A DNA stretch of 63,783 nucleotides, counting the filler. It is 6 parts of 6 records of this genome, joined end to end, with 100 filler letters (N's around TTAATTAATTAA, not from the genome) between each part and the next. Parts side by side here need not be neighbours in the genome. Positions count along the whole stretch, not along the records: positions 33,202 to 42,510 come from SRR31156797_17851; 5 more parts are not named here. One strand, written 5' to 3'. Under the pieces are notes generated by a model that made no database searches, was not told where the DNA came from, and was given only the letters and a program-made list of their open reading frames with translations. Made by a program: the position numbers and the translations under genes. This document shows positions 1-63,783 of this stretch, in pieces (position 1 is the stretch's first letter; each line of letters opens with the position of its first letter).

Positions 1-3
1 TTA

Positions 4-76
4 TAGTGGCGAAGGGACTTGAACCCCTGGCCGATCGGATATGAGCCGATTGCTCTACCAACTGAGCTACGCCACC
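4..76 (-). tRNA. tRNA-Met(CAT), most likely elongator; CCA not encoded
   Basis: Reverse complement GGTGGCGTAGCTCAGTTGGTAGAGC-ATCGG-CTCATAT-CCGAT...GGTTCAAGTCC-...CGCCACTA folds as a cloverleaf with a CAT anticodon. It lacks the initiator C1:A72 mismatch and the three G-C anticodon-stem pairs. Confidence 0.93.
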
Positions 77-92
77 ACGCGATTGCCTGCGT

Positions 93-122
93 AATATACC
101 CTGAACTCGAAAAAAGTGTCAA
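93..122 (-). promoter_or_regulatory. Putative sigma70 promoter of the tRNA gene
   Basis: Minus strand TTGACA-18nt-TATATT just upstream of the tRNA 5' end. Confidence 0.6.
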
Positions 123-168
123 CAACCTTTCTCATATTTTTAAGCAAAAAACCTGAGCCCTCCTAACA

Positions 169-3147
169 TCAAATCAGGTTCAGTTCCTGGGCCTTCAGGA
201 CGATCTCGTTATTCCAGTAATTCTTCCGGAAATAGCTGTGTTTCATCTGCTGGCTGTCGAAGCGTCCGGCTCTTGTCTGGAGCAGCTTGAAGGCATGGCT
301 CACCAGGGATTCGTGGGACTCGTCGATCTTCATGCCCGTCTTCTCCACGATCAGGGCGATATAGAGGAAGAAGTAGTAACCGAAGGGCTGCTGATTGTAG
401 GCCTTGTCCATCCGGCAAAGGGGCTTGAGGCCCTCCCAGGCCTTCTCAGGCTGTCCTGTGATGCCTATCAGGTAGTAGTAGAAGCCCTTGGCCTGATCCA
501 GCAGGACATCCTCATAGAAGTCCCTGTCAGACAGGCGCCCTTCGATCAGACGGAAACCGTCCTCCCAGGAGTCTATCTCATGGATATAGCGGGGCGAAGG
601 GTCGTAGACGGCAAAGGCCTCTTCCAGAAGCTTTATCCCTGCGGGGATATCTCCGGTCAGATAGGCCGCTTCCGCCCTGAAGTAGGCCGTTTCAAGGGAC
701 ATGGGCTGACGGCTCAAGAGCTCTCCCGCCACCTTCTCGCTGTGGCCGAAGCAGAGGGCGCGGGCCATCCAGCTTGTGATGACCCTGGACTCCTGAGTGA
801 GCTTGTAGTGCTTACCCAGGCGGCGGCCCTGTTTGAGGACCTTGAACGCCTCCTGATAGCGGCCCAGCTCGAAGAGTATCCGGCCTTTGAGAAAGATCTG
901 GAAGATCTGGGTCTCCCTGTTCTTCTGCTCCTCCGCCAGGGGCATATAAAGATCCAGAGAGCGGAGGGACATAGAAAGATTGCCGAAGAGGTAGCCGGCA
1001 AGAACCATCAGCTTGCCGCAGACGAGGGAGGAGGCGTGATCCTGCATCTGCTCGCTTATCCGGAGGGCTATTTCAAAGTAGTCGACGGCGGACTGGAGCT
1101 TCCTCTGGCTGAGCATCGTCAGAGCCAGGGCCGTATTGGCCCGGATGACGCCGTGGTGATCGCTGTTCTTCTGGAAGGCGAAGAGGCTCTGCTTCACCGT
1201 CGATTGGGCGCTTTCGCTGTCCCCGATCAGGGCGTGATAGTGGGCCTGCTGGAGTAGGAACTCCTCGCTGCAGGCGCCCTGCGCTTCCATAAGGGAGAGA
1301 TAGCCCGCGTCCAGCTTCTCATGAATCTCCCTCCGGTCGTTCCTGAGGAGAACCGAACGGAGACGACCGGCGAACTGGATATTGTGCAGCCCCTCCTGCT
1401 GGGCATGAGTCAAGGCCCTACCGCTAAACAGATCCATAGAGAGGAGCCCCTCTGCGAGCTTGCTCTCCCGGATCTTAAGCAGGTCGTAAACGATCTTGTT
1501 CAGTATATCCAGACCGAAATCGACGCTCCCCCTCAGATTGAGAAAGTGGAAGAGGCCGCTATGGGAGAACACCTGCCCGCTCTCTATCTCCCGGCTCAGG
1601 AAGCGGGTGAAATCCTCTATCAGCTCGGGTACGTCCATCCCCGAAGAGGACTCCAGCATCGGCATGTTCAAGGGCCGCAGACTGAGCCCCGGGCCCTCAG
1701 GGGGAAAGTGGAGGTACCCGAGCTGATCCAGGCGCTTGAGCCTCTCCTCCGCTTCGGGAAGAGAGATTCCCCGGCTCTGCAGGAAACGGACCATCAGGTC
1801 CCGGGTCACGCAGTAGCGGCCTGGCTCGCAGAGGGTCAGGATATCCAGCGAGCATTTGTCCCGTCCGTAAAGATAGGCGCCAGCCGGACTCAGCTCCTCC
1901 CGGCTGTTCTGTATCCCTTCCAGACGATTCTGGAGGAAGAAGAACAGATCCACCAGACGGTTGCCCCCTCTCCTGAACGCGCTCATCAGCTCATCCGGGC
2001 TCAGCCGCAGTTCGGGAAAGATGTCGGCGGCCTTCAGGCGGAGGTTCTGTTCGTCGACGGCTGTTATCCGCAGCTCGTCACAGCTCTCCCCCAGGATATC
2101 CGGCAGAGCCTCCTCTCCGCAGAGGAAGAGGTACTTCTGCGAGGGAAAATGCTCTCGGATCACATCCAGGAGATGAGAGATCAGCTTAAGGGCTCCCTCT
2201 CCGTACCTGCCGGGTTCCCGTATGATCAGAACCGGAGAGCTCGTATAGGACTCAAGCTTCTTGAGGCAGCCCTTCCAGTAGAGGACAAAGGCTTGGAAGA
2301 AATCATCTTCCACCTGATCGTAGTAGCAGTTGTACCAGTCGAATGAGCTCAGATTCTCCATAAGGACTCTGTCCTGATCCCAGCGGATCCGCTCATCACT
2401 GGTGATATAGAGTTCCACCTGGTCCAGGAACCCCCTGTTGATGAAGCGGCACAGGGGATACCAGGGATCCCAGAAGCCCTCGGCCGGCTCCAGAAGCAGA
2501 AAGTTCTCGATAAAATCGGAGTCATCCTGCAGCACAGCCCGCAGCACATTCATCCCCTCTTCCCGGCAGAAGGTTCTGACGACGATTCCCTGAGACTCTT
2601 CCTGTCTGAAGATCCACTGATTCATCTTCTGGGTGAACGGGGGGATAATATCCTCCCTTTTCAGAAAACGCCTGTATCTCTCCGAAGAAGACATCATCTT
2701 ATCGCTTTTCAAAACAACGGGAATCAGATGGGAGTACTCCTCCCGGCGGGCTTCCTCAAGATAGTCCGAAAACTTGTCAATCACCTGATCTTCCAGCCAG
2801 ATGCGGTTCTCTTCGGGAGCGGTCAGAGCCAGGTTGTGCATATGGAAAAACAGATCGTCCTGTTCATGTCCGGCGGACAGGATAACCGAAACCCCCGTTA
2901 GAACGGAGCGATACTCGTGAAAGAGCTGCTTCATGGCCTCCGAACAGTTCAGTACGTTAAGGACGGTCTCCCTGTACAGGGCTGCGAACTGATAGAGATC
3001 CTCTCCCTCTTCGACCTCGGTCCCTCCGGCCTGGTGGATAAGAGCGGAAATCCGCTCCTGAAGTTCCGATATCTTCTTTCCATACAGCATTAGCAGCTGT
3101 TTTTTATTGTCCAGTTTGTAATAAATGTAAAACATGGTTTCCCGCAA
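169..3147 (-). CDS. Large TPR-repeat protein with degenerate cyclase-like and STAND-NTPase-like N-terminal regions (start uncertain: 3147, 3135 or 3090)
   Basis: 992-aa ORF with C-terminal TPR-like helices (AVDYFEIALRI, GRILFELGRYQEAFKVLKQG, AYFRAEAAYLTGD). Confidence 0.7.
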   Translation of the reverse strand: MRETMFYIYYKLDNKKQLLMLYGKKISELQERISALIHQAGGTEVEEGEDLYQFAALYRETVLNVLNCSEAMKQLFHEYRSVLTGVSVILSAGHEQDDLFFHMHNLALTAPEENRIWLEDQVIDKFSDYLEEARREEYSHLIPVVLKSDKMMSSSERYRRFLKREDIIPPFTQKMNQWIFRQEESQGIVVRTFCREEGMNVLRAVLQDDSDFIENFLLLEPAEGFWDPWYPLCRFINRGFLDQVELYITSDERIRWDQDRVLMENLSSFDWYNCYYDQVEDDFFQAFVLYWKGCLKKLESYTSSPVLIIREPGRYGEGALKLISHLLDVIREHFPSQKYLFLCGEEALPDILGESCDELRITAVDEQNLRLKAADIFPELRLSPDELMSAFRRGGNRLVDLFFFLQNRLEGIQNSREELSPAGAYLYGRDKCSLDILTLCEPGRYCVTRDLMVRFLQSRGISLPEAEERLKRLDQLGYLHFPPEGPGLSLRPLNMPMLESSSGMDVPELIEDFTRFLSREIESGQVFSHSGLFHFLNLRGSVDFGLDILNKIVYDLLKIRESKLAEGLLSMDLFSGRALTHAQQEGLHNIQFAGRLRSVLLRNDRREIHEKLDAGYLSLMEAQGACSEEFLLQQAHYHALIGDSESAQSTVKQSLFAFQKNSDHHGVIRANTALALTMLSQRKLQSAVDYFEIALRISEQMQDHASSLVCGKLMVLAGYLFGNLSMSLRSLDLYMPLAEEQKNRETQIFQIFLKGRILFELGRYQEAFKVLKQGRRLGKHYKLTQESRVITSWMARALCFGHSEKVAGELLSRQPMSLETAYFRAEAAYLTGDIPAGIKLLEEAFAVYDPSPRYIHEIDSWEDGFRLIEGRLSDRDFYEDVLLDQAKGFYYYLIGITGQPEKAWEGLKPLCRMDKAYNQQPFGYYFFLYIALIVEKTGMKIDESHESLVSHAFKLLQTRAGRFDSQQMKHSYFRKNYWNNEIVLKAQELNLI

Positions 3148-3179
3148 GAGTAAGCTGTTCTATAATTATATAGTAAACT

Positions 3180-3707
3180 ATGAGATATATAAAACATAAT
3201 GGAAAAAAATATAAATCCGTTCTCATTCGCCTCTCCAGCGAGACGGATTTTTCAGAAATCCTTGATGAGTTTCACAGTATTTTCATCAGCGGCATGGAGG
3301 AAAAGAAGCTTGAAAATATACGATACTCCCTCCTGGAGCTTGTAAACAATTCCATCAGAGCCCATAAGGAAAGGCAGTGCGATGACTTCATCACCCTCCG
3401 CTTCAGCGTCGAAGGGAAAGAACTGATCATCGTCCTGCAGGACAGGGGCGGAGGGTTCGACAAGAGCGGACTGCCCTATGATCTGGATGATGACGTGCAT
3501 GACATCGATATAAACGACGACAGCTTTATGGATTACCGTGAGAGGCACGGCTACAACCGTTTCGGAATGGGTCTCCTCGTCACCAAAAGGACCTTCGACA
3601 GCTTCGTCCTCAGCTTCCTGGACAAGGAGGGCGTATTGACCCGGGGCTATAATAAGGGAGAGACTGCGGGAACTCATATAGAACTGAGGAGCCTTTTGGA
3701 ATTATGA
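3180..3707 (+). CDS. RsbW/SpoIIAB-like HATPase (anti-sigma/Ser kinase family)
   Basis: N-box ELVNNSIRAH, G1 QDRGGGFD, G2-like GMGL. Confidence 0.8.
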   Translation: MRYIKHNGKKYKSVLIRLSSETDFSEILDEFHSIFISGMEEKKLENIRYSLLELVNNSIRAHKERQCDDFITLRFSVEGKELIIVLQDRGGGFDKSGLPYDLDDDVHDIDINDDSFMDYRERHGYNRFGMGLLVTKRTFDSFVLSFLDKEGVLTRGYNKGETAGTHIELRSLLEL

Positions 3708-4039
3708 AACAGAGACAATCCCAGAGACAGAACAGTTACGCCAAGGTCCTTATCCAGGGGAAACTGCCTGCGTATATAAGAGATATGAGCGAGCTGGGCT
3801 TCAGGGTCTATTCCCCCGTTCCCCTGCCCATGGAAGAGGGCGCCGCCATCAGCTGCCTGATCATCCCGGAGGACGGAAGCGGCAAGTTCGAGCTTTCCGG
3901 CGAGGTCCGATGGAACCGGATAGAAGACGAGGGGGACGACGTCATGGGGATTCTCATAAGCGCCTTCCCGACGGCCGAGGGGAAAAAGCGGTATTCATCC
4001 CTTCTCTCCCTCTTTACAAAAGACGCGGCAGAACTCTAA
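3704..4039 (+). CDS. Stand-alone PilZ-domain protein
   Basis: RxxxR (RQSQR) and DxSxxG (DMSELG) motifs, GEVRW strand; ATGA overlap with the upstream gene. Confidence 0.8.
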   Translation: MKQRQSQRQNSYAKVLIQGKLPAYIRDMSELGFRVYSPVPLPMEEGAAISCLIIPEDGSGKFELSGEVRWNRIEDEGDDVMGILISAFPTAEGKKRYSSLLSLFTKDAAEL

Positions 4040-4055
4040 ACGTCTTTTTCTTTGC

Positions 4056-4085
4056 TTGACGGATATTCCCCCTTAACCGTAAAAT
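4056..4085 (+). promoter_or_regulatory. Putative sigma70 promoter for the STAS gene
   Basis: TTGACG-18nt-TAAAAT. Confidence 0.45.
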
Positions 4086-4160
4086 ACCCTACGGACTGAA
4101 TTCTCCGGCAAGCTTCCCGGAGATTATGAGCCTTAAAAAACGCTCCCAAGGAGAGTCTCG

Positions 4161-4502
4161 TTGGAACTGAAAGTAAGGAAAAGCGGTACTATATACATCA
4201 TCGATATCGAAGGTGAGATGGATCTTTACAACGCCTTCAAGCTCAAGGAACTTGTAAACAAGATGCTGGACAGAGGAATCTCTCTGTTCGTTATCAATAT
4301 GGAAAAGGTTGAGTATATCGATTCCAGCGGTATCGGCGCACTGATTTTCGTAAGTTCGGCTCTGAAAAAGAAAAACGCAAAGCTGGTCATTACCAATGTC
4401 CACGGCTCGGTGAAGAAGGTCATCGAGCTCACGAAGCTGACCGGCTACTTCCCCATGCAGGAAACCCTCAAAGAGGGAATACTCCAACTTCAGAGAGGTT
4501 AA
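4161..4502 (+). CDS. STAS-domain anti-sigma factor antagonist (RsbV/SpoIIAA-like)
   Basis: GEMDLYNA and YIDSSGIGAL (phosphorylatable Ser); TTG start with an AAGGAG RBS. Confidence 0.9.
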   Translation: MELKVRKSGTIYIIDIEGEMDLYNAFKLKELVNKMLDRGISLFVINMEKVEYIDSSGIGALIFVSSALKKKNAKLVITNVHGSVKKVIELTKLTGYFPMQETLKEGILQLQRG

Positions 4503-4510
4503 TCATCATA

Positions 4511-5053
4511 ATGGCAGATAAGAGCATACAGATAGACGACAACCATGGGCTGATGGACAGGACGAACCTCTTCTACAAGGAGTTCCCCAGCGATTTCCGT
4601 CAGATCCGCTACTTCACCCTGCTGATCGTTCAGAAGGCGCCGCCTGAGATAAGGGAGATAAACCTTTTGGAGCAGCAGATCTCAGAGCTGATTAAAAACG
4701 CCGTAAAACACGGTAACGAAAGCGATCCCGACAAGCTTGTAAAGGTATGGTACACCTTCTCGGAAGACAATGCCAGAATCATCATCGAGGATGAGGGAGA
4801 AGGCTTCCAGGCCATCCGTCAATGGAACGATTTCAACGAGAAGAGAACAGATTGCCTGATCAAGGAGGACTACGAAGGCCTGGCCGAGTATGTCTCTTTC
4901 CGGACCGAAAAGAGTGATGACAACGACGGCGGCAACGCCATGTTCGCGGCCCTTGAATACTGGAACGACGGCGTCGTTTTCACGGAAAAGGCCAACTGCG
5001 TGGCCGTAGGGAAAACATTCCCCCGAAAGAACGGCGGCATCGAACTGGGCTAA
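4511..5053 (+). CDS. Second RsbW-like HATPase protein
   Basis: ELIKNAVKHGN N-box and EDEGEGF G1 box. Confidence 0.8.
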   Translation: MADKSIQIDDNHGLMDRTNLFYKEFPSDFRQIRYFTLLIVQKAPPEIREINLLEQQISELIKNAVKHGNESDPDKLVKVWYTFSEDNARIIIEDEGEGFQAIRQWNDFNEKRTDCLIKEDYEGLAEYVSFRTEKSDDNDGGNAMFAALEYWNDGVVFTEKANCVAVGKTFPRKNGGIELG

Positions 5054-5068
5054 AATCTACCAGCGCAC

Positions 5069-5229
5069 TGCCGGGCGAAAAGACTGGCGATAAGACAAGA
5101 CGCAATCTGAAGCACCTGGTCGCTGGAAAGCCTGCTGCCCGGCCATGCATCCATGGGGAGCTGAATGTGCCTCATGAGCACGCGCTGGAAGATTCCAACG
5201 CCGTATTGCAGCAAAGATTGAGCTCCGGC
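5069..5229. repeat. Putative palindromic extragenic (REP/MITE-like) element between convergent genes
   Basis: Imperfect nested inverted arms (CCGG..CCGG, GCGATA..TATTGC, AATCT..AGATT); only one copy in the window. Confidence 0.35.
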
Positions 5230-5945
5230 TACCAGTTGACGGGAGGGGCGATCACATCCTCCTCCCTTCCTATCTCCTCTCCCGGCCAGTTACGGAAAGG
5301 GATCTCCCAGTCCTCAACGAACCAGTACTCCTCTTCCCTGATAAGATAGAGAGTCCCTTCCAGAAAGCCCCCGTCCGAAAAAACGAGGCAGGGTACCCTG
5401 GCTGCGCGTCCCTCTATGTGGGAACGACCGGTTTCAAAAGCCTCGATCTCCTCCCCGATAGGGGCAAACTCATCCAGCTCTTCCAGGAAAAGAGGATGGG
5501 GATAGCTGGCCAGAAGGGAAGCCTGGTCCTTGCCCGACCGGAAGGTCTCCCAGAATTCTCTCACCACATACACGATGTCCCGTTGAACGGGACGGGGCGA
5601 GAGGGAGTCGGACAGAGGACCGATAAGGAAGCTTTCCGGGAGGATGTAGGAACGGGGCGACAGTTTCTGCAGATCCAGAGGTCCCGTAAACTCGCTCCAC
5701 TCCGCTACCGGAGGTGTTTTTTTATCGTCCCCGACGGTTTCGGGGGCAGCCGCTTCGGAATCATCCGTTTTTTTCAGGCTTAACACCCCGTTCCCGTCCT
5801 GTTCCGGGCCGGCTGTCTTCTTCGGAGAGGGGGCTTTGGGCGTACAGGCGCTCAGGCAGATGAATACCATAAGCAAAGCGCTCAAGAGACGGAAAATCCG
5901 CCGGAGGCGGGAGGGGGTTGTTGATCTCAAGTTCATAGTTCTCAT
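5229..5945 (-). CDS. Hypothetical lipoprotein
   Basis: Basic N-terminus, hydrophobic stretch and lipobox LSAC. Confidence 0.7.
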   Translation of the reverse strand: MRTMNLRSTTPSRLRRIFRLLSALLMVFICLSACTPKAPSPKKTAGPEQDGNGVLSLKKTDDSEAAAPETVGDDKKTPPVAEWSEFTGPLDLQKLSPRSYILPESFLIGPLSDSLSPRPVQRDIVYVVREFWETFRSGKDQASLLASYPHPLFLEELDEFAPIGEEIEAFETGRSHIEGRAARVPCLVFSDGGFLEGTLYLIREEEYWFVEDWEIPFRNWPGEEIGREEDVIAPPVNW

Positions 5946-6137
5946 TTTCGCTATGCAGTATACACCCGAAAAGCGAAAGATGATATCGCCGCCTGACGCT
6001 CCCTGAGGACTTTAAAGATCACAGACAGGGGGAATAATCAATTCCCGTTTACTGTCAAGGGCGTGCTCAGACACGCTGAAAGGAAATAATAAGCCTGTCA
6101 TAGCGTGAAGACTGGACTTATGTGTATAATACGATAC

Positions 6138-7409
6138 ATGCACAAGGAAGTTATCAGGCATTTAAGCGAAGACTATACCGTACCCGTAAGGGATCCCCTC
6201 TGGAAACACATCTACCTCTCCCCCGGATTGAGGAAGATAACCTACCATCCCGAGTTCCAGAAGCTGGGGCGGATAAGCCAGCTGGGACCGGCCTCCCTGG
6301 TCTATCCGGGAGCGACCCATACCAGGCTCAACCACTCTCTGGGGGTGTTCTATCTGTCCCGCCGCATCCTCAAGTCCATCCTCTTTTCCGAAGGATGTCC
6401 CGGTTACCTGAGCCTGAAAGGGGTCAAATCCTTCCTGTGCGCCTCCCTGCTCCACGACATAGGCCATTTCCCCCATGCCCACTCCTTTATGGAGCTGCCC
6501 CTGAAGGATCATGAAGAGCTCTCGGGTGACATTATCCTCGGTTCGGGCATAGGGCAGATTATCGAGGGGGAGATAGGAGGGAGCGCCGAGCTGACGGCGG
6601 CTATCGTGGACACCTCCAAACACGCAGAAGGAAACAGGGAGCTGATCTTCTTCAGGAACATCCTCTCGGGGGTGCTGGATCCGGACAAGCTGGACTATCT
6701 GAACCGGGACGCCTACTTCTGCGGAGTCCCCTACGGCATGCAGGACATAGACTTCGTGATCTCACAGATCAGGCCCACCGAATCGGGAATAGGCCTGACA
6801 GCGAAAGGCCTGACCGCCGTGGAGAACATCCTCTTCTCCAAATACCTGATGTACAAAACCGTCTACTGGCATATAGACGTCAGGATCTCGACGGCCCTGG
6901 TGAAGAAGGCGGTGTCTCTGGGGCTGTCGGGAGGGTTCCTCAATCCCGATGATCTTTACGGCATGGACGACAAGACCTTTTTCCAGAAGATGACCGAATC
7001 TCCGGAAGAGATCGCCTCCCTGGTCAGAGAGTCCGAGACCCCCCGGAAGTACACTATCATCTCACAGCTCCCCTTCGACAACAGGAACGCCCTGCACAGG
7101 GAGCTCATGGATCTGGAGATGAGACACAAACACGAACAGCGCCTGGCCGGTATGATCGAGGCACGCTATCCCGGGCTGCTGCCCGAAAACCATCTGGTGA
7201 TTGACATCCCCTCCAGGATATCCTTCGAGGTGGATCTGCCCATCCTTACGAATGAGGGGGTCATTCCCTTTACCGAAGCCGGTTCTGTCTTCAGCAAACC
7301 GGTGGTCCAGGGCTTTACCGAAACCCTGCGGCACATCCGCGTCATCGTCCCCTCCGAAACGGCCCGGAAGGTTCCCCATCTGGACCTGGATCCCTTCTCC
7401 ATTCCCTGA
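6138..7409 (+). CDS. HD-domain phosphohydrolase (YwfO/SAMHD1-like dNTPase family)
   Basis: ATHTRLNHSLG, LLHDIGH, DPDKLDYLNRD, MYKTVYWH. Confidence 0.9.
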   Translation: MHKEVIRHLSEDYTVPVRDPLWKHIYLSPGLRKITYHPEFQKLGRISQLGPASLVYPGATHTRLNHSLGVFYLSRRILKSILFSEGCPGYLSLKGVKSFLCASLLHDIGHFPHAHSFMELPLKDHEELSGDIILGSGIGQIIEGEIGGSAELTAAIVDTSKHAEGNRELIFFRNILSGVLDPDKLDYLNRDAYFCGVPYGMQDIDFVISQIRPTESGIGLTAKGLTAVENILFSKYLMYKTVYWHIDVRISTALVKKAVSLGLSGGFLNPDDLYGMDDKTFFQKMTESPEEIASLVRESETPRKYTIISQLPFDNRNALHRELMDLEMRHKHEQRLAGMIEARYPGLLPENHLVIDIPSRISFEVDLPILTNEGVIPFTEAGSVFSKPVVQGFTETLRHIRVIVPSETARKVPHLDLDPFSIP

Positions 7410-7416
7410 AAAAAAA

Positions 7417-7440
7417 TCCCCGGGAGCGGCCTCCCGGGGA
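7417..7440. terminator. GC-rich hairpin after the HD gene
   Basis: TCCCCGGGAG-CGGC-CTCCCGGGGA, flanked by an A-run (U-tract on the minus strand). Confidence 0.6.
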
Positions 7441-7537
7441 AATTGAACCACTTTCAGACCTCGTGCGTCTGAACGGATTTGCAAATGAAATGAATGAATG
7501 CGGCATGCCGGTAGCGTTCACTCATTTGATGATGGCC

Positions 7538-8659
7538 TCAGCTGAAAAGATCGTCGAAATCATCCATCTTCAGAGCCAGCCCTCCCGTCTCCTCCGCGTT
7601 CCGAGCCTTCAGGGGAAGATACTCCTCATTGTACTCCCTGGCCAGCCTGTAGATGTCGTCGTCCTTGAAGTCTTCCGGTATCAGGACCTCCAGGTTATAG
7701 GAGCCGTCAGAGAGTCCCCGGAGCATGATGTTCACCGGATCGGTAACGGTGATGGCGAAGTGGGGACTGTAGCTGACCATCAGGACGATCAGCATGAAGA
7801 GGATGGAGACGAAGATCAGGATATTGCTCTTCGATTCTCCCGCATAGAGGGGCTTGAGGCTGTAGAAAAGCTCGATCTCTCCGGACTTCACATAACCGTA
7901 GTCCGAAGGACCGAACCACTGCCTGTAATAATCATTGTCATAACGGGTGTAAACCGTTCCTTCTGCGCTCCTCATGATCAGAACGGAATCGTAGTTGTCG
8001 AACTCCTGAACCAGCACCGTATTCCCGGAACGGCAGAGCTTGTCCGCCGTGCCGGCCATGGCCTCGTGCTGGGAGACGAAGGACTTTTCCAGATCGCTGA
8101 AGGGGGCGAAGGCCAGAAGGAAGGACACCGCCGTCATGGTGATGACGAAGGCGGACACCACGGTGGTGATCACGCGGGTCATATGGCGCTGGGCCATAGC
8201 GGAGTTGACGAACTTGATCTTCTTGAAGACCTTCAGAAGCCGCAGCAGCCTGAGTATCCTCGCGATCCTGACGGTCTTGACCACCTTGAGGATATTGAGG
8301 ATTCCTCCCGCGCCCATATAGGCGCCTCCCGTGGCCAGGGCGAGAACGGCGGGCCCCGAGCTCAGGAGAAGCAGAGGCAGGGAGGCCACCAGGTCCACCC
8401 ATCCCCTCTCCAGGACCATATAACGGATCCCCCGGCCCTTCTTGAGGGCCGCGAAGTAGCGTACGAGAAACTCGAGGGTAAAGAACAGGTCGAAACAGAA
8501 TCCCGAGACGATCAGGGCCCGGCGGGCGCTCCATGACCAGCCCAGAAGAACCGCAAGGTCCTCCACAAAGGTCTGTATGAGAACCAGGAATATCACGAAG
8601 AGAATACAGTTTTCTATGATGTTTATTATCTTTCCCGTCTTCATGGGCTTACCATCCAT
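7538..8659 (-). CDS. Membrane protein: voltage-sensor-like S1-S4, periplasmic domain and HAMP-like tail
   Basis: FDLFFTLEFLVR (S2), WVDLVASLP (S3), KTVRIARILRLLRLLK (S4); no GYG pore; C-terminal DP...GSYNLEV...DDIYRLAREYN. Confidence 0.75.
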   Translation of the reverse strand: MDGKPMKTGKIINIIENCILFVIFLVLIQTFVEDLAVLLGWSWSARRALIVSGFCFDLFFTLEFLVRYFAALKKGRGIRYMVLERGWVDLVASLPLLLLSSGPAVLALATGGAYMGAGGILNILKVVKTVRIARILRLLRLLKVFKKIKFVNSAMAQRHMTRVITTVVSAFVITMTAVSFLLAFAPFSDLEKSFVSQHEAMAGTADKLCRSGNTVLVQEFDNYDSVLIMRSAEGTVYTRYDNDYYRQWFGPSDYGYVKSGEIELFYSLKPLYAGESKSNILIFVSILFMLIVLMVSYSPHFAITVTDPVNIMLRGLSDGSYNLEVLIPEDFKDDDIYRLAREYNEEYLPLKARNAEETGGLALKMDDFDDLFS

Positions 8660-9560
8660 TTTCCGCGGAGATGTTGTACAGCTCCGTCAGCATGTCGAAA
8701 TCATATCCATAGTACTTGAAGTTGCGGCGGGCTACGTTGAACCAGCTCTGATCCGAGGCGGCCGCTCCCCTGTCGATCTTCATCCCCTGCTTCAGCTGGC
8801 TGCAGCGGGAGGCGAATATGGCGGCCATCCGCGAGGTAGCATCAAGCTTGGGATTGTCCTGGAAGGGCAGGTTGCTGTTCACTCCGGCCCTGATGATCTC
8901 GTCGGGAAGCCCGGGAACCAGCTTGCCCAGCTGTCTGGTAATCTTCTCGGCGTATCCTGGCGTAAAGCTCTGTCCGGGGGTGTTCTGCCCCGACGTGAAC
9001 ATAACCGTCAGAGGCCTGATGAACATGGTGGTTTTCAGAAGGTGATAGATCTCCTCCTGGGGCATGCGCAGCCTCTGGACCTTTGTCAGCTCGAAGTTCA
9101 GGTACTTCTGCCGCTCGTAGCCCATCATCACGTAGCGCTTCAGATAACCGCTGCGCATGGCCGTCAGGGTTCCGGCGAAGCTGCGCCGTCCGGCGGGAAC
9201 CTGGAGCAGCTTCTGCACCACCTCGTAGAGCTGCTTCTTGGCGCTGTCCGGCGGAACGGGAAGCTTCATAAACGAGATATAGGCGTAGTTGGTCCTGTCG
9301 AAGATTTCGGCCTCGATCTGCGGAAGAATCTCCTTGTTTGTGATATCATAGAGAGTGCCGGTCATGATTTTGTAAATATCCGGCCACTGCCAACCGTTAA
9401 AATAAGCAGGAGATGAAAGCGTCGGCTTTAGCTTTTCGGCGTTGATATCAAAGAACTGCAATAGCTGATCTTCTTTCTGCAGCGCCGTGAAGCCTCCCAA
9501 ACTGGGGTTTTGCATGAGCCTGCCGAGGAACTGTAACGCTTTTGCTTTATCGTTATCCAT
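8649..9560 (-). CDS. Hypothetical cytoplasmic protein (start could extend to 9611)
   Basis: Long ORF with typical codon usage that overlaps or abuts the downstream gene; no recognisable motif. Confidence 0.7.
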   Translation of the reverse strand: MDNDKAKALQFLGRLMQNPSLGGFTALQKEDQLLQFFDINAEKLKPTLSSPAYFNGWQWPDIYKIMTGTLYDITNKEILPQIEAEIFDRTNYAYISFMKLPVPPDSAKKQLYEVVQKLLQVPAGRRSFAGTLTAMRSGYLKRYVMMGYERQKYLNFELTKVQRLRMPQEEIYHLLKTTMFIRPLTVMFTSGQNTPGQSFTPGYAEKITRQLGKLVPGLPDEIIRAGVNSNLPFQDNPKLDATSRMAAIFASRCSQLKQGMKIDRGAAASDQSWFNVARRNFKYYGYDFDMLTELYNISAENGW

Positions 9561-9649
9561 AAGTTTGCCAGTCCAAAAGGGTTTTGGTTTATCATCGGCG
9601 GAATGGGGCATTTTCTTGATGCGGCCCGGAAGTAAATAAAACTGTAATA

Positions 9650-12600
9650 ATGAAAAACCATATTTTCAGACTGATTATACTATCCCTGATCCTTCTCTTT
9701 CCCTATGGGGCGTCCGCCCGGGAGACTGATCCCGGCGAAGAGACCGAGGACAGCCCCTATCTGTTTCCCGAAAGATCCGGGGATGAAGAGGATGCGGGGG
9801 AGGCTGAAGAGAAGAAAAGCTATCCCCGGGAGCTCCTGGATGAGGATGAGGAGGCTCCCCGGTATATATTCGACATGGAGCTGGGGGATGTGAATGCGGA
9901 TGTGTTCTGGGAGGGCTACTGGCGTTACCGCTTCACCTACGGCACCGGCTTTGAGAACGGAAAAGACGGATTCAAATTCCCCGAGGCCTATCCCGGCCTG
10001 CGCGACGGGTTCGAGTTCGCCCAGGAACCGGACTTCTTCCTCTCCGTGCTTCTGCTGGACCACTACTTTGTGGAGTTCTCCTTTGCCGAGGGATATGACA
10101 AGAACACCTACGCCATGGGCTACGTGGGGGACGAGACCACGACGGTCAAAGAGATCCGGATCGGCAATTCGAAGATAGGAATCGGCGAGTACGAGGGGAT
10201 CGACGTCTCCAGTCCCGAGTACAACACCCCCGGGGCAATGGCCAGATTCGAGACCGCCCGGAGCCAGCACGAGGTGATGGTCCGCTACGATCCCACCGAG
10301 GAGCAGTCCAAAACCTTTATCGGCGAGTACGAGATAGACGAGGAGATCCTGGAGCTGCCCGACTACCAGCAGGGGCGGGCCTTCATCCTTCCCAATAGAA
10401 ATATCGGAAACCTGGAGATCTATGTCCAGGACCCTTCGGGAGAGCACAGCGGCAGCGACGGAAGGCGGTACACCGCAAGCGACATCCCCTACTCCGCCGA
10501 TCTGGCCGGCGGCTTCGTCACCCTGGTGAACGATCCGGGCGGCCGGGTTCTGATCTACTACACGTCCGGAGGCAGTCCCGTAGGGGATGCCGTGGTCTCC
10601 GAATTCATTATGGACAGCGACGGCCGGGGACGGCCCGATCCGGCGGAGGATCTGCTGCCCTTCTCGTGGACCGAGGAGAATCCCTATTCGGAGAAGCCCT
10701 CCGGAGGGTACTACAGCTTTGCCGAAAGCGCCCGGGTCACAGTAAACGGCCGGAACGCCCTTCTGGTTCACAATCCCGGAGAGTTTAGCAACTTCCAGAT
10801 GTACAACCGCTACGCCTTTAACCAGAGCCTCCCCTCCGAAAGCTGGCGGACCATCATCTCCCTGGTGGATTCGGGCAAGCTGACGGACGAGGACATGGAC
10901 TACAGCTTCGACACGGGCAGCGACGAGTCGGGAAACAGCAACCTCCTGACCGTGGAGATCGAAAACAGCGACAGCCGCTCCCCCTACAACAGGATCCCCT
11001 TTGCCGCCGAGAATCCCGAGGTCTACGGTCCCGGCCACGAGACCGAGGGCGACAAGGTATCCCGGGAGATCCTGTTGGCTACCAAGTCGGAAAGCGACAA
11101 CTACTTCCTGGGTACCAATATCATCAAGGGCTCGGTCAATGTCTATGTCAACGGCGTGGAAGACAAGACCGTGGACGTGGACTACGACACGGGAAAGCTC
11201 TACTTCTCACGCTATATCTTCTCGGACGACAGGATCGTGGTAACCTACCGGACCGAAAGCTCCGGCCTGACGGGGGGCGATCTGTTCATAGCCCAGGGAA
11301 ACCGCCTTTTCCTGAGCGAGGCATCCACCCTGGAGCTGGCCGAATCCCTGCGCTGGACCCTGCCGGAGAACGAGATGACAGAGGAACCGGGAGAGAGCCC
11401 CGGCGAGATGAACATGGCGGCCACCTGGTTTTACGACACAGAGAATCTGGATGCCATGGTCCACGGAGGGATGACCATCAGCACCTCCGACACGGCCGGG
11501 AACCTGAGGATCCAGGGCATGGAGGACAGCGGTTACACCTTCTCGGTCAGCCTGGACAGCGTTTTCCCTGCTGAAAACGACCTCAGCCCTTCCCCGACCA
11601 CGGCCAGCTATGACAGCTCGGACCGGGAGGATCTCTTGTACAAGGATTACGAGAGAACCGACAGTTCGGGCCAGACCTATCTGAACAATTACAGCTGGAG
11701 CGGGGCCGACGTGAAGAGCGGCAAAGAGGGTCCCTCCGTTGCCGCTGCGAGGGAAAATGACGATTTCAACTCCCGTGTCATGGTGATGAGCTACGACCTG
11801 AACGACGGGGAGTGGTCAGGCGGGGACTTCACGCCCATAGAAGACGAAGAGATCGACCTGTCGGGCTATTCGGAGCTGAGCTTCTACCTCCGCCGTCAGA
11901 ACCTGGGAGACGACAATCTTAAGCTGAGCGTCATCATAGGCGATAACGGAGAGTCTGAGGATTACGATGACGACGACGAGACCGAGCTAGGGGACGAGCG
12001 CTTCGTCTACGAAGAGAATATTACCTTGGACCTTCCATCGGCGGAGGATGTCTGGCAGAAGGTCACCCTGGACCTGAACGATTCGGACTGGGACAGGCTG
12101 ACCAGGGTCCGGTCCATCCGTTTTATTCTGAGCTCAAGCGGCGGCAACTCCTACGGCGACCTGCTGGCCGCCGGTTTCGAGGTGGAGGGCTCTCCCCTTC
12201 TGCTGACCGTGACAGACGCGAGCGGAAGGGAAAAGGACGCCGACGGCGTCACTTTGGTGGAGAAGAGCGACAGCTCCCTCAGCGACAGCTTCTCCGAGGT
12301 GGAATCGATCTTCCATCCCGACGGCGAGGATCAGAAGATACTGCATATGGAGTGGTCCGGTTCCGGAATCGAGGCGTCCGATACGATCAGGGGAGAGAGC
12401 TGGTTCAACAGCGTGCCCACGGGAGATTACGGCGAGTTTTCCCTCTATATCCGCAACCGCCAGACCGAAGGAAGCGGAACGATAGAGCTGACCGACAGCG
12501 AGGGCAAGGGCGTGGTCCTCACATACGCGCCCGGCTCCACGACCTGGGAGAAGCTGACGGTGGACCTGCAGAACGGCAGCGCCGATTTCTCCGGGGGCTC

Positions 12601-13989
12601 GGATGTGACGTCCCTCTCCATCGATAAGGATACGGAGAAGTTCACCCGATTCAACGTCAGCCGCACAGGCCTGGCCAGCGGCATCATGGAGCTGGACGAG
12701 ATCCACTTCTCCGAGCCCCTGTTCACCGCCGGCTCCTCCCTGGAGACCAGTTTGGAATACAAGATCCCCGGGGTGATCAGGACCATGGGCAACGGCTTCC
12801 CCGTCCTGGCGGACTTCGACGTCTCAACCAAGCTGAACTACTACACCTGGACCTCGGACAGCTACTTCGACCAGGAGTCCCGCCGGGTGGAAAGCCAGCT
12901 TTCCAGCGGCACGGATCTGATGAACGTGAGGCTGGAAGGGGACTTTGAACTGATATGGACAGACAGCGCCACAAGCTATGCGGGGGGACATCTGATCCGG
13001 ATACCCTCCCAGTCCCGCTGGGGATGGCTGCAGGACGAATACACGCGGTCCTTCGATCCCGGGAAGGATACGATGAGCCGTACGGACACACTCCACCTGA
13101 CCCCTTTCCGCATGCTGACCCTGGAAGCGGACACAAGCGCGACCACTACGGAAGAGACGATCACCCAGGGCTGGGGGGGATGGCTCTCCCTCAATCCCGA
13201 AGAACTGACGGCCATCCGTTACTCCATGGATCTCTACCAGACCTCGGAGTGGAGTTCCGATTCCAGCGACTATGCGGGCGACTGGAGCCGGGACTTCAAA
13301 TACATCAAACGTCTGGAGGATCAGGATGACGTGGAGACCCGGGAGGGCCTCTCCTCCTTCACCCTGTCCCGCCGTCCCGATCCCGTGGGCGTGGATCTGG
13401 AGCTGAAGCTGGAATACGACGCCAGCCAGGAAAGCGACTGGGAGCAGGAGAACAAGTGGGTATCGGATCTGTCTTTTCCCATCCAGATAGCCTCTCTCTC
13501 CAGCCCCTGGACCATCACTCCCGGCTACCGGAGAGATCTGAACCAGACGGTCTATCCCGAGCGCTATGACGAGGGATTCTCCGATGATCTGGATACCCTC
13601 TTCACCACCCTGGAGAGCCAGTTTCCCCTGACCCACTACGCCCCCTTCTACGAGATCTTCGGGCATAAGAACCTGGATGACTTCCTGGATACCATGACAG
13701 AGGCGGAGAAGGCCGAGTACAAGCCCCGGGTTTATCTGAATATAAACAGGCAGACCGGTTCCCATATCAGGGACCTCTTCGTCCCCTCGGGAGTGGACGT
13801 TTCGATCCAGAGGGAATATTACGCCAGTGCAGATTCCAGCTATATCCAGCACGATTGGAACTTCCAACTGGTTCAGACCGCCGTCAACCTCTTCGGAGCC
13901 TGGGGCCGGTATCCCAGCTTCGATTTCTATGCCACCGACGAGATATCCAGTTCCTTCCAGCTCGTCCTGGGGGGATACGATCTGTGGAC
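9650..13989 (+). CDS. Very large secreted/outer-membrane protein, 3'-truncated by the contig end; SprA-like motifs
   Basis: Signal peptide, >1440 aa acidic and beta-rich; IKGSVNVYVNG...VDYDTGKLYF; DLSGYSELSFY...WQKVTLDL. Confidence 0.7.
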
Positions 13990-14089
13990 NNNNNNNNNNN
14001 NNNNNNNNNNNNNNNNNNNNNNNNNNNNNNNNNTTAATTAATTAANNNNNNNNNNNNNNNNNNNNNNNNNNNNNNNNNNNNNNNNNNNN
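13990..14089. other. Artificial contig spacer
   Basis: N44-TTAATTAATTAA-N44 (stops in all six frames). Confidence 0.99.
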
Positions 14090-14241
14090 CCCAGGGTGTC
14101 GCCGACCGCTTTGGTACGCTGGTAGTTGATGCTGAAATAGGCCCAGACAGCTATGGCCACAAGGCAGATAACGGCCATTATCATGATGAGCTTGAACACG
14201 AGGCTGTGCCGAATCTTGTTCAGGAACATGGCAAGGCTCAC
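14090..14241 (-). CDS. N-terminal fragment of a probable membrane sensor kinase (truncated)
   Basis: SLVFKLI plus a TM helix, directly after a response regulator; runs into the gap. Confidence 0.5.
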
Positions 14242-14271
14242 TGGGCTGTTTGTTTAGGGAATCATCATCCT

Positions 14272-14625
14272 CTATCCAATGGTGTTTTTAACGATTCCGA
14301 TCAGTTTCTCCGGATCAAAGGGTTTCGTGAGCCAGGTGATGGCCTTGTCAATGCTCAGGTGCCGGCTCGCAAGCCCGGAGATCACAATGACGGGAATGTT
14401 CTTGTACTCCTCCCGTTTGGAGAGCCGCCTGAAAAACCGCGGTCCCCATTCCTTGGGCATTTCGAGATCCAGGGTGATGAGGTCGGGGTTCTCCTTCTTG
14501 AGCACCTCGAAAGCTTCCGCGCCGTCATTGGCGGAGCAGGTCTCATAACCGTTGTCGTTGAAAATATTTGTCAGATATTTCACAATTACAGGATCATCAT
14601 CCACGACAAGTATCTTTTTTGTCAT
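14272..14625 (-). CDS. Single-domain response regulator associated with tmc (DVU0259-like)
   Basis: KKILVVDDD, DLITLDLEMP, KPFD receiver motifs. Confidence 0.88.
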   Translation of the reverse strand: MTKKILVVDDDPVIVKYLTNIFNDNGYETCSANDGAEAFEVLKKENPDLITLDLEMPKEWGPRFFRRLSKREEYKNIPVIVISGLASRHLSIDKAITWLTKPFDPEKLIGIVKNTIG

Positions 14626-14645
14626 TTTTCCATCCTTTTCAATGG

Positions 14646-15035
14646 TTATTTGGCCTTCTCGTGGCATGCGCCACAGGTGACGGGACCCTGTTTCTTCTCC
14701 AGGTGACAATCCCTGCACCGCTTGTGGTATGCCGACATCAGCTCGAACTGTTTCGGATCGTTCTCTTCGGCATGGCATTCGGAACAGGCCATATCCTCGG
14801 AGCTTTCATCCTCGACAAGTTTTCCGTCTTCATACACGTGGTGGCACAGGGCGCAGTCCTCTTCAAGACCCGCCTTCTCGTTGTGCTCATCATGTTTGAA
14901 GCAGACAGAGGGCCGCTGGTTCTTTGTGAAGATCCCTTCGAAATCGAAGCAGTCGTCGCTGAAAGAGAAGGTCGGCACCAGAAGCCCGGCAGATATCAGG
15001 AACACAAGAATCATTTGTTTTACGGTTGTATTCAA
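14646..15035 (-). CDS. tmcA: Acidic tetraheme cytochrome c3 (TmcA); TTG start inferred from the RBS
   Basis: Signal peptide, four CxxCH motifs (CALCH, CSECH, CRDCH, CGACH), acidic composition, operon context. Confidence 0.88.
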
Positions 15036-15051
15036 AAGAATCCCTCCCTTT

Positions 15052-16386
15052 CTACTCAGGTATTTCCATAATTTCATAGATAATGTCTCCCAGGAACTTC
15101 AGCTCCATATCAACTCCATAGTGGTGGATGACGTCTTCAAGGCCACCGTGGCAGTTGTGGCAGGGAGCGATCACCACCTCGGCGCCTTTTGCCTTGGCGG
15201 CAAAGAGCTGTTCCGCCTTTATCTTGGTGCTTTCCACCCGGGCGTTTTTGAACGGAGGGCCGCAGTTGATCACGCCGCCGCCGGCGCCGCAGCAGTAGTT
15301 GTGCTCCCGGTTGGGGGTCATCTCGATAAAGGTCTTGCAGGTGGCGTTGACCACGGACCGTGCCATCTCATGGAGCCCTCGTCCCCTGACAATGTTGCAT
15401 GGATCGTGGAGGGTGACCGGCCGGTCGAACTTCTTCTTGATCTTGATCTTCTCCTGGGAGAACAGCTCATGGTAGTATTCGATGGCGTGGACAATGGGGA
15501 TGGGCGGCATCTTCCAGCCCAGGGCCCGGTTGCCCATGTCATAGACCGAACGGAAGGCATGGCCGCATTCGCCCATGACGATCCGCTTGGCCTTGAGTTT
15601 GGTGGCCGCCTCGAAATGCATTTTCTTCAGGCGCTCCATCATCTCGTAGTCGCCGGTGAACATGCACATGTCCGAGTTGTCCCATCCGGGGTTGGAGGGC
15701 ATGGTCCAGTTCTCACCGGCCGCGTTCATGATCATGGCGGCCTGGTAGATGAGCTGGGCCCGGAATTTGGGTTCCGGCCCGATCACGGAGTAGAAGGTAT
15801 CGGCACCGTCCACGTCAAGGGGGATTCTCAGGTTGGGCATCTCATCCCTGGCCTCCTCCTCCTGCCACATGAGGGTATCCACCCATTCGTCATCCTTGAC
15901 CCACATCTGGTTGCCCGTGACCGAATGGCTGTGGGCCGTGTCCTGGATATAGAGGGGAACCACGCCTAGCCTGTGGCAGATCCTGCGCATCACGGACATC
16001 ACATAGGCGATGTCGATGCCGAAGGGGCAGTACATGGCGCAGCGCTTGCAAAGGTTGCACTGGGTAAAGGCGACCACGGCGGCCTTCTTGATGAATTCCG
16101 GAGAGACCTTGCCTTTTTTCCGTATGATCTCCCACATGGTCTGTTTGACCTTGCCCGCGGGAGAAAATTTGGGGTCCTTGTTCCGTGACATGTAAAAATG
16201 GCATCCTTCGCTGCAAAGTCCGCAATGGACGCAGGTGTCAACATAAACCTTGAGCCTGGCGCCGGTCTCGCTGGAAAGAACCTCGTTGATTATCCGTTCT
16301 ATTTTCTCAGGGGAGAGTTGTTCCACTCCCTTTAAAATTCCCTGATCTTCGATCTCATTGTTTGTGACCGTTGTTGAATCAGTCAT
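15052..16386 (-). CDS. tmcB: Tmc complex Fe-S/CCG-domain subunit
   Basis: [35 protein letters not shown]. Confidence 0.88.
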
Positions 16387-16435
16387 GGTAAACCTTTATG
16401 TTGAAAAATGTTATTACCGGTCTTTTACCAGTCTT

Positions 16436-17095
16436 TTACCAGTCTTTTGCCATTCTTACGCCGCCGAACTCAGAACCGATATATCCCCGTGTGAAGGGAA
16501 AGAGGAACATGTGAAAGAGCTTTGTAAAAGGGATAATGGCGAGCATGAGCTCTCCTGACAGGATATGGATCAGCGTCATGGTCGGGAATCCCGCCCACTG
16601 GTGATAAACCCAGACACCGGTGGCAAAGGGAGCCGCGACAATGATCAGGATCACAATGTCCACCCAGGTGGTCAGGTACTTGACCTCCGGGAGCATGATC
16701 CTCCTCCCGGCAAAGAAGACACAGGAGAGGACCACGACCATGGAAAGGATGTCGGCAACACGGTCCGACAGGGTGAACCAGTGGATACCGAAGCTCTCCT
16801 CCAGGAGCATCACATGGGCGAACACAAACAGGGGCGCGACAAAAAGCGCAATGTGAAACGCAAAGGTCACCACTGTCATGAAGGGGTGAATCCGCATGTT
16901 TCTCGCGCCAAAGGGGGTCAGCCAGTGGGCGATGGATCGTATGGCAAAGTTAAGGTCCATGTACTGGAATACGGCGCCGTCCTTTTCCCGGGCCAGCCGG
17001 TAAAGGCCGATGAACCGGTAGAGGCTGCCTCCAAAGAAAACAGCAAAGGAGAGCCATGCCAGGGGGCCTGTGATTATAGCGTAAATGTCATGCAT
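16436..17095 (-). CDS. tmcC: Tmc complex membrane cytochrome b subunit (NarI-like)
   Basis: About five TM helices with His ligands; PFTKLFHM; GSEFG. Confidence 0.85.
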   Translation of the reverse strand: MHDIYAIITGPLAWLSFAVFFGGSLYRFIGLYRLAREKDGAVFQYMDLNFAIRSIAHWLTPFGARNMRIHPFMTVVTFAFHIALFVAPLFVFAHVMLLEESFGIHWFTLSDRVADILSMVVVLSCVFFAGRRIMLPEVKYLTTWVDIVILIIVAAPFATGVWVYHQWAGFPTMTLIHILSGELMLAIIPFTKLFHMFLFPFTRGYIGSEFGGVRMAKDW

Positions 17096-17115
17096 TGAAA
17101 GTTCTCCTCAAAAAA

Positions 17116-18384
17116 TTAACCAAGATCAACGATTTCCCGGTAATAGACATCCTTTTCCACGCCCCGGATGAGAAGCCGGGAGCCGTCCGGGCTGAAAACG
17201 GGCGTTTCAAGCCCGGAAAAGCTACGGTCCAGGGGCTTTCCGTCAACCACGACCGTGTAAGCGCCGTTGGTCTCCACCTTGGCTGCCACATGGCTGCCGT
17301 CCCGGCTGAACACCGGCTGCCAGGCCATATCGAACCGGCCCTGCCAGGGGGTGCCGTCCACGGCCACGCCCCATTTGCCGTCGTGCTTGAAAACGCATCC
17401 GGCCCGCTCCCCGTCCGGGGAAAGGACAAGATCGGTCAGGAACTCGTTAAAGGTCGCCTGCCAGGCAATGCCGTCCAGTGCCACGGTCCAGAGACCGAAC
17501 TCCGGTGCGACAATGGCCGCGATCCGGTGGCCGTCCCGGGAGTAGGTCGGGTGCCAGAGCTGGGTGAAGGTAGTGTCCCAGACCTTGCCGCCTTCGGAGG
17601 CAAGGTGCCAGCGTCCGTTTTCCTTTACCGGTGCGATGATGGAGTCATCCGTTGGCGAAAACAGGGGGGCCCACACCGAGCTGTAGTTCCGGTCCCAGGT
17701 TTTTCCGTCCACGGCAATGGTGTAATCCTGGTAGTTGGTCCGCACCGATGCGGCCACACGGGAACCGTCCCTTGAGAAACAGGGCTCCCACACGTTCATG
17801 AAGTTCTGCTTCCAGAGGGCGCCGTCAACGGCCACCGTGTAGCACCCCTTCCTGAACTTGAATATCTCGGCTTCAAGGACCTGCTCGGGCTCGACAACGG
17901 CGGCGGAATGGCTGCCGTCCGGGCTCAGGGCCATGCCGGTGAGCCTTGGGTAAAAGGTTTCCCAGGCTTTGTCGTCCGTCACGGCAGCATATTCCAGCTC
18001 CTTTTGAACCGAAACGGCAATATGATCCCCGGCAGGGGTCAGGGTCATGCCCCATACAAAATCAAAGGTGTTTTCCCAGGGGGTATCATCCGTTGACACG
18101 GTCCATTCCGCCATGTCGGAGATCAGGGCGGAGAGTCGGCCGTCGGGGCCGTATCTGAGGTTCCACACCTTGTCATAGGCGTTTTCCCATGTCCGGATCT
18201 CCTGGCCCGAAGCCTGGGTGGCCACGGTGAATTCCTCGTCCTCGTTCCTGACAACAGCGGCAACGGTTTCTCCGTCCGGGCTTGCAAAGGGCTCCTCCGT
18301 GTAGGAGTAGCTCTCCTGCCACAGGGACAGGTCCGCAACAGGCTTTCTGCCGGGTTCCCAGTCCCATTTATCTGAGTCTATCAT
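17116..18384 (-). CDS. tmcD: Tmc complex Trp-rich beta-propeller subunit
   Basis: Repeated SPDG/SRDG...VAVDG..W units; operon context. Confidence 0.85.
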   Translation of the reverse strand: MIDSDKWDWEPGRKPVADLSLWQESYSYTEEPFASPDGETVAAVVRNEDEEFTVATQASGQEIRTWENAYDKVWNLRYGPDGRLSALISDMAEWTVSTDDTPWENTFDFVWGMTLTPAGDHIAVSVQKELEYAAVTDDKAWETFYPRLTGMALSPDGSHSAAVVEPEQVLEAEIFKFRKGCYTVAVDGALWKQNFMNVWEPCFSRDGSRVAASVRTNYQDYTIAVDGKTWDRNYSSVWAPLFSPTDDSIIAPVKENGRWHLASEGGKVWDTTFTQLWHPTYSRDGHRIAAIVAPEFGLWTVALDGIAWQATFNEFLTDLVLSPDGERAGCVFKHDGKWGVAVDGTPWQGRFDMAWQPVFSRDGSHVAAKVETNGAYTVVVDGKPLDRSFSGLETPVFSPDGSRLLIRGVEKDVYYREIVDLG

Positions 18385-18760
18385 TATACAGTGCTCCTTG
18401 GTGTGTACAGTGCTCCGTGATGCATATGAGTATGTACGCGTTGAAAAAAGCGTTAGGGTTGTTAATTAAGGAAAAAGTGACAATCGGTGTTGACAAACTG
18501 TTCGTTATCTTCATATGCCGCAGTTTCCTCACACAAGTCAGGTTAATACGTGCCTTCCACTTATCATATGAAAATTTTATTGCAAGGGGATTCTACCAAC
18601 TTTTTCAAGGGCTGTCAGCTAAATTTGACGATGGCGTTTACCTATTTATATTGAAAAGCGAAATATTTATGGAGTGGAAAAACAGGCGCGATTGTGGTAA
18701 TTACGGGGTACATTTCAATGAACGTAGACTATTTCTTATATAAAAATATGGAGGTCGTTG

Positions 18761-19648
18761 ATGGATAAGCCGGTTCGAGAAACAGAATTTTCAGATCTTA
18801 CTCTTGTTAGAAAAGGAAAGGTCCGGGACATATATGATACGGGAGATGCGTTCCTGATGGTGACAACGGACAGGCTTTCCGCCTTTGACGTTGTCCTTCC
18901 CGACGGAATTCCCGGAAAAGGCAAGGTGCTCACCCAGATATCCGCTTTCTGGTTCAAGCAGATGGAGTCCTTGATCGGGAACCACCTGATCTCAACCGAT
19001 GTCGCGGATTTCCCCGAGTCCTGCCAGAAGTACGCGGACATCCTCGAAGGCCGGTCCATGCTGGTCAAAAAGGCCGAGCCCCTGCAGGTTGAGTGCATTG
19101 TCCGGGGATACATCTCAGGATCCGGATGGAAATCCTACCAGGAGGACGGCACCCTCTGCGGCATCCGGCTGCCCGAAGGACTCACAGAGTCGGACCGCCT
19201 GCCGGAACCTATTTTTACCCCCTCAACCAAGGCCGAGGTGGGGGACCACGACATCAACATCGATTTTGAGGAAGCCACGAAGATCCTCGGCCGGGAACGG
19301 GCCGAACGCCTGAGGGACCTGAGCATCCAGATCTACCTCAAGGGCGCGGAAAAAGCCCTGGAAAAGGGAATCATCATTGCCGACACCAAGTTTGAGTTCG
19401 GCATCGTGGATGATGAAATTATCCTCATCGACGAGGTGCTCACCCCGGATTCATCCCGGTTCTGGCCCAAGGACACCTACACCCCCGGCGGCGCCCAGAA
19501 AAGCTATGACAAGCAGTTTGTCAGGGACTGGCTGATCTCTTCCGGCTGGGACAAGAAAGCCCCGGGACCGAAGCTTCCCGAAGATGTGATCCAGGGAACC
19601 GCCGCCAAGTACCAGGAGGTGCTTGAGCTGATCACGGGTCAGGGTTGA
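18761..19648 (+). CDS. purC: SAICAR synthase
   Basis: [37 protein letters not shown]. Confidence 0.97.
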
Positions 19649-19715
19649 TTGATGCACAAGACAATCCATTGCGCCGTGAACAACCGCGGGCTGAATCCGG
19701 GTCCTGGTTTCTGAT

Positions 19716-20888
19716 ATGGAAAAAAATAAGATACTGGTCCTGATCCCCGTGTTCAACCACGGGGACACCCTGCGGCAGGCGGTCGAGGAAGCCCTTGACT
19801 CCCATACCGACGTGATGGTGGTGGATGACGGCAGTACGGACGGTTCCATGGACTTCATACGGGATCTCGACGTACGCCGTCTTTCACACTCGAAAAACCT
19901 GGGCAAGGGGGCCGCCATCCGGACCGGCGCAAAAGAGGCGCTTTCCCTGGGATATACCCACATCATTACCATGGATGCCGATCTTCAACACAGTCCCGGG
20001 GACATTCCCCTGTTCAAAATAAAGATCGAGTGCCACCCCCACGCCATCATCATCGGCAAGCGGAAATTCGACACCGGCAACGCTCCTGTTTTCACGGTAT
20101 TCGGACGAACCGTCTCCAATTTCTGCCTCAGGCTGGAAACGGGCTGCAAGCTTTCCGATGCCCGGAGCGGTTTCCGGGCCTATCCCCTTGACCTGTTTGA
20201 GTTTTTCGAGTTTAAGAAAAAACGCTACTCCTTTGAGGTGGAAGTTCTCGTCAAATCGGCCTGGGCGGGAATTCCCCTGAAAGAGGTGGATATCTCAGTT
20301 CCCTGTCAGCCAAAGGGTAAACGAAAATCCCATTTTAAATACCTGCGGGACAACCTGTCTTTCGTATTTCTCAATGCCGGGCTGACCCTGAGGTCGTTTC
20401 TGCCGTTCCCCCACAAGCAGTTCAACGAGGATGCAAGGCCCGAACGATTCTCGGTTTTAAGACCCGTCAGGTCGTTGAAACGGCTTGCCGGTTCCAACCT
20501 GTCCCCTGCCAGGACAGCCATGTCCGGCGCAGTGGGTGTTTTTCTGGGAACGCTTCCCCTCATCGGCTGCCACACCTTTGCCATCCTGATCGTGGCAGGG
20601 GGCTGCCGGCTCAACAAGCTGGTCGCCCTTGCAACAAGCCAGCTCTGTGTGATTCCCTTTATGCCGGGCTTGTGTATCGAAACCGGTCATTTCATGAGAC
20701 ACGGCTGTTTTCTAACCGATATTTCCGTGGAGACCCTGGGATATCAATGCCTGGACCGGCTGTTCGAATGGTTTATCGGCTCCCTTGTTCTTGCCCCGCC
20801 GGCGGGTCTCATTGTCGGCGGATTGATCTATCATGTATTAGCTTCAGGCCGGCATGAACAAAAGATTCGGGGCGTCGCCCCCCATTGA
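19716..20888 (+). CDS. Family 2 glycosyltransferase fused to a DUF2062-like membrane domain
   Basis: IPVFN, VDDGSTDGS, NLGKGAA, MDADLQH, SGFRAYP; hydrophobic C-terminus GVFLGTLPLIG. Confidence 0.85.
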   Translation: MEKNKILVLIPVFNHGDTLRQAVEEALDSHTDVMVVDDGSTDGSMDFIRDLDVRRLSHSKNLGKGAAIRTGAKEALSLGYTHIITMDADLQHSPGDIPLFKIKIECHPHAIIIGKRKFDTGNAPVFTVFGRTVSNFCLRLETGCKLSDARSGFRAYPLDLFEFFEFKKKRYSFEVEVLVKSAWAGIPLKEVDISVPCQPKGKRKSHFKYLRDNLSFVFLNAGLTLRSFLPFPHKQFNEDARPERFSVLRPVRSLKRLAGSNLSPARTAMSGAVGVFLGTLPLIGCHTFAILIVAGGCRLNKLVALATSQLCVIPFMPGLCIETGHFMRHGCFLTDISVETLGYQCLDRLFEWFIGSLVLAPPAGLIVGGLIYHVLASGRHEQKIRGVAPH

Positions 20889-20994
20889 ATAAAGAAAATC
20901 CCGGAATCAACTCCCACATGGACAGGGCCTTGTGCCGGGAAATAGTTTATTCTCGATGGCGTCAATTAACTTCAATGAAAGGAATTTAAAATCC

Positions 20995-21687
20995 ATGAAC
21001 CCATCATCAAAGCAGACAGCCCTGGTAACAGGTGCCAGCCGGGGCATAGGACGCTGCGTTGCATTGGATCTTGCCGCCACCGGCAGGCATGTCTATATCA
21101 ACTATGTCAAGAACGAGGCGGCTGCCCGGGAAACCCTGTCAGCCATGGAAGAAGCCGGGGGAAGCGGTGAGATCATCTGTTTTGATGTTGCCGATCAGGC
21201 CCAGGCCGAGGCCGGAATAAAGGCCATCCTCGACAAACACGAAAAAATAGAAATCCTGGTCAACAATGCCGGCATCACCGATGACATGCTCATGGTGCGG
21301 ATGAAGCCGGAGAAGTGGCACCGGGTCCTGGATACGAACCTCACGGGTTTTTACAATGTCACCCGCTTTGTGGTGAAAAACATGATCCGGAAGCAGTTTG
21401 GCAGGATCGTTAACATCACCTCCGCATCGGGTCAGACGGGCCAGGCCGGCCAGGTCAACTATTCCGCCGCCAAGGCGGGGCTGATCGGCGCCACAAAGGC
21501 CCTCTCCAGGGAGGTATCATCGAGGAACATCACCGTCAACGCGGTTTCTCCCGGTTTCATCGAGACCGAGATGACCGAAAAGCTGCCCCTGGAAGCGATC
21601 GTTGAAACCATTCCAATGAAACGGGCAGGCACTCCCCGGGAAGTGGCCGCAGCCGTAACCTTCCTTTGTTCCGACCAGGCCTCCTAC
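20995..21687 (+). CDS. fabG: 3-oxoacyl-ACP reductase (truncated at the contig end)
   Basis: TGASRGIG, VNNAG, YSAAK, VNAVSPGFIET. Confidence 0.9.
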
Positions 21688-21787
21688 NNNNNNNNNNNNN
21701 NNNNNNNNNNNNNNNNNNNNNNNNNNNNNNNTTAATTAATTAANNNNNNNNNNNNNNNNNNNNNNNNNNNNNNNNNNNNNNNNNNNN
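21688..21787. other. Artificial contig spacer
   Basis: N44-TTAATTAATTAA-N44. Confidence 0.99.
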
Positions 21788-21847
21788 GACTTGTAAAGAG
21801 AGCAGCATGATGGGGAGGATACTAAAAAGAGCGTAGCGCTTACTCAT
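21788..21847 (-). CDS. 5' fragment of an exported protein (signal peptide only)
   Basis: ATG at 21847 reads MSKRYALFSILPIMLLSLQV into the gap; AAGGA upstream. Confidence 0.45.
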
Positions 21848-22037
21848 GAATGAGTCCTTGCGGAAGTGATATGAAAATACCTAACAGGGATAAAAGGCAT
21901 GTTCCCCCAAAAATGGATGAGGTCTTTCAGTGGCTTGGATTAAGCCATGGGCAATCCCGGAGAGTTAATTCGAGAAAACAAAGACGCGTCCGATATAGAA
22001 AAAATAAAATGCGTACAGGCCTTTGTTCCCGGCCCTT

Positions 22038-22337
22038 CTAAAACCGGGAAAAATGTCGGAACAACTTCCCGCCGGTCTTCTTCACAGCCTCGGGGGCATC
22101 GTAAAAGATCATGACCTGCTTGTAAGGGGAAGCTTTTCGCAACTTGATGATATGGTCCTTGATGTTGGTTGAGTCAAAGCCCAGAACATGAGACATCTTC
22201 TTCGACTTATCGTTGAAGCTGTACGCCAGGTAGCATCCCGGTTCGTCGTTGATATCCGATTCAGATATATCGCTGATGGTTAAGTGCTGATCAGGTTCAG
22301 GCTGACATTTGAAAAACTTTTGAAGATAATCCATCAA
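22038..22337 (-). CDS. Small hypothetical protein
   Basis: 99-aa ORF with an AT-rich promoter-like region upstream. Confidence 0.55.
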   Translation of the reverse strand: MMDYLQKFFKCQPEPDQHLTISDISESDINDEPGCYLAYSFNDKSKKMSHVLGFDSTNIKDHIIKLRKASPYKQVMIFYDAPEAVKKTGGKLFRHFSRF

Positions 22338-22531
22338 ACTAAATTAAACGCTAACTTATCAATAGTCAAGAAAATAAATATCTGTTTAATCCTTTTTCTT
22401 TTTATTATCAGATTTTAGTCCGGCCATCCCGTCCGGCGACACATCAAATCATCTTCTTCGGCAATTGATACTGGTTATCATTAATACCGATGCTCCCCTG
22501 TCAGGTTCCAGGGCAGGAAGAAAAATAGATT

Positions 22532-22559
22532 TTGACTAAGCCGGTAATCAGTCTATAAT
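22532..22559 (+). promoter_or_regulatory. Sigma70 promoter, probably producing a leaderless mRNA
   Basis: TTGACT-16nt-TATAAT, 6 nt before the ATG at 22566; no SD sequence. Confidence 0.6.
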
Positions 22560-22565
22560 AGCTCC

Positions 22566-23687
22566 ATGCCTGATCATGTGAAGGAAACTGAAAGACAAAA
22601 CAGATTCGTCCTCCTTGTCGTGGGAGCGGCGGTACTGGCCCTGTTCTGCCTGCTCCAGATCCTCAGGATCACCACGACCGAGACGGAAGCTCGGAACAGC
22701 GTCCCGCCTCATGAGATCAGGCTGTACCTGGCCCGCAACGACAGATTCATCAGAGAGATAGCCCCTCTTTTCGAGGAGCGCTTCGGCCTGACTGTCAAAC
22801 CTGTGGTCTGCGGTACTCCCGCAGCGGTAAGGAAAGTGATCGCAGAGTCTCCGAAATCCAAGGGGACAATCGATCTGCTTCTTCTGGATCAGGATGCAGC
22901 AGTTAAGCTGTCGGGGAGCAAGGACTGCCTGGAAATCGATCTTCTTGCAAGCGAAGCCGTGAAAACGGTGACATCCCCGGATATAGATCCCGCGTTTGTC
23001 CCCCTTTACATATCGCGGGTAGGGTTTCTCTATAATAAAACGATTCTTCCCGATCCTCCGTCCGGCTGGGAGGATTTCAATGCATTCATAGACGAAAATC
23101 CGGGAAAGTTCGGCTTCACCGCAGCCGATGGTCCGACTGGGTTCAGCCTCCTCTACGGAGTCCGTAACGCTCTCCTCAAAGAAGAAAAAGAGACTGGTAT
23201 CGGAACGCGAAACAGCCCTGCCAGAATGTATGCGACACTGGAATGGTTCAAAGAAAGAGATCGTCAGATAATCCGCGTCAACTCTGATTATGATGCCCAG
23301 AGGCTCTTCACCAGCGGCAAGCTGCATCTGGTTCCCGCTCTTGAGGCGGAGACCATGCGTTCCCACCGTGAGGGACGGCTTCCTGAGGAAACGGACATGT
23401 ATATTCCAGAGTTCGGGACCTTGCGCTTCAGGACAGGCCTGGTGATTCCCAGGAATTCCGCCAGAAAGGAGGAAGCTATCAAGCTGGTGGACTTTTTGCT
23501 TTCAGAAGAGATTCAGCGGAAGATGAGGGAATCCCTCCTTGTGGTGCCCGTACACCCCGCCCTCCATCCGCCGGATAAAGCATACCTTGGCCCGTATATG
23601 GATTCACCGTCCTATCTTCCCCCTCTCGATCCACTTGAAAAAAGAAGGATGATCGATCTCTTCAGAAAGAGGGTGCTTTATGACTGA
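22566..23687 (+). CDS. Membrane-anchored extracellular solute-binding protein (PotD/AfuA-like fold)
   Basis: N-terminal TM; FEERFGLTV, GFLYNK...PPSGWEDF, EAIKLVDFLLSEEIQ. Confidence 0.75.
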   Translation: MPDHVKETERQNRFVLLVVGAAVLALFCLLQILRITTTETEARNSVPPHEIRLYLARNDRFIREIAPLFEERFGLTVKPVVCGTPAAVRKVIAESPKSKGTIDLLLLDQDAAVKLSGSKDCLEIDLLASEAVKTVTSPDIDPAFVPLYISRVGFLYNKTILPDPPSGWEDFNAFIDENPGKFGFTAADGPTGFSLLYGVRNALLKEEKETGIGTRNSPARMYATLEWFKERDRQIIRVNSDYDAQRLFTSGKLHLVPALEAETMRSHREGRLPEETDMYIPEFGTLRFRTGLVIPRNSARKEEAIKLVDFLLSEEIQRKMRESLLVVPVHPALHPPDKAYLGPYMDSPSYLPPLDPLEKRRMIDLFRKRVLYD

Positions 23688-23693
23688 TCCCAT

Positions 23694-25229
23694 TCAGGAG
23701 GAGCTTCCCCTGTCACGATATGCCTGGGGACTTAAGCCGTCCCGGCTCTTGAAAACCCTGGTGAAATAACCGGAATTATCGTAGCCCACCCGGCGGGCCA
23801 CCTCCCCTATCTTGAGCGAGGAAAAGGACAGCAGGTGCTTTGCCTGTTCCATGCGGAAGGCGGTGGCGTATTCCCAGATCCGGTCGCCCGTGCTCTCCTT
23901 GAAAACACGGCACAGGTAGTTCTTGCTGCGTCCCACATCCTCGGCCAGTTCCTCCAGGGTAAAGGTACGCTGATAATTCTCGCTGATATACTCCTTTATT
24001 CTGCGGATCAGCTGGGAGGAGTCTCCTCCCAGGGGATGAACCGGCATCTCCACCATCTGGGCGACCAGCTCTTTCAGAAAAGCTCCCAGCTCTTCCAGAT
24101 CGCGAAAGGAGCTGATCTGTTCCCCATTGACCTCCCTGATTACGGGGGGAACCATCAGAGACATATCCCCTGCCTTCAGACTGTTCTTCAGGAGGGTCAG
24201 GAAGGTGGCGATAAACAGGAAGAGAGATTCCAGCCGGGGACCGTAGGCCTCCTCCATCCTCTCGAGGAGAGAGCCGATGCAGGCCGTTCCCGCGGTCGCG
24301 CCCCCCCGGCGCACCTCTTCCAGCAGCCGATCCCGCTCACGGTCCACATCCAGGCTGTCCTGAATATCCCTGTATCGCTTCTTATACAATAAGAAGCGGT
24401 TCTGACGGCTATAAAAATTCATACTGCCCAGGATTTTCAACTCGCCGTAAGCCTCTACCAGTTCCCCGAGCCCGCTGTGGTCTCCACTGACCCCGATGAA
24501 CAGCCGCCCCTCCAGGCGCTCTTCCAGGACGCGCAACAGGTTTCCGATCAGCGCGTTGCCGGCACTCTGTTCTGTGACCAGAATACGGCGTCCCGGCGCC
24601 TGGGAGAGAAGGAAACAGCTTTCTCCCGTCAGCTCCTCCCAGGCGCCACGGATAATGCGCCCGTCCTGGGCGCCCTCCCGGGCGATCAGGATCAGGAGCA
24701 TCTGAAAGCGACCCAGCTCCAGAGAGCTGTCCAGCAGCTCCATGCGGGCCGCCAACTCCTCCTCGCTCCGACGCTCCAGGATGATATCCTTAAGAAGAGA
24801 CTCCCGGGTGATCTTCCTCCTCCCTTCCCGGACCAGATTCTCACGGCTCTCCTCCTCCCGTTCGCCCCTGATTTTATCAAGGGTTTCGACCAGCTTACCC
24901 TCGTCGATGGGCTTGAGAAGATAGCCTGAGATACCGAATCCGAAGGAGCGGCGGGCGTACTCAAAATCCGAAAAGGCGCTCAAGACCACGATCTTCAGCG
25001 TTTTGTCTTCCCGGCGCACCCTCTCTATAAGACCGAGGCCGTCCAGCTCGGGCATCCTGATATCGGTAATGAGAAGATCCCAGCTCCCCTCCCCAAGGTA
25101 TTCGAGGGCTTCGGTTCCGTTGCGGGCGCGGCCTTCGACCCTATAGCCCAGGCTTTCCCAGTCTATGATCTTTTCAAGATAGCGGAGGGTCAACTCTTCG
25201 TCGTCGACCAGCAGAACACGCATAGCCAT
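23694..25229 (-). CDS. YesN-type response regulator (receiver plus AraC HTH)
   Basis: VLLVDDE, ITDIRMP, YLLKP; C-terminal YLCRVFK...VGYDNSGYFTRVFK. Confidence 0.92.
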   Translation of the reverse strand: MAMRVLLVDDEELTLRYLEKIIDWESLGYRVEGRARNGTEALEYLGEGSWDLLITDIRMPELDGLGLIERVRREDKTLKIVVLSAFSDFEYARRSFGFGISGYLLKPIDEGKLVETLDKIRGEREEESRENLVREGRRKITRESLLKDIILERRSEEELAARMELLDSSLELGRFQMLLILIAREGAQDGRIIRGAWEELTGESCFLLSQAPGRRILVTEQSAGNALIGNLLRVLEERLEGRLFIGVSGDHSGLGELVEAYGELKILGSMNFYSRQNRFLLYKKRYRDIQDSLDVDRERDRLLEEVRRGGATAGTACIGSLLERMEEAYGPRLESLFLFIATFLTLLKNSLKAGDMSLMVPPVIREVNGEQISSFRDLEELGAFLKELVAQMVEMPVHPLGGDSSQLIRRIKEYISENYQRTFTLEELAEDVGRSKNYLCRVFKESTGDRIWEYATAFRMEQAKHLLSFSSLKIGEVARRVGYDNSGYFTRVFKSRDGLSPQAYRDRGSSS

Positions 25230-26944
25230 TACCATGTCTCCTCTAGAGGGTCGGACCCCGGTATAGGGTCAGGCCCCCTTGATAAACTTTTCCGCGGCAG
25301 AGTCAGAATGATTCGGCATCCCCGGCCCTCATCCGAATTGATCTTCATCCTGTAATCGGGGCCGAATTTCAGAAACATCCTCTCTGCCACATTCTTCAGA
25401 CCGATCTGACTCTCCCCCTGGGCGCTTCGATGATCCAGGGCCGCCTGAAGCTCTTCCAGCCTTCCGTACCCAATTCCCCTGCCGTTATCAGACAGCGCCA
25501 GCACCGTCGCTCCCAGTTCAGAGTAGGCGGAAAGGGAGATTTCCAGGATCCTGTCAGGAACCAGAGCGTGAAGCAGGGAATTCTCAACCAGTGGCTGCAA
25601 CAGCAGTTTGAGAATAGGGGTCTGGCTCAGGGAATCGGGAATCTCGGCATGGAAACGGAAGGCTCCGGGAAAGCGGAGTTCCTGTATTTTCAGGTAATTC
25701 TCGACCATCTCCAGCTCCTTCTCCAGAGGAACCAGCTCCCAGGGCGAGTAAAGCCCGAAGCGGAGGAGCTCTCCCAGCCTGCCGGTGATATCCCGGATGT
25801 CAGCGCCCCGGTCGTCAATGGTCAGGGACTTGATGGTCTGCAGGGTATTGAACAGGAAATGGGGATTCACCTGCTCCTGGAGGGCCATCAGCTGGGCCTC
25901 CCGGATCCGCTCCTGAAACACCAGGATCCGCCTGACCATATTATCGATGCTCCGGCCCAGCTCTCCCAGTTCCAGGGCCCCTTCCTCTTCCTCGAGGGTA
26001 AGAGAGTAGTTCCCCTTGCCGATCTCCCCCATCCTGTAGGCCATGATTTCAACGGGACGTGAGATGGCGCGGGAGATGCGGCTGGCAAAGTAAAGGGCCG
26101 CGGTCAGGGCGGCGATGATGCCCAGAGAGAAGAGATAGAGGGCTATCTCGAGATCCTTCCATATGGCCTCCCGGGGCAGATGCATGGCCACCCGCCAACC
26201 GCTGAGCTCCGAAAGGCTGTGAACCGTCAACCGCCGGGACGCATCGCTGTCGAAATCGGGGGTATCGGGAAAGAGGCTTTCCCCCGAAGCGGTATAGATA
26301 GCCAAAGTGGAGTCTTTGATACGGGAGAGCCCAGCGGAAATATTCTGTAATTCGCTTATATTGATATTGCAAAGCAGAGCCGCTCCCCCGCTGAGCAGAT
26401 CCTCATTCTCCTCTCCCCCCAGAGAGAGGACGAAGGACACGACCTCCCGGTCGCCCCCTCCCTCGACATAGTACCCCTCCCCGTGGGGATCGAGGAACAG
26501 GGCCTTTCCCAGGGTGCTGGCCTTGGAATAGAACCAGGGCTGCTGATAGAAGTTGTACCACTGGGTAACGGGACCGCCCGTGCTGACCACCGCGTATCCC
26601 GCCTTGTTCAGGAGGATAATATCCTTTACCTCAGGATGGTCGATAATGAGATTCTGAAGGAAATCCACCGCCCTCCAGGCATAACCCGTTTTGGCGCGCA
26701 CAGACACCGAGCGGATCAGGTCGTTCTCGGAGGCAACGTTCATAAGGTCCAGGATCCTCAGAAAATAGAGGTCCAGCTCCCGCTGCATGACAGAGACGAT
26801 TTCCTGGTTGTATTCCACGCTGTCCCGTGTCAGAACCCGGGACATGTAAAGGGTCAGAGCGCTGCCGACAAACAGAATGGAGAGAAATATCAGAAGGGAA
26901 AACCGGTTCTGTATCTGTCTTTTAAGAGAAACCCGGTCGGTCAT
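25229..26944 (-). CDS. YesM-type sensor histidine kinase (Cache, HAMP, His_kinase)
   Basis: QVNPHFLFNTL, LLQPLVENSLLH, DNGRG, IGLKNV. Confidence 0.92.
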   Translation of the reverse strand: MTDRVSLKRQIQNRFSLLIFLSILFVGSALTLYMSRVLTRDSVEYNQEIVSVMQRELDLYFLRILDLMNVASENDLIRSVSVRAKTGYAWRAVDFLQNLIIDHPEVKDIILLNKAGYAVVSTGGPVTQWYNFYQQPWFYSKASTLGKALFLDPHGEGYYVEGGGDREVVSFVLSLGGEENEDLLSGGAALLCNINISELQNISAGLSRIKDSTLAIYTASGESLFPDTPDFDSDASRRLTVHSLSELSGWRVAMHLPREAIWKDLEIALYLFSLGIIAALTAALYFASRISRAISRPVEIMAYRMGEIGKGNYSLTLEEEEGALELGELGRSIDNMVRRILVFQERIREAQLMALQEQVNPHFLFNTLQTIKSLTIDDRGADIRDITGRLGELLRFGLYSPWELVPLEKELEMVENYLKIQELRFPGAFRFHAEIPDSLSQTPILKLLLQPLVENSLLHALVPDRILEISLSAYSELGATVLALSDNGRGIGYGRLEELQAALDHRSAQGESQIGLKNVAERMFLKFGPDYRMKINSDEGRGCRIILTLPRKSLSRGPDPIPGSDPLEETW

Positions 26945-27105
26945 AGCAGCCACTATATCACGGAAATATGAAAAATATTATCCTTTCCCCGCACTATGTT
27001 ATCGGCATGAAAAAAAAGGCCTTCCCGGGCTTGTTTTTATTTTTGACAGCTCGCGAATTCCGGCCTTACCATGATTTTATCAATATTTTAAAGGAGAAAT
27101 GTTTT

Positions 27106-28128
27106 ATGAAAAGAGCATTAGGAATGCTGCTGACCGGACTTCTCGTCCTCTCCATGCCCCTCTTTGCAAACGGAGAGCAGGAGACCGAAGGTAAGAAAGA
27201 GTACAAGACTCTTCACGTGTACACAGCCTTCGACACAGAGGAATCCCAGATGTATATCGAGGCCTTCGAGAAAGCCACCGGCATAGACGTCGAGTGGGTT
27301 CGCATGAGCGCCGGAGAGCTGCTGGCCCGTGTGGAGGCCGAGTCTTCCAATCCCCAGGCCAGCGTCTGGTTCGCAGGTCCCAATACATCTCATATCGCCG
27401 CGAGCACAAAGGGACTCCTCGAGCCTTACAAGCCCAATGTAGGCTACGAACTGGCATCCAACTTCCACGCTGACGACTATAGCTGGAACGGATTCTACAC
27501 CGGCGCCATCGGTTTCGCCTCCAATAAGGATTTCCTGGAGAAGAACGGACTGGCCCCCCCTTCCTCCTGGGAGGATCTGCTGAAGCCCGAATACGCCGCC
27601 TCCGTTGAGATGGCCTATCCCTACACCTCCGGCACCGCCTATACGACATGGGCCGCCCGCATCCAGATGCTCGGCATGGACGAAGCGCTGAACTGGTGGG
27701 AAAAATTCGACAAGAGCATCCACCAGTACACCAAGTCCGGAACCGCCTGTATCGCCAGAGCCGGTCTGGGCGAGTGCGGCGTAGGGATCGCCTTCTCCCA
27801 CGACATCATGGCCAAGGGAGTCGCCAAGGGCTACCCCGTCGTTCTCTCCTTCCCCAAAGAGGGAACCGGATACGAGGTGGGCGGCATGTCCATCATCAAG
27901 GGTGCCAAGGAAATGGAAGAGGCTAAGATCTTCGTCGACTGGTGGTACACGACAGAGGCCCAGAACCTTTTTCAGGAGTACTTCCGCCTGCCCGTAAATC
28001 CCGAAGCAACCATTGCCGAAGGTGCCATCCCCCTCAGCGAAATCACCCTTATAGACTACGATGCTCTTTCCGCAGGAAAGAACAAAGAAGCCAACGTCAC
28101 CGCCTGGCGGGACAGAATCGGGAAGTAA
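27106..28128 (+). CDS. ABC transporter substrate-binding protein (AfuA/FbpA family)
   Basis: Spirochaete-style leader ...LFANGEQE; FEKATGIDV, PSSWEDLLKP, YTSGTAY, PKEGTGYE; AAGGAG RBS. Confidence 0.88.
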   Translation: MKRALGMLLTGLLVLSMPLFANGEQETEGKKEYKTLHVYTAFDTEESQMYIEAFEKATGIDVEWVRMSAGELLARVEAESSNPQASVWFAGPNTSHIAASTKGLLEPYKPNVGYELASNFHADDYSWNGFYTGAIGFASNKDFLEKNGLAPPSSWEDLLKPEYAASVEMAYPYTSGTAYTTWAARIQMLGMDEALNWWEKFDKSIHQYTKSGTACIARAGLGECGVGIAFSHDIMAKGVAKGYPVVLSFPKEGTGYEVGGMSIIKGAKEMEEAKIFVDWWYTTEAQNLFQEYFRLPVNPEATIAEGAIPLSEITLIDYDALSAGKNKEANVTAWRDRIGK

Positions 28129-28149
28129 TCCCCGCTGTTTAACCTAAGG

Positions 28150-28173
28150 GGAGGGCCGGAGTTCCGGCCCTCC
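28150..28173 (+). terminator. Intercistronic hairpin after the SBP gene (mRNA stabiliser or attenuator)
   Basis: GGAGGGCCGGA/TCCGGCCCTCC inverted repeat without a U-tract. Confidence 0.5.
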
Positions 28174-28202
28174 TCACTCCTCCCAAAATTTCGAGGTTCA
28201 CT

Positions 28203-29873
28203 GTGAAAGCATATATCACCAACATGAAGAAGTTGGTCCGGGAGCCCGTGCTGCTGCTGGCCATCCTGGTACTTTTCTATTTTCTCATCAGCTTCGTTGT
28301 CTTTCCCCTCTTCAGGGTCTTCCAGACCAGTCTCTCCTATGACGGGAGATTCGGATTCGGGAACTACATCGAAGTCCTTAAGCAGAGTTATTACATTCAG
28401 CCCCTGCTGAACTCTCTCCTTCTGGGAACAATCACCGCGACTATCGGGACCTTCATAGGCTTTGTCTTCGCCTATGCCATTACCCGGACGCCCATGCGGT
28501 TTAAAGGAATATTCCGCTACATCATCACCCTGCCCATCGTATCGCCTCCCTTCGTAGTAGCCCTGGCGACGATTCTCCTTTTCGGGAAATCAGGGATCTT
28601 CGCCGGAGCGATCGGTAACATATACGGCCTGAAGGGCCTTGTGCTGGTCGAGGTGGTGGCCTATACCCCCACCGCGTTCCTCTCCCTTGTGGGAGTCCTC
28701 AGAGCCATCGACCCGGCCCTTGAAGAGGCGGGATTCGACCTGGGAAGCTCCAGACTGAAGGTATTGAGGACCATAACCCTTCCCCTGGCGACCCCGGGCA
28801 TCCTCAGCGCCTGGCTCCTGGTGTTCATCCAGTCCATCGCCGACTTCGGAAACCCCATGGTCCTCTCCGGAGACTTCTCGGTCCTCTCGGTCCAGGCCTA
28901 CCTGCAGATCACCGGCATGTACGATCTTGCCCGGGGCGCCACCCTGGCGATCCTGCTCCTGATGCCCACCGTGGCGGCCTTCTACCTGCAGAAATACCTG
29001 CTGTCCAAGAAATCCTACGTCACCGTCACAGGAAAACCGACCTCTGCGACCATAAAAAACCTGGAATGGTATATAAAGGCGCCCGTGTACTCCATCGCCG
29101 CCGCCTTCGCCGGTCTGGTTCTCCTCCTCTACGGAATGGTCGTATGGGGCTCCTTCCAGAAGCTCTGGGGCGTCGACGCCTCCTTCACCCTCAACAACTA
29201 TGTCCAGATGTGGAAGGTGGGCAAAGGGTATATCTTCGACTCCATCGTCCTGGCGTCCATAGCCACCCCCATCGCGGGCATTATGGGTATGTTCATCGCC
29301 TATCTGACCACCAGAAAAGAGTTTCCCGGCAGAAGGGCCCTGGAGTTCTCCTCCATGCTGACCTTCGCCGTACCGGGAACCGTAGTCGGTATCGGTTACA
29401 TCCTGGCCTTCAACAACACGAGCGCCCTGATGCCCATCAGCCTTACCGGAACGGGCGCGATCATCGTCATCCTGCTCATCTTCCGTAACATGCCCGTAGG
29501 TATCCAGAACGGCGTGGCGGCGCTGCAGCAGATCGATCCCTCCATAGAAGAGGCGTCCATCGACCTGGGGGCGGACAGCCACAAAACCTTCCGGAAGATC
29601 ACCCTTCCCATGATCGCCCCTGCCTTCTTCTCCGGTCTGGTCTACTGCTTCGTCCGCTCCATGACCGCCATCAGCGCGATCATCTTCGTGGTATCGGGTA
29701 AGTGGAACCTTATCACCGTAGCCATCCTGGGCTTCGTAGATAACAGCCAGTACGCCCAGGCGGCGGCCATGAGCCTCCTCCTGATCGTGATCGTCCTGCT
29801 CGCCCTGGGGGGCATCAAGGCTATAACCGACCGCCTCGGACGGGGAATGGCCGCTGAAATCATCGAGAATTAA
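28203..29873 (+). CDS. ABC permease with two fused TM modules (AfuB/FbpB family)
   Basis: Two EAA loops (LEEAGFDLGS, IEEASIDLGA). Confidence 0.92.
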   Translation: MKAYITNMKKLVREPVLLLAILVLFYFLISFVVFPLFRVFQTSLSYDGRFGFGNYIEVLKQSYYIQPLLNSLLLGTITATIGTFIGFVFAYAITRTPMRFKGIFRYIITLPIVSPPFVVALATILLFGKSGIFAGAIGNIYGLKGLVLVEVVAYTPTAFLSLVGVLRAIDPALEEAGFDLGSSRLKVLRTITLPLATPGILSAWLLVFIQSIADFGNPMVLSGDFSVLSVQAYLQITGMYDLARGATLAILLLMPTVAAFYLQKYLLSKKSYVTVTGKPTSATIKNLEWYIKAPVYSIAAAFAGLVLLLYGMVVWGSFQKLWGVDASFTLNNYVQMWKVGKGYIFDSIVLASIATPIAGIMGMFIAYLTTRKEFPGRRALEFSSMLTFAVPGTVVGIGYILAFNNTSALMPISLTGTGAIIVILLIFRNMPVGIQNGVAALQQIDPSIEEASIDLGADSHKTFRKITLPMIAPAFFSGLVYCFVRSMTAISAIIFVVSGKWNLITVAILGFVDNSQYAQAAAMSLLLIVIVLLALGGIKAITDRLGRGMAAEIIEN

Positions 29874-29884
29874 GGAATAGAAAC

Positions 29885-30967
29885 ATGCAACGAGACTACC
29901 TTGTTTTAGAAAAGCTTGAAAAGATATTCGGGAACGGCGACGACCTTGTCCGGGCCGTGGACAACATCGACCTTCAGGTCAAGGAGGGAGAGCTGATCAC
30001 CCTTCTGGGACCTTCGGGATGCGGCAAGACCACGACCTTAAGGATGATCGCCGGATTCCAGTCCCCCTCGGGAGGGGATATCCTGATCGACGGCAAGAGC
30101 GTCAACCTGCTCCCGCCGAATAAACGGCCCACCTCCATGGTGTTCCAGAACTACGCCCTCTTTCCCCATATGACGGCCAAAGAGAATATCTCTTACGGCC
30201 TGAAGGCCCAGGGCGTTCCCAGGGACGAGATGGAGCAGCGCGTAGCCAAGATCATGCAGCTGATGGGTCTGGAAGGCCTGGGCGACCGGCAGCCCCGCCA
30301 GCTCTCGGGAGGCCAGCAGCAGAGGATCAGCCTGGCCCGCGCCATGGTTATGGAGCCCAAGGTACTCCTCTTCGACGAACCCCTCTCCAACCTGGACGCC
30401 AAGCTCAGGGTCTCCACGCGGCTGGAGATCAGAAAGCTGCAGCAGCGCGTGGGCATCACATCCGTCTACGTCACCCACGACCAGGAGGAAGCGATGACCC
30501 TCTCCGACCGGGTCGTGATCATGGAGTCGGGACAGATCCAGCAGGTGGGAACTCCCCAGGAGATCTATGCCCATCCGGCCAATAAGTTCGTCGCCGGTTT
30601 TATCGGCAAGGCCAACTTCCTGGAGTGCGCGCTCAAGGGCGTGGAGGATGATACGCTGCTGATGGATTTCAAGGGCAAGACCATCAGAGCCCCCCGCTGG
30701 AACAAGGACCTGAAAGAGGGAGACGCGGTTCTTACCGTCGTCCGCCCCGAGGCGGTGGATCTTGTGGATCCCTCTTCCGACCTGATGGAGGGGACCGTAC
30801 TGAACTCGGTTTACTTCGGCTCCCAGATGCTCTACGAGGTCATGATCGCCGACGACCAGGTGCTGGTCATCGAGGTACCCGACCCCCAGCACCACAGGAT
30901 CTTCTCGGAAGGTACGAAGGTGGGGCTGCGGCTCAAAGAGAAAAGCCTGCACGTTCTGAAAAAATAA
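29885..30967 (+). CDS. ABC ATP-binding subunit (PotA/AfuC-like, with TOBE domain)
   Basis: GPSGCGKT, LSGGQQQR, LLFDEP, VTHDQ. Confidence 0.95.
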   Translation: MQRDYLVLEKLEKIFGNGDDLVRAVDNIDLQVKEGELITLLGPSGCGKTTTLRMIAGFQSPSGGDILIDGKSVNLLPPNKRPTSMVFQNYALFPHMTAKENISYGLKAQGVPRDEMEQRVAKIMQLMGLEGLGDRQPRQLSGGQQQRISLARAMVMEPKVLLFDEPLSNLDAKLRVSTRLEIRKLQQRVGITSVYVTHDQEEAMTLSDRVVIMESGQIQQVGTPQEIYAHPANKFVAGFIGKANFLECALKGVEDDTLLMDFKGKTIRAPRWNKDLKEGDAVLTVVRPEAVDLVDPSSDLMEGTVLNSVYFGSQMLYEVMIADDQVLVIEVPDPQHHRIFSEGTKVGLRLKEKSLHVLKK

Positions 30968-30985
30968 CAGGATCGTTCAAAGCGT

Positions 30986-31017
30986 CGGGGGAGGGGCTTG
31001 CCTCCCCCGTTCTGTTT
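30986..31017 (+). terminator. Rho-independent terminator of the ABC operon
   Basis: CGGGGGAGG/CCTCCCCCG stem followed by TTCTGTTT. Confidence 0.7.
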
Positions 31018-31096
31018 CCGCTCCGTCGGCTCCTCAGTTGAGAGGAGAAAAGGTCCGGCTGATGACGAAGAGGCCTTCCTGTGAGATAATCGAATC

Positions 31097-31927
31097 ATGA
31101 ACGCTCTACCCGAAGAAGATTTTGCCATCCTGAGGACAAGGCAGATGGAAGGGATCTCCTTCTTCAAGGCTAATTTCAAACACTTTTCCTTTGACCGCCA
31201 TACCCATGATGAGTATGCCCTGGGCGTCATAGAGGAAGGGACACAGGTTTTCAGCCATAAGGGCAGCACCTGGACCGCTCCCGCCGGATCCCTCATAACC
31301 GTGAATCCGGACGAGGTCCATGACGGCAGAGCGCTTTTGGATTCGGGTTACCGATACAGGATACTCTACCTCGATCCCGCTCTGGTGAAAGAGATATTGA
31401 AAGAGCACGAGGGGATATCGGAGGAACTGTTCTTCCCCACTCCCAGAGCCGATGATTCCCGTCAGGCCCGGAAGCTCTCCAGGATCCTCAACCATCTTGA
31501 AAACCTGGGGCCGTCTGAGCAGCTGGAAGCCGAGGCATTGCTCTATCCTCAGATAGCGGAGCTCTTTGCCGTACATGCGGGAAGTAGGGATTCCTCGCCT
31601 TCCGTGAAAAACAGTATCCCCGTTGAACGGGCCATCGAATATATCCGAAGCCATGCCACCCGGAATATCACGCTTGAAGAGCTTGCCCATCTGGCCGGAC
31701 TCTCGCGCTTTCATTTCCTCAGGGTCTTTAAGGACAGCGCGGGCTGCTCTCCCCACTTCTTCCAGATTCAGAAAAGGCTCCACATAGCCCGTCATGAGAT
31801 TGAGGAGGGGCGTTCTCTGAGGGACGCGGCCCTGAACGCCGGATTTGCGGATCAGAGCCATATGAGCCGCCGCTTCAAGGCCGCCTTCGGCATGACCCCC
31901 GGGCAGTTCCGTAAGATCCAGAGCTGA
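31097..31927 (+). CDS. AraC-family transcriptional regulator
   Basis: HTHDEY...NPDEVH cupin; LSRFHFLRVFK, GFADQSHMSRRFK. Confidence 0.93.
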   Translation: MNALPEEDFAILRTRQMEGISFFKANFKHFSFDRHTHDEYALGVIEEGTQVFSHKGSTWTAPAGSLITVNPDEVHDGRALLDSGYRYRILYLDPALVKEILKEHEGISEELFFPTPRADDSRQARKLSRILNHLENLGPSEQLEAEALLYPQIAELFAVHAGSRDSSPSVKNSIPVERAIEYIRSHATRNITLEELAHLAGLSRFHFLRVFKDSAGCSPHFFQIQKRLHIARHEIEEGRSLRDAALNAGFADQSHMSRRFKAAFGMTPGQFRKIQS

Positions 31928-31979
31928 AACAGCAATTTCGTTCAAGATTTATTGTCACCGGCCATCCTAGAATGCAGTC

Positions 31980-32675
31980 ATGTTGAAACAATTCCAAAGA
32001 GGGGTGTTCCTCACCCTGCCCGTCGCCCTGTCCGCGGCCGTATACGGAGCCGTACTGGGCGTGATAGCCGCCGGCAAGGGCGTAAGCGCCCTGCAGCTGA
32101 TGCTGATGAATGTGACCATCTTCGCCGGTACGGCCGAGTTCCTTATGGTCGAGATGTGGGCCATGCCCGTCCTGCAGGTCGTGGTTGCGGTCTTCATTAT
32201 CAACTTCCGATATCTGCTGATAGGAGCCTCCCTGAAGCCCCTGTTCAGCAGCGCCCCCCTGTGGAAAAAGGCGCTTTTGATCCACCTTGTCGCGGACGAG
32301 AACTGGGCCGTTACCATGGCCGAATACCAGAAGGGACGGGGCAGCGTCTGGTTCCTCTTCGGCGGAGGGCTTATCCTGATCGTTCTCTGGAGCATCGCCA
32401 CCATGGCGGGAATGGGTCTGGGACTCTTTATTTCGGATTATGAGCGCTATGCCATGGATTTTGTAGTGATTGCCGTGTTCACCGCCCTGGCCCTCTCCCT
32501 TTTCAGGGGGAAGAAGGACATCATACCCTTCCTCATCGCCGCCGTTGCGGCGTCCCTGGCCCAGCGCTTCATCGAAGGGAAATGGTATATCGTCATCGGA
32601 GCCGTGGCCGGCTCGATCTATGCCGCCCTCTCTATGAAAGAGGACATTATGGAAGGAGAGAACAATGAATCCTGA
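31980..32675 (+). CDS. azlC: AzlC-family amino-acid efflux permease
   Basis: FAGTAEF, INFRYLL, DENWA. Confidence 0.88.
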   Translation: MLKQFQRGVFLTLPVALSAAVYGAVLGVIAAGKGVSALQLMLMNVTIFAGTAEFLMVEMWAMPVLQVVVAVFIINFRYLLIGASLKPLFSSAPLWKKALLIHLVADENWAVTMAEYQKGRGSVWFLFGGGLILIVLWSIATMAGMGLGLFISDYERYAMDFVVIAVFTALALSLFRGKKDIIPFLIAAVAASLAQRFIEGKWYIVIGAVAGSIYAALSMKEDIMEGENNES

Positions 32676-32967
32676 TCTGTCTGTCTATCTGACCATAGGG
32701 CTCTCCGCCCTGGTTACCTATGCCATCCGTCTGGGAGGTCTGCTCCTGGCCGACAGGCTCCCCGACCGGGGAAGAGCGGCGGCGTTTCTGGAAGCCCTTC
32801 CGGGGACCATACTCATTTCCTTTATCGCTCCCGAGCTGCTTCGCAACGGCGCCGCCGGTATCGGTGCGGGACTTCTGATCGCCTTCCTGATGCACAGGAC
32901 GAAAAACGTTCTCCTTGCCAGCGGCTCGGGCATCCTGATGATCTTCCTGATCAGACTGGTTTCTTAA
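32665..32967 (+). CDS. azlD: AzlD-family membrane protein
   Basis: TYAIRLGG, LPGTIL...AP; overlaps azlC. Confidence 0.82.
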   Translation: MNPDLSVYLTIGLSALVTYAIRLGGLLLADRLPDRGRAAAFLEALPGTILISFIAPELLRNGAAGIGAGLLIAFLMHRTKNVLLASGSGILMIFLIRLVS

Positions 32968-33014
32968 GAATTCTAAAGGGGGATCTTACCATCCCCCCTC
33001 CCGCCAGCCCGGTG

Positions 33015-33101
33015 TCAGTTCCGTCGCTTAAAGCTCATTTTCCCGTTCTCAGCCATATAGCCGGCATAGCCTTCTTTCCCGACCTCCCGGATCTTTGCCA
33101 C
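33015..33101 (-). CDS. 3' fragment of an unknown protein
   Basis: Open frame from the gap reading VAKIREVGKEGYAGYMAENGKMSFKRRN*. Confidence 0.35.
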   Translation of the reverse strand: MAKIREVGKEGYAGYMAENGKMSFKRRN

Positions 33102-33201
33102 NNNNNNNNNNNNNNNNNNNNNNNNNNNNNNNNNNNNNNNNNNNNTTAATTAATTAANNNNNNNNNNNNNNNNNNNNNNNNNNNNNNNNNNNNNNNNNNN
33201 N
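33102..33201. other. Artificial contig spacer
   Basis: N44-TTAATTAATTAA-N44. Confidence 0.99.
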
Positions 33202-33738
33202 GACCACCTTGAGCTGGATCTGCTGGGGGCCCCTGAGGTTGATCAGGTTGAAGTACCGGATTCCGAAACTTTCCACCACGGTCAGGACCCGCTCGAGGAC
33301 CACCTGGCTATTCACTTCCCCCTTGAGAATGATGGATTTGGAATCAATGATCTGCTTTGCGGGCATGATCTCGATGCTCACCCCCGGGGCAATGGCCTTG
33401 ATCCGGGAAGCCATGAGATCGAGTATGGAAGGATCGATCCTTGAAAATACGGAAATGTCGTAGGTACGGACCTTGTCCTCAGCTTCCCAGAGAATAAGGG
33501 TGGTGCTGGCGTTTCGTTTTGACCTGGCCACCAGAAGCAGCTGGGTGGGGGAAAGAACATTGACATCCGCCACCTTGGGATCGGCAATGGAAGCACGGAT
33601 GATGGGTACCTCAGGCTCCATGAGGTGGGAATGGAACATCTCGATCCGGATCCGCTCTGACGGTTTGTCGGCCATGGCCGAAGCGGCAAGGCTGAGTACA
33701 ATGGCCATGGCAATTAAACATATACGGTTCTTCAACAT
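33202..33738 (-). CDS. cpaC: Tad secretin RcpA/CpaC, N-terminal part (truncated)
   Basis: Signal peptide; RASIADPKVADVNVLSPTQLLLVA..TTLILW pilus-secretin N-domain; PQQIQLKV. Confidence 0.82.
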
Positions 33739-33770
33739 TAATCTCCTTGAACAATCATGGGGCATGGGTC

Positions 33771-34883
33771 TCAGTCTTCATAGAATTTTACGGGATATTT
33801 TTTAGTGCCCTTGAGGATTTCAACCATACGGAAGGGTCTTTTTTCCTTGATCACGAGATCGGTGAAAAGCTCCCCACGGCTGTTGATACGCTGCCGGTCC
33901 CCGGGGTTTCTGGCAATCACCCTGAATTTTCCGGATTTGGAAGCATCCGTGACCACGGTGAGCTGTTCCGCCTGTTTGGGGGTGACAACAAGGGTGAGGT
34001 ACTTGGATTTTCCGGCATTGCCAAGGGCGCCCTCGAGGCTGTCCTCGGTTGCCAGCACCTCCAGATCCTGGAGAAGAATCCGGGAGGATTTCCGGTGACC
34101 GTTCATGACCCCCTTGGTTCCCACGGCACTGTTGCCCCCTTCGGTGGCAAAGAGGGACTCCATGCACGAAAAGATAAGATCCACCCGGTCCCCGGGCTCC
34201 AGGGTGCCGCAAATACCGTCGCTGTTATCGATCTCAAGGGAGATGGCTCGCATGCCGGGCTTGATCCGGCGGGCAGGATTGAAATGACCGTCCCGGATGG
34301 TGACAAGGCCGCTCTGATTGGTATAGATGATGGGCCGCGCCCCCAGGACCTCGGTGTCATCGCTGTTTCTCAATAGCAGCCGAAGCTTTGCCGCCTCACC
34401 GATGGAGGCAAGGACGGATCCCTGATCCGGGGTGACCAGCAGGTGAATGGCCCATGTTTTTTTCTTCTTGCTCACCTTGTCCGTGAGACGCTTTTTAAAG
34501 GTGTTTTCCTCAAGATCAAAAATCTCTATGTTCTGGAGCACCATGCGGGAGATGGTTCCCTTCTCCCCCCCCTGAAAGGCAGTGATGGCAACCACATCCA
34601 CCCGGTCATTTTTCCGGAGTTCCCGGGTGACCCCGGATATCTCGTCAACCCGGATGGTGACAATCCGCATGCCCTTTGGAATATCAGTGGAAAAATTTGG
34701 TGGGGCGGGTTCCTTTTTTTCAACCTCTTTCTTCTCAGGTTCCGGGGCAGGCGGCACTTCTGCGGCAACAACCGGAGCAGGCGGAGGCGCAGGGTCCTTT
34801 TTGAGCATGGAGACCCCCTTAACTGCCAGGAGCCCCATTAACACAGAGAACAGAATTGCAATTACGGTTTTAGCTTTAAACAT
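33771..34883 (-). CDS. cpaB: Flp pilus assembly protein CpaB/RcpC with two tandem RcpC domains
   Basis: IPKGMRIVTI..DRVDV..LQNIEI..LLVTPDQ and IKPGMRAISL..GDRVDL..LQDLEVLA..LVVTPKQ. Confidence 0.85.
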   Translation of the reverse strand: MFKAKTVIAILFSVLMGLLAVKGVSMLKKDPAPPPAPVVAAEVPPAPEPEKKEVEKKEPAPPNFSTDIPKGMRIVTIRVDEISGVTRELRKNDRVDVVAITAFQGGEKGTISRMVLQNIEIFDLEENTFKKRLTDKVSKKKKTWAIHLLVTPDQGSVLASIGEAAKLRLLLRNSDDTEVLGARPIIYTNQSGLVTIRDGHFNPARRIKPGMRAISLEIDNSDGICGTLEPGDRVDLIFSCMESLFATEGGNSAVGTKGVMNGHRKSSRILLQDLEVLATEDSLEGALGNAGKSKYLTLVVTPKQAEQLTVVTDASKSGKFRVIARNPGDRQRINSRGELFTDLVIKEKRPFRMVEILKGTKKYPVKFYED

Positions 34884-34931
34884 GGGTGATACTCTCTCCA
34901 TAAATGTAAATACGGGGATCTTCAGGCATGG

Positions 34932-35390
34932 TCAGGGGAATGCCACAAGGGAAACGACGCTGATTTTTCGGGGAATCATCTTTTCGGACAGGTAACCGGT
35001 CAGGGGGACGTATTCGTAGTCGACCATCTTTACTTCCAGGTACTGGTAGGCTTCATCCTCATCAGGAGTTTTGTTGTCGGCATCCTTGAAGCTGGCCGTG
35101 ATATTTGACGGATTCAAGGCCTCATCAAGCCAGAAGGCATGCCGGACGGCATTTTTAGCAATCACCCTGGGATCCCGGTATTGGTCGTCATCCGAATCGA
35201 GCCAGTACTTCACCTTGACGCCGGCCCTTGCACCGGATGCCACGGCATTCTCCGCCACCATGACATTGGTGAGATACCAGGCATAATCAAGCATCCCAAA
35301 GAAAAGCAAAAACCATACGGGGACAAGCAGGGCAAATTCCACGGCTGTCGCCCCCCGGTTATTGAGGAGATGGGATTTTAAGGATTTCAT
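34932..35390 (-). CDS. tadE: TadE-family pseudopilin
   Basis: RGATAVEFAL followed by a TM helix and GARAG. Confidence 0.88.
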   Translation of the reverse strand: MKSLKSHLLNNRGATAVEFALLVPVWFLLFFGMLDYAWYLTNVMVAENAVASGARAGVKVKYWLDSDDDQYRDPRVIAKNAVRHAFWLDEALNPSNITASFKDADNKTPDEDEAYQYLEVKMVDYEYVPLTGYLSEKMIPRKISVVSLVAFP

Positions 35391-35902
35391 ACAACGCCTC
35401 CCACAAAAACGTAGGCAATATATCCGGTAAAAATCGGCAGGGAATAGGGAATGGACTCCCGCTCCTTTTTCCGGTCCGCCGAACCGGGTGCCAGACGAAA
35501 CGCCAGCAACTTCACATCTTCAACAACACCTGCCAGTGAAGCCATTTTACGTTTTCTCAACAACAGAAACAGAGAAACAATCCCCCCGGCAATGGCACCA
35601 TATAAAAACGTCCAGAAAACAGCATAGCCCCCAACAAGGGTGCCGATTGTCCCTAAAAGCTTTACATCTCCCCCTCCGGCCCCGCCCAGAAGAAACGGGG
35701 CCATAAAAACCAGTAATCCTGCAACCAGCCCCTTAAAGGCAAAGACCGCCCCCGGCCCGGGTCCGAATTGAACTGCATTCAGCCAGAACCCTAGAAAAAC
35801 AAATGGCATGGTCAGCCAATTGGGAATCCTTCGCCACAGAAGATCGGTATAGACAGCCACACACACAAGCACCATGGCCGCAGACAAAGGGGAAAGAATC
35901 AA
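35387..35902 (-). CDS. cpaA: A24 prepilin peptidase CpaA/TadV
   Basis: TDLLWRRIPNW, GGGDVKLL, IPYSLPI. Confidence 0.9.
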   Translation of the reverse strand: MILSPLSAAMVLVCVAVYTDLLWRRIPNWLTMPFVFLGFWLNAVQFGPGPGAVFAFKGLVAGLLVFMAPFLLGGAGGGDVKLLGTIGTLVGGYAVFWTFLYGAIAGGIVSLFLLLRKRKMASLAGVVEDVKLLAFRLAPGSADRKKERESIPYSLPIFTGYIAYVFVGGVV

Positions 35903-36114
35903 TCGCCGATGCCACCGTTATCACTGCTTCCCTTTATTATTTCCGTAGTGTCGTTGAGTTTCTCTGAAATAGCTTCAAAAAGCCCGCTCAGCTTATCACT
36001 AAACCCGCCTAAGACAGTAACTAAAAGTGCCGCCATGATGCCTGCAATCAAACCATACTCAATGGCGGTGGCACCAGATTCATCTTCCCACAGTTTTTTT
36101 ACCAATCGTTTCAT
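35899..36114 (-). CDS. flp: Flp type IVb/c pilin
   Basis: DESGATAIEYGLIA Flp motif. Confidence 0.93.
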   Translation of the reverse strand: MKRLVKKLWEDESGATAIEYGLIAGIMAALLVTVLGGFSDKLSGLFEAISEKLNDTTEIIKGSSDNGGIGD

Positions 36115-36303
36115 CGCTTCACCTAACTTTGAGTTGTACCAGGGAATTTTTGGGACCGTTACCGGCCCCAAATACTTTCTAAATTACCTTTATGTCGGAT
36201 ATTAATACCCGATTACCCGGTTTAAAGCTTGGATTTTATTGCTTAAAAACCGGACATTTTTGCGTTTTTTCCCAAATAAGTACTTCTTTTGCTCCATGGG
36301 GCG

Positions 36304-37203
36304 CTATCGTAGAACAAGACTGTTGCGCCGGACCGGCGCACGAGGGGCCAGCTTTGCCTGAAACCGGTTGATCCACAGATCCGGAACCACATCCAGACCA
36401 ACGGTCACAGGCCGTTTTTTACGAACAAGGGTTTTCCGGTACTGGGAGGGACTTGTGCCCTCCAGTTTCTTGAACACCCGGGCAAAATAGGAGACATCGT
36501 TGAATCCCACGGCATAACAGATCTGGGAAACGTTCATATCCTGGTTGGTCATCATCCGCTTGGCCGCCTTGATCCGTGTACGGTTGAGATACTCCTTGAA
36601 CGAGCAGCCCACGGTATGCTTGAAGAGACGGGAGTAGTGATACCGGCTCAATCCGTTGATGGCAGCCACCTCATCCAGGGTGATGGCGCCCATGTATTTG
36701 GTTTCGATATACTCCAGGGACCGCTGGAGTTTTTTACTACCCTTTGACACGATGGGGTCCCCGCCGGCCGTGGGAGTGGAACGGGTCTGGAAATACAAGC
36801 TGCCGAGCCGGCTCAGGGCCGCGTTTTCAAAAAAGACGCCGATCTCGGGATAATCATTGAGCATCTCGACGAAATCGACCTTGTCCATGGTGTAGCAGGT
36901 GGTGGTCCGGGTGGCCACAAGGTCAACGATGGAGACCCCCTCTTCCACAAGGGCCATGAGACCGTAATACTCGCCCACGGTTAACGACCCGTTGGAACAG
37001 ATGGCGCCTTCCTTGGAACAGCGCTCAATCGCCAGATTACCGGAAACCACATAGCCGATATGGGTGATCACCTGGTTTTCCTGCAAAATCAGGGTATCTT
37101 TGGAAAAAGTACGCAACTGAAACAGGGATTCGATCTTCTCCCGTGTTGCGGGTTCAAGGGTGCTGAAGGGGGGAATATACTGCAGCAGTTCACTAGTTTT
37201 CAT
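36304..37203 (-). CDS. Transcriptional regulator: cNMP-binding-like domain fused to an AraC HTH
   Basis: IPPFSTL..F.KD..I..E...GYVVSG..L.VGEYYG; C-terminal LSRYHYSRLFK, VGFNDVSYFARVFKK; AGGAG RBS before the ATG at 37203. Confidence 0.88.
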   Translation of the reverse strand: MKTSELLQYIPPFSTLEPATREKIESLFQLRTFSKDTLILQENQVITHIGYVVSGNLAIERCSKEGAICSNGSLTVGEYYGLMALVEEGVSIVDLVATRTTTCYTMDKVDFVEMLNDYPEIGVFFENAALSRLGSLYFQTRSTPTAGGDPIVSKGSKKLQRSLEYIETKYMGAITLDEVAAINGLSRYHYSRLFKHTVGCSFKEYLNRTRIKAAKRMMTNQDMNVSQICYAVGFNDVSYFARVFKKLEGTSPSQYRKTLVRKKRPVTVGLDVVPDLWINRFQAKLAPRAPVRRNSLVLR

Positions 37204-37215
37204 TCTCAAGCTCCT

Positions 37216-37252
37216 AAAAACAAAAATCCCGGCAAGAATATTGCCGGGATTT
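37216..37252 (-). terminator. Intrinsic terminator in the riboswitch expression platform
   Basis: Minus strand AAATCCCGGCAA-TATTC-TTGCCGGGATTT followed by TTGTTTTT, ending at the RBS of the regulator. Confidence 0.82.
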
Positions 37253-37310
37253 ACGTTTTTAAATCCACTTAAGGTCTCGACGTCCTTTGTCCGTAAGGAT
37301 AGTCAATTCA

Positions 37311-37465
37311 TGCAGGTCGGTCTTCTGACTTACGGATCAACTTACTTATCGCGCCTTCCCGTTTTCAAAAAAACAGTGACATAAATGCGACGTTCATCCC
37401 CGTTCACAGCGGCGGGCCCGTCATCGAATCTCACGATGTTCCCATGCTCAAAATGAGCACCTGCA
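37311..37465 (-). ncRNA. Cobalamin (B12) riboswitch
   Basis: Minus strand: TGCAGGT(P1)-GCTCA/TGAGC-ATGGGAA-CATCG-TGAGATT-CGATG-ACGGGCCCGCCGCTGTGA...GTCACTG...GGGAAGGC...AAGTCAGAAGACCG-ACCTGCA; all conserved boxes present and in order. Confidence 0.92.
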
Positions 37466-37883
37466 CTCTATAATTTTTTATGAAACCATCGATCGGGTTG
37501 AGTAGATAAAAATCAACCGAAAACGATATGGGGTGGTTCTAAAAACAATGGCAAGAAAAGTCAAGGACAAAATCGACATTGTAAATTGAATGCAGACCAG
37601 CAAAATAACCACTGTACGCAAGACAAAAACAATGTTATACTTACTCGGATAAAAAAACAGGGATCATTCACGATTTCCCTTGAATTTTCCCACAGAACCG
37701 TTATCAATGAAAGGCTGAGCAGTAGATCATGCCCATTGGGCGATATTGCCGGAAACAGGAATAAAAAGCGCAAACAAATCCTATCATACGGCAATTAATT
37801 AATAGCAAAGAGATGAAATCTGTCGTATAAAAAGGCATTTTGGAGTGTTTACCCCCATGAAAGACAGAGAAAGAAGGATTGAT

Positions 37884-38327
37884 ATGACACTGTCCGCAAA
37901 AGATGAAAAAGGATTCACCCTGATCGAACTGATGGTTGTCGTGGTGATTCTGGGAGTCCTGGCCGGCCTCATCGTGCCGAGACTCATGGGAAGAACCGAC
38001 GAGGCAAAACAGGTCAAGGCCCAGGTTGATATTGCCGCCATCGAGACCGCGTTGAAACTCTATCGCCTGGACAACGGCTTCTACCCGCCCACGGAGCAGG
38101 GACTCATGGCCCTTGTGGAGAAACCCGCCTCCGACCCCCTGCCGGTCAAATGGCACGAAGGCGGCTACCTTGAAAAGGGCAAGATCCCCAAGGATCCCTG
38201 GAACAGGGAGTATCTCTACCTCTGCCCCGGCATCCACGGAGACTTTGACATCATCTCCTACGGCGGCGACGGAGCCCCCGGCGGCGAGGGAAAAAACAGG
38301 GACATAAAGAGCTGGGAACTTGAGTAA
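37884..38327 (+). CDS. gspG: T2SS major pseudopilin
   Basis: GFTLIELMVV, ALKLYRLDNG.YP.TEQGL.AL, PKDPW, SYGGDG. Confidence 0.95.
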   Translation: MTLSAKDEKGFTLIELMVVVVILGVLAGLIVPRLMGRTDEAKQVKAQVDIAAIETALKLYRLDNGFYPPTEQGLMALVEKPASDPLPVKWHEGGYLEKGKIPKDPWNREYLYLCPGIHGDFDIISYGGDGAPGGEGKNRDIKSWELE

Positions 38328-38835
38328 AAAGCGTTCGGGAGAAACCGGTTTTACCATCATAGAGCTTGTTATAGTTCTAGTCATAGCAGGTATTCTCCTG
38401 TTTTTCGCCCTGCCGACGTTCCAGGACGTACGCTTTTTTTCCGACCCGGAAAACGCCCTTGGTAAAACGATTCAACTGATCGACTCGCTGAAGAGAAAGG
38501 CCATGACCGACAACAGGGACTATGTAATGCATGTGGACATTGCCGCAGGCATCATATGGGTTTCGGACGAGGCCATGGATCAGGAGACGATGAAAGCCGC
38601 CCGGGAAAAAGGCATTCGATTCTCGGGCGACACCCTGCTCCTTGACGTGGAATTTCCAGGCACCATGCCCCTTGCCTCGGACGACATCCGGATACGGTTC
38701 CGCAGGCAGGGGTATTCGGACATGGCATTGATCCATCTCCAGGAGGAGGAGAACGATGTCACCCTGAAAATCGAACCCTTTCTTTCAAGGGTTGAACTTG
38801 AGAACAGGAGTGTTTCCTTTGACCAGTGCATGTAA
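38320..38835 (+). CDS. gspH: T2SS minor pseudopilin H
   Basis: GFTIIEL N-methyl motif; position after gspG. Confidence 0.75.
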   Translation: MSKKRSGETGFTIIELVIVLVIAGILLFFALPTFQDVRFFSDPENALGKTIQLIDSLKRKAMTDNRDYVMHVDIAAGIIWVSDEAMDQETMKAAREKGIRFSGDTLLLDVEFPGTMPLASDDIRIRFRRQGYSDMALIHLQEEENDVTLKIEPFLSRVELENRSVSFDQCM

Positions 38836-39232
38836 ACCATGGGACATAAGAACGGTTGAAGGCTTTACCCTTCTTGAGATAATGGTGAGCCTCTCCATTG
38901 TCGCCATTGTCTTTGTCTCCCTGTTCAAGATGCAGTCCTCGAGCATCATGCTTGCCGGATACGGCAAATTTCATTCAACCGCCCCCTTTCTCGCGCGGCA
39001 GACCCTCACCCGGATCGAAGGGGATCTTGACGATGATGACGCCCCCTCGGGTGATTTTGGGGACAGTTTTCCAGGATACCAATGGCAGGCGCGGATCTCC
39101 GATTACCAGACCTATGATTCCGCGATCATCCCGGAATCGGCCGCCAAACGGCTCAAGCGGGTGGAGATCGAAATCCTGCAGGGAGAAAACCGGTTCACCC
39201 TGAATACCTGGAGATATCTTGGTAATGAATAG
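38819..39232 (+). CDS. gspI: T2SS minor pseudopilin I (TTG start inferred from AGGAG at 38806)
   Basis: GFTLLEIMVSL; G.F...FPGYQW. Confidence 0.78.
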   Translation: MTSACKPWDIRTVEGFTLLEIMVSLSIVAIVFVSLFKMQSSSIMLAGYGKFHSTAPFLARQTLTRIEGDLDDDDAPSGDFGDSFPGYQWQARISDYQTYDSAIIPESAAKRLKRVEIEILQGENRFTLNTWRYLGNE

Positions 39233-39890
39233 GGGGTTCACGCTGATAGAGATCCTAATCGCCGTCCTGATCTTCGGGGTGTTGATGACCACCCTGTTCA
39301 CCTCGTTCCAGTCTTTCATCACCTCTTCAACGGTGGTGGGGGACGGGCTTGCCCAGGACGAACGGATCAGAACCCTCCTGGGCCACCTGGAAAGGGACCT
39401 TGGCGCCCTGTACATCACCCGCCCCCCCCGGTACAAAAAACCGGAAACCACTTCCGACCCGGATCCGTTCAGGTTCCAGGGCACCCAGGAGAGCATTGGC
39501 GGCACCCTGGTTTCAAAGCTTGGGTTTGCCTCCCTCAACCACCTGGCCTTGGGTGGCAGGGATATCCCCGGCGTGGCAAGGATCGTCTACCGTGCAAGGG
39601 CCAACAGCGACAACGGGATGGATCTTTGCCGGTCCGACGTATTGAGACCCTTTGAGGAGCCACCGGAGCGCGCCTGCGATCCCGTCCTGGTCCGCAACAT
39701 ATCGGATTTTCAGCTGACCTATGTGGACAGCGAGGGGGACGAACACACCTCCTGGGACTCGGAATCGAACACCTTCAAGTACACCCTGCCCGTTTCCGTA
39801 AAATTCAAGATCACCCTCGACACCGGCGATACCCCCCGGATCATCGAGACCCGGATCCCGCTCCCCGTATCAAGGGAGGCCCAGGATTGA
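39225..39890 (+). CDS. gspJ: T2SS minor pseudopilin J
   Basis: GFTLIEILIA, LERDL, LPVSV. Confidence 0.8.
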   Translation: MNRGFTLIEILIAVLIFGVLMTTLFTSFQSFITSSTVVGDGLAQDERIRTLLGHLERDLGALYITRPPRYKKPETTSDPDPFRFQGTQESIGGTLVSKLGFASLNHLALGGRDIPGVARIVYRARANSDNGMDLCRSDVLRPFEEPPERACDPVLVRNISDFQLTYVDSEGDEHTSWDSESNTFKYTLPVSVKFKITLDTGDTPRIIETRIPLPVSREAQD

Positions 39891-40999
39891 CACGGGTTGC
39901 CAACAATAAAGACGGCATGGCCCTCCTGATCTGCCTTGCCATCATCGCCGTGCTTGCCGCAGCCGGGCTTGAACTGGGAAAACGGGTGAGGAGCGCCACC
40001 GACCATGCCATTGTCCTCCAGGACAGCTTCCGGGCCGAGGAGATGGCCCTGGCAGGCATCAACCTGGCCATGCTCCTTTTAGAAGAGGATGCCAACGCCA
40101 ATGAAACCGATTCCATCCAGGAGTCCTGGGCCGACCCTGAAGAACTGGGAACGGCAATCGCCTCCCTGGGCTACGACACCGGTAACATGACCCTCACCAT
40201 TACGGATGAACTGGGAAAGATACAGGTCAACGCCCTGTTGAACGAATTTCCAGGTCACACCTTCAACCCGGATCAGCAGGAGTTCTGGGAACGCTTCCTG
40301 GACCTGCTCATCTCGGCGGACAAGTCCGAGGATACCCGGAATCCAGTGGAGATCATCAATTGCGTCAAGGACTGGATGGACTCCCTGGACGATGACGAGG
40401 AAACAGGTGCATCCGGTGAGGAATCCGCCTATTACCAGGATCTTGATCCGCCCTACACCTGCGCCAACGGCCCATTCGATCTCCTGGATGAGCTCTTTCT
40501 GGTCAAAGGCGTGTCAAAGGATCTGCTGGCCCATGAACCCATCGAGGGGTTCGATGAATTCGAGGGTGAAGCCCTGGATTTTTCAGAAGCCTTTACCGTT
40601 TTCGGCATGGATGATATTGTGTCTGAAAATGGGCGCTACCGTTTTCCGGGGACCATCAACATCAACACCGCCGATGTCATGATTCTGGCGGCCCTTCTGC
40701 CTTCGGGCATGGAAGACCAGGCCGAAGAACTGGCGGATTACAGGGTTGAAAAGCAGGAGGAGACGGGCGATTTTGTTAACACCCTTGACAAGGGGTGGTA
40801 CAAAACGGTAATCGACTTGTCAGGAAAAGAGGAAAAACGATTCGACCGCCTGATACGCTACTCAAGCCATATTTTCAAGGCTGGGTGCACGGCAACGGTG
40901 GGCAATACGGAAAAGACGATCATCGCCTACATTAACAGGAAAAAGGACAAAGAGACCAACAGATGGACCTGCGAAACCATCCGGTTGTTGAGGAATTAG
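39887..40999 (+). CDS. gspK: T2SS minor pseudopilin K
   Basis: GMALLI, ITDELGKIQVN, DWMD, ELFLVKGV, ININTA. Confidence 0.88.
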   Translation: MTRVANNKDGMALLICLAIIAVLAAAGLELGKRVRSATDHAIVLQDSFRAEEMALAGINLAMLLLEEDANANETDSIQESWADPEELGTAIASLGYDTGNMTLTITDELGKIQVNALLNEFPGHTFNPDQQEFWERFLDLLISADKSEDTRNPVEIINCVKDWMDSLDDDEETGASGEESAYYQDLDPPYTCANGPFDLLDELFLVKGVSKDLLAHEPIEGFDEFEGEALDFSEAFTVFGMDDIVSENGRYRFPGTININTADVMILAALLPSGMEDQAEELADYRVEKQEETGDFVNTLDKGWYKTVIDLSGKEEKRFDRLIRYSSHIFKAGCTATVGNTEKTIIAYINRKKDKETNRWTCETIRLLRN

Positions 41000-41008
41000 A
41001 GGCTTTTT

Positions 41009-42442
41009 ATGAACAGAACGATCCTTGGACTTGACATAGGCACCAACTCGCTGACAGCCGTTATCGTGGAAAAGCCGTTAAAGGGATTTTCCATAAAGGA
41101 AAGCGTGACCATCCCCTTTGAAGACCTCGAGGACCCGGAGAGTTCCAACGCTGAAGAGACGGATACCACCCCTTTTGAACGGGCCGTTTCCCTTCTTCCG
41201 GAAAAGATCGACTGCAAGGGCGTCTCCTCCGTGGCCGTGTCCATCCCCTCCTCCGCTGTCTCCTTCAGGAACATCGCCCTTCCCTTTCGATCCGCCAAAA
41301 AGATCCGGCAGGTCCTTGGGTTTGAGCTGGCCTCCCTCCTTCCCCTGGCAGACGAGACCTATGTATCGGATTTCACCCGGCCCAAACGAAACAGCGCAAA
41401 TGATTTCCCCCCGTTGTTGACGGCATCGGTTCCGGACGCGGCCCTCGGATCCTGGTTTTCCGCCCTGGAAACAGCAGGCCTGCGCCCCTCCCTCATCACG
41501 GTCCAGGGCTACATCGCCGCCGACCACCTGCTTGAGGCCGGCAACGGCGAGGCGCACACCCTGTGGATCGACCGGGCCGAAGATCACACCACCCTGTGCC
41601 TTGGGTCCGGGGGAACCATCGTCCAGGTCCGGTCCCTGGGAGCGAACCTTTCCGCGACCGCCCTGGCAAGAGCCATTCAGCAGACCGTTCAAGGCGAACA
41701 CCAGCGGTCCCAGGAGGGGTTCATGCCCCAGCGATGCGTCATCACCTCCCGGGAAGCGGAGGCTGAAGCCCTGTGCGGCCCCCTTGAAGAGGCCCTGGGT
41801 TATCCGGCAGACGTTGCCGACACAAGCCCGCACCCCATCAATGCGGTCTCGGCCGCCCTTGCCAATGCGACATCCAGGCCTGTCTTCAATTTCTGCCAGG
41901 GAGAGTACGCCGAGGATTCCATCCTGAAACGCTATACAGCCAACATCGTTGTGCTGCTCATTTTTGTTGTCATGGCATTTTCAGCCTTTCTGTTCAAGGT
42001 CCACGCCGACATCGGCTACATGGAGAACAATGCGTCCGAACTTGACAAGGCCACCGTCGCCGTGTTCAAAAAGAGCTTTCCACAGGTAAAAAGGATCGTG
42101 GATCCTTTGATGCAGATGAAGATAGAACTCAAACAGCTCAAGGAAACCTCGGGCCTTTCGGGGGAGACAAGCGCTCCCAAGGAAGGCCTCCACCACCGAT
42201 GCGTGGATATTTTAGCCGAGCTGTCAAAAAAAATACCGTCGTCCATCGACATTGAAACCAACCGGTTCATTCTGAACCCGGGCCGGATTCTCCTGTCCGG
42301 CTCAACGGCGAACTTCAACGATGTGGACAAGGTAAAGGGACTGCTTGAAGAATCGGCTCTTTTCAAGCAGGTGGAAATCCAGAGCGCCGCGGCAGATAAA
42401 ACAGGCAAACGGGTTCGATTTAAATTTGTCATAACCCTATAG
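41009..42442 (+). CDS. gspL: T2SS protein L (PilM/PilN-like)
   Basis: LGLDIG actin-like start, FRNIALPF, TM helix, periplasmic C-terminal domain. Confidence 0.82.
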   Translation: MNRTILGLDIGTNSLTAVIVEKPLKGFSIKESVTIPFEDLEDPESSNAEETDTTPFERAVSLLPEKIDCKGVSSVAVSIPSSAVSFRNIALPFRSAKKIRQVLGFELASLLPLADETYVSDFTRPKRNSANDFPPLLTASVPDAALGSWFSALETAGLRPSLITVQGYIAADHLLEAGNGEAHTLWIDRAEDHTTLCLGSGGTIVQVRSLGANLSATALARAIQQTVQGEHQRSQEGFMPQRCVITSREAEAEALCGPLEEALGYPADVADTSPHPINAVSAALANATSRPVFNFCQGEYAEDSILKRYTANIVVLLIFVVMAFSAFLFKVHADIGYMENNASELDKATVAVFKKSFPQVKRIVDPLMQMKIELKQLKETSGLSGETSAPKEGLHHRCVDILAELSKKIPSSIDIETNRFILNPGRILLSGSTANFNDVDKVKGLLEESALFKQVEIQSAAADKTGKRVRFKFVITL

Positions 42443-42454
42443 GATGGTTTGCAT

Positions 42455-42510
42455 ATGAACCTTTCACAACGAGACAAAAAGGCATTGATCATCTGCGCTG
42501 CATTTCTGAT
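42455..42510 (+). CDS. gspM: Probable GspM N-terminus (truncated)
   Basis: MNLSQRDKKALIICAAFL runs into the gap directly after gspL. Confidence 0.6.
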
Positions 42511-42610
42511 NNNNNNNNNNNNNNNNNNNNNNNNNNNNNNNNNNNNNNNNNNNNTTAATTAATTAANNNNNNNNNNNNNNNNNNNNNNNNNNNNNNNNNN
42601 NNNNNNNNNN
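42511..42610. other. Artificial contig spacer
   Basis: N44-TTAATTAATTAA-N44. Confidence 0.99.
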
Positions 42611-44087
42611 CGACTTCCACGGGACGCATGCCGGCGCCGATACCGGCTCCCCCGGCCTCTTCGAGCTCTTCAAGCTCATCCGCGTCTCCCAGTTCTTCGA
42701 CATCATCAAGCTCGTCCAGCTCCTCCACCTCTACCGGACGCATACCGGATGTGGGCGATGGGCTTGCAGGCCCCTTTGACCTCAAATTCTGAACACTGGC
42801 ATTTTCAACGGTGAAGTGGGCGTTACTGAGAGCCGACTTGATCATACTCTCCAGATCGGTGACGGTAAAACTGGGCTCTTCCTTCTGCTCCTCTTTCTTG
42901 CTCACAAGGAAGCGAATGATCTCATCCCAGCTTTTATCTAAAAGAGCGTCTATATCGTCTTTTTTCTTCTTAAGGAATTTATCTGAAAGCCCCTTCTGAA
43001 TCTCCCTGCGGACCTCTTCCTTGCGTGACTTCAGTTCAAGTTCGTATTTCTCCCAGTTAAGCTCTTCTTCCGCTTCCAGAAGCTCCCGGAGAAAGTTTAG
43101 TTGAAATTTCTTGATCTTCTTTCTGAAAACGAGCTCCTGGTTCTGTCTCAGATTGAGGATCAGAAAGCAAAGCAGAAAGATACATACGAATAGGGAAACC
43201 AGAAGAAGAAGGCGGTACTCACTGTTCAAAACCAGGTCCGCACCGGGGATGGCCGTGATAGAGACGGAACCGTCTGTATTCACGTTCTGGACGAGGTAGT
43301 AATCCCTACCGTCCGCACTGGCCGCCTTCTGTATATAGTTCGAGCGTCCCGCACTTCTACGGAACTGCTCCAGTACCGCCCCCATCACATCAAACTGAGA
43401 AGGGGTCAGGTTGTAAACCAGAAGCTCATTCTCCAGGATCTGGAGCCTGTTTACATCGGAGAGGCCTCCCTTCCTGTAGAGTTCATCCTGAAGGCCGCCG
43501 ATAGAAAAATCCGCTGTCGCGGTACCTCTGAAGAGCCCGTATTGGTCGACTGCGGGGAAAGAATAGAGTATCCTGCCGTTTTCTTTATCATAGCTGACAA
43601 CGGGAGAGCTCTCCTTGTCCGCCATATAGGCAAAGGGAGCGTCAGCGTCCTCGCTGTCTTTCAACAGCTTATATTGAATCCTACTGTCGCTGCGTCTGTT
43701 GATATCCGAGCTTTTCGTGCTGTACAGGATGTTCAGTCTGTTCTGATCGATGATTCTCAGATCCTGAAAACCTGTCAGCTCATCCCCCAGTCGTCCGAAA
43801 AGATTCGCCCTGTCGGCTATGTCCTTTCTCTCTTGACTGGGATCGTAGACATTGCGAATATAGCTGAGATCGAGAAGACTCTGAAGCTGCTCACTGTTTT
43901 CCCGGTGGTACTGTTCCACCAGCTGAGCGTTCCTGGACAGCCTGTCTTTCTGACTCTCGATGACACGCTGGCTGAAAAATTGGGTTTCGATTTCGCTGAA
44001 AGCACCTGTAAAAGCGAAATAGCCCAAAGCGCTGACGGTCGCTAGAGAGATGATTAAGGATGTCAGAATCTTATAGATTAACCGCAT
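42611..44087 (-). CDS. Hypothetical two-TM protein with a periplasmic Cache-like region and an acidic repetitive tail (truncated)
   Basis: TM, about 270-aa periplasmic region, TM, coiled region, then EEL-rich repeats. Confidence 0.7.
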
Positions 44088-44231
44088 TCTACCCGCTACA
44101 AAAAAAAATAAGGAAGATCAACCTCCCAGAGGAGATAAACCTTCCTTAATATTATCGAAATTTAACTGTCTTTACATTAGAGTGATTCAATCAATTAATT
44201 CACTCTTTTGCATAGCCGGATCCAAGGAATA

Positions 44232-44606
44232 TTATTCCTTATCCCCTTCAGACTTCTCCACCAGCTCGAGGAGTACCATCTCAGCGGCATCACCCTGTCT
44301 GAATCCCATCTTCAGGATTCTGGTGTATCCGCCGGGACGCTCGGTAAAGCGGGGAGCGATTTCTGTAAACAGCTTGTTCAGAACGTCCTTATCCTGGATA
44401 TTCTTGGCAATGATCCGACGATTGTGCACAGAGTCTTCTTTCGCTCTGGTAATCATCTTTTCAGCTGTCTTTCTTACTTCAAGAGCCTTCGCCTTGGTGG
44501 TCTGGATTCTCTCGTGTTTGAACAGAGAAGTAACCATATTTCTGCGAAGAGCCTTTCTGTGACTGGCTTTGCGGCCGAGTCTGTTGAAACCAACTCTGTT
44601 ATGCAT
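44232..44606 (-). CDS. rplQ: 50S ribosomal protein L17
   Basis: [21 protein letters not shown]. Confidence 0.97.
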
Positions 44607-44608
44607 GA

Positions 44609-45649
44609 TTATTCTTCCTTATTGCTATCAAGCTTTATTGTTTTCTTCAAAACGCTGTAATCAACCATTCCCAGGGAGAGGTTCCATTCCTTCAGCTTTT
44701 CCTTGATTTCCATCAGGGATTTCTTACCGAAGTTTCTGGTCTTCGCGATATCCTCTTCCGTTCTTCTGGTCAGATCGCCAATAGTTTTGATGTTCGCATT
44801 CTTCAGACAATTACTTGAACGTACGGAAAGCTCCAGCTCTTCGACGGGAGTGTCAAGAAGCGCTTTTACTCTCTCTTCTTCCTCGTCCACCTCATCGTCG
44901 CCCATCACGTCATCCTCATCGAAATTGATGAAAATGGTAAAGTGATCCTTGGCGATCTTGGCAGATTCGGCAAGAGCGTCTTCAGGAGAGATTGTGCCGT
45001 CCGTCCAGATCTCGAGGATCAGCTTATCGTAATCCGATCTCTGTCCGACGCGGGTATTCTCTACTTCGTACCGTACCTTCTTGATGGGTGAGAAGATGGA
45101 GTCGACGGGAATGGTTCCCACGACATCGATATACTTCTCGTTCAGTTCGGAGGGCACATATCCTCTTCCCAGGTCGATCTGAATTTCAAACTCGAGATCG
45201 GCATTTTCCATCATGGTACAAATCTTAAGGTCTTTGTTGGTAACGACCACACCGTCTTTTTCAAGATCGGCTCCGGTCATTTCGCCGCCACCTTTCCATT
45301 CAACCAGGATTGTCTTCTCTTCAATATCTTCAGGAAGGCTTAATTGCAGAGATTTTAAATTGCTGATCAGTTCGGGTGTATCTTCCACAACCTCGGGAAT
45401 GGATTCGAACTCGCTGGTGATAACATGGGCGTTTCCGTCCTTGTTATACGATGTGATCCGGACTGCGGTTACGGCAAATCCCTGAATGGAGGAGAGGAGT
45501 ATTCTCCGGAGTGAGTTTCCGATGGTAGCTCCATAACCTCTTTCGAAAGGATAAGCCATGAACTTTCCGTATCCGGCATCCTGCTCACCATGCTCAAAGG
45601 TGATTCCTTTTGGTCGTTTAAATCCCTTCAATAGGTTTTTACGTGCCAT
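44609..45649 (-). CDS. rpoA: RNA polymerase alpha subunit
   Basis: [35 protein letters not shown]. Confidence 0.98.
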
Positions 45650-45725
45650 TTCTGCTCCTTACTACAATAAGCGAACAACCGGTTTGAAGTTCAAACCGGT
45701 TAAGTTCAACCTGCTTCCTTAGATC

Positions 45726-46106
45726 TTAAACTCTTCTGCTCTTCTTGGGACGACATCCATTGTGAGGGATCGGAGTAATATCCCTGATGGATTTCACCCG
45801 CAGGCCGAGTCCACCCAGTGATCTGATAGCAGATTCACGTCCAACGCCAGGACCCTTAACGTATACGTTAACTTCCTGAAGCCCGAAATCGAGGGCTCTG
45901 TTGGCAGCGGTCTCAGCTGTAGTCTGAGCTGCGTAAGGAGTGGATTTCTTAGCACCCTTGAACCCGAGGGATCCGGCGCTGCTCCAGGAGATCGCATTTC
46001 CCTTCAGATCAGTGATGGTAACAATGGTGTTATTGAAGGTGGCCTGAATATAGACATTACCTTCAAATATATTTTTCTTTTCTCTTTTCTTCTTAGCCTT
46101 TGCCAA
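45726..46106 (-). CDS. rpsK: 30S ribosomal protein S11
   Basis: [16 protein letters not shown]. Confidence 0.98.
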
Positions 46107-46125
46107 TTTCTAAACCTCCAACCGT

Positions 46126-46491
46126 TTACTTTTTCTTCTTAGCAACGGTTTTGACCTTACCCTTACGGGTACGGGCGTTCGTCTTGGTTCTCTGTCCGTT
46201 AACAGGCAGGCTTCTTCTATGGCGAAGACCCCGGTAACATCCGATGTCCATGAGGCGCTTGATATTCAAGGCTACCTCTGATCTCAGACGACCTTCTACC
46301 TTGTATTCATTCTCAATCAGCTTTCTCAGTTCGTTAACTTCTTCTGAGCTGAGTTCGTTGATTCTTTTTTCCGGATCTACTCCAGTTTTTGCACAGATTT
46401 CCTTAGCAGAGGTTCTACCAATACCGAAAATATATGTCAGTGCAATGTCTGTATGCTTGTTGGGCAGATCTATACCTGCAATACGAGCCAC
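46126..46491 (-). CDS. rpsM: 30S ribosomal protein S13
   Basis: [20 protein letters not shown]. Confidence 0.98.
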
Positions 46492-46502
46492 TTACGGACC
46501 TC

Positions 46503-46616
46503 CTACTTCTGTCTCTGTTTGTGTTTGGGATTTTCGCAAACGATTCTCAGGACACCACGTCTCCTGATAACCTTGCATTTATCACAAATAGGCTTAACAC
46601 TCGCTCTAACCTTCAT
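46503..46616 (-). CDS. rpmJ: 50S ribosomal protein L36 (Zn-binding form; not in the ORF track)
   Basis: Manual translation [37 protein letters not shown]. Confidence 0.97.
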
Positions 46617-46626
46617 ATTCTACCTC

Positions 46627-47958
46627 TTATAGGTTTCTTGTTTTCAGCTTCCCACGCTTTACAAGTCCATCATGGTGGTGCATTTTCATGTGACTTTCGA
46701 TCTGACTCATCAGATCCAGGTCAACACCGACCATAATCAATAACGAAGTACCTCCCATTAAGTAGGCAACCTGCTGCGGGAATCCAAACAGGTTAATAAT
46801 AAAGGAAGGAATCAATGCTATCAATGCCAGGAAGAGTGAACCGGGCAGAACTATGCGGTTAAGCACCTTGGTAAGGTACTCTTCCATGTTCTCGGACCGG
46901 ATTCCCGGGATTGAACCGCCATTTTCTCTTATTTGCCGGGCAATTTCAATAGGGTTCATAGACACCTGGGTGTAAAAGTAGGCAAAAAAGATAATCAGCA
47001 ACGTATACATGACCAGGTAGGGGCCGCCGTTTGGCCGGAGCCAGCTGGCGATCTGGGACCAGGTTTTGCTGCTGCTTCCAAGAGTCCCTGCAATCTGAAG
47101 GGGGAATGTCAGAATTGAAGAAGCAAAGATTACGGGGATAACACCGCTGGGGTTGATCTTGATGGGGATGTAGGTGTTTTGCGCACCGTAGATCCGACGA
47201 CCAACGATTCTCTTTGCATAATTCACAGGGATTTTTCTCTGCCCCTGCTGCTCGTAGATCACCAGCATAATGATTCCGACGAACATAAGAAGGGCGAAAA
47301 TTACAAATACGGGGTTCAGATTTCCACTTCGGATCTCCTTGCCCAGGACACTGAACGCACCAGGCATCCGTGCTACGATACCAGCAAAGATCAGCAACGA
47401 GATTCCGTTACCGATACCCTTTGCGTTGATCTGTTCACCGATCCACATCAGGAACATGGTACCCGTCGTTACCGTAAGCATGGCAACAACGGTATACCTC
47501 CACCCTACCATGGAAGGAATGATGGCATCAGGGATTCTGCTGGCATAAACGGTAACCGCATAGGACTGAATGATACATACCACTACAGTGCCGTAACGGA
47601 TCAGTTTCTGAATCTTTTTCTTTCCGCCCTCTTCCTCGGAGATTTTCTTCAACCGGGGGAAGACCAGCAGCAGAAGCTGCATGATAATGGACATGGAAAT
47701 GTAGGGCATGATACCCAGCATGAAGATGGAGAAGTTTTTAAACGCACCACCTGCGAAAAAGTCCAGATATTCAGTAATACCCATAGACGAGCCGCTGGAA
47801 GCCTGGTTCAGAAAGTACAGTCTGAGAGCCGAAGCATCGATGCCCGGAATGGGAAGGATTGCGCCAAGTCTGAATACTATCAGCATTCCCAGCGTAAAGA
47901 AGATCTTTGTACGGAGCTCCCTTACTTTAAACATGTCGTAGAGTGGATTACCAGCCAT
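46627..47958 (-). CDS. secY: Preprotein translocase SecY
   Basis: LGIMPYI, GIGNGISLLIFAGI, GVIPVIFA, GGTSLLI. Confidence 0.98.
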   Translation of the reverse strand: MAGNPLYDMFKVRELRTKIFFTLGMLIVFRLGAILPIPGIDASALRLYFLNQASSGSSMGITEYLDFFAGGAFKNFSIFMLGIMPYISMSIIMQLLLLVFPRLKKISEEEGGKKKIQKLIRYGTVVVCIIQSYAVTVYASRIPDAIIPSMVGWRYTVVAMLTVTTGTMFLMWIGEQINAKGIGNGISLLIFAGIVARMPGAFSVLGKEIRSGNLNPVFVIFALLMFVGIIMLVIYEQQGQRKIPVNYAKRIVGRRIYGAQNTYIPIKINPSGVIPVIFASSILTFPLQIAGTLGSSSKTWSQIASWLRPNGGPYLVMYTLLIIFFAYFYTQVSMNPIEIARQIRENGGSIPGIRSENMEEYLTKVLNRIVLPGSLFLALIALIPSFIINLFGFPQQVAYLMGGTSLLIMVGVDLDLMSQIESHMKMHHHDGLVKRGKLKTRNL

Positions 47959-47964
47959 AAATTA

Positions 47965-48423
47965 TTATTCCTGATTTGTATTGTTTACTACTTTGCCACC
48001 GGCCTTTTCGATTTTCTCGACTGCTCCGGCGGAAACCTTTTCAATCTGAACCTCAAGCTTCTTGCTCAGCTCACCGTTGGCAAGAATCTTAACATTTTTC
48101 TCAGACTTCTTAATCAGGCCTTTTTCCACAAGAGTTTCGAGCGAAACCGTTTCGCCGTCACTGTAGTTCTTCTCCAGAAGGAAAAGGTTCACAGGAACGT
48201 AGGTCTTCTTGAACATGTAGTTCGAAAATCCCCTTGCGGCAACTCTTCTGTAGAGGGGCATCTGCCCCCCTTCAAAACCGGGGCGAACGTTTCCGCCGGA
48301 TCTGGCCTTCTGACCCTTATGACCCTTACCGGAGGTTTTACCGGTACCGGCCCCATGTCCCCGACCGAGGACCTTTTTGTTTCTATTGGCGCCCTTGGGA
48401 GCCTTAAGTTCGAAATTGCTCAT
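47965..48423 (-). CDS. rplO: 50S ribosomal protein L15
   Basis: GHKGQKARSG, GFEGGQMP. Confidence 0.97.
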   Translation of the reverse strand: MSNFELKAPKGANRNKKVLGRGHGAGTGKTSGKGHKGQKARSGGNVRPGFEGGQMPLYRRVAARGFSNYMFKKTYVPVNLFLLEKNYSDGETVSLETLVEKGLIKKSEKNVKILANGELSKKLEVQIEKVSAGAVEKIEKAGGKVVNNTNQE

Positions 48424-48424
48424 C

Positions 48425-48610
48425 CTAGTTTAACTCCTCAACTTCAACGAGGTGCGAAATTGTCTGAACCATTCCCAGAACAGAGGGATTAGCCTCTTTT
48501 TCCACAACGGAGTTAAGCTTACCGAGACCCAGGGCCTTAGCGGTTTTCTTCTGTTCAGGTTTCCGGCCGATGGTACTGCGTACCAGTTTAACACGAATCA
48601 TCTTTGCCAT
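48425..48610 (-). CDS. rpmD: 50S ribosomal protein L30
   Basis: [13 protein letters not shown]; true start MAKM at 48610. Confidence 0.95.
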
Positions 48611-48611
48611 A

Positions 48612-49118
48612 TTAACCCCACAGTTCGCTGATGCTCTTACCGCGACCGTCAGCAATAGACTTGGCATCGAAAAGATTGTCCAGTCCATTGAATACGCTCT
48701 TAACAATATTCATGGTGTTCTTGGAGCCGAGGCTCTTGGCAAGAATATCATGGATACCAGCAGCTTCCATAACCGCACGAACGGGTCCGCCGGCGATGAT
48801 CCCGGTACCGGGAGCAGCGGGCTTCAGCAGCACGGAAGCACTCTTGAATTCACCCAGTATTTCATGGGGAATAGTACTCTTCTTGAGGGGGATGGTCCGC
48901 AGGTTGCCCTTGGCCTTCTCCACGCTCTTCCGAATAGCTTCGGCAACGTCGTTTGCCTTACCGAAACCGTAACCTACCCGGCCTTTACCGTCGCCGACAA
49001 CCATAAGAGCGGAGAAAGACATCTTCCGACCACCCTTAACGGCCTTGGATACGCGATTCAGTCTGATAAGCTTCTCGGTAAATTCTTTTTCTTCTTTCTG
49101 TCTTTTTTCAAACGCCAT
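48612..49118 (-). CDS. rpsE: 30S ribosomal protein S5
   Basis: [22 protein letters not shown]. Confidence 0.98.
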
Positions 49119-49128
49119 TGTTTACCTC

Positions 49129-49488
49129 TTAAAACTGAATGCCTTCGGCTCTGGCGGCTTCGGCGATCGCCTTTACAACACCGTGATACATATAACCGTT
49201 CCGGTCGAACACGATGGCGCTGATTCCGGCGGCTTTCATTCTCTCACCGATGACCTTACCCATCTGGGTTCCGCCTTCCACGGTAGACTTCACAGACGAA
49301 AGATCCTTTTCCAGGGTAGAAGCGCTTACAAGGGTGTGCCCCTTGATGTCGTCAATGACCTGGATGCTCAGGTTCTTGTTGCTTTTGAAAACAGTCAGTC
49401 TGGGTCTTTCAGCAGTACCGGAGATTCTCTTCCGGACATGTCTCTTTCTCTGCTGCCTTTTGACCTGCTTTTCTTTAATTCTATCCAT
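49129..49488 (-). CDS. rplR: 50S ribosomal protein L18
   Basis: RPRLTVFKSN, FDRNGYMYHG. Confidence 0.97.
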   Translation of the reverse strand: MDRIKEKQVKRQQRKRHVRKRISGTAERPRLTVFKSNKNLSIQVIDDIKGHTLVSASTLEKDLSSVKSTVEGGTQMGKVIGERMKAAGISAIVFDRNGYMYHGVVKAIAEAARAEGIQF

Positions 49489-49498
49489 TACCTATACC

Positions 49499-50035
49499 CT
49501 ACTTAACACCGGACTTTCCGACTTTCCGTCTGATATGCTCTGTCTCATACTTGATTCCCTTGCCCTTGTAAGGCTCGGGGGGTCTGAGACCACGGATCTC
49601 ACTGGCGGCCAGTCCAACGACCTCCTTGGAGATACCGGAAACAGTCACCTTGCTTCCGTCAACGGCAGCGGTGATGCCCTCAGGCAGAACATATTCGATC
49701 TGGGTAGAGTAGCCGAGGTTGAAGAGAACGCTCTTTCCCTTGACTTCCGCCCTGTAACCGACACCATTGATAACAAGAGACTTGGAAAATCCCTGGGAAA
49801 CACCGATAACCATGTTCTCCAGAAGCTTTCTATACAGTCCGTGCATGGACTTGGCTCTCTTGGAATCGTCTTTTCTGCTGACCGTAGCCACATCATCCTT
49901 GATATCAAAGCTGACTTCGGGCTCGAAGGCCTGGGTGAGTTCACCCTTAGTGCCTTTTACGGTCAGGATATTGTTATTAACAGTAACGGTAACCCCTTTG
50001 GGTACCGTCAACGGTTTTAAACCGATACGTGACAT
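49499..50035 (-). CDS. rplF: 50S ribosomal protein L6
   Basis: MSRIG, RPPEPYKGKGI. Confidence 0.98.
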   Translation of the reverse strand: MSRIGLKPLTVPKGVTVTVNNNILTVKGTKGELTQAFEPEVSFDIKDDVATVSRKDDSKRAKSMHGLYRKLLENMVIGVSQGFSKSLVINGVGYRAEVKGKSVLFNLGYSTQIEYVLPEGITAAVDGSKVTVSGISKEVVGLAASEIRGLRPPEPYKGKGIKYETEHIRRKVGKSGVK

Positions 50036-50047
50036 CGAATATCCCCC

Positions 50048-50446
50048 TTACCAGACCTTACAGATGATCTCACCGCCGACCTTACCGACCGTGGCTTTCT
50101 TGCCAGTGGTCACACCGGTTGAGGTGGAAACGATCAAAGTACCGAATCCGTTCAGAACACGGGGCATTTCCTTGTATCCGGTGTAAACCCGTCTACCGGG
50201 AGTGGATACGGACTGAATACCGTGGATGATCGGATTTTCCTGCTCATCATACTTCAGGAAAACGCGGATAACGCTCTCGTCATCCATGGTAACCTTCTTG
50301 AAGTTCTTGATGAATCCCTCGTTCTTGAGGATTTTAATAATCTCCAGCTTGAGCTTGGAAGGAACGATATCGACCTTCTCGAATTTAGCCCTGCTGGCAT
50401 TTCTAATTTTTGTGAGCATATCCGCTACGGGATCTGAACAACTCAT
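50048..50446 (-). CDS. rpsH: 30S ribosomal protein S8
   Basis: [20 protein letters not shown]. Confidence 0.98.
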
Positions 50447-50456
50447 ATTATCTCTC

Positions 50457-50642
50457 CTACCAGCTTGATTTAGTAACGCCGGGAATCATTCCTTCGTTAG
50501 CCAATTTCCGGAAACAGATTCTGCACATCTGAAACTTTCTCATGTAACCGCGGGGTCTTCCACAGATTCTGCATCTGTTGTACTCGCGGGTGCTGAACTT
50601 CTGCTTCTTGTTACATTTAACGATCATAGATTTCTTAGCCAT
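50457..50642 (-). CDS. rpsN: 30S ribosomal protein S14 (short Zn-binding type)
   Basis: RCRICGRPR...MCRICFR. Confidence 0.97.
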
Positions 50643-50652
50643 CTATAAACTC

Positions 50653-51201
50653 CTATTTCCTGAAAGGCATACCGAACTTGGCAAGAAGGCTTCTCGCTTC
50701 GTCATCGGTTTTCGCCGTCGTTACAATGGCTACGTTCAGACCATTGATCTGTTCAATCTTATCGTAGTCAATCTCGGGAAAGATAATCTGCTCGGTAATA
50801 CCCAGGGAGTAGTTCCCACGGCCGTCGAAAGCCTTGGGATTAACGCCTCTGAAGTCCTTTACACGGGGGAGGGAAATGTTGATCAGACGATCCAGGAACT
50901 CATACATCTGGGAACCGCGGAGGGTCACCTTTGCTCCGATTTCCTGTCCCTCTCTAACCTTGAAGTTAGCGATGGACTTCCTCGCCTTGGTCTTCATTAC
51001 CTTCTGACCGGTAATCAGAGTCAGCTCATCAACTGCGGATTCCAGAAGCTTTTTATTGGTGATGGCTTCGCCAACGCCCATGCTTACGACGATCTTCTCG
51101 ATCTTGGGAATCTGCATCTTGGACTTGTATCCGAACTCAGAAAAAAGTTCCTGAGCGATCTTATCTGTATAAACAGTTTTTAATCTCGGTGCATTCGCCA
51201 T
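50653..51201 (-). CDS. rplE: 50S ribosomal protein L5
   Basis: [25 protein letters not shown]. Confidence 0.98.
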
Positions 51202-51518
51202 TATAAAGCTTCCCCGCATTTCTTGCAAACTCTTACTTTACTATCTCCGTCTACCTTGATGCCGACCCTGGTGGGTCCGCACTTCTTACAGAGAACCTGT
51301 ACATTAGAGAGATCAATAGCAGCTTCGATTTCAATAATTGCGCCCTTCTCGCCCTGAGCCTTGGGTTTCTGAGTCTTCTTGACCATGTTCAACCCTTCGA
51401 TAATGGCCCGGCCGGTATCTCTCTGGATCTTAAGGACTCGGCCTGTTTTACCGCTGTCTTTACCAGCAATAATCTTTACCTGATCGCCCTTTTTTACCTT
51501 ATATTTCACTTCAGCCAT
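51201..51518 (-). CDS. rplX: 50S ribosomal protein L24
   Basis: [13 protein letters not shown]; two CKKC motifs. Confidence 0.97.
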
Positions 51519-51528
51519 CTAAAATCTC

Positions 51529-51897
51529 CTAAAGAACCTCGGGTGCCAAAGAAACGATCTTCATAAAATCGGCATCTCTCAGCTCTCTCGCCACGGGTCC
51601 GAAAATACGCTTACCCACGGGGCCGTTGTTGGCATCGACGATAACACAGGCGTTGTCGTCAAAACGGATATATGTTCCGTCGGGACGTCTGTACTCTTTA
51701 TGTGTTCTTACGATAACGGCCTTCTTAACATCTCCCTTTTTGATAGGAGCGTTGGGAAGAGCGTCTTTAACAGCAACCACGATAATGTCGCCGATGCTGG
51801 CATATCTTCTATGACTTCCGCCGAGAACCTTGATACACTGTACTCTTTTGGCACCAGAGTTATCAGCTACATTCAAATATGTATTATCCTGAATCAT
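51529..51897 (-). CDS. rplN: 50S ribosomal protein L14
   Basis: VADNSGA, IRFDDNA, SLAPEVL. Confidence 0.98.
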
Positions 51898-51912
51898 ACC
51901 TCTACCTCCGGC

Positions 51913-52176
51913 TTACTTGGCTCTCTCAAGAACTTCCTGAAGAGACCAGCACTTGTCCTTGCTGACAGGTCTGCATTCGATGATGCGGACGGTGTCGCCT
52001 GTATGCGCATCGTTCTTTTCGTCGTGCGCCTTGTACTTTACCGAGCTAGTGACGTACTTCTTGTACAGGGGATGGAGCTTCTTGGTGGTAATCTTAACGA
52101 CTACGGTCTTGTCCATCTTGTCACTGACAACTACACCGGTAAAAACCTTTTTGTTAGTCTTCTGTGCTTCTTCCAT
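51913..52176 (-). CDS. rpsQ: 30S ribosomal protein S17
   Basis: [15 protein letters not shown]. Confidence 0.97.
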
Positions 52177-52178
52177 CA

Positions 52179-52379
52179 CTACGCCTTCCTGATCCCGAGG
52201 TCAAACTCGTTAATCATCGTGTTCAAACGGGCGATGCTTCTTCTCAGATTTCTCTTGTCCATCCGATTCTCAACATGACCCAGAACCATATCAAATCTCA
52301 TTTTCTGCAGCTTACCAGCCAGCTCATCGCGCTTGGCAATCAGCTCTTCCACAGACAGATCGTTGAAACGTTCTTTCAT
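52179..52379 (-). CDS. rpmC: 50S ribosomal protein L29
   Basis: RRSIARLNT; operon position. Confidence 0.95.
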
Positions 52380-52381
52380 GA

Positions 52382-52795
52382 CTACTTCGCCTCCTTATAG
52401 ACGAACTTTGTCTTGATAGGCAGCTTGCTGCCGGCAAGTTCCATAGCTCTCTTGGCCAGGTCCTTGTCAACACCGCCGATCTCAAACATAACGGTACCGG
52501 GCTTCACTTCGGCGACCCACTTCTCGGGGTTACCCTTACCCTTACCCATTCTGGTTTCAGCGGGCTTCTTGGTATAGGGAATGTCAGGGAAGATCCTGAT
52601 CCAAACCTTACCGCCTCTCTTGATGTGACGTGTCATGGCAACACGAGCAGCCTCAATCTGGCGGGCAGTGATCCACTTGTTATCGAGGGCTACCAGACCA
52701 CACTCACCGAATGCGATGGAATTGCCTCTTGTGGCGTTTCCCTTGAGAACGCCACGCATTCTTTTTCTGTATTTGGTTTTCTTAGGACTCAGCAT
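52382..52795 (-). CDS. rplP: 50S ribosomal protein L16
   Basis: QIEAAR, RMGKGKG. Confidence 0.98.
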
Positions 52796-52798
52796 CTC

Positions 52799-53497
52799 TT
52801 AGCTCCTTGAGGCCCTGTCTTTCTGGTTCTTAACCAGAAGTCCGGCATCGTCTTTCTGCTCATTTCCGTAAACTTCGCCTTTGAAAACCCATACTTTAAT
52901 ACCGATCTTACCAAATGTGGTATCTGCCTCGGCAAATCCGTAATCGATATCGGCTCTCAGGGTGTGCAGGGGGATTCTTCCCTCTTTCACTTCCTGAGTT
53001 CTGGCCATTTCAGCACCGCCGAGTCTTCCGGAAACCTTAATCTTGATTCCCTTCACACCGGCTTTCATGGCGTTGGCTGCGGTCATCTTCAGAGCTCTTC
53101 TGAAGGCGACACGGCCCTTGAGCTGGCGTGCTACGTTCAGGGCGATGATCTGCGCGTCGGCCTCGGGCTTCTTCACTTCCTTGATCTTCACCTGAATCTT
53201 TTTGTCCGTCAGCTTCTGCAGCATCAGACCGATTTTCTCGATGTTGGCACCCTTGGTACCGATGATGACACCGGGTCTTGCGGTGTAGATCATCATGGTG
53301 ATCCGCTGGGGCTGTCTGATGATCTCGATATCACCGATCTCAGCACCCTTTGCTTCGGGGCAGTCCATCAGGGCTTTCCGAAGGGCCAGATCTTCATGCA
53401 GAGAATCAGCATAATCTCTGGGGTCAACATACCATTTTGACTTCCAAGTCTTATTAATACCCAGTCTGAGACCGTAAGGATTTACTTTCTGTCCCAT
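52799..53497 (-). CDS. rpsC: 30S ribosomal protein S3
   Basis: [18 protein letters not shown]. Confidence 0.98.
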
Positions 53498-53863
53498 TTA
53501 TTCCCCCGTACTTCCTAATTCATCTACTACTACAGAAATATGTGAAGATCTTTTCAGCAGTCTATCGGCTCTCCCTCTGGAACGGGGCCACATTCTCTTC
53601 TGAATGGGTCCGCCGTCAACCAGCAGCTCGGCGATATACAGAGAATCCTCGTCCAGCATGTTGTTCTGGTTGAGAGCGTTGGCAGCGGCAGACTTAACTA
53701 CCTTCACCAGCAGCTTAGCGCCCTTGTTGGGCAGATTCTCCAGAATAGCCACAGCTTCAGCGTAAGGCTTTCTTCTAATATTATCAGCAATAGGTCTGAT
53801 CTTAGTGGGAGACATAGGCAGATTCTTAGCTACCGCTTTATAACCTTTCTTTGCTTCCATCAC
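53498..53863 (-). CDS. rplV: 50S ribosomal protein L22
   Basis: KSAAANA, PRSRGRA, SHISVVV. Confidence 0.97.
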   Translation of the reverse strand: MMEAKKGYKAVAKNLPMSPTKIRPIADNIRRKPYAEAVAILENLPNKGAKLLVKVVKSAAANALNQNNMLDEDSLYIAELLVDGGPIQKRMWPRSRGRADRLLKRSSHISVVVDELGSTGE

Positions 53864-53867
53864 TTAC

Positions 53868-54149
53868 CTACCTTTTAGACTTCTTGTCGGAACCAGCATG
53901 TCCTCTGAACAGTCTGGTCGGAGCAAACTCACCAAGCTTATGACCAACAAGATTTTCCGTTACGTATACGGGTACCCAGGTCTTGCCGTTGTATACAGAA
54001 ACGGTCAGGCCTACCATTTCGGGAATGATAGTAGAGGTTCTGCTGAAGGTCTTAATCATGGCCTTCTTGGAACCGGACTTGTTCTGTTCAACAACCTTTT
54101 TATAAAGGCTTTTAGCAATAAACGGTCCCTTTTTAATTGATCTAGACAC
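53868..54149 (-). CDS. rpsS: 30S ribosomal protein S19
   Basis: [19 protein letters not shown]. Confidence 0.98.
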
Positions 54150-54158
54150 GTTTTACTC

Positions 54159-54983
54159 CTATTTCCGTCTCTTAACAATGAAATTGTCAGAGTTCTTATG
54201 TTTCTTCCTTGTCTTGAATCCCTTGGTCGGCTTACCCCAGGGAGTCACAGGATGACGTCCACCGGAGGTCTTACCCTCACCACCACCATGGGGGTGATCA
54301 ACGGGGTTCATAACAACACCTCTAACCTTGGGCCTTCTACCCATCCATCTGGAACGACCGGCCTTACCGATTTTCACATTCATGTGATCCTCGTTTCCGA
54401 CCTCGCCCAGAGTGGCCATGCACTTGTTGAGCACCATTCTCATCTCGCCGGAGGGCATCTTAAGAGTGACATACTTGCCTTCCTTAGCAGCGATCAGGGC
54501 TCCACCGCCGGCGGTTCTTACCATTTGGGCACCGCGGCCGAGCTGAAGCTCAACACAGTGAACGGTACGACCTACGGGGATGTTCTCCAGGGGAAGAGCG
54601 TTACCAACCTCGATGGGAGAGTTGGGTCCGTTAAAGATAACGCTTCCTACTTCAATGCCCTTGGGGGCGATGATGTAGCGCTTTTCACCGTCTGCATAGT
54701 GAACCAGAGCGATGTTGGCGGATCTGTTCGGATCGTATTCGATCTGAGCGATCTTACCGGGGATGTCAAACTTGTTCCGTCTGAAATCGATCTCTCTGTA
54801 TTTTCTCTTGTGTCCGCCACCGCGGCGGCGAACTGCGATCCGTCCTCCGGCTCCGCGACCGGCTTTTGAAGATTTACCGGTTGAGAGAGACTTCTCGGGC
54901 TTGCTTCTGGTGATACCATCAAAAGTCAAGCTCTGTCTGTATCTCTGGGACGGTGTTCTAGGATTATACGTTTTTATACCCAC
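54159..54983 (-). CDS. rplB: 50S ribosomal protein L2
   Basis: [21 protein letters not shown]. Confidence 0.98.
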
Positions 54984-54998
54984 AGATTTACTCCTACC

Positions 54999-55313
54999 TT
55001 ATACGCCTTCAAAAGCATCGATCTTCTCACCGGCGGCGAGGGTCACAATAGCCTTCTTCCAGGATGCGGTCCGACCGTAGCCTCTTTTGAAGCTGTTGGC
55101 AGAAACGGGAACGTTAGCCTTTTTCTTGCCGCTTACGTTCACGATGTTACAGCTGACGGGGGTTACGGAAAACATTTCCTTCACCGCGCTGATAACCTGG
55201 ACCTTGTTGGCTTTCTTATCAACCTTGAAGACATACTTCTTCGATTCACCTTCGCGAAGGATATTCGTTTTTTCTGTCAGAACAGGTTCTATGATTACTT
55301 TATAAGCTTCCAT
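54999..55313 (-). CDS. rplW: 50S ribosomal protein L23
   Basis: PVLTEK, YVFKV, WKKAIVTL. Confidence 0.96.
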   Translation of the reverse strand: MEAYKVIIEPVLTEKTNILREGESKKYVFKVDKKANKVQVISAVKEMFSVTPVSCNIVNVSGKKKANVPVSANSFKRGYGRTASWKKAIVTLAAGEKIDAFEGV

Positions 55314-55321
55314 ATTCGACC

Positions 55322-55948
55322 TCATCCACCGTAAAATTCGTTCAGCTTGGATGCGGCGCCTTCCAGTACCAGCACGTTCTTACCGTAGAACAGAGTGTGA
55401 GCACTCAGTCTGTTGTAAGAAAGGAACCGGACATTGGGGAGGTTGCGTCCCGCACGTCTGATCATCTTGTCATCATCTTTGAGAACAACAACGGTTTTCT
55501 CATCGTTAACCAAAGCTTTCAGAATGGCCTTGAAATCCTTGGTCTTTCCAGATTCGACGGTAAAATCTTCAACGATTTTAAACGTCGTCTCGTCCTGAGC
55601 CTTCAGACTCAGAATAGATTTCATTGCCAGCTGCTTTACCTTCTTGGGGATGGTGTAGCTATAGTCTCTGGGCTTGGGACCGAAGACGATGCTTCCACCC
55701 ACCCATACGGGAGATCTTCTTCTACCGGCTCTAGCGCGACCGGTACCCTTCTGTCTCCAGGGCTTTGCTGTTGTTCCTCTTACTTCACTTCTCGTGAGAG
55801 TGCTGGCCGTCCCGACTCTTCTGTTAGCAAGCTCGTTCTTGATGGCGTTGTAAATAGAGCCATCACTGACTTCGCGAGCGAATACTGAATCGTCAAGAGT
55901 TATCGTCCGCAGCTCTTTTCCTTCAATTGAAAAGACTTTTCTGTCCAT
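55322..55948 (-). CDS. rplD: 50S ribosomal protein L4
   Basis: KPWRQKGTGRARAG, FGPKPR. Confidence 0.98.
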   Translation of the reverse strand: MDRKVFSIEGKELRTITLDDSVFAREVSDGSIYNAIKNELANRRVGTASTLTRSEVRGTTAKPWRQKGTGRARAGRRRSPVWVGGSIVFGPKPRDYSYTIPKKVKQLAMKSILSLKAQDETTFKIVEDFTVESGKTKDFKAILKALVNDEKTVVVLKDDDKMIRRAGRNLPNVRFLSYNRLSAHTLFYGKNVLVLEGAASKLNEFYGG

Positions 55949-55957
55949 AATAATCCT

Positions 55958-56578
55958 CTATTTCTTCTTGGCCTTGCGTACGAAAACAACGCTGTCCTTC
56001 GTACCGGGCACTGCACCCTTAACCAATACAATATTCTTTTCAGCATCTACTCTAACGACTTCCAGATTCTGAACAGTCTTTCTCTCACCGCCCATGCGGC
56101 CGGCCATCTTGGTGCCCTTGATAACCTTAGAAGGCCAGGCAGCCATACCGGTAGAACCGTTTGCTCTGTGGAACTTGGAACCGTGGGTCGCACGTCCACC
56201 ACTGAAATTATGGCGTTTCATAACACCCTGAAAACCTTTACCCTTGGACGTTCCGACAACGTCGACATAGGAAAAACCCTCTATCAGTTCTACGCCGAAA
56301 GAATCGCCAACATTACATTCTTTCTCAAAGTCACGGAGTTCCATGACATGCTTTTTAGGGGTTGTATCTTCCTTGAACTGTCCCGCGTAAGGTTTGGTAA
56401 CATGGCTGGACTTCATCTCTACAGACCCAAGCACTACCGCATCGTAGCCGTCGTTTTCAACCGTTCTATTGGCTACGACAACATTGGGCTCAACTTTAAT
56501 AACGGTAACAGGAGTTAAAGTTCCTTCAGAATCAAACACCTGGGTCATTCCAGCTTTCTTGCCAATTAAACCAATCAT
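55958..56578 (-). CDS. rplC: 50S ribosomal protein L3
   Basis: GKKAGMTQ, SKGKGFQG, VKGAVPG. Confidence 0.98.
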   Translation of the reverse strand: MIGLIGKKAGMTQVFDSEGTLTPVTVIKVEPNVVVANRTVENDGYDAVVLGSVEMKSSHVTKPYAGQFKEDTTPKKHVMELRDFEKECNVGDSFGVELIEGFSYVDVVGTSKGKGFQGVMKRHNFSGGRATHGSKFHRANGSTGMAAWPSKVIKGTKMAGRMGGERKTVQNLEVVRVDAEKNIVLVKGAVPGTKDSVVFVRKAKKK

Positions 56579-56600
56579 CTAATACCTCAACAATTCTTAC

Positions 56601-56909
56601 TTACTGCTTGATCTCTACATCCACTCCAGCGGGCAGCTCGAGCTTCATAAGAGCATCCATAACAGCAGAGGTTGGCTCTAAAATATCTATAAGTCTTTTG
56701 TGAGTTCTCATTTCGAACTGCTCTCTAGACTTCTTGTTTACAAAAGTTGATTTCAGTACAGTAAATTTATTAATTCTCGTAGGCAGAGGGATCGGTCCAG
56801 AAACCTTACTACCCTGTTTCTGAACGGCCTGTACAATGGCCTTCGCACTCTGGTCAATCAACTCAACGTCAAAACCTCTTAATCTGACGCGTATCCGTTC
56901 CTTACCCAT
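56601..56909 (-). CDS. rpsJ: 30S ribosomal protein S10
   Basis: [19 protein letters not shown]. Confidence 0.98.
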
Positions 56910-56924
56910 TAGTCCTCCAGAAAA

Positions 56925-56950
56925 TCGCCCTGCCTTGCCGGCAGGGCGAC
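56925..56950 (-). promoter_or_regulatory. Hairpin between tuf and rpsJ (terminator/attenuator-like)
   Basis: TCGCCCTGCC/GGCAGGGCGA inverted repeat followed by TTTT on the minus strand. Confidence 0.55.
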
Positions 56951-56964
56951 TCTATCAAATACTC

Positions 56965-57904
56965 TTATTCTACAATCTCAGTGATCTGACCGGATGCTAC
57001 GGTTCTACCACCCTCACGGATGGAGAATCTCAGACCATTGTCCATTGCGATAGCGTGAATCAGCTCAGCGCTGATGTCGGTGTTATCACCAGGCATTACC
57101 ATCTGCTTGTCTTCGGGCAGAGATACGGTACCTGTAATGTCGGTAGTTCTGAAGTAGAACTGGGGTCTGTAACCGGTGAAGAAGGGGTTGTGACGTCCAC
57201 CCTCTTCCTTGGTCAGACAGTACAGAGTAGCCTTGAACTTGGTGTGGGGAGAGATGGAACCGGGCTTACAAAGAACCTGTCCTCTCTGAACTTCCTTCTT
57301 GTCAACACCACGGAGCAGAGCACCGATGTTGTCACCAGCCTGACCTTCGTCCAGCAGCTTGTTGAACATTTCAACACCTGTACAGGTAGTGGTCTGGGTC
57401 TCGCGGATACCAACGATCTCGATGTTGTCACCGACGTGGATGATTCCCTTCTCAACACGACCGGTTACAACTGTACCACGGCCGGAGATGGAGAATACGT
57501 CCTCGATGGGCATCAGGAAGTCCTGATCAACGTCTCTCTCGGGGATGGGGAAGTAGGTGTCCATGGAGTCCAGGAGCTCCTGGATACAAGCGGTCTTTTC
57601 ACCGTCTTCGATGTTGGACATAGCCTCGAAAGCGGAACCCTTAATAATGGGGGTGTCGTCTCCGGGGAATCCGTACTCGTCCAGAAGCTCGCGAACTTCC
57701 ATCTCAACCAGGTCTACCAGCTCGGGGTCGGCCAGGTCCAGCTTGTTCATGAAAACGATCAGCTTGGGAACGCCAACCTGTCTTGCGAGCAGGATGTGCT
57801 CTCTGGTCTGGGGCTCGGGACCGGAGTCTGCGGCTACGAGAAGAACAGCACCGTCCATCTGCGCGGCACCGGTAATCATGTTCTTGATGTAGTCGGCGTG
57901 ACCC
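56965..57904 (-). CDS. tuf: Elongation factor Tu (5'-truncated by the contig end)
   Basis: [35 protein letters not shown]. Confidence 0.98.
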
Positions 57905-58004
57905 NNNNNNNNNNNNNNNNNNNNNNNNNNNNNNNNNNNNNNNNNNNNTTAATTAATTAANNNNNNNNNNNNNNNNNNNNNNNNNNNNNNNNNNNNNNNN
58001 NNNN
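57905..58004. other. Artificial contig spacer
   Basis: N44-TTAATTAATTAA-N44. Confidence 0.99.
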
Positions 58005-58132
58005 CAAAAAGAAACTAAAATTTATATATATATATTTGTTGCCACGTAAAGCTCAAAACATAGCTCGAGCTTATAGTCAATCATATTTTTACACAACTAA
58101 AAATCATCATTTTTGATAATAAGGGGGAAGCT

Positions 58133-58351
58133 ATGTCTAAAAACAGTTTAAAATTAATCACTCTCAATAAAGGGGAAGTATTTCGTACATCGAAAAAGGC
58201 CCTAACAATTAACTGTATAAAGGGTGTTCTCTGGATAACATTCAAGGGAAGTAAAGATATCATTTTGGAGCAGGGAAAAAATATGACTCTGAAAAATGAG
58301 AAGTTCATTTTGCTACAGGCACTGGAGAGTAGCAGTATTGAGTTATTATAA
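58133..58351 (+). CDS. Small DUF2917-like protein
   Basis: INCIKGVLWIT..G.KDIILEQG pattern; GGGG RBS. Confidence 0.65.
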   Translation: MSKNSLKLITLNKGEVFRTSKKALTINCIKGVLWITFKGSKDIILEQGKNMTLKNEKFILLQALESSSIELL

Positions 58352-58377
58352 CGCTCTCGATGAAAGAGGTGGTAAAG

Positions 58378-58860
58378 ATGTCAATAAAGATAAGAAATAT
58401 TAATCATAATCCGGAAATATGCCTCAATGTAATAAGAGAAGCATTTATGACAGTTGCAAAAGATTTCGCTCTCGATAAACAGAATGCGCCAAGTAACCCT
58501 GCATTTATAGAGCTGGAGCATCTTATTCAGATGAAGGAAAGAGGTGTAGCAATGTTTGGAGCTTTCATTGATGATAAGTGTTTTGGATTTGTAGGGATAG
58601 AAAATGCAGGAAATAACGCGTATTATCTGGAAAAGTTGGCTGTACTGCCAAAGTATAGAAAGCTAGGATATGGTAGGGAGATCATTGATTTCGTTTTCCG
58701 ATACGTCAGAGAGCATCAAGGGAATATAGTTTCGATCGGGATAATTGATGAGCATCATGTGTTGAAGAGTTGGTATTCTGATTATGGATTTATTGAAGTA
58801 GGGAAGAAAAAATTTGATCATTTGCCGTTTACTGTGTGTTTTATGGAGATGGAAGTATAA
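58378..58860 (+). CDS. GNAT-family acetyltransferase
   Basis: LAVLPKYRKLGYG acetyl-CoA motif; WYSDYGF. Confidence 0.88.
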   Translation: MSIKIRNINHNPEICLNVIREAFMTVAKDFALDKQNAPSNPAFIELEHLIQMKERGVAMFGAFIDDKCFGFVGIENAGNNAYYLEKLAVLPKYRKLGYGREIIDFVFRYVREHQGNIVSIGIIDEHHVLKSWYSDYGFIEVGKKKFDHLPFTVCFMEMEV

Positions 58861-58884
58861 TTAATTGAGAAATAATAATATTGG

Positions 58885-58939
58885 AAATGACCTCTTACAT
58901 GATAATTGTAATTATCTACGAAAGAGGTCATTTTGTTTT
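58885..58939 (+). terminator. Probable terminator after the GNAT gene
   Basis: AAATGACCTCTT ... AAGAGGTCATTT inverted repeat followed by TGTTTT. Confidence 0.55.
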
Positions 58940-59330
58940 CTGACATTTTCGCTGTTATAAGCTAATGTATAAAAAAAATAGTATTTTCTCTTTTTTCTAG
59001 TTTAGTGTTTTAATATTCATTTATCTTTAATCGCTTCACATTTTTTACAACTTTAAGTCTTTTTATACCTACTTTTGTTCTTTATATCGCTTTCAAAAAC
59101 ACCTTAAATCAACTAGCTCGTTTTAAAACTAACATTGATATCTATTTTTGCACATGCTATAATAGATAAGTTACATTAATCACATTAAGCGAAACAAAAC
59201 CTTTTTTTAGGGCATCGTATCCTTTTCACATATTTCGTTTATTAACTGGATTAACAATAAAACTAGTTTTAAAAAATTATGAATTTTGACACAGTTCAAT
59301 AAAAAGATAAGGATAAGGTAAAAAAATAAC

Positions 59331-59418
59331 GCGCAACTCAATTGCGTATTATTTCCTGCATAGGTATAAAAGGCGCAACTTTTTAGTTATTTATAGCGTC
59401 TATAAACGAGTTAGTGAA
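59331..59418 (+). mobile_element. Putative integron-type attI-like site / left cassette boundary
   Basis: GCGCAACT direct repeats (59331, 59373), then CGTCTATAAACGA-GTTAGTGAA; the GTT core at 59410 is complementary to TTCACTAAC at 62682. Confidence 0.5.
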
Positions 59419-59443
59419 CATCAAAAATATACAAGGAGAAAAT

Positions 59444-61555
59444 ATGGATAAAAATAATATGACGAATAGAATTTTTGAGTATTTTGAAGATTTAGGTTAC
59501 CCTAAAGAATATATTAATAAAAGTAAAGAGTTTGATTACTTAATTAAACTAAACGAAAATAATTTTATCTTTGCTGAAATTAAACTCAAATATTCTTTTT
59601 CAAAAAAAGAACAAGTTAATATAAGATTCAATCCTGTAATTAGAGATTTACAAAAAAGAGCTTCTGAAAATAAAGCCTTATATTTTGTTTTGATTACTCA
59701 AAATGGCTTTTTTTGGTTTGAAAATGATAATACAGGAAGACCGAAATTAATTACTTCTCCAATTGAATTTTCAAAAAAGCAAATCACCTCAATTACAGCT
59801 CAATATAAAAAAGATTTTATAAAACTTTTTAGAGAAATAAATTTATTACTCAGAAGCAACAAAATTAGCAGATATAACACAAAAGATTTTGGATATATTT
59901 TGTTCATTTATCTTTTAACAAAAATTGAGAATATTGACTTCAGTTTTGATTCTGAAAATTATTTTGAACTTACTATGCATATCAAAGATGAGAATATTAA
60001 AAGCGAGATATATCAAGTAATAAGTTCATATGAAAAATATACATTAGAACAAATATTTTTTCTATTAACACGAATTCCATTTTTTAGTAGACATAGTAAA
60101 AACATACTATTTGCGATTGATGAGATATTTCTATTAAAAACAAATCGTTTAAAAATTCCAAGATGGATTTCAGATTTAATTATCAAATTAAGCTCGAATA
60201 ATAATAACAATGAAAGCGTTTTTGATTTAGCGACAGGATTTGGAGACTTGGTTTCGGCAACTTTTTTTAATAATTTCTCTTCTGAAATATTGGGAATTGA
60301 TACTAATTCAGACAATATTTTATGGACAAATATTCAATATATGATTTTAACTCAAAAAAATCCTAAAGATATTTTTAAATCACACTCTTTCCTAAACCAC
60401 GGTTCAATAGAGGAAAAGTATTCAAATATTGTTGTCGCTCCACCTTTTGGAAAAACCAAATCAATTATTTTTGAAGGTTATTTATCTTTGAGTAATATTG
60501 AAGATATAACGACTTATTTTGCAACTAATTATCTAAAAATTCATGGACGTGCAACAATTGTTGTTCCAGATGGGTTTTTATTTCAAGGTGGAAAGAGAAT
60601 AAAATTTAGAAAATGGCTAATGGAAAAAGTTGATATAATTGGAATTATTGGGTTACCAAAAGGAGCTTTCTCTCCTTATTCTGGTGTAAAAGCTAGCATA
60701 GTCATTATTGAGAAAAAAGAAAATTTACAAATTAGAAAACCTGATATTTTTGTTGAGGAAATAACTAACGGCTTTGATGAAGATACTTTTGATTGTTTTG
60801 AATTTCATGAAATAGAAAAACTAGTCAAAAATTTTAGAGATTTTAATCTTAACCTAAATTTTAAGGAATACGAAAAAAATGTAATTAAAATACAAAATAT
60901 TAACATTGAAAATCTAACTCCAAATTATTTATTAAAATCGAATAGTTTACATTATGATTTGAATAATAAATATATGATTTATAAACTGGAGGATTTATTA
61001 AATGAACTAGTAAAAGGTCAGTCAATTAAAAAAATAAAAGGAACTTCTCTTTCTTTTATCCATTCGGCTACAGGAGAAAATCTTTTTATTGAAGAAAGAA
61101 ATATTCAACATTTTGACATAAATCAACTAGAACAAAAAAAACTCATAAAAGTTAAAAAAAATGATATTATTATTAATGCTTTGGGGTCAAATATTGGAAA
61201 AGCAGCTGTTGTTAATAATACGAATAAAAATTATTATTTAAATAATAACGTATATAAAGCTACTGTAAATTCAAAAATTATAAATCCGTTTTATTTGACT
61301 ATCGCATTAAATAGCGATTATGTTAATAGTCAAATTATGGTAAGTTCGACTGGGTCAGTTATGCCAAATATTAGAAAAAGTTTTTTGAAAAAAACAGCAA
61401 TCCCTGTTCCTTCATTAGTTGAACAACTAAGAATTGTAGAAGAATATTTTGAACTTTATGAAAAAAAAGAAGAACATATTAAAAAAGTTCAATTAATTGA
61501 AAAAAAAATTAATTCTTTAATTGATTTTGATATAAAAAAGGAGGAAACTAAATGA
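59444..61555 (+). CDS. Fusion of an HsdR_N/PD-(D/E)xK-like domain, an N6-methyltransferase-like domain and a single TRD; catalytic motif degenerate
   Basis: LGYP..FDY..AEIK..ITQNG; motif I VFDLATGFG; motif IV IVVAPPF; IVVPDGFLF, IIGLPKGAF; HsdS-like TGSVMPNI..IPVPSLVEQLRIV; AAGGAG RBS. Confidence 0.82.
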   Translation: MDKNNMTNRIFEYFEDLGYPKEYINKSKEFDYLIKLNENNFIFAEIKLKYSFSKKEQVNIRFNPVIRDLQKRASENKALYFVLITQNGFFWFENDNTGRPKLITSPIEFSKKQITSITAQYKKDFIKLFREINLLLRSNKISRYNTKDFGYILFIYLLTKIENIDFSFDSENYFELTMHIKDENIKSEIYQVISSYEKYTLEQIFFLLTRIPFFSRHSKNILFAIDEIFLLKTNRLKIPRWISDLIIKLSSNNNNNESVFDLATGFGDLVSATFFNNFSSEILGIDTNSDNILWTNIQYMILTQKNPKDIFKSHSFLNHGSIEEKYSNIVVAPPFGKTKSIIFEGYLSLSNIEDITTYFATNYLKIHGRATIVVPDGFLFQGGKRIKFRKWLMEKVDIIGIIGLPKGAFSPYSGVKASIVIIEKKENLQIRKPDIFVEEITNGFDEDTFDCFEFHEIEKLVKNFRDFNLNLNFKEYEKNVIKIQNINIENLTPNYLLKSNSLHYDLNNKYMIYKLEDLLNELVKGQSIKKIKGTSLSFIHSATGENLFIEERNIQHFDINQLEQKKLIKVKKNDIIINALGSNIGKAAVVNNTNKNYYLNNNVYKATVNSKIINPFYLTIALNSDYVNSQIMVSSTGSVMPNIRKSFLKKTAIPVPSLVEQLRIVEEYFELYEKKEEHIKKVQLIEKKINSLIDFDIKKEETK

Positions 61556-62679
61556 AATTAGTATTTCCCATTTCCTCGAACTCAATTATTGAAGCATATA
61601 GCCTTTTAAGAAAACTTCTTGGTGATAATGAATTAATAATTTTTAAAACAATGGAAGAAGTTTCAGATAACATTGGAAGAAGTTTTGATTTACCATTTTC
61701 TAAAGATAATTATGAAAGCAAACACGATGAAATAAAAAAAAGATTTAGTTATTTAAGTGTTCTTAGTGGAAGAGAAATCGCCTTGAAACTTTTTCTTAAT
61801 ATTTTTAAAAAAATAGAAGCGGATGGCGGTTTAAAAGGAATTAGCACTGAGGAATTAAAAGAACAATTTTTTATTAAAACAGAATATGAAAATGTTCATT
61901 TAGTGTTTAAAAATGAACATTGCATTTCTGTTGAATGGAATATTGAATATGTTGAAAACAAATACAAAAGTAGTCGGAAAATTCTTTTAGATATTATTGA
62001 TGATGATTTTGAAGAAATAATTCCACCTCAGATTTTAGAATATATTCACAACTCTATAAGCTCATATTCAATTGGTATGAATTATGTCGCAGTAGCACTT
62101 ATGTCAATTGTAATTGAAGGAACTTTAAGAGATGCTTTAGAGAAAAAAGGATATAGTTTCAATCCTGTTGCAAATAAAAATGATGTATATAAATACACGA
62201 AAGCAAAAGTAAAAAAAGTAAATAATTATTTTAAAGTTGAAATTCAAGATACTTTAATAAAGGAAACTTTAGAATTCCCAGATACTGAAATTGAAATTGA
62301 AATGAGAAGAGTCAAGAAAAAAGAATCAAGAAGTGATATTCTAATAAAAAATCCAAAAGATTTAATTGAATTTTGGACAAAAAATGAAGTTGATAAACCT
62401 GGTGAGAAAACTGTAACGGGTTTGGGAGCTGCGCTATCAATTGCAAGAAAAATAGAAATACTAACTCCTGCTATGCTGCCAACAGATTTTGATGATATCA
62501 TAAAGGCTTTTAGAAACAATCTTATTCACCTTTCTTCTGAGGCTTTAAAAACGCCGATATTGTCAATTGACCCTAGTGGAAATTTTACATTAAATGATGT
62601 AATTAAAAACGATAATATTGTTTTGGATTTAGTTGCAAACATTCCTACTTTTGTAAATGATTTTTATAAGAACAATTAA
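61552..62679 (+). CDS. Putative HEPN-superfamily (AbiJ/Abi_C-like) RNase effector
   Basis: Helical Y.A....IEGTLR segment and RNNLIH (R-x4-H); ATGA overlap plus AAGGAGG RBS. Confidence 0.62.
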   Translation: MKLVFPISSNSIIEAYSLLRKLLGDNELIIFKTMEEVSDNIGRSFDLPFSKDNYESKHDEIKKRFSYLSVLSGREIALKLFLNIFKKIEADGGLKGISTEELKEQFFIKTEYENVHLVFKNEHCISVEWNIEYVENKYKSSRKILLDIIDDDFEEIIPPQILEYIHNSISSYSIGMNYVAVALMSIVIEGTLRDALEKKGYSFNPVANKNDVYKYTKAKVKKVNNYFKVEIQDTLIKETLEFPDTEIEIEMRRVKKKESRSDILIKNPKDLIEFWTKNEVDKPGEKTVTGLGAALSIARKIEILTPAMLPTDFDDIIKAFRNNLIHLSSEALKTPILSIDPSGNFTLNDVIKNDNIVLDLVANIPTFVNDFYKNN

Positions 62680-62683
62680 CATT

Positions 62684-62744
62684 CACTAACACACGGCAGA
62701 TTCCATGAAAACCGCACATCAGCTTTGTCGCAGGGGCGTTAACC
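62684..62744 (+). mobile_element. Putative (degenerate) attC site
   Basis: CACTAAC 5 nt after the stop codon, inner arms CGGCAGA/TTTGTCG, ending GTTAACC; 61 bp. Confidence 0.5.
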
Positions 62745-62856
62745 TAAACAAAACATAATGCACACTAATAAAAATAAAAGATTTAATCTGTGTTAATATA
62801 ATACAACCCCTCCCAAAACGCTCAAAACGTCTCAGGTGGGGTTCTCTCTATCTCCA

Positions 62857-63750
62857 TTATTCACTTTCTTTCTCTGCCAGTCCTTCAAATTCCTTAAGTT
62901 TTTCATTACAAATTTTGTATGTTAATTCTTTCAATTGCTCTACACGAATAACTAAATATTCTAATTGCTCCTTTGTGATCACAAAGTCTTTCTTATATCG
63001 CGATCCTATATATGCCTCCCGCAACTTTTCAAACATATCTTTTTCCAATTGTGTTCTTCTCGGAAATGGTTCTCTAAATCTAATGTCTTCTCTAATCGCT
63101 CTTTTCAATAATTTATTCAAATCATGCGTTTTCGGTTTATAGTCGGTAAAAACAAGTAAATTAGTCATCAGATATCGCTCTGTTGCTTGATGAAGCATGA
63201 AAGATGCTAATTTATATTGCTCCTTTATCATATAGAACCCATACCCATCTAAGAAACCGTCTGCACTTTCGCCCCACTCATCTAAATACTCTTTTACTTT
63301 CTCAACTCTTACACTATAATTAATCTCAGCAGGTTCACTAAATTCCATTCCTAACTCATTATGCAATACTATTCCCTCATGATAGATATCACAGAAGAAA
63401 TAACGACTCTCAGCAAGCATCTCTGATATATAGTCATATCCGTGAAAGATCATACTAATTGGCGTTTCTCTTCTGAAATTTGCCTCAACATAATCTCTTA
63501 CTTTATTCGTGAACTTGTTACTTCTCGATCTACCCTCGTACTTAGTTACCAACAGGAGATCATAGTCACTTTTATACTCATATGTAATTCCATCTTCTAC
63601 ATAAGTGTCATCAACCCAAGTTCCACGAGCAAAACTCCCATATAGAATGATCATCTCAATTTTGCCTGCAAATTCTGCCTTGATCAGATCAACAAATCTA
63701 TTCAATTCCTCCTGCTTCTCTTGTGGTAAATGTGCAATACTCGTCTTCAT
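62857..63750 (-). CDS. Fused nucleotidyltransferase (MNT)-HEPN protein
   Basis: ILYGSFARG and SDYDLLLV (MNT); FMLHQATERYL, KPKTHDL, AYIGSRY (HEPN). Confidence 0.88.
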   Translation of the reverse strand: MKTSIAHLPQEKQEELNRFVDLIKAEFAGKIEMIILYGSFARGTWVDDTYVEDGITYEYKSDYDLLLVTKYEGRSRSNKFTNKVRDYVEANFRRETPISMIFHGYDYISEMLAESRYFFCDIYHEGIVLHNELGMEFSEPAEINYSVRVEKVKEYLDEWGESADGFLDGYGFYMIKEQYKLASFMLHQATERYLMTNLLVFTDYKPKTHDLNKLLKRAIREDIRFREPFPRRTQLEKDMFEKLREAYIGSRYKKDFVITKEQLEYLVIRVEQLKELTYKICNEKLKEFEGLAEKESE

Positions 63751-63783
63751 AAGCTCATCCTCAATAATTAGTTTTTATTCATT

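Follow-up and report, generated by a model that had tools for sequence, protein, structure and literature searches.

AraC-family activators are encoded in several type IV pilus loci, as in the ToxT/TCP and PerA/BFP systems, which serve type IVb pili within virulence cascades, and at class II promoters AraC activators bind direct repeats overlapping the -35; we know of no ToxT/PerA-type pilus activator that is riboswitch-gated or vitamin-responsive. Tad-like machines perform contact-dependent killing in predatory bacteria, and cohesin-dockerin pairs are cellulosomal. In Listeria, a B12 riboswitch acts through the antisense RNA AspocR on PocR such that B12 turns the factor on (Mellin 2013, summarised in PMC6794450), and the PocR targets given in that summary (PMC6794450) are B12-using enzymes. 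The Bacteroides btuB/btuG/btuH/btuJ surface capture loci are described as riboswitch-controlled, with B12 limitation inducing B12-binding surface proteins (bioRxiv 10.1101/2025.08.21.671476). For Desulfobacca acetoxidans, a cluster of AdoCbl, c-di-GMP-I and c-AMP-GMP tandem riboswitches has been presented, in which the AdoCbl switches carry terminators (Sherlock 2022, PMC9481103), and its authors speculated on a link between B12 and pili, suggesting conductive pili (PMC9481103).

The locus described here lies on the minus strand of the 63,783-nucleotide stretch of DNA that was analysed (the window) and reads, in order, cobalamin aptamer, terminator, cNMP-like/AraC regulator and flp-cpaA-tadE-cpaB-cpaC. 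With a probability of roughly 0.7, we consider it part of a two-tier B12-starvation regulon, in which a riboswitch-gated activator drives a cell-surface capture and attachment programme. Judged from sequence, the first two steps taken together, a leader switch and an activator acting on promoters with a common operator box, are very probable; the third, a capture coat with Tad-mediated attachment as the output, is slightly favoured in this wording.

The aptamer (37298-37479, minus strand) matches RF00174 over its full length (model positions 1-189; 102.6 bits, gathering score 31.5; E 1.4e-24) and is of the class I type. The first-pass annotation had called a complete B12 riboswitch at 37465-37311, to be checked with the covariance model; the match bears this out, and those limits are essentially the P1 span. 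Upstream lies a candidate sigma70 promoter for the riboswitch-regulator transcript (37536-37564, minus strand; -35 at 37564-37559, 17-nt spacer, -10 at 37541-37536), of which both hexamers are unchanged in the closest relative (L001) and the flanks differ. Downstream, a P13 hairpin (37277-37306) carries a loop that by eye can pair with L5 (37419-37411) at four of five positions as a kissing loop. It is followed by an intrinsic terminator (37215-37252) made up of a 12-pair stem (37252-37224) and a U-rich tail, and the stem can be extended to 37273-37205, thereby pairing the AGGAG RBS (fold z = -4.7; 0/200 shuffles), in agreement with the earlier call of a terminator that reaches the RBS. A short candidate antiterminator hairpin (37247-37266) uses the terminator's 5' arm and forms once the terminator's 3' arm is blocked; equivalent hairpins with changed pairs can be drawn by eye in the relatives' leaders. 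Of 37 leaders, 32 have a hairpin of -15 kcal/mol or lower ahead of a U run, a count made without a shuffled control. Since the terminator form is far favoured at equilibrium (-34.1 kcal/mol versus -13.5 for the alternative in the fold model), the switching path is put forward as a proposal only. Going by aptamer class and layout, bound cobalamin would lock the aptamer and P13, leading to termination before the regulator gene with the RBS also hidden, and B12 scarcity would allow read-through of the leader and production of the AraC-family protein.

That protein (36304-37203, minus strand, 299 aa) is a predicted activator with a degenerate cNMP-binding-like N-terminal domain (PF00027, 41.6 bits, cut-off 27.5) and a C-terminal double HTH (HTH_18, 89.3 bits, cut-off 33.6), as the cNMP-AraC label given to it at first pass implied. 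It shares the cNMP-binding fold with canonical CRP-type cAMP/cGMP sensors but lacks the Glu and Arg of their phosphate-binding cassette, both of which are replaced in an alignment to MloK1 and neither of which is conserved in the family alignment. The best NCBIfam match is PocR, but the regulator is not PocR, as the score of 90.9 is far under the equivalog cut-off of 500 and the match is confined to the HTH. PocR-style antisense control was likewise rejected, because the aptamer is in sense orientation and 5' of the regulator gene.

Separated from the regulator by 189 bp (36115-36303) are the co-oriented pilus genes as originally annotated, now with Pfam matches: flp, encoding a 71-aa Flp/Fap major pilin (35899-36114; PF04964, 58.6 bits), the A24 prepilin peptidase gene cpaA/tadV (35387-35902; PF01478, 58.4 bits), a tadE-like pseudopilin gene (34932-35390; PF07811, 45.3 bits), cpaB/rcpC with two RcpC domains (33771-34901; PF16976 in two stretches, TIGR03177 137 bits against a cut-off of 71) and the N-terminal part of the secretin gene cpaC/rcpA (33202-33765; PF13629), all on the minus strand. 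These five components of a Tad/Flp (type IVc) system all pass their Pfam cut-offs, and the double-RcpC CpaB is the marker of a specialised Tad subfamily. The secretin is interrupted by the contig end, and its N-terminal part shares 84% identity with the complete L001 secretin. Beyond that end would lie CpaE, the CpaF ATPase, TadB, TadC, TPR/TadD and TadG, which are found in relatives. The closest genome (G001) has them split between two contigs, L001 and L167, that are not joined, and G002 and G003 each carry them uninterrupted. The interruption at 33201 is one of five contig spacers in the window, each a non-biological N44, six-frame-stop linker and N44 (here 33102-33201); the contiguity of sequence left of 33102 with the locus is therefore uncertain. 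An independent assembly of the public run X1, from which this DNA may derive, covers 33202-42500 unbroken with 0 differences and likewise starts at 33202.

The region between regulator and flp contains a predicted operator, a 38-bp AraC-type direct repeat (36227-36264, minus strand) found by de novo motif search and showing conservation footprints. Its 17-bp half-sites (36264-36248 and 36243-36227) each start with a GCAA core and recur with a period of 21 bp. A predicted -10 (36201-36207, minus strand) follows 19 nt past the box, with TA at this offset in 15/17 loci and shifted by one base in the other two; the flp promoters have no consensus -35 (mean match 1.8 of 6). The predicted geometry is that of AraC/XylS-type activators, a tandem direct repeat with the half nearer the promoter lying over a poor -35 position, and this operator with its fixed-distance -10 upstream of flp appears to be new here. 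The motif scored 30.9 bits with 12/12 seeds, compared to 15.1-15.7 bits in six dinucleotide-shuffled sets. A matrix trained solely on flp promoters recovered the box upstream of flp in 16/17 loci by leave-one-out (10.5-48.1 bits; maximum of 13.0 bits among 5100 shuffles), the failure being L013 (-12.8 bits), which has a 20-bp spacing. Built without the window and L001, the matrix placed the flp promoter first in the 63.8-kb window (44.7 bits). A strict pattern matched four times in a 7.7-Mb genome, all within one 17-kb island, and twice in a 5.3-Mb genome, both within the island; it gave nothing relevant in G004 and G221, and the reversed-pattern control gave three matches in G003.

Second in the window (23.5 bits; 21.9 bits on rescoring, 0/3000 shuffles) is a predicted operator on the plus strand (37769-37806) that is conserved in L001 and, together with a -10 at 37826-37832, heads a divergent type II secretion system (T2SS) operon from 37884 to 42442. 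This operon encodes gspG (37884-38327), H, I, J, K and L (Pfam T2SSG, N_methyl, T2SSK, GspL/PilN) and is interrupted by a contig linker at 42511; L001 continues with M, C, D and E-like genes. From its sequence, the T2SS operon is apparently a member of the regulon that includes flp. The link takes three layouts, boxed and divergent (the window and L001), boxed nearby (L003, 15.3 bits), and in L081 a T2SS starting 3 nt behind the regulator stop codon, and is lineage-limited, as the island does not include gspG in G003, G150 and G221.

Among 42 distinct regulators, the aptamer lies upstream of 34 of the 39 that could be tested and is absent from the other five. Tad genes are nearby in 26/42 loci (4 co-oriented, 14 divergent, 8 distal) and in 19/26 of the loci of at least 10 kb; related loci counted in this way are not independent of one another. 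The linkage of riboswitch, regulator and flp is kept in co-oriented, divergent and convergent layouts, the divergent one being commonest, which are scattered over a quick tree. In a 301-genome sample, nine genomes hold the full regulator, nine the double-RcpC CpaB and seven both. In four genomes the riboswitch sits straight on flp without a box (0/3 scored; none above 12 bits in a further scan). The reverse test of 11 non-seed Tad loci of the subfamily found five boxed (three of them training loci) and four with the riboswitch on flp, and 0/10 Tad loci outside the subfamily had an aptamer. The two subfamily loci with neither box nor switch are G053, in which regulator and Tad are both present, and G151, which is IS1-interrupted, ends after cpaC and lacks the regulator. 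It is very unlikely that the riboswitch controls the regulator only, with the box read by another AraC protein or the neighbourhood inherited without function. The binding of the box by the regulator is a prediction, AraC-type sites look alike (control loci totalling 1.13 Mb gave six box-like sites scoring over 15 bits), other AraC-type regulators own occasional similar sites, and G053 lacks the box; against this, the box accompanies regulator and aptamer in three layouts and across several families, the box is missing where the riboswitch sits on flp, and G151 lacks regulator and box alike. That the regulator targets flp, which the first-pass annotation had drawn from adjacency, now has strong computational support from linkage, predicted operator and the riboswitch-on-flp genomes.

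In relatives, the flp-trained matrix also picks the promoters of VPLPA-CTERM surface-protein operons (DUF4465 included), dockerin-protein operons and TonB-receptor operons. After flp, the commonest boxed targets are DUF4465 and TonB-receptor operons, often with a second cobalamin switch. The relatives' DUF4465/BtuJ proteins match PF14717 and PDB entries 9hmu, 9fct and 9qpm, and 13/15 DUF4465 rows carry TPAYF, a motif reported for B12 binding (bioRxiv 10.1101/2025.08.21.671476); DUF4465 was sought and not found in G002, G151 and G221. A PF00404 dockerin-like C-terminus (29.5 bits in L004, 28.1 in L274, 21.7 and below cut-off in L167) is borne by a protein modelled as a generic six-bladed propeller, and its PEP-CTERM neighbour has cohesins as nearest models (TM 0.66-0.69, under the tool's bar). 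With a BtuG-type seven-bladed propeller or a BtuH homologue as the thing sought, this six-bladed model was the nearest candidate, and a profile search of the PDB gave no match for two VPLPA families. Of the earlier picture, flp as a target is supported, but it was incomplete in that the T2SS and the relatives' PEP-CTERM-type B12-binding surface proteins also fall in the predicted regulon; a look for btu or corrinoid-binding genes gave DUF4465 in the relatives and none on the window's contig.

Such targets bear on whether B12 is merely a proxy, for instance for cobalt scarcity in sulfidic sediment, in a general floc or biofilm switch, with pilus, EPS and PEP-CTERM coat serving aggregation and the B12 binders as passengers. 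Consistent with this are cbiD in 5/5 related genomes tested, which makes the relatives probably not B12 auxotrophs, so that reliance on producers is not implied; CbiK chelatases flanking several loci; EPS export, glycosyltransferase and exosortase genes adjoining the G002 island; c-di-GMP-I-type motifs after second cobalamin switches; and the fact that most VPLPA proteins have no assigned ligand. We consider it unlikely given the prominence of DUF4465 and TonB-receptor operons among boxed targets and the lack of any box above 12 bits across the 20 kb of EPS block scanned in G002.

Under the same regulation, Tad itself might act in corrinoid uptake, as a retractile fibre that delivers B12, on its TadG tip or on docked surface proteins, to the outer membrane or via the secretin; alternatively, it might export dockerin/PEP-CTERM cargo. 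Over 274 residues, the TadG model resembles ComZ, a competence pilin of Thermus (Z 10.6, rmsd 5.0), the surface-protein cluster adjoins tadG in 4/5 genomes whose distal end was first read, direct riboswitch gating, seen on flp in four genomes, is usual for transporters, and the double-RcpC CpaB marks a specialised subfamily. The best structural matches of TadG, however, are adhesin-like, namely DUF3494 ice-binding beta-solenoids (Z 12.7; model pLDDT 69), no B12-binding fold was found in the model, and the apparently co-regulated T2SS of the window's clade could perform export; as TonB receptors and btuFCD are present under separate switches in the closest genome, no alternative gate is needed, and we regard an uptake or export role as rather improbable. 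A contact-dependent (Kil-like) killing device lysing B12-rich neighbours has a precedent in predatory Tad-like machines and fits a starvation logic, but the operons consist of standard Tad parts and surface proteins and no toxin- or FHA-type gene occurs among the scanned neighbours (part of the ORFs); nothing found points to predation, and this reading is highly improbable.

In the favoured two-tier regulon, the regulator would bind the 38-bp repeat and activate the flp-tad and divergent T2SS operons. Its targets in relatives would further comprise operons encoding surface proteins with VPLPA/PEP-CTERM anchors (B12 binders of the DUF4465/BtuJ type, dockerin-tagged propellers and cohesin-like anchors) as well as those for some TonB receptors; where the genes are co-oriented, as in the window, read-through into flp may add direct control. 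T2SS and exosortase would display the B12-binding proteins as a capture coat, the pilus with its beta-solenoid TadG tip would attach the cell to particles, flocs or neighbours rich in corrinoids, and import proper would proceed via ordinary BtuB/BtuFCD under their own riboswitches. It is plausible, as first suggested, that the locus serves to attach cells to corrinoid producers or to scavenge from them. We tentatively go further and imagine the Tad subfamily (double-RcpC CpaB, ComZ-like beta-solenoid TadG) as a vitamin-harvesting appendage that, helped by a dedicated T2SS and by PEP-CTERM cohesins, BtuJ proteins and dockerin-tagged propellers in a cellulosome-like array, collects corrinoids from particles or neighbours and passes them to the outer-membrane receptor under one riboswitch-gated activator, a possible but doubtful extension.

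We found no description of a B12-controlled Tad regulon in the literature, and the data suggest that B12 shortage turns on a so far undescribed surface programme in sulfate-reducing bacteria. If so, piliation and protein secretion of sulfate reducers in sediments would be linked to B12 status, the Tad subfamily and many PEP-CTERM proteins of unknown function would gain an environmental cue and a probable job, and a transcription factor would amplify a riboswitch into a structural programme spanning several operons. The predicted operator provides a search key, with genes behind the box as candidate new families of B12-binding surface proteins.

Compared with ToxT and PerA, the locus shares a locus-linked AraC activator with predicted direct repeats over the pilin-promoter -35. 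The dockerin-like protein beside a cohesin-like PEP-CTERM protein recalls cellulosomal pairs, but in a Gram-negative, B12-regulated setting with a modelled six-bladed propeller as cargo. Desulfobacca acetoxidans belongs to the same phylum, and its AdoCbl and c-di-GMP-I-type tandems recur behind the regulator in L002, L007, L010 and L092, but the passages of Sherlock 2022 on that cluster (PMC9481103) name neither Tad genes, regulator nor operator. Like the Bacteroides loci as reported, the predicted regulon contains DUF4465 proteins with TPAYF and TonB receptors; instead of lipoprotein signals it uses VPLPA/PEP-CTERM tails and dockerin-like/cohesin-like modules, and it adds a Tad pilus and a T2SS, with a transcription factor as an extra tier. 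As in the summarised Listeria cascade, the known case of a B12 riboswitch governing a transcription factor that drives an operon, the switch acts through a regulator, but with opposite logic: there the targets are metabolic, and here a sense 5' attenuator, predicted to be off with B12, would control a pilus, a secretion system and surface proteins.

The window joins its contigs through five N-linker-N spacers, and the locus of interest lies on the contig at 33202-42510. A public run's own assembly reproduces 33202-42500 without a difference, which checks the assembly only, as it is possibly the same DNA. The architecture read from the sequence in the first-pass annotation was borne out by profile searches and folding. 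Rfam matches the cobalamin aptamer over its full length at 37298-37479, minus strand (102.6 bits against a gathering threshold of 31.5), with a P13 hairpin (37306-37277, minus strand) downstream of the aptamer whose loop could pair with L5 at 4/5 positions, and the proposed terminator is a 12-pair stem (37252-37224) with a U-rich tail, which in an extended form can cover the RBS (fold z = -4.7). The gene behind this leader (36304-37203, minus strand) indeed encodes a cNMP-binding-like domain and an AraC double HTH, and domain matches support the order flp-cpaA-tadE-cpaB-cpaC, starting 189 bp after the regulator gene. CpaB features two RcpC domains, the secretin gene cpaC breaks off after 188 codons, and gspG-L of a type II secretion system (T2SS) run divergently to the regulator and Tad genes from 37884. 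A C-terminal extension of the regulator of about 40 residues (36304-36420) is common only to its five closest homologues. Elsewhere in the window, a low-GC block (24-33%) at 58005-63783 has the appearance of a restriction or defence islet of foreign origin; it contains a fused N6-methylase/HsdS-like gene, a gene for a HEPN protein and an unknown gene of 375 aa. Three ORFs at 7463-14041, of 357, 279 and 1463 aa with a linker truncating the last, lie downstream of an HD-domain gene and have no Pfam match.

The riboswitch class and the layout suggest that B12 would shut the regulator leader off. The terminator form is favoured at equilibrium (-34.1 vs -13.5 kcal/mol for the alternative), so that the switching path stays a prediction, although a hairpin competing for the 5' arm of the terminator recurs, by eye, with changed pairs in the leaders of relatives. 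Among distinct leaders, 32/37 carry a hairpin of -15 kcal/mol or lower and a U run ahead of the regulator, a count made without a shuffled control. RNA-library contigs of two relatives (X2, X3) span parts of gsp, the aptamer and tadE/cpaA and are silent on strand, level and termination. In one subgroup of collected loci, a conserved loop closed by antiterminator pairs lies between aptamer and terminator (L008, L013, L024, L095, L096 and L098, and also L101, L103, L105, L110, L173 and L174) and might act as a tertiary element within the expression platform. A search of 36115-36303 turned up no terminator on the minus strand, so read-through from the regulator into flp may add direct control in this co-oriented locus. 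A degenerate c-di-GMP-I aptamer considered for the same interval was rejected, as Rfam at E up to 10 returned noise only and the operator described below explains the region.

Loci from related bacteria were gathered by regulator sequence alone, and the sample is therefore unbiased for neighbours; clustering of 48 full-length regulators at 93% identity left 42, that of the window among them. The leader arrangement recurs in most of these loci: of the 39 regulators with enough flank, 34 are immediately preceded by an aptamer in the same orientation and the other five are not. Tad genes occur within the fetched DNA of 26/42 regulator loci (19/26 among loci of at least 10 kb), co-oriented as in the window in 4, divergent in 14 and at the operon's far end in 8. 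In the divergent layout the riboswitch is unable to reach flp in cis, and thus a trans-acting link is needed. Taxon labels of the loci include Desulfobacteraceae, Desulfosarcinaceae, Desulfobulbaceae, Syntrophobacteraceae and Desulfatiglandales, and in a quick regulator tree (40/42 rows, two having been dropped over duplicate names; five long branches) the co-oriented layout is split between two clades, and the divergent and distal layouts are each spread over two or more. A plasmid search with the regulator gave generic AraC matches only, none spanning 80% of the query. The cNMP-like domain is without the binding-cassette Glu and Arg, and short HTH-only versions of the regulator adjoin the same operators and switches (L099, L104, L214); on both grounds, cyclic-nucleotide input to the regulator seems doubtful. 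HTH-only versions of about 110-200 aa were seen near cobalamin switches in L012, L099, L102, L104, L106, L117, L213, L214 and L215, several of them with operators.

A candidate site for such a link lies upstream of flp, where reading the sequences revealed a GCAA core repeated at a 21-bp period. An unseeded Gibbs search over 17 of the 18 available non-coding regions (L103, a near-copy of L095, was left out) returned the same 38-mer, hereafter the box, from 12/12 starts, at 30.9 bits vs 15.1-15.7 in six dinucleotide-shuffled sets. Leave-one-out scores were 10.5-48.1 bits in 16/17 loci, the failing one being L013, from the cultured Desulfosarcina cetonica, with a box spacing of 20 bp, and shuffled regions reached at most 13.0 bits in 5100 trials. 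A TA dinucleotide starts 19 nt past the box in 15/17 loci, and at the -35 position a mean of only 1.8/6 bases agree with the consensus; box, -10 and poor -35 are arranged as in class II promoters activated by AraC proteins. This site geometry suggests that the regulator would activate the flp, gsp and surface-protein promoters. When the window and its closest relative were left out of the matrix, the flp site (36264-36201) ranked first in 63.8 kb at 44.7 bits and the promoter region of gspG (37769-37832) second at 23.5 bits; in a shuffle comparison the gspG site scored 21.9 bits, matched by 0/3000 shuffles. Both boxes are conserved in the closest relative's locus (L001), and in the 29.8-kb collinear contig of a relative from run X4 the aligned pieces end at 36263 and resume at 37753, the outer edges of the two boxes. 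The annotation had drawn its claim that the regulator acts on flp from adjacency; the claim gains conserved layouts that need a trans link and a predicted operator at flp, and action at that site stays a prediction. That another factor reads the box, or that the arrangement has no function, appears improbable to us.

The matrix trained on flp promoters alone had as its top matches in 2.4 Mb of loci the promoters of other operons sharing one theme, compared to 1 match above 20 bits in 1.13 Mb of control AraC loci (mostly Firmicutes). One boxed group comprises second cobalamin switches leading to DUF4465 proteins, a paralogous pair of unknown families with the VPLPA tail, and TonB receptors (e.g., L002, L092, L099, L104, L106, L166, L212, L214). 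The other comprises clusters of VPLPA-CTERM and dockerin-tagged proteins, which adjoin tadG in the related genomes G001, G002, G003 and G004 and were not seen in G005 within the 5 kb remaining on the contig. A strict box pattern was run over five genomes with a reversed-pattern control: 4/4 matches in G003 fall within one 17-kb island (control 3), 2/2 in G002 lie in the island (control 0), 3/5 in G001 lie at island genes (control 0), G004 has one unrelated match (control 1) and G221 none. The DUF4465 proteins of relatives match PDB 9hmu, 9fct and 9qpm and keep a TPAYF motif in 13/15 rows, duplicates included; a 2025 preprint reports B12 binding across the DUF4465 family and names TPAYF as motif (10.1101/2025.08.21.671476). 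The T2SS is linked in three ways: divergent with a box in the window and L001, close by with a box in L003, and 3 nt past the regulator stop in L081. No gspG other than the boxed one was found in G001; G002 has a second copy elsewhere, and gspG lies outside the island in G003, G150 and G221. An exosortase was found in 4/5 genomes, near the island in two.

Several further observations concern these loci. A 27-bit box precedes a GGDEF diguanylate cyclase gene in G001 (L230:7597-8700; G001:C31), and a loop from the regulator to c-di-GMP is unsupported, as this box was not found before the G002 orthologue. c-di-GMP-I-type motifs occur at boxed promoters (L002:3538-3615, L092:4284-4394, L100:1432-1510, L101:1443-1533; also L007, L010 and L107), most of them in tandem behind a second cobalamin switch and ahead of DUF4465/VPLPA genes. 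They score as the GGC variant in four loci, and this tandem genetic context may help to assign the variant's ligand. An island of about 77 kb in G002 (G002:C1, ~3,502,800-3,580,000; L170, L003, L168, L298, L299) holds four cobalamin switches, a TonB receptor, CbiK, a split T2SS, the regulator, Tad, VPLPA proteins, EPS genes, an exosortase and btu-/chelatase-like genes. The tadG side of the island is adjoined by a DUF1573/OS_HP2-like Ig-domain protein and a familyless secreted protein of 200-220 aa, often behind its own box (L166:3335-5027; L167:5662-6678 and 8996-9601; L273:16961-18850). At L011:1376-7227 a methylmalonyl-CoA mutase operon follows immediately on a cobalamin aptamer; a place ahead of B12-dependent enzymes is unusual for an OFF switch.

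The link was also approached from the Tad side, with the double-RcpC CpaB sought in an order-level sample of 301 genomes and a phylum-level sample of 401. Nine genomes of the order sample have double-RcpC CpaB, nine the full regulator and seven both (6/8 without the seed; relatives are not independent). Among 11 non-seed double-RcpC loci, five have a box before flp (training loci G093, G221 and G684; new G150, 31 bits, and G261, 16.9 bits), four lack the box and have flp immediately behind a cobalamin aptamer (G060, G281, G309, G311), and G053 and G151 have neither. The G151 locus (L254:11027-17227) is decaying, with a split cpaB, an IS1 transposase and nothing after cpaC, and the regulator is absent from that genome. 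The aptamer is absent from all 10 ordinary single-RcpC Tad loci examined, one of which has a 17-bit box match 2.3 kb from flp. As boxed and aptamer-on-flp loci both occur, indirect and direct B12 control would alternate on one Tad subfamily, and nothing else points as strongly to selection for B12 control of the pilus. A second Tad group beside receiver-AraC regulators (L116, L120, L129, L132 and others) was excluded, having a different Tad layout and the aptamer in 0/14 scanned. This widespread group, seen also in L134, L135, L137, L138, L140, L144, L150, L157 and L159, is divergent from its regulator and has an extra 450-aa gene after cpaA.

What has been observed is the set of parts, their conservation and the motif. 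The putatively co-regulated genes suggest that the programme would capture corrinoids at the cell surface, with the pilus serving for attachment; what follows on distal tad, btu and cbi genes comes from relatives of the window's own organism. A model of TadG from the closest genome (pLDDT 69) combines a pilin with a beta-solenoid, has its best structural matches in DUF3494 ice-binding proteins (Z 12.7) and in ComZ, a competence pilin (Z 10.6), and on this modelled fold is adhesin-like. No B12 pocket was identified in the TadG model. Direct pilus-mediated uptake or export strikes us as unlikely, and killing we regard as very improbable. Surface capture of corrinoids stays our preferred reading. 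The dockerin-tagged protein models as a six-bladed propeller (pLDDT 68) with generic matches, which, when it was compared for BtuG identity, were only of WD40 and NHL type. For BtuH identity, the two paralogous VPLPA families had no PDB match at E up to 1 and fell into no named Atlas family, and a VPLPA neighbour of the dockerin protein resembles cohesins, below the tool's naming bar. cbiD is present in 5/5 genomes tested, the TonB receptors, btuFCD and cbiK of G001 lie behind switches of their own, and no box above 13 bits was found in the fetched G001 stretches of these genes. Because synthesis and uptake are provided for in this way, the regulon would seem to be an accessory outer layer on top of ordinary B12 synthesis and uptake. 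A cobalt-proxy switch to aggregation is in our estimate unlikely.

No description joining a cobalamin riboswitch with Tad, Flp, AraC, PEP-CTERM or T2SS was found in the literature searched, which lay largely outside subscription journals; the B12-Tad link is real, conserved and built from known parts. The accessible text of Sherlock 2022 describes AdoCbl/c-di-GMP tandems in Desulfobacca and speculates on conductive pili, with Tad genes and the regulator unnamed in that text (PMC9481103). The closest regulatory precedent found is PocR of Listeria, on which a B12 switch acts through antisense RNA, a logic opposite to that predicted for the window's leader (PMC6794450). Closest in output to the predicted regulon are the BtuG/H/J capture loci of Bacteroides.
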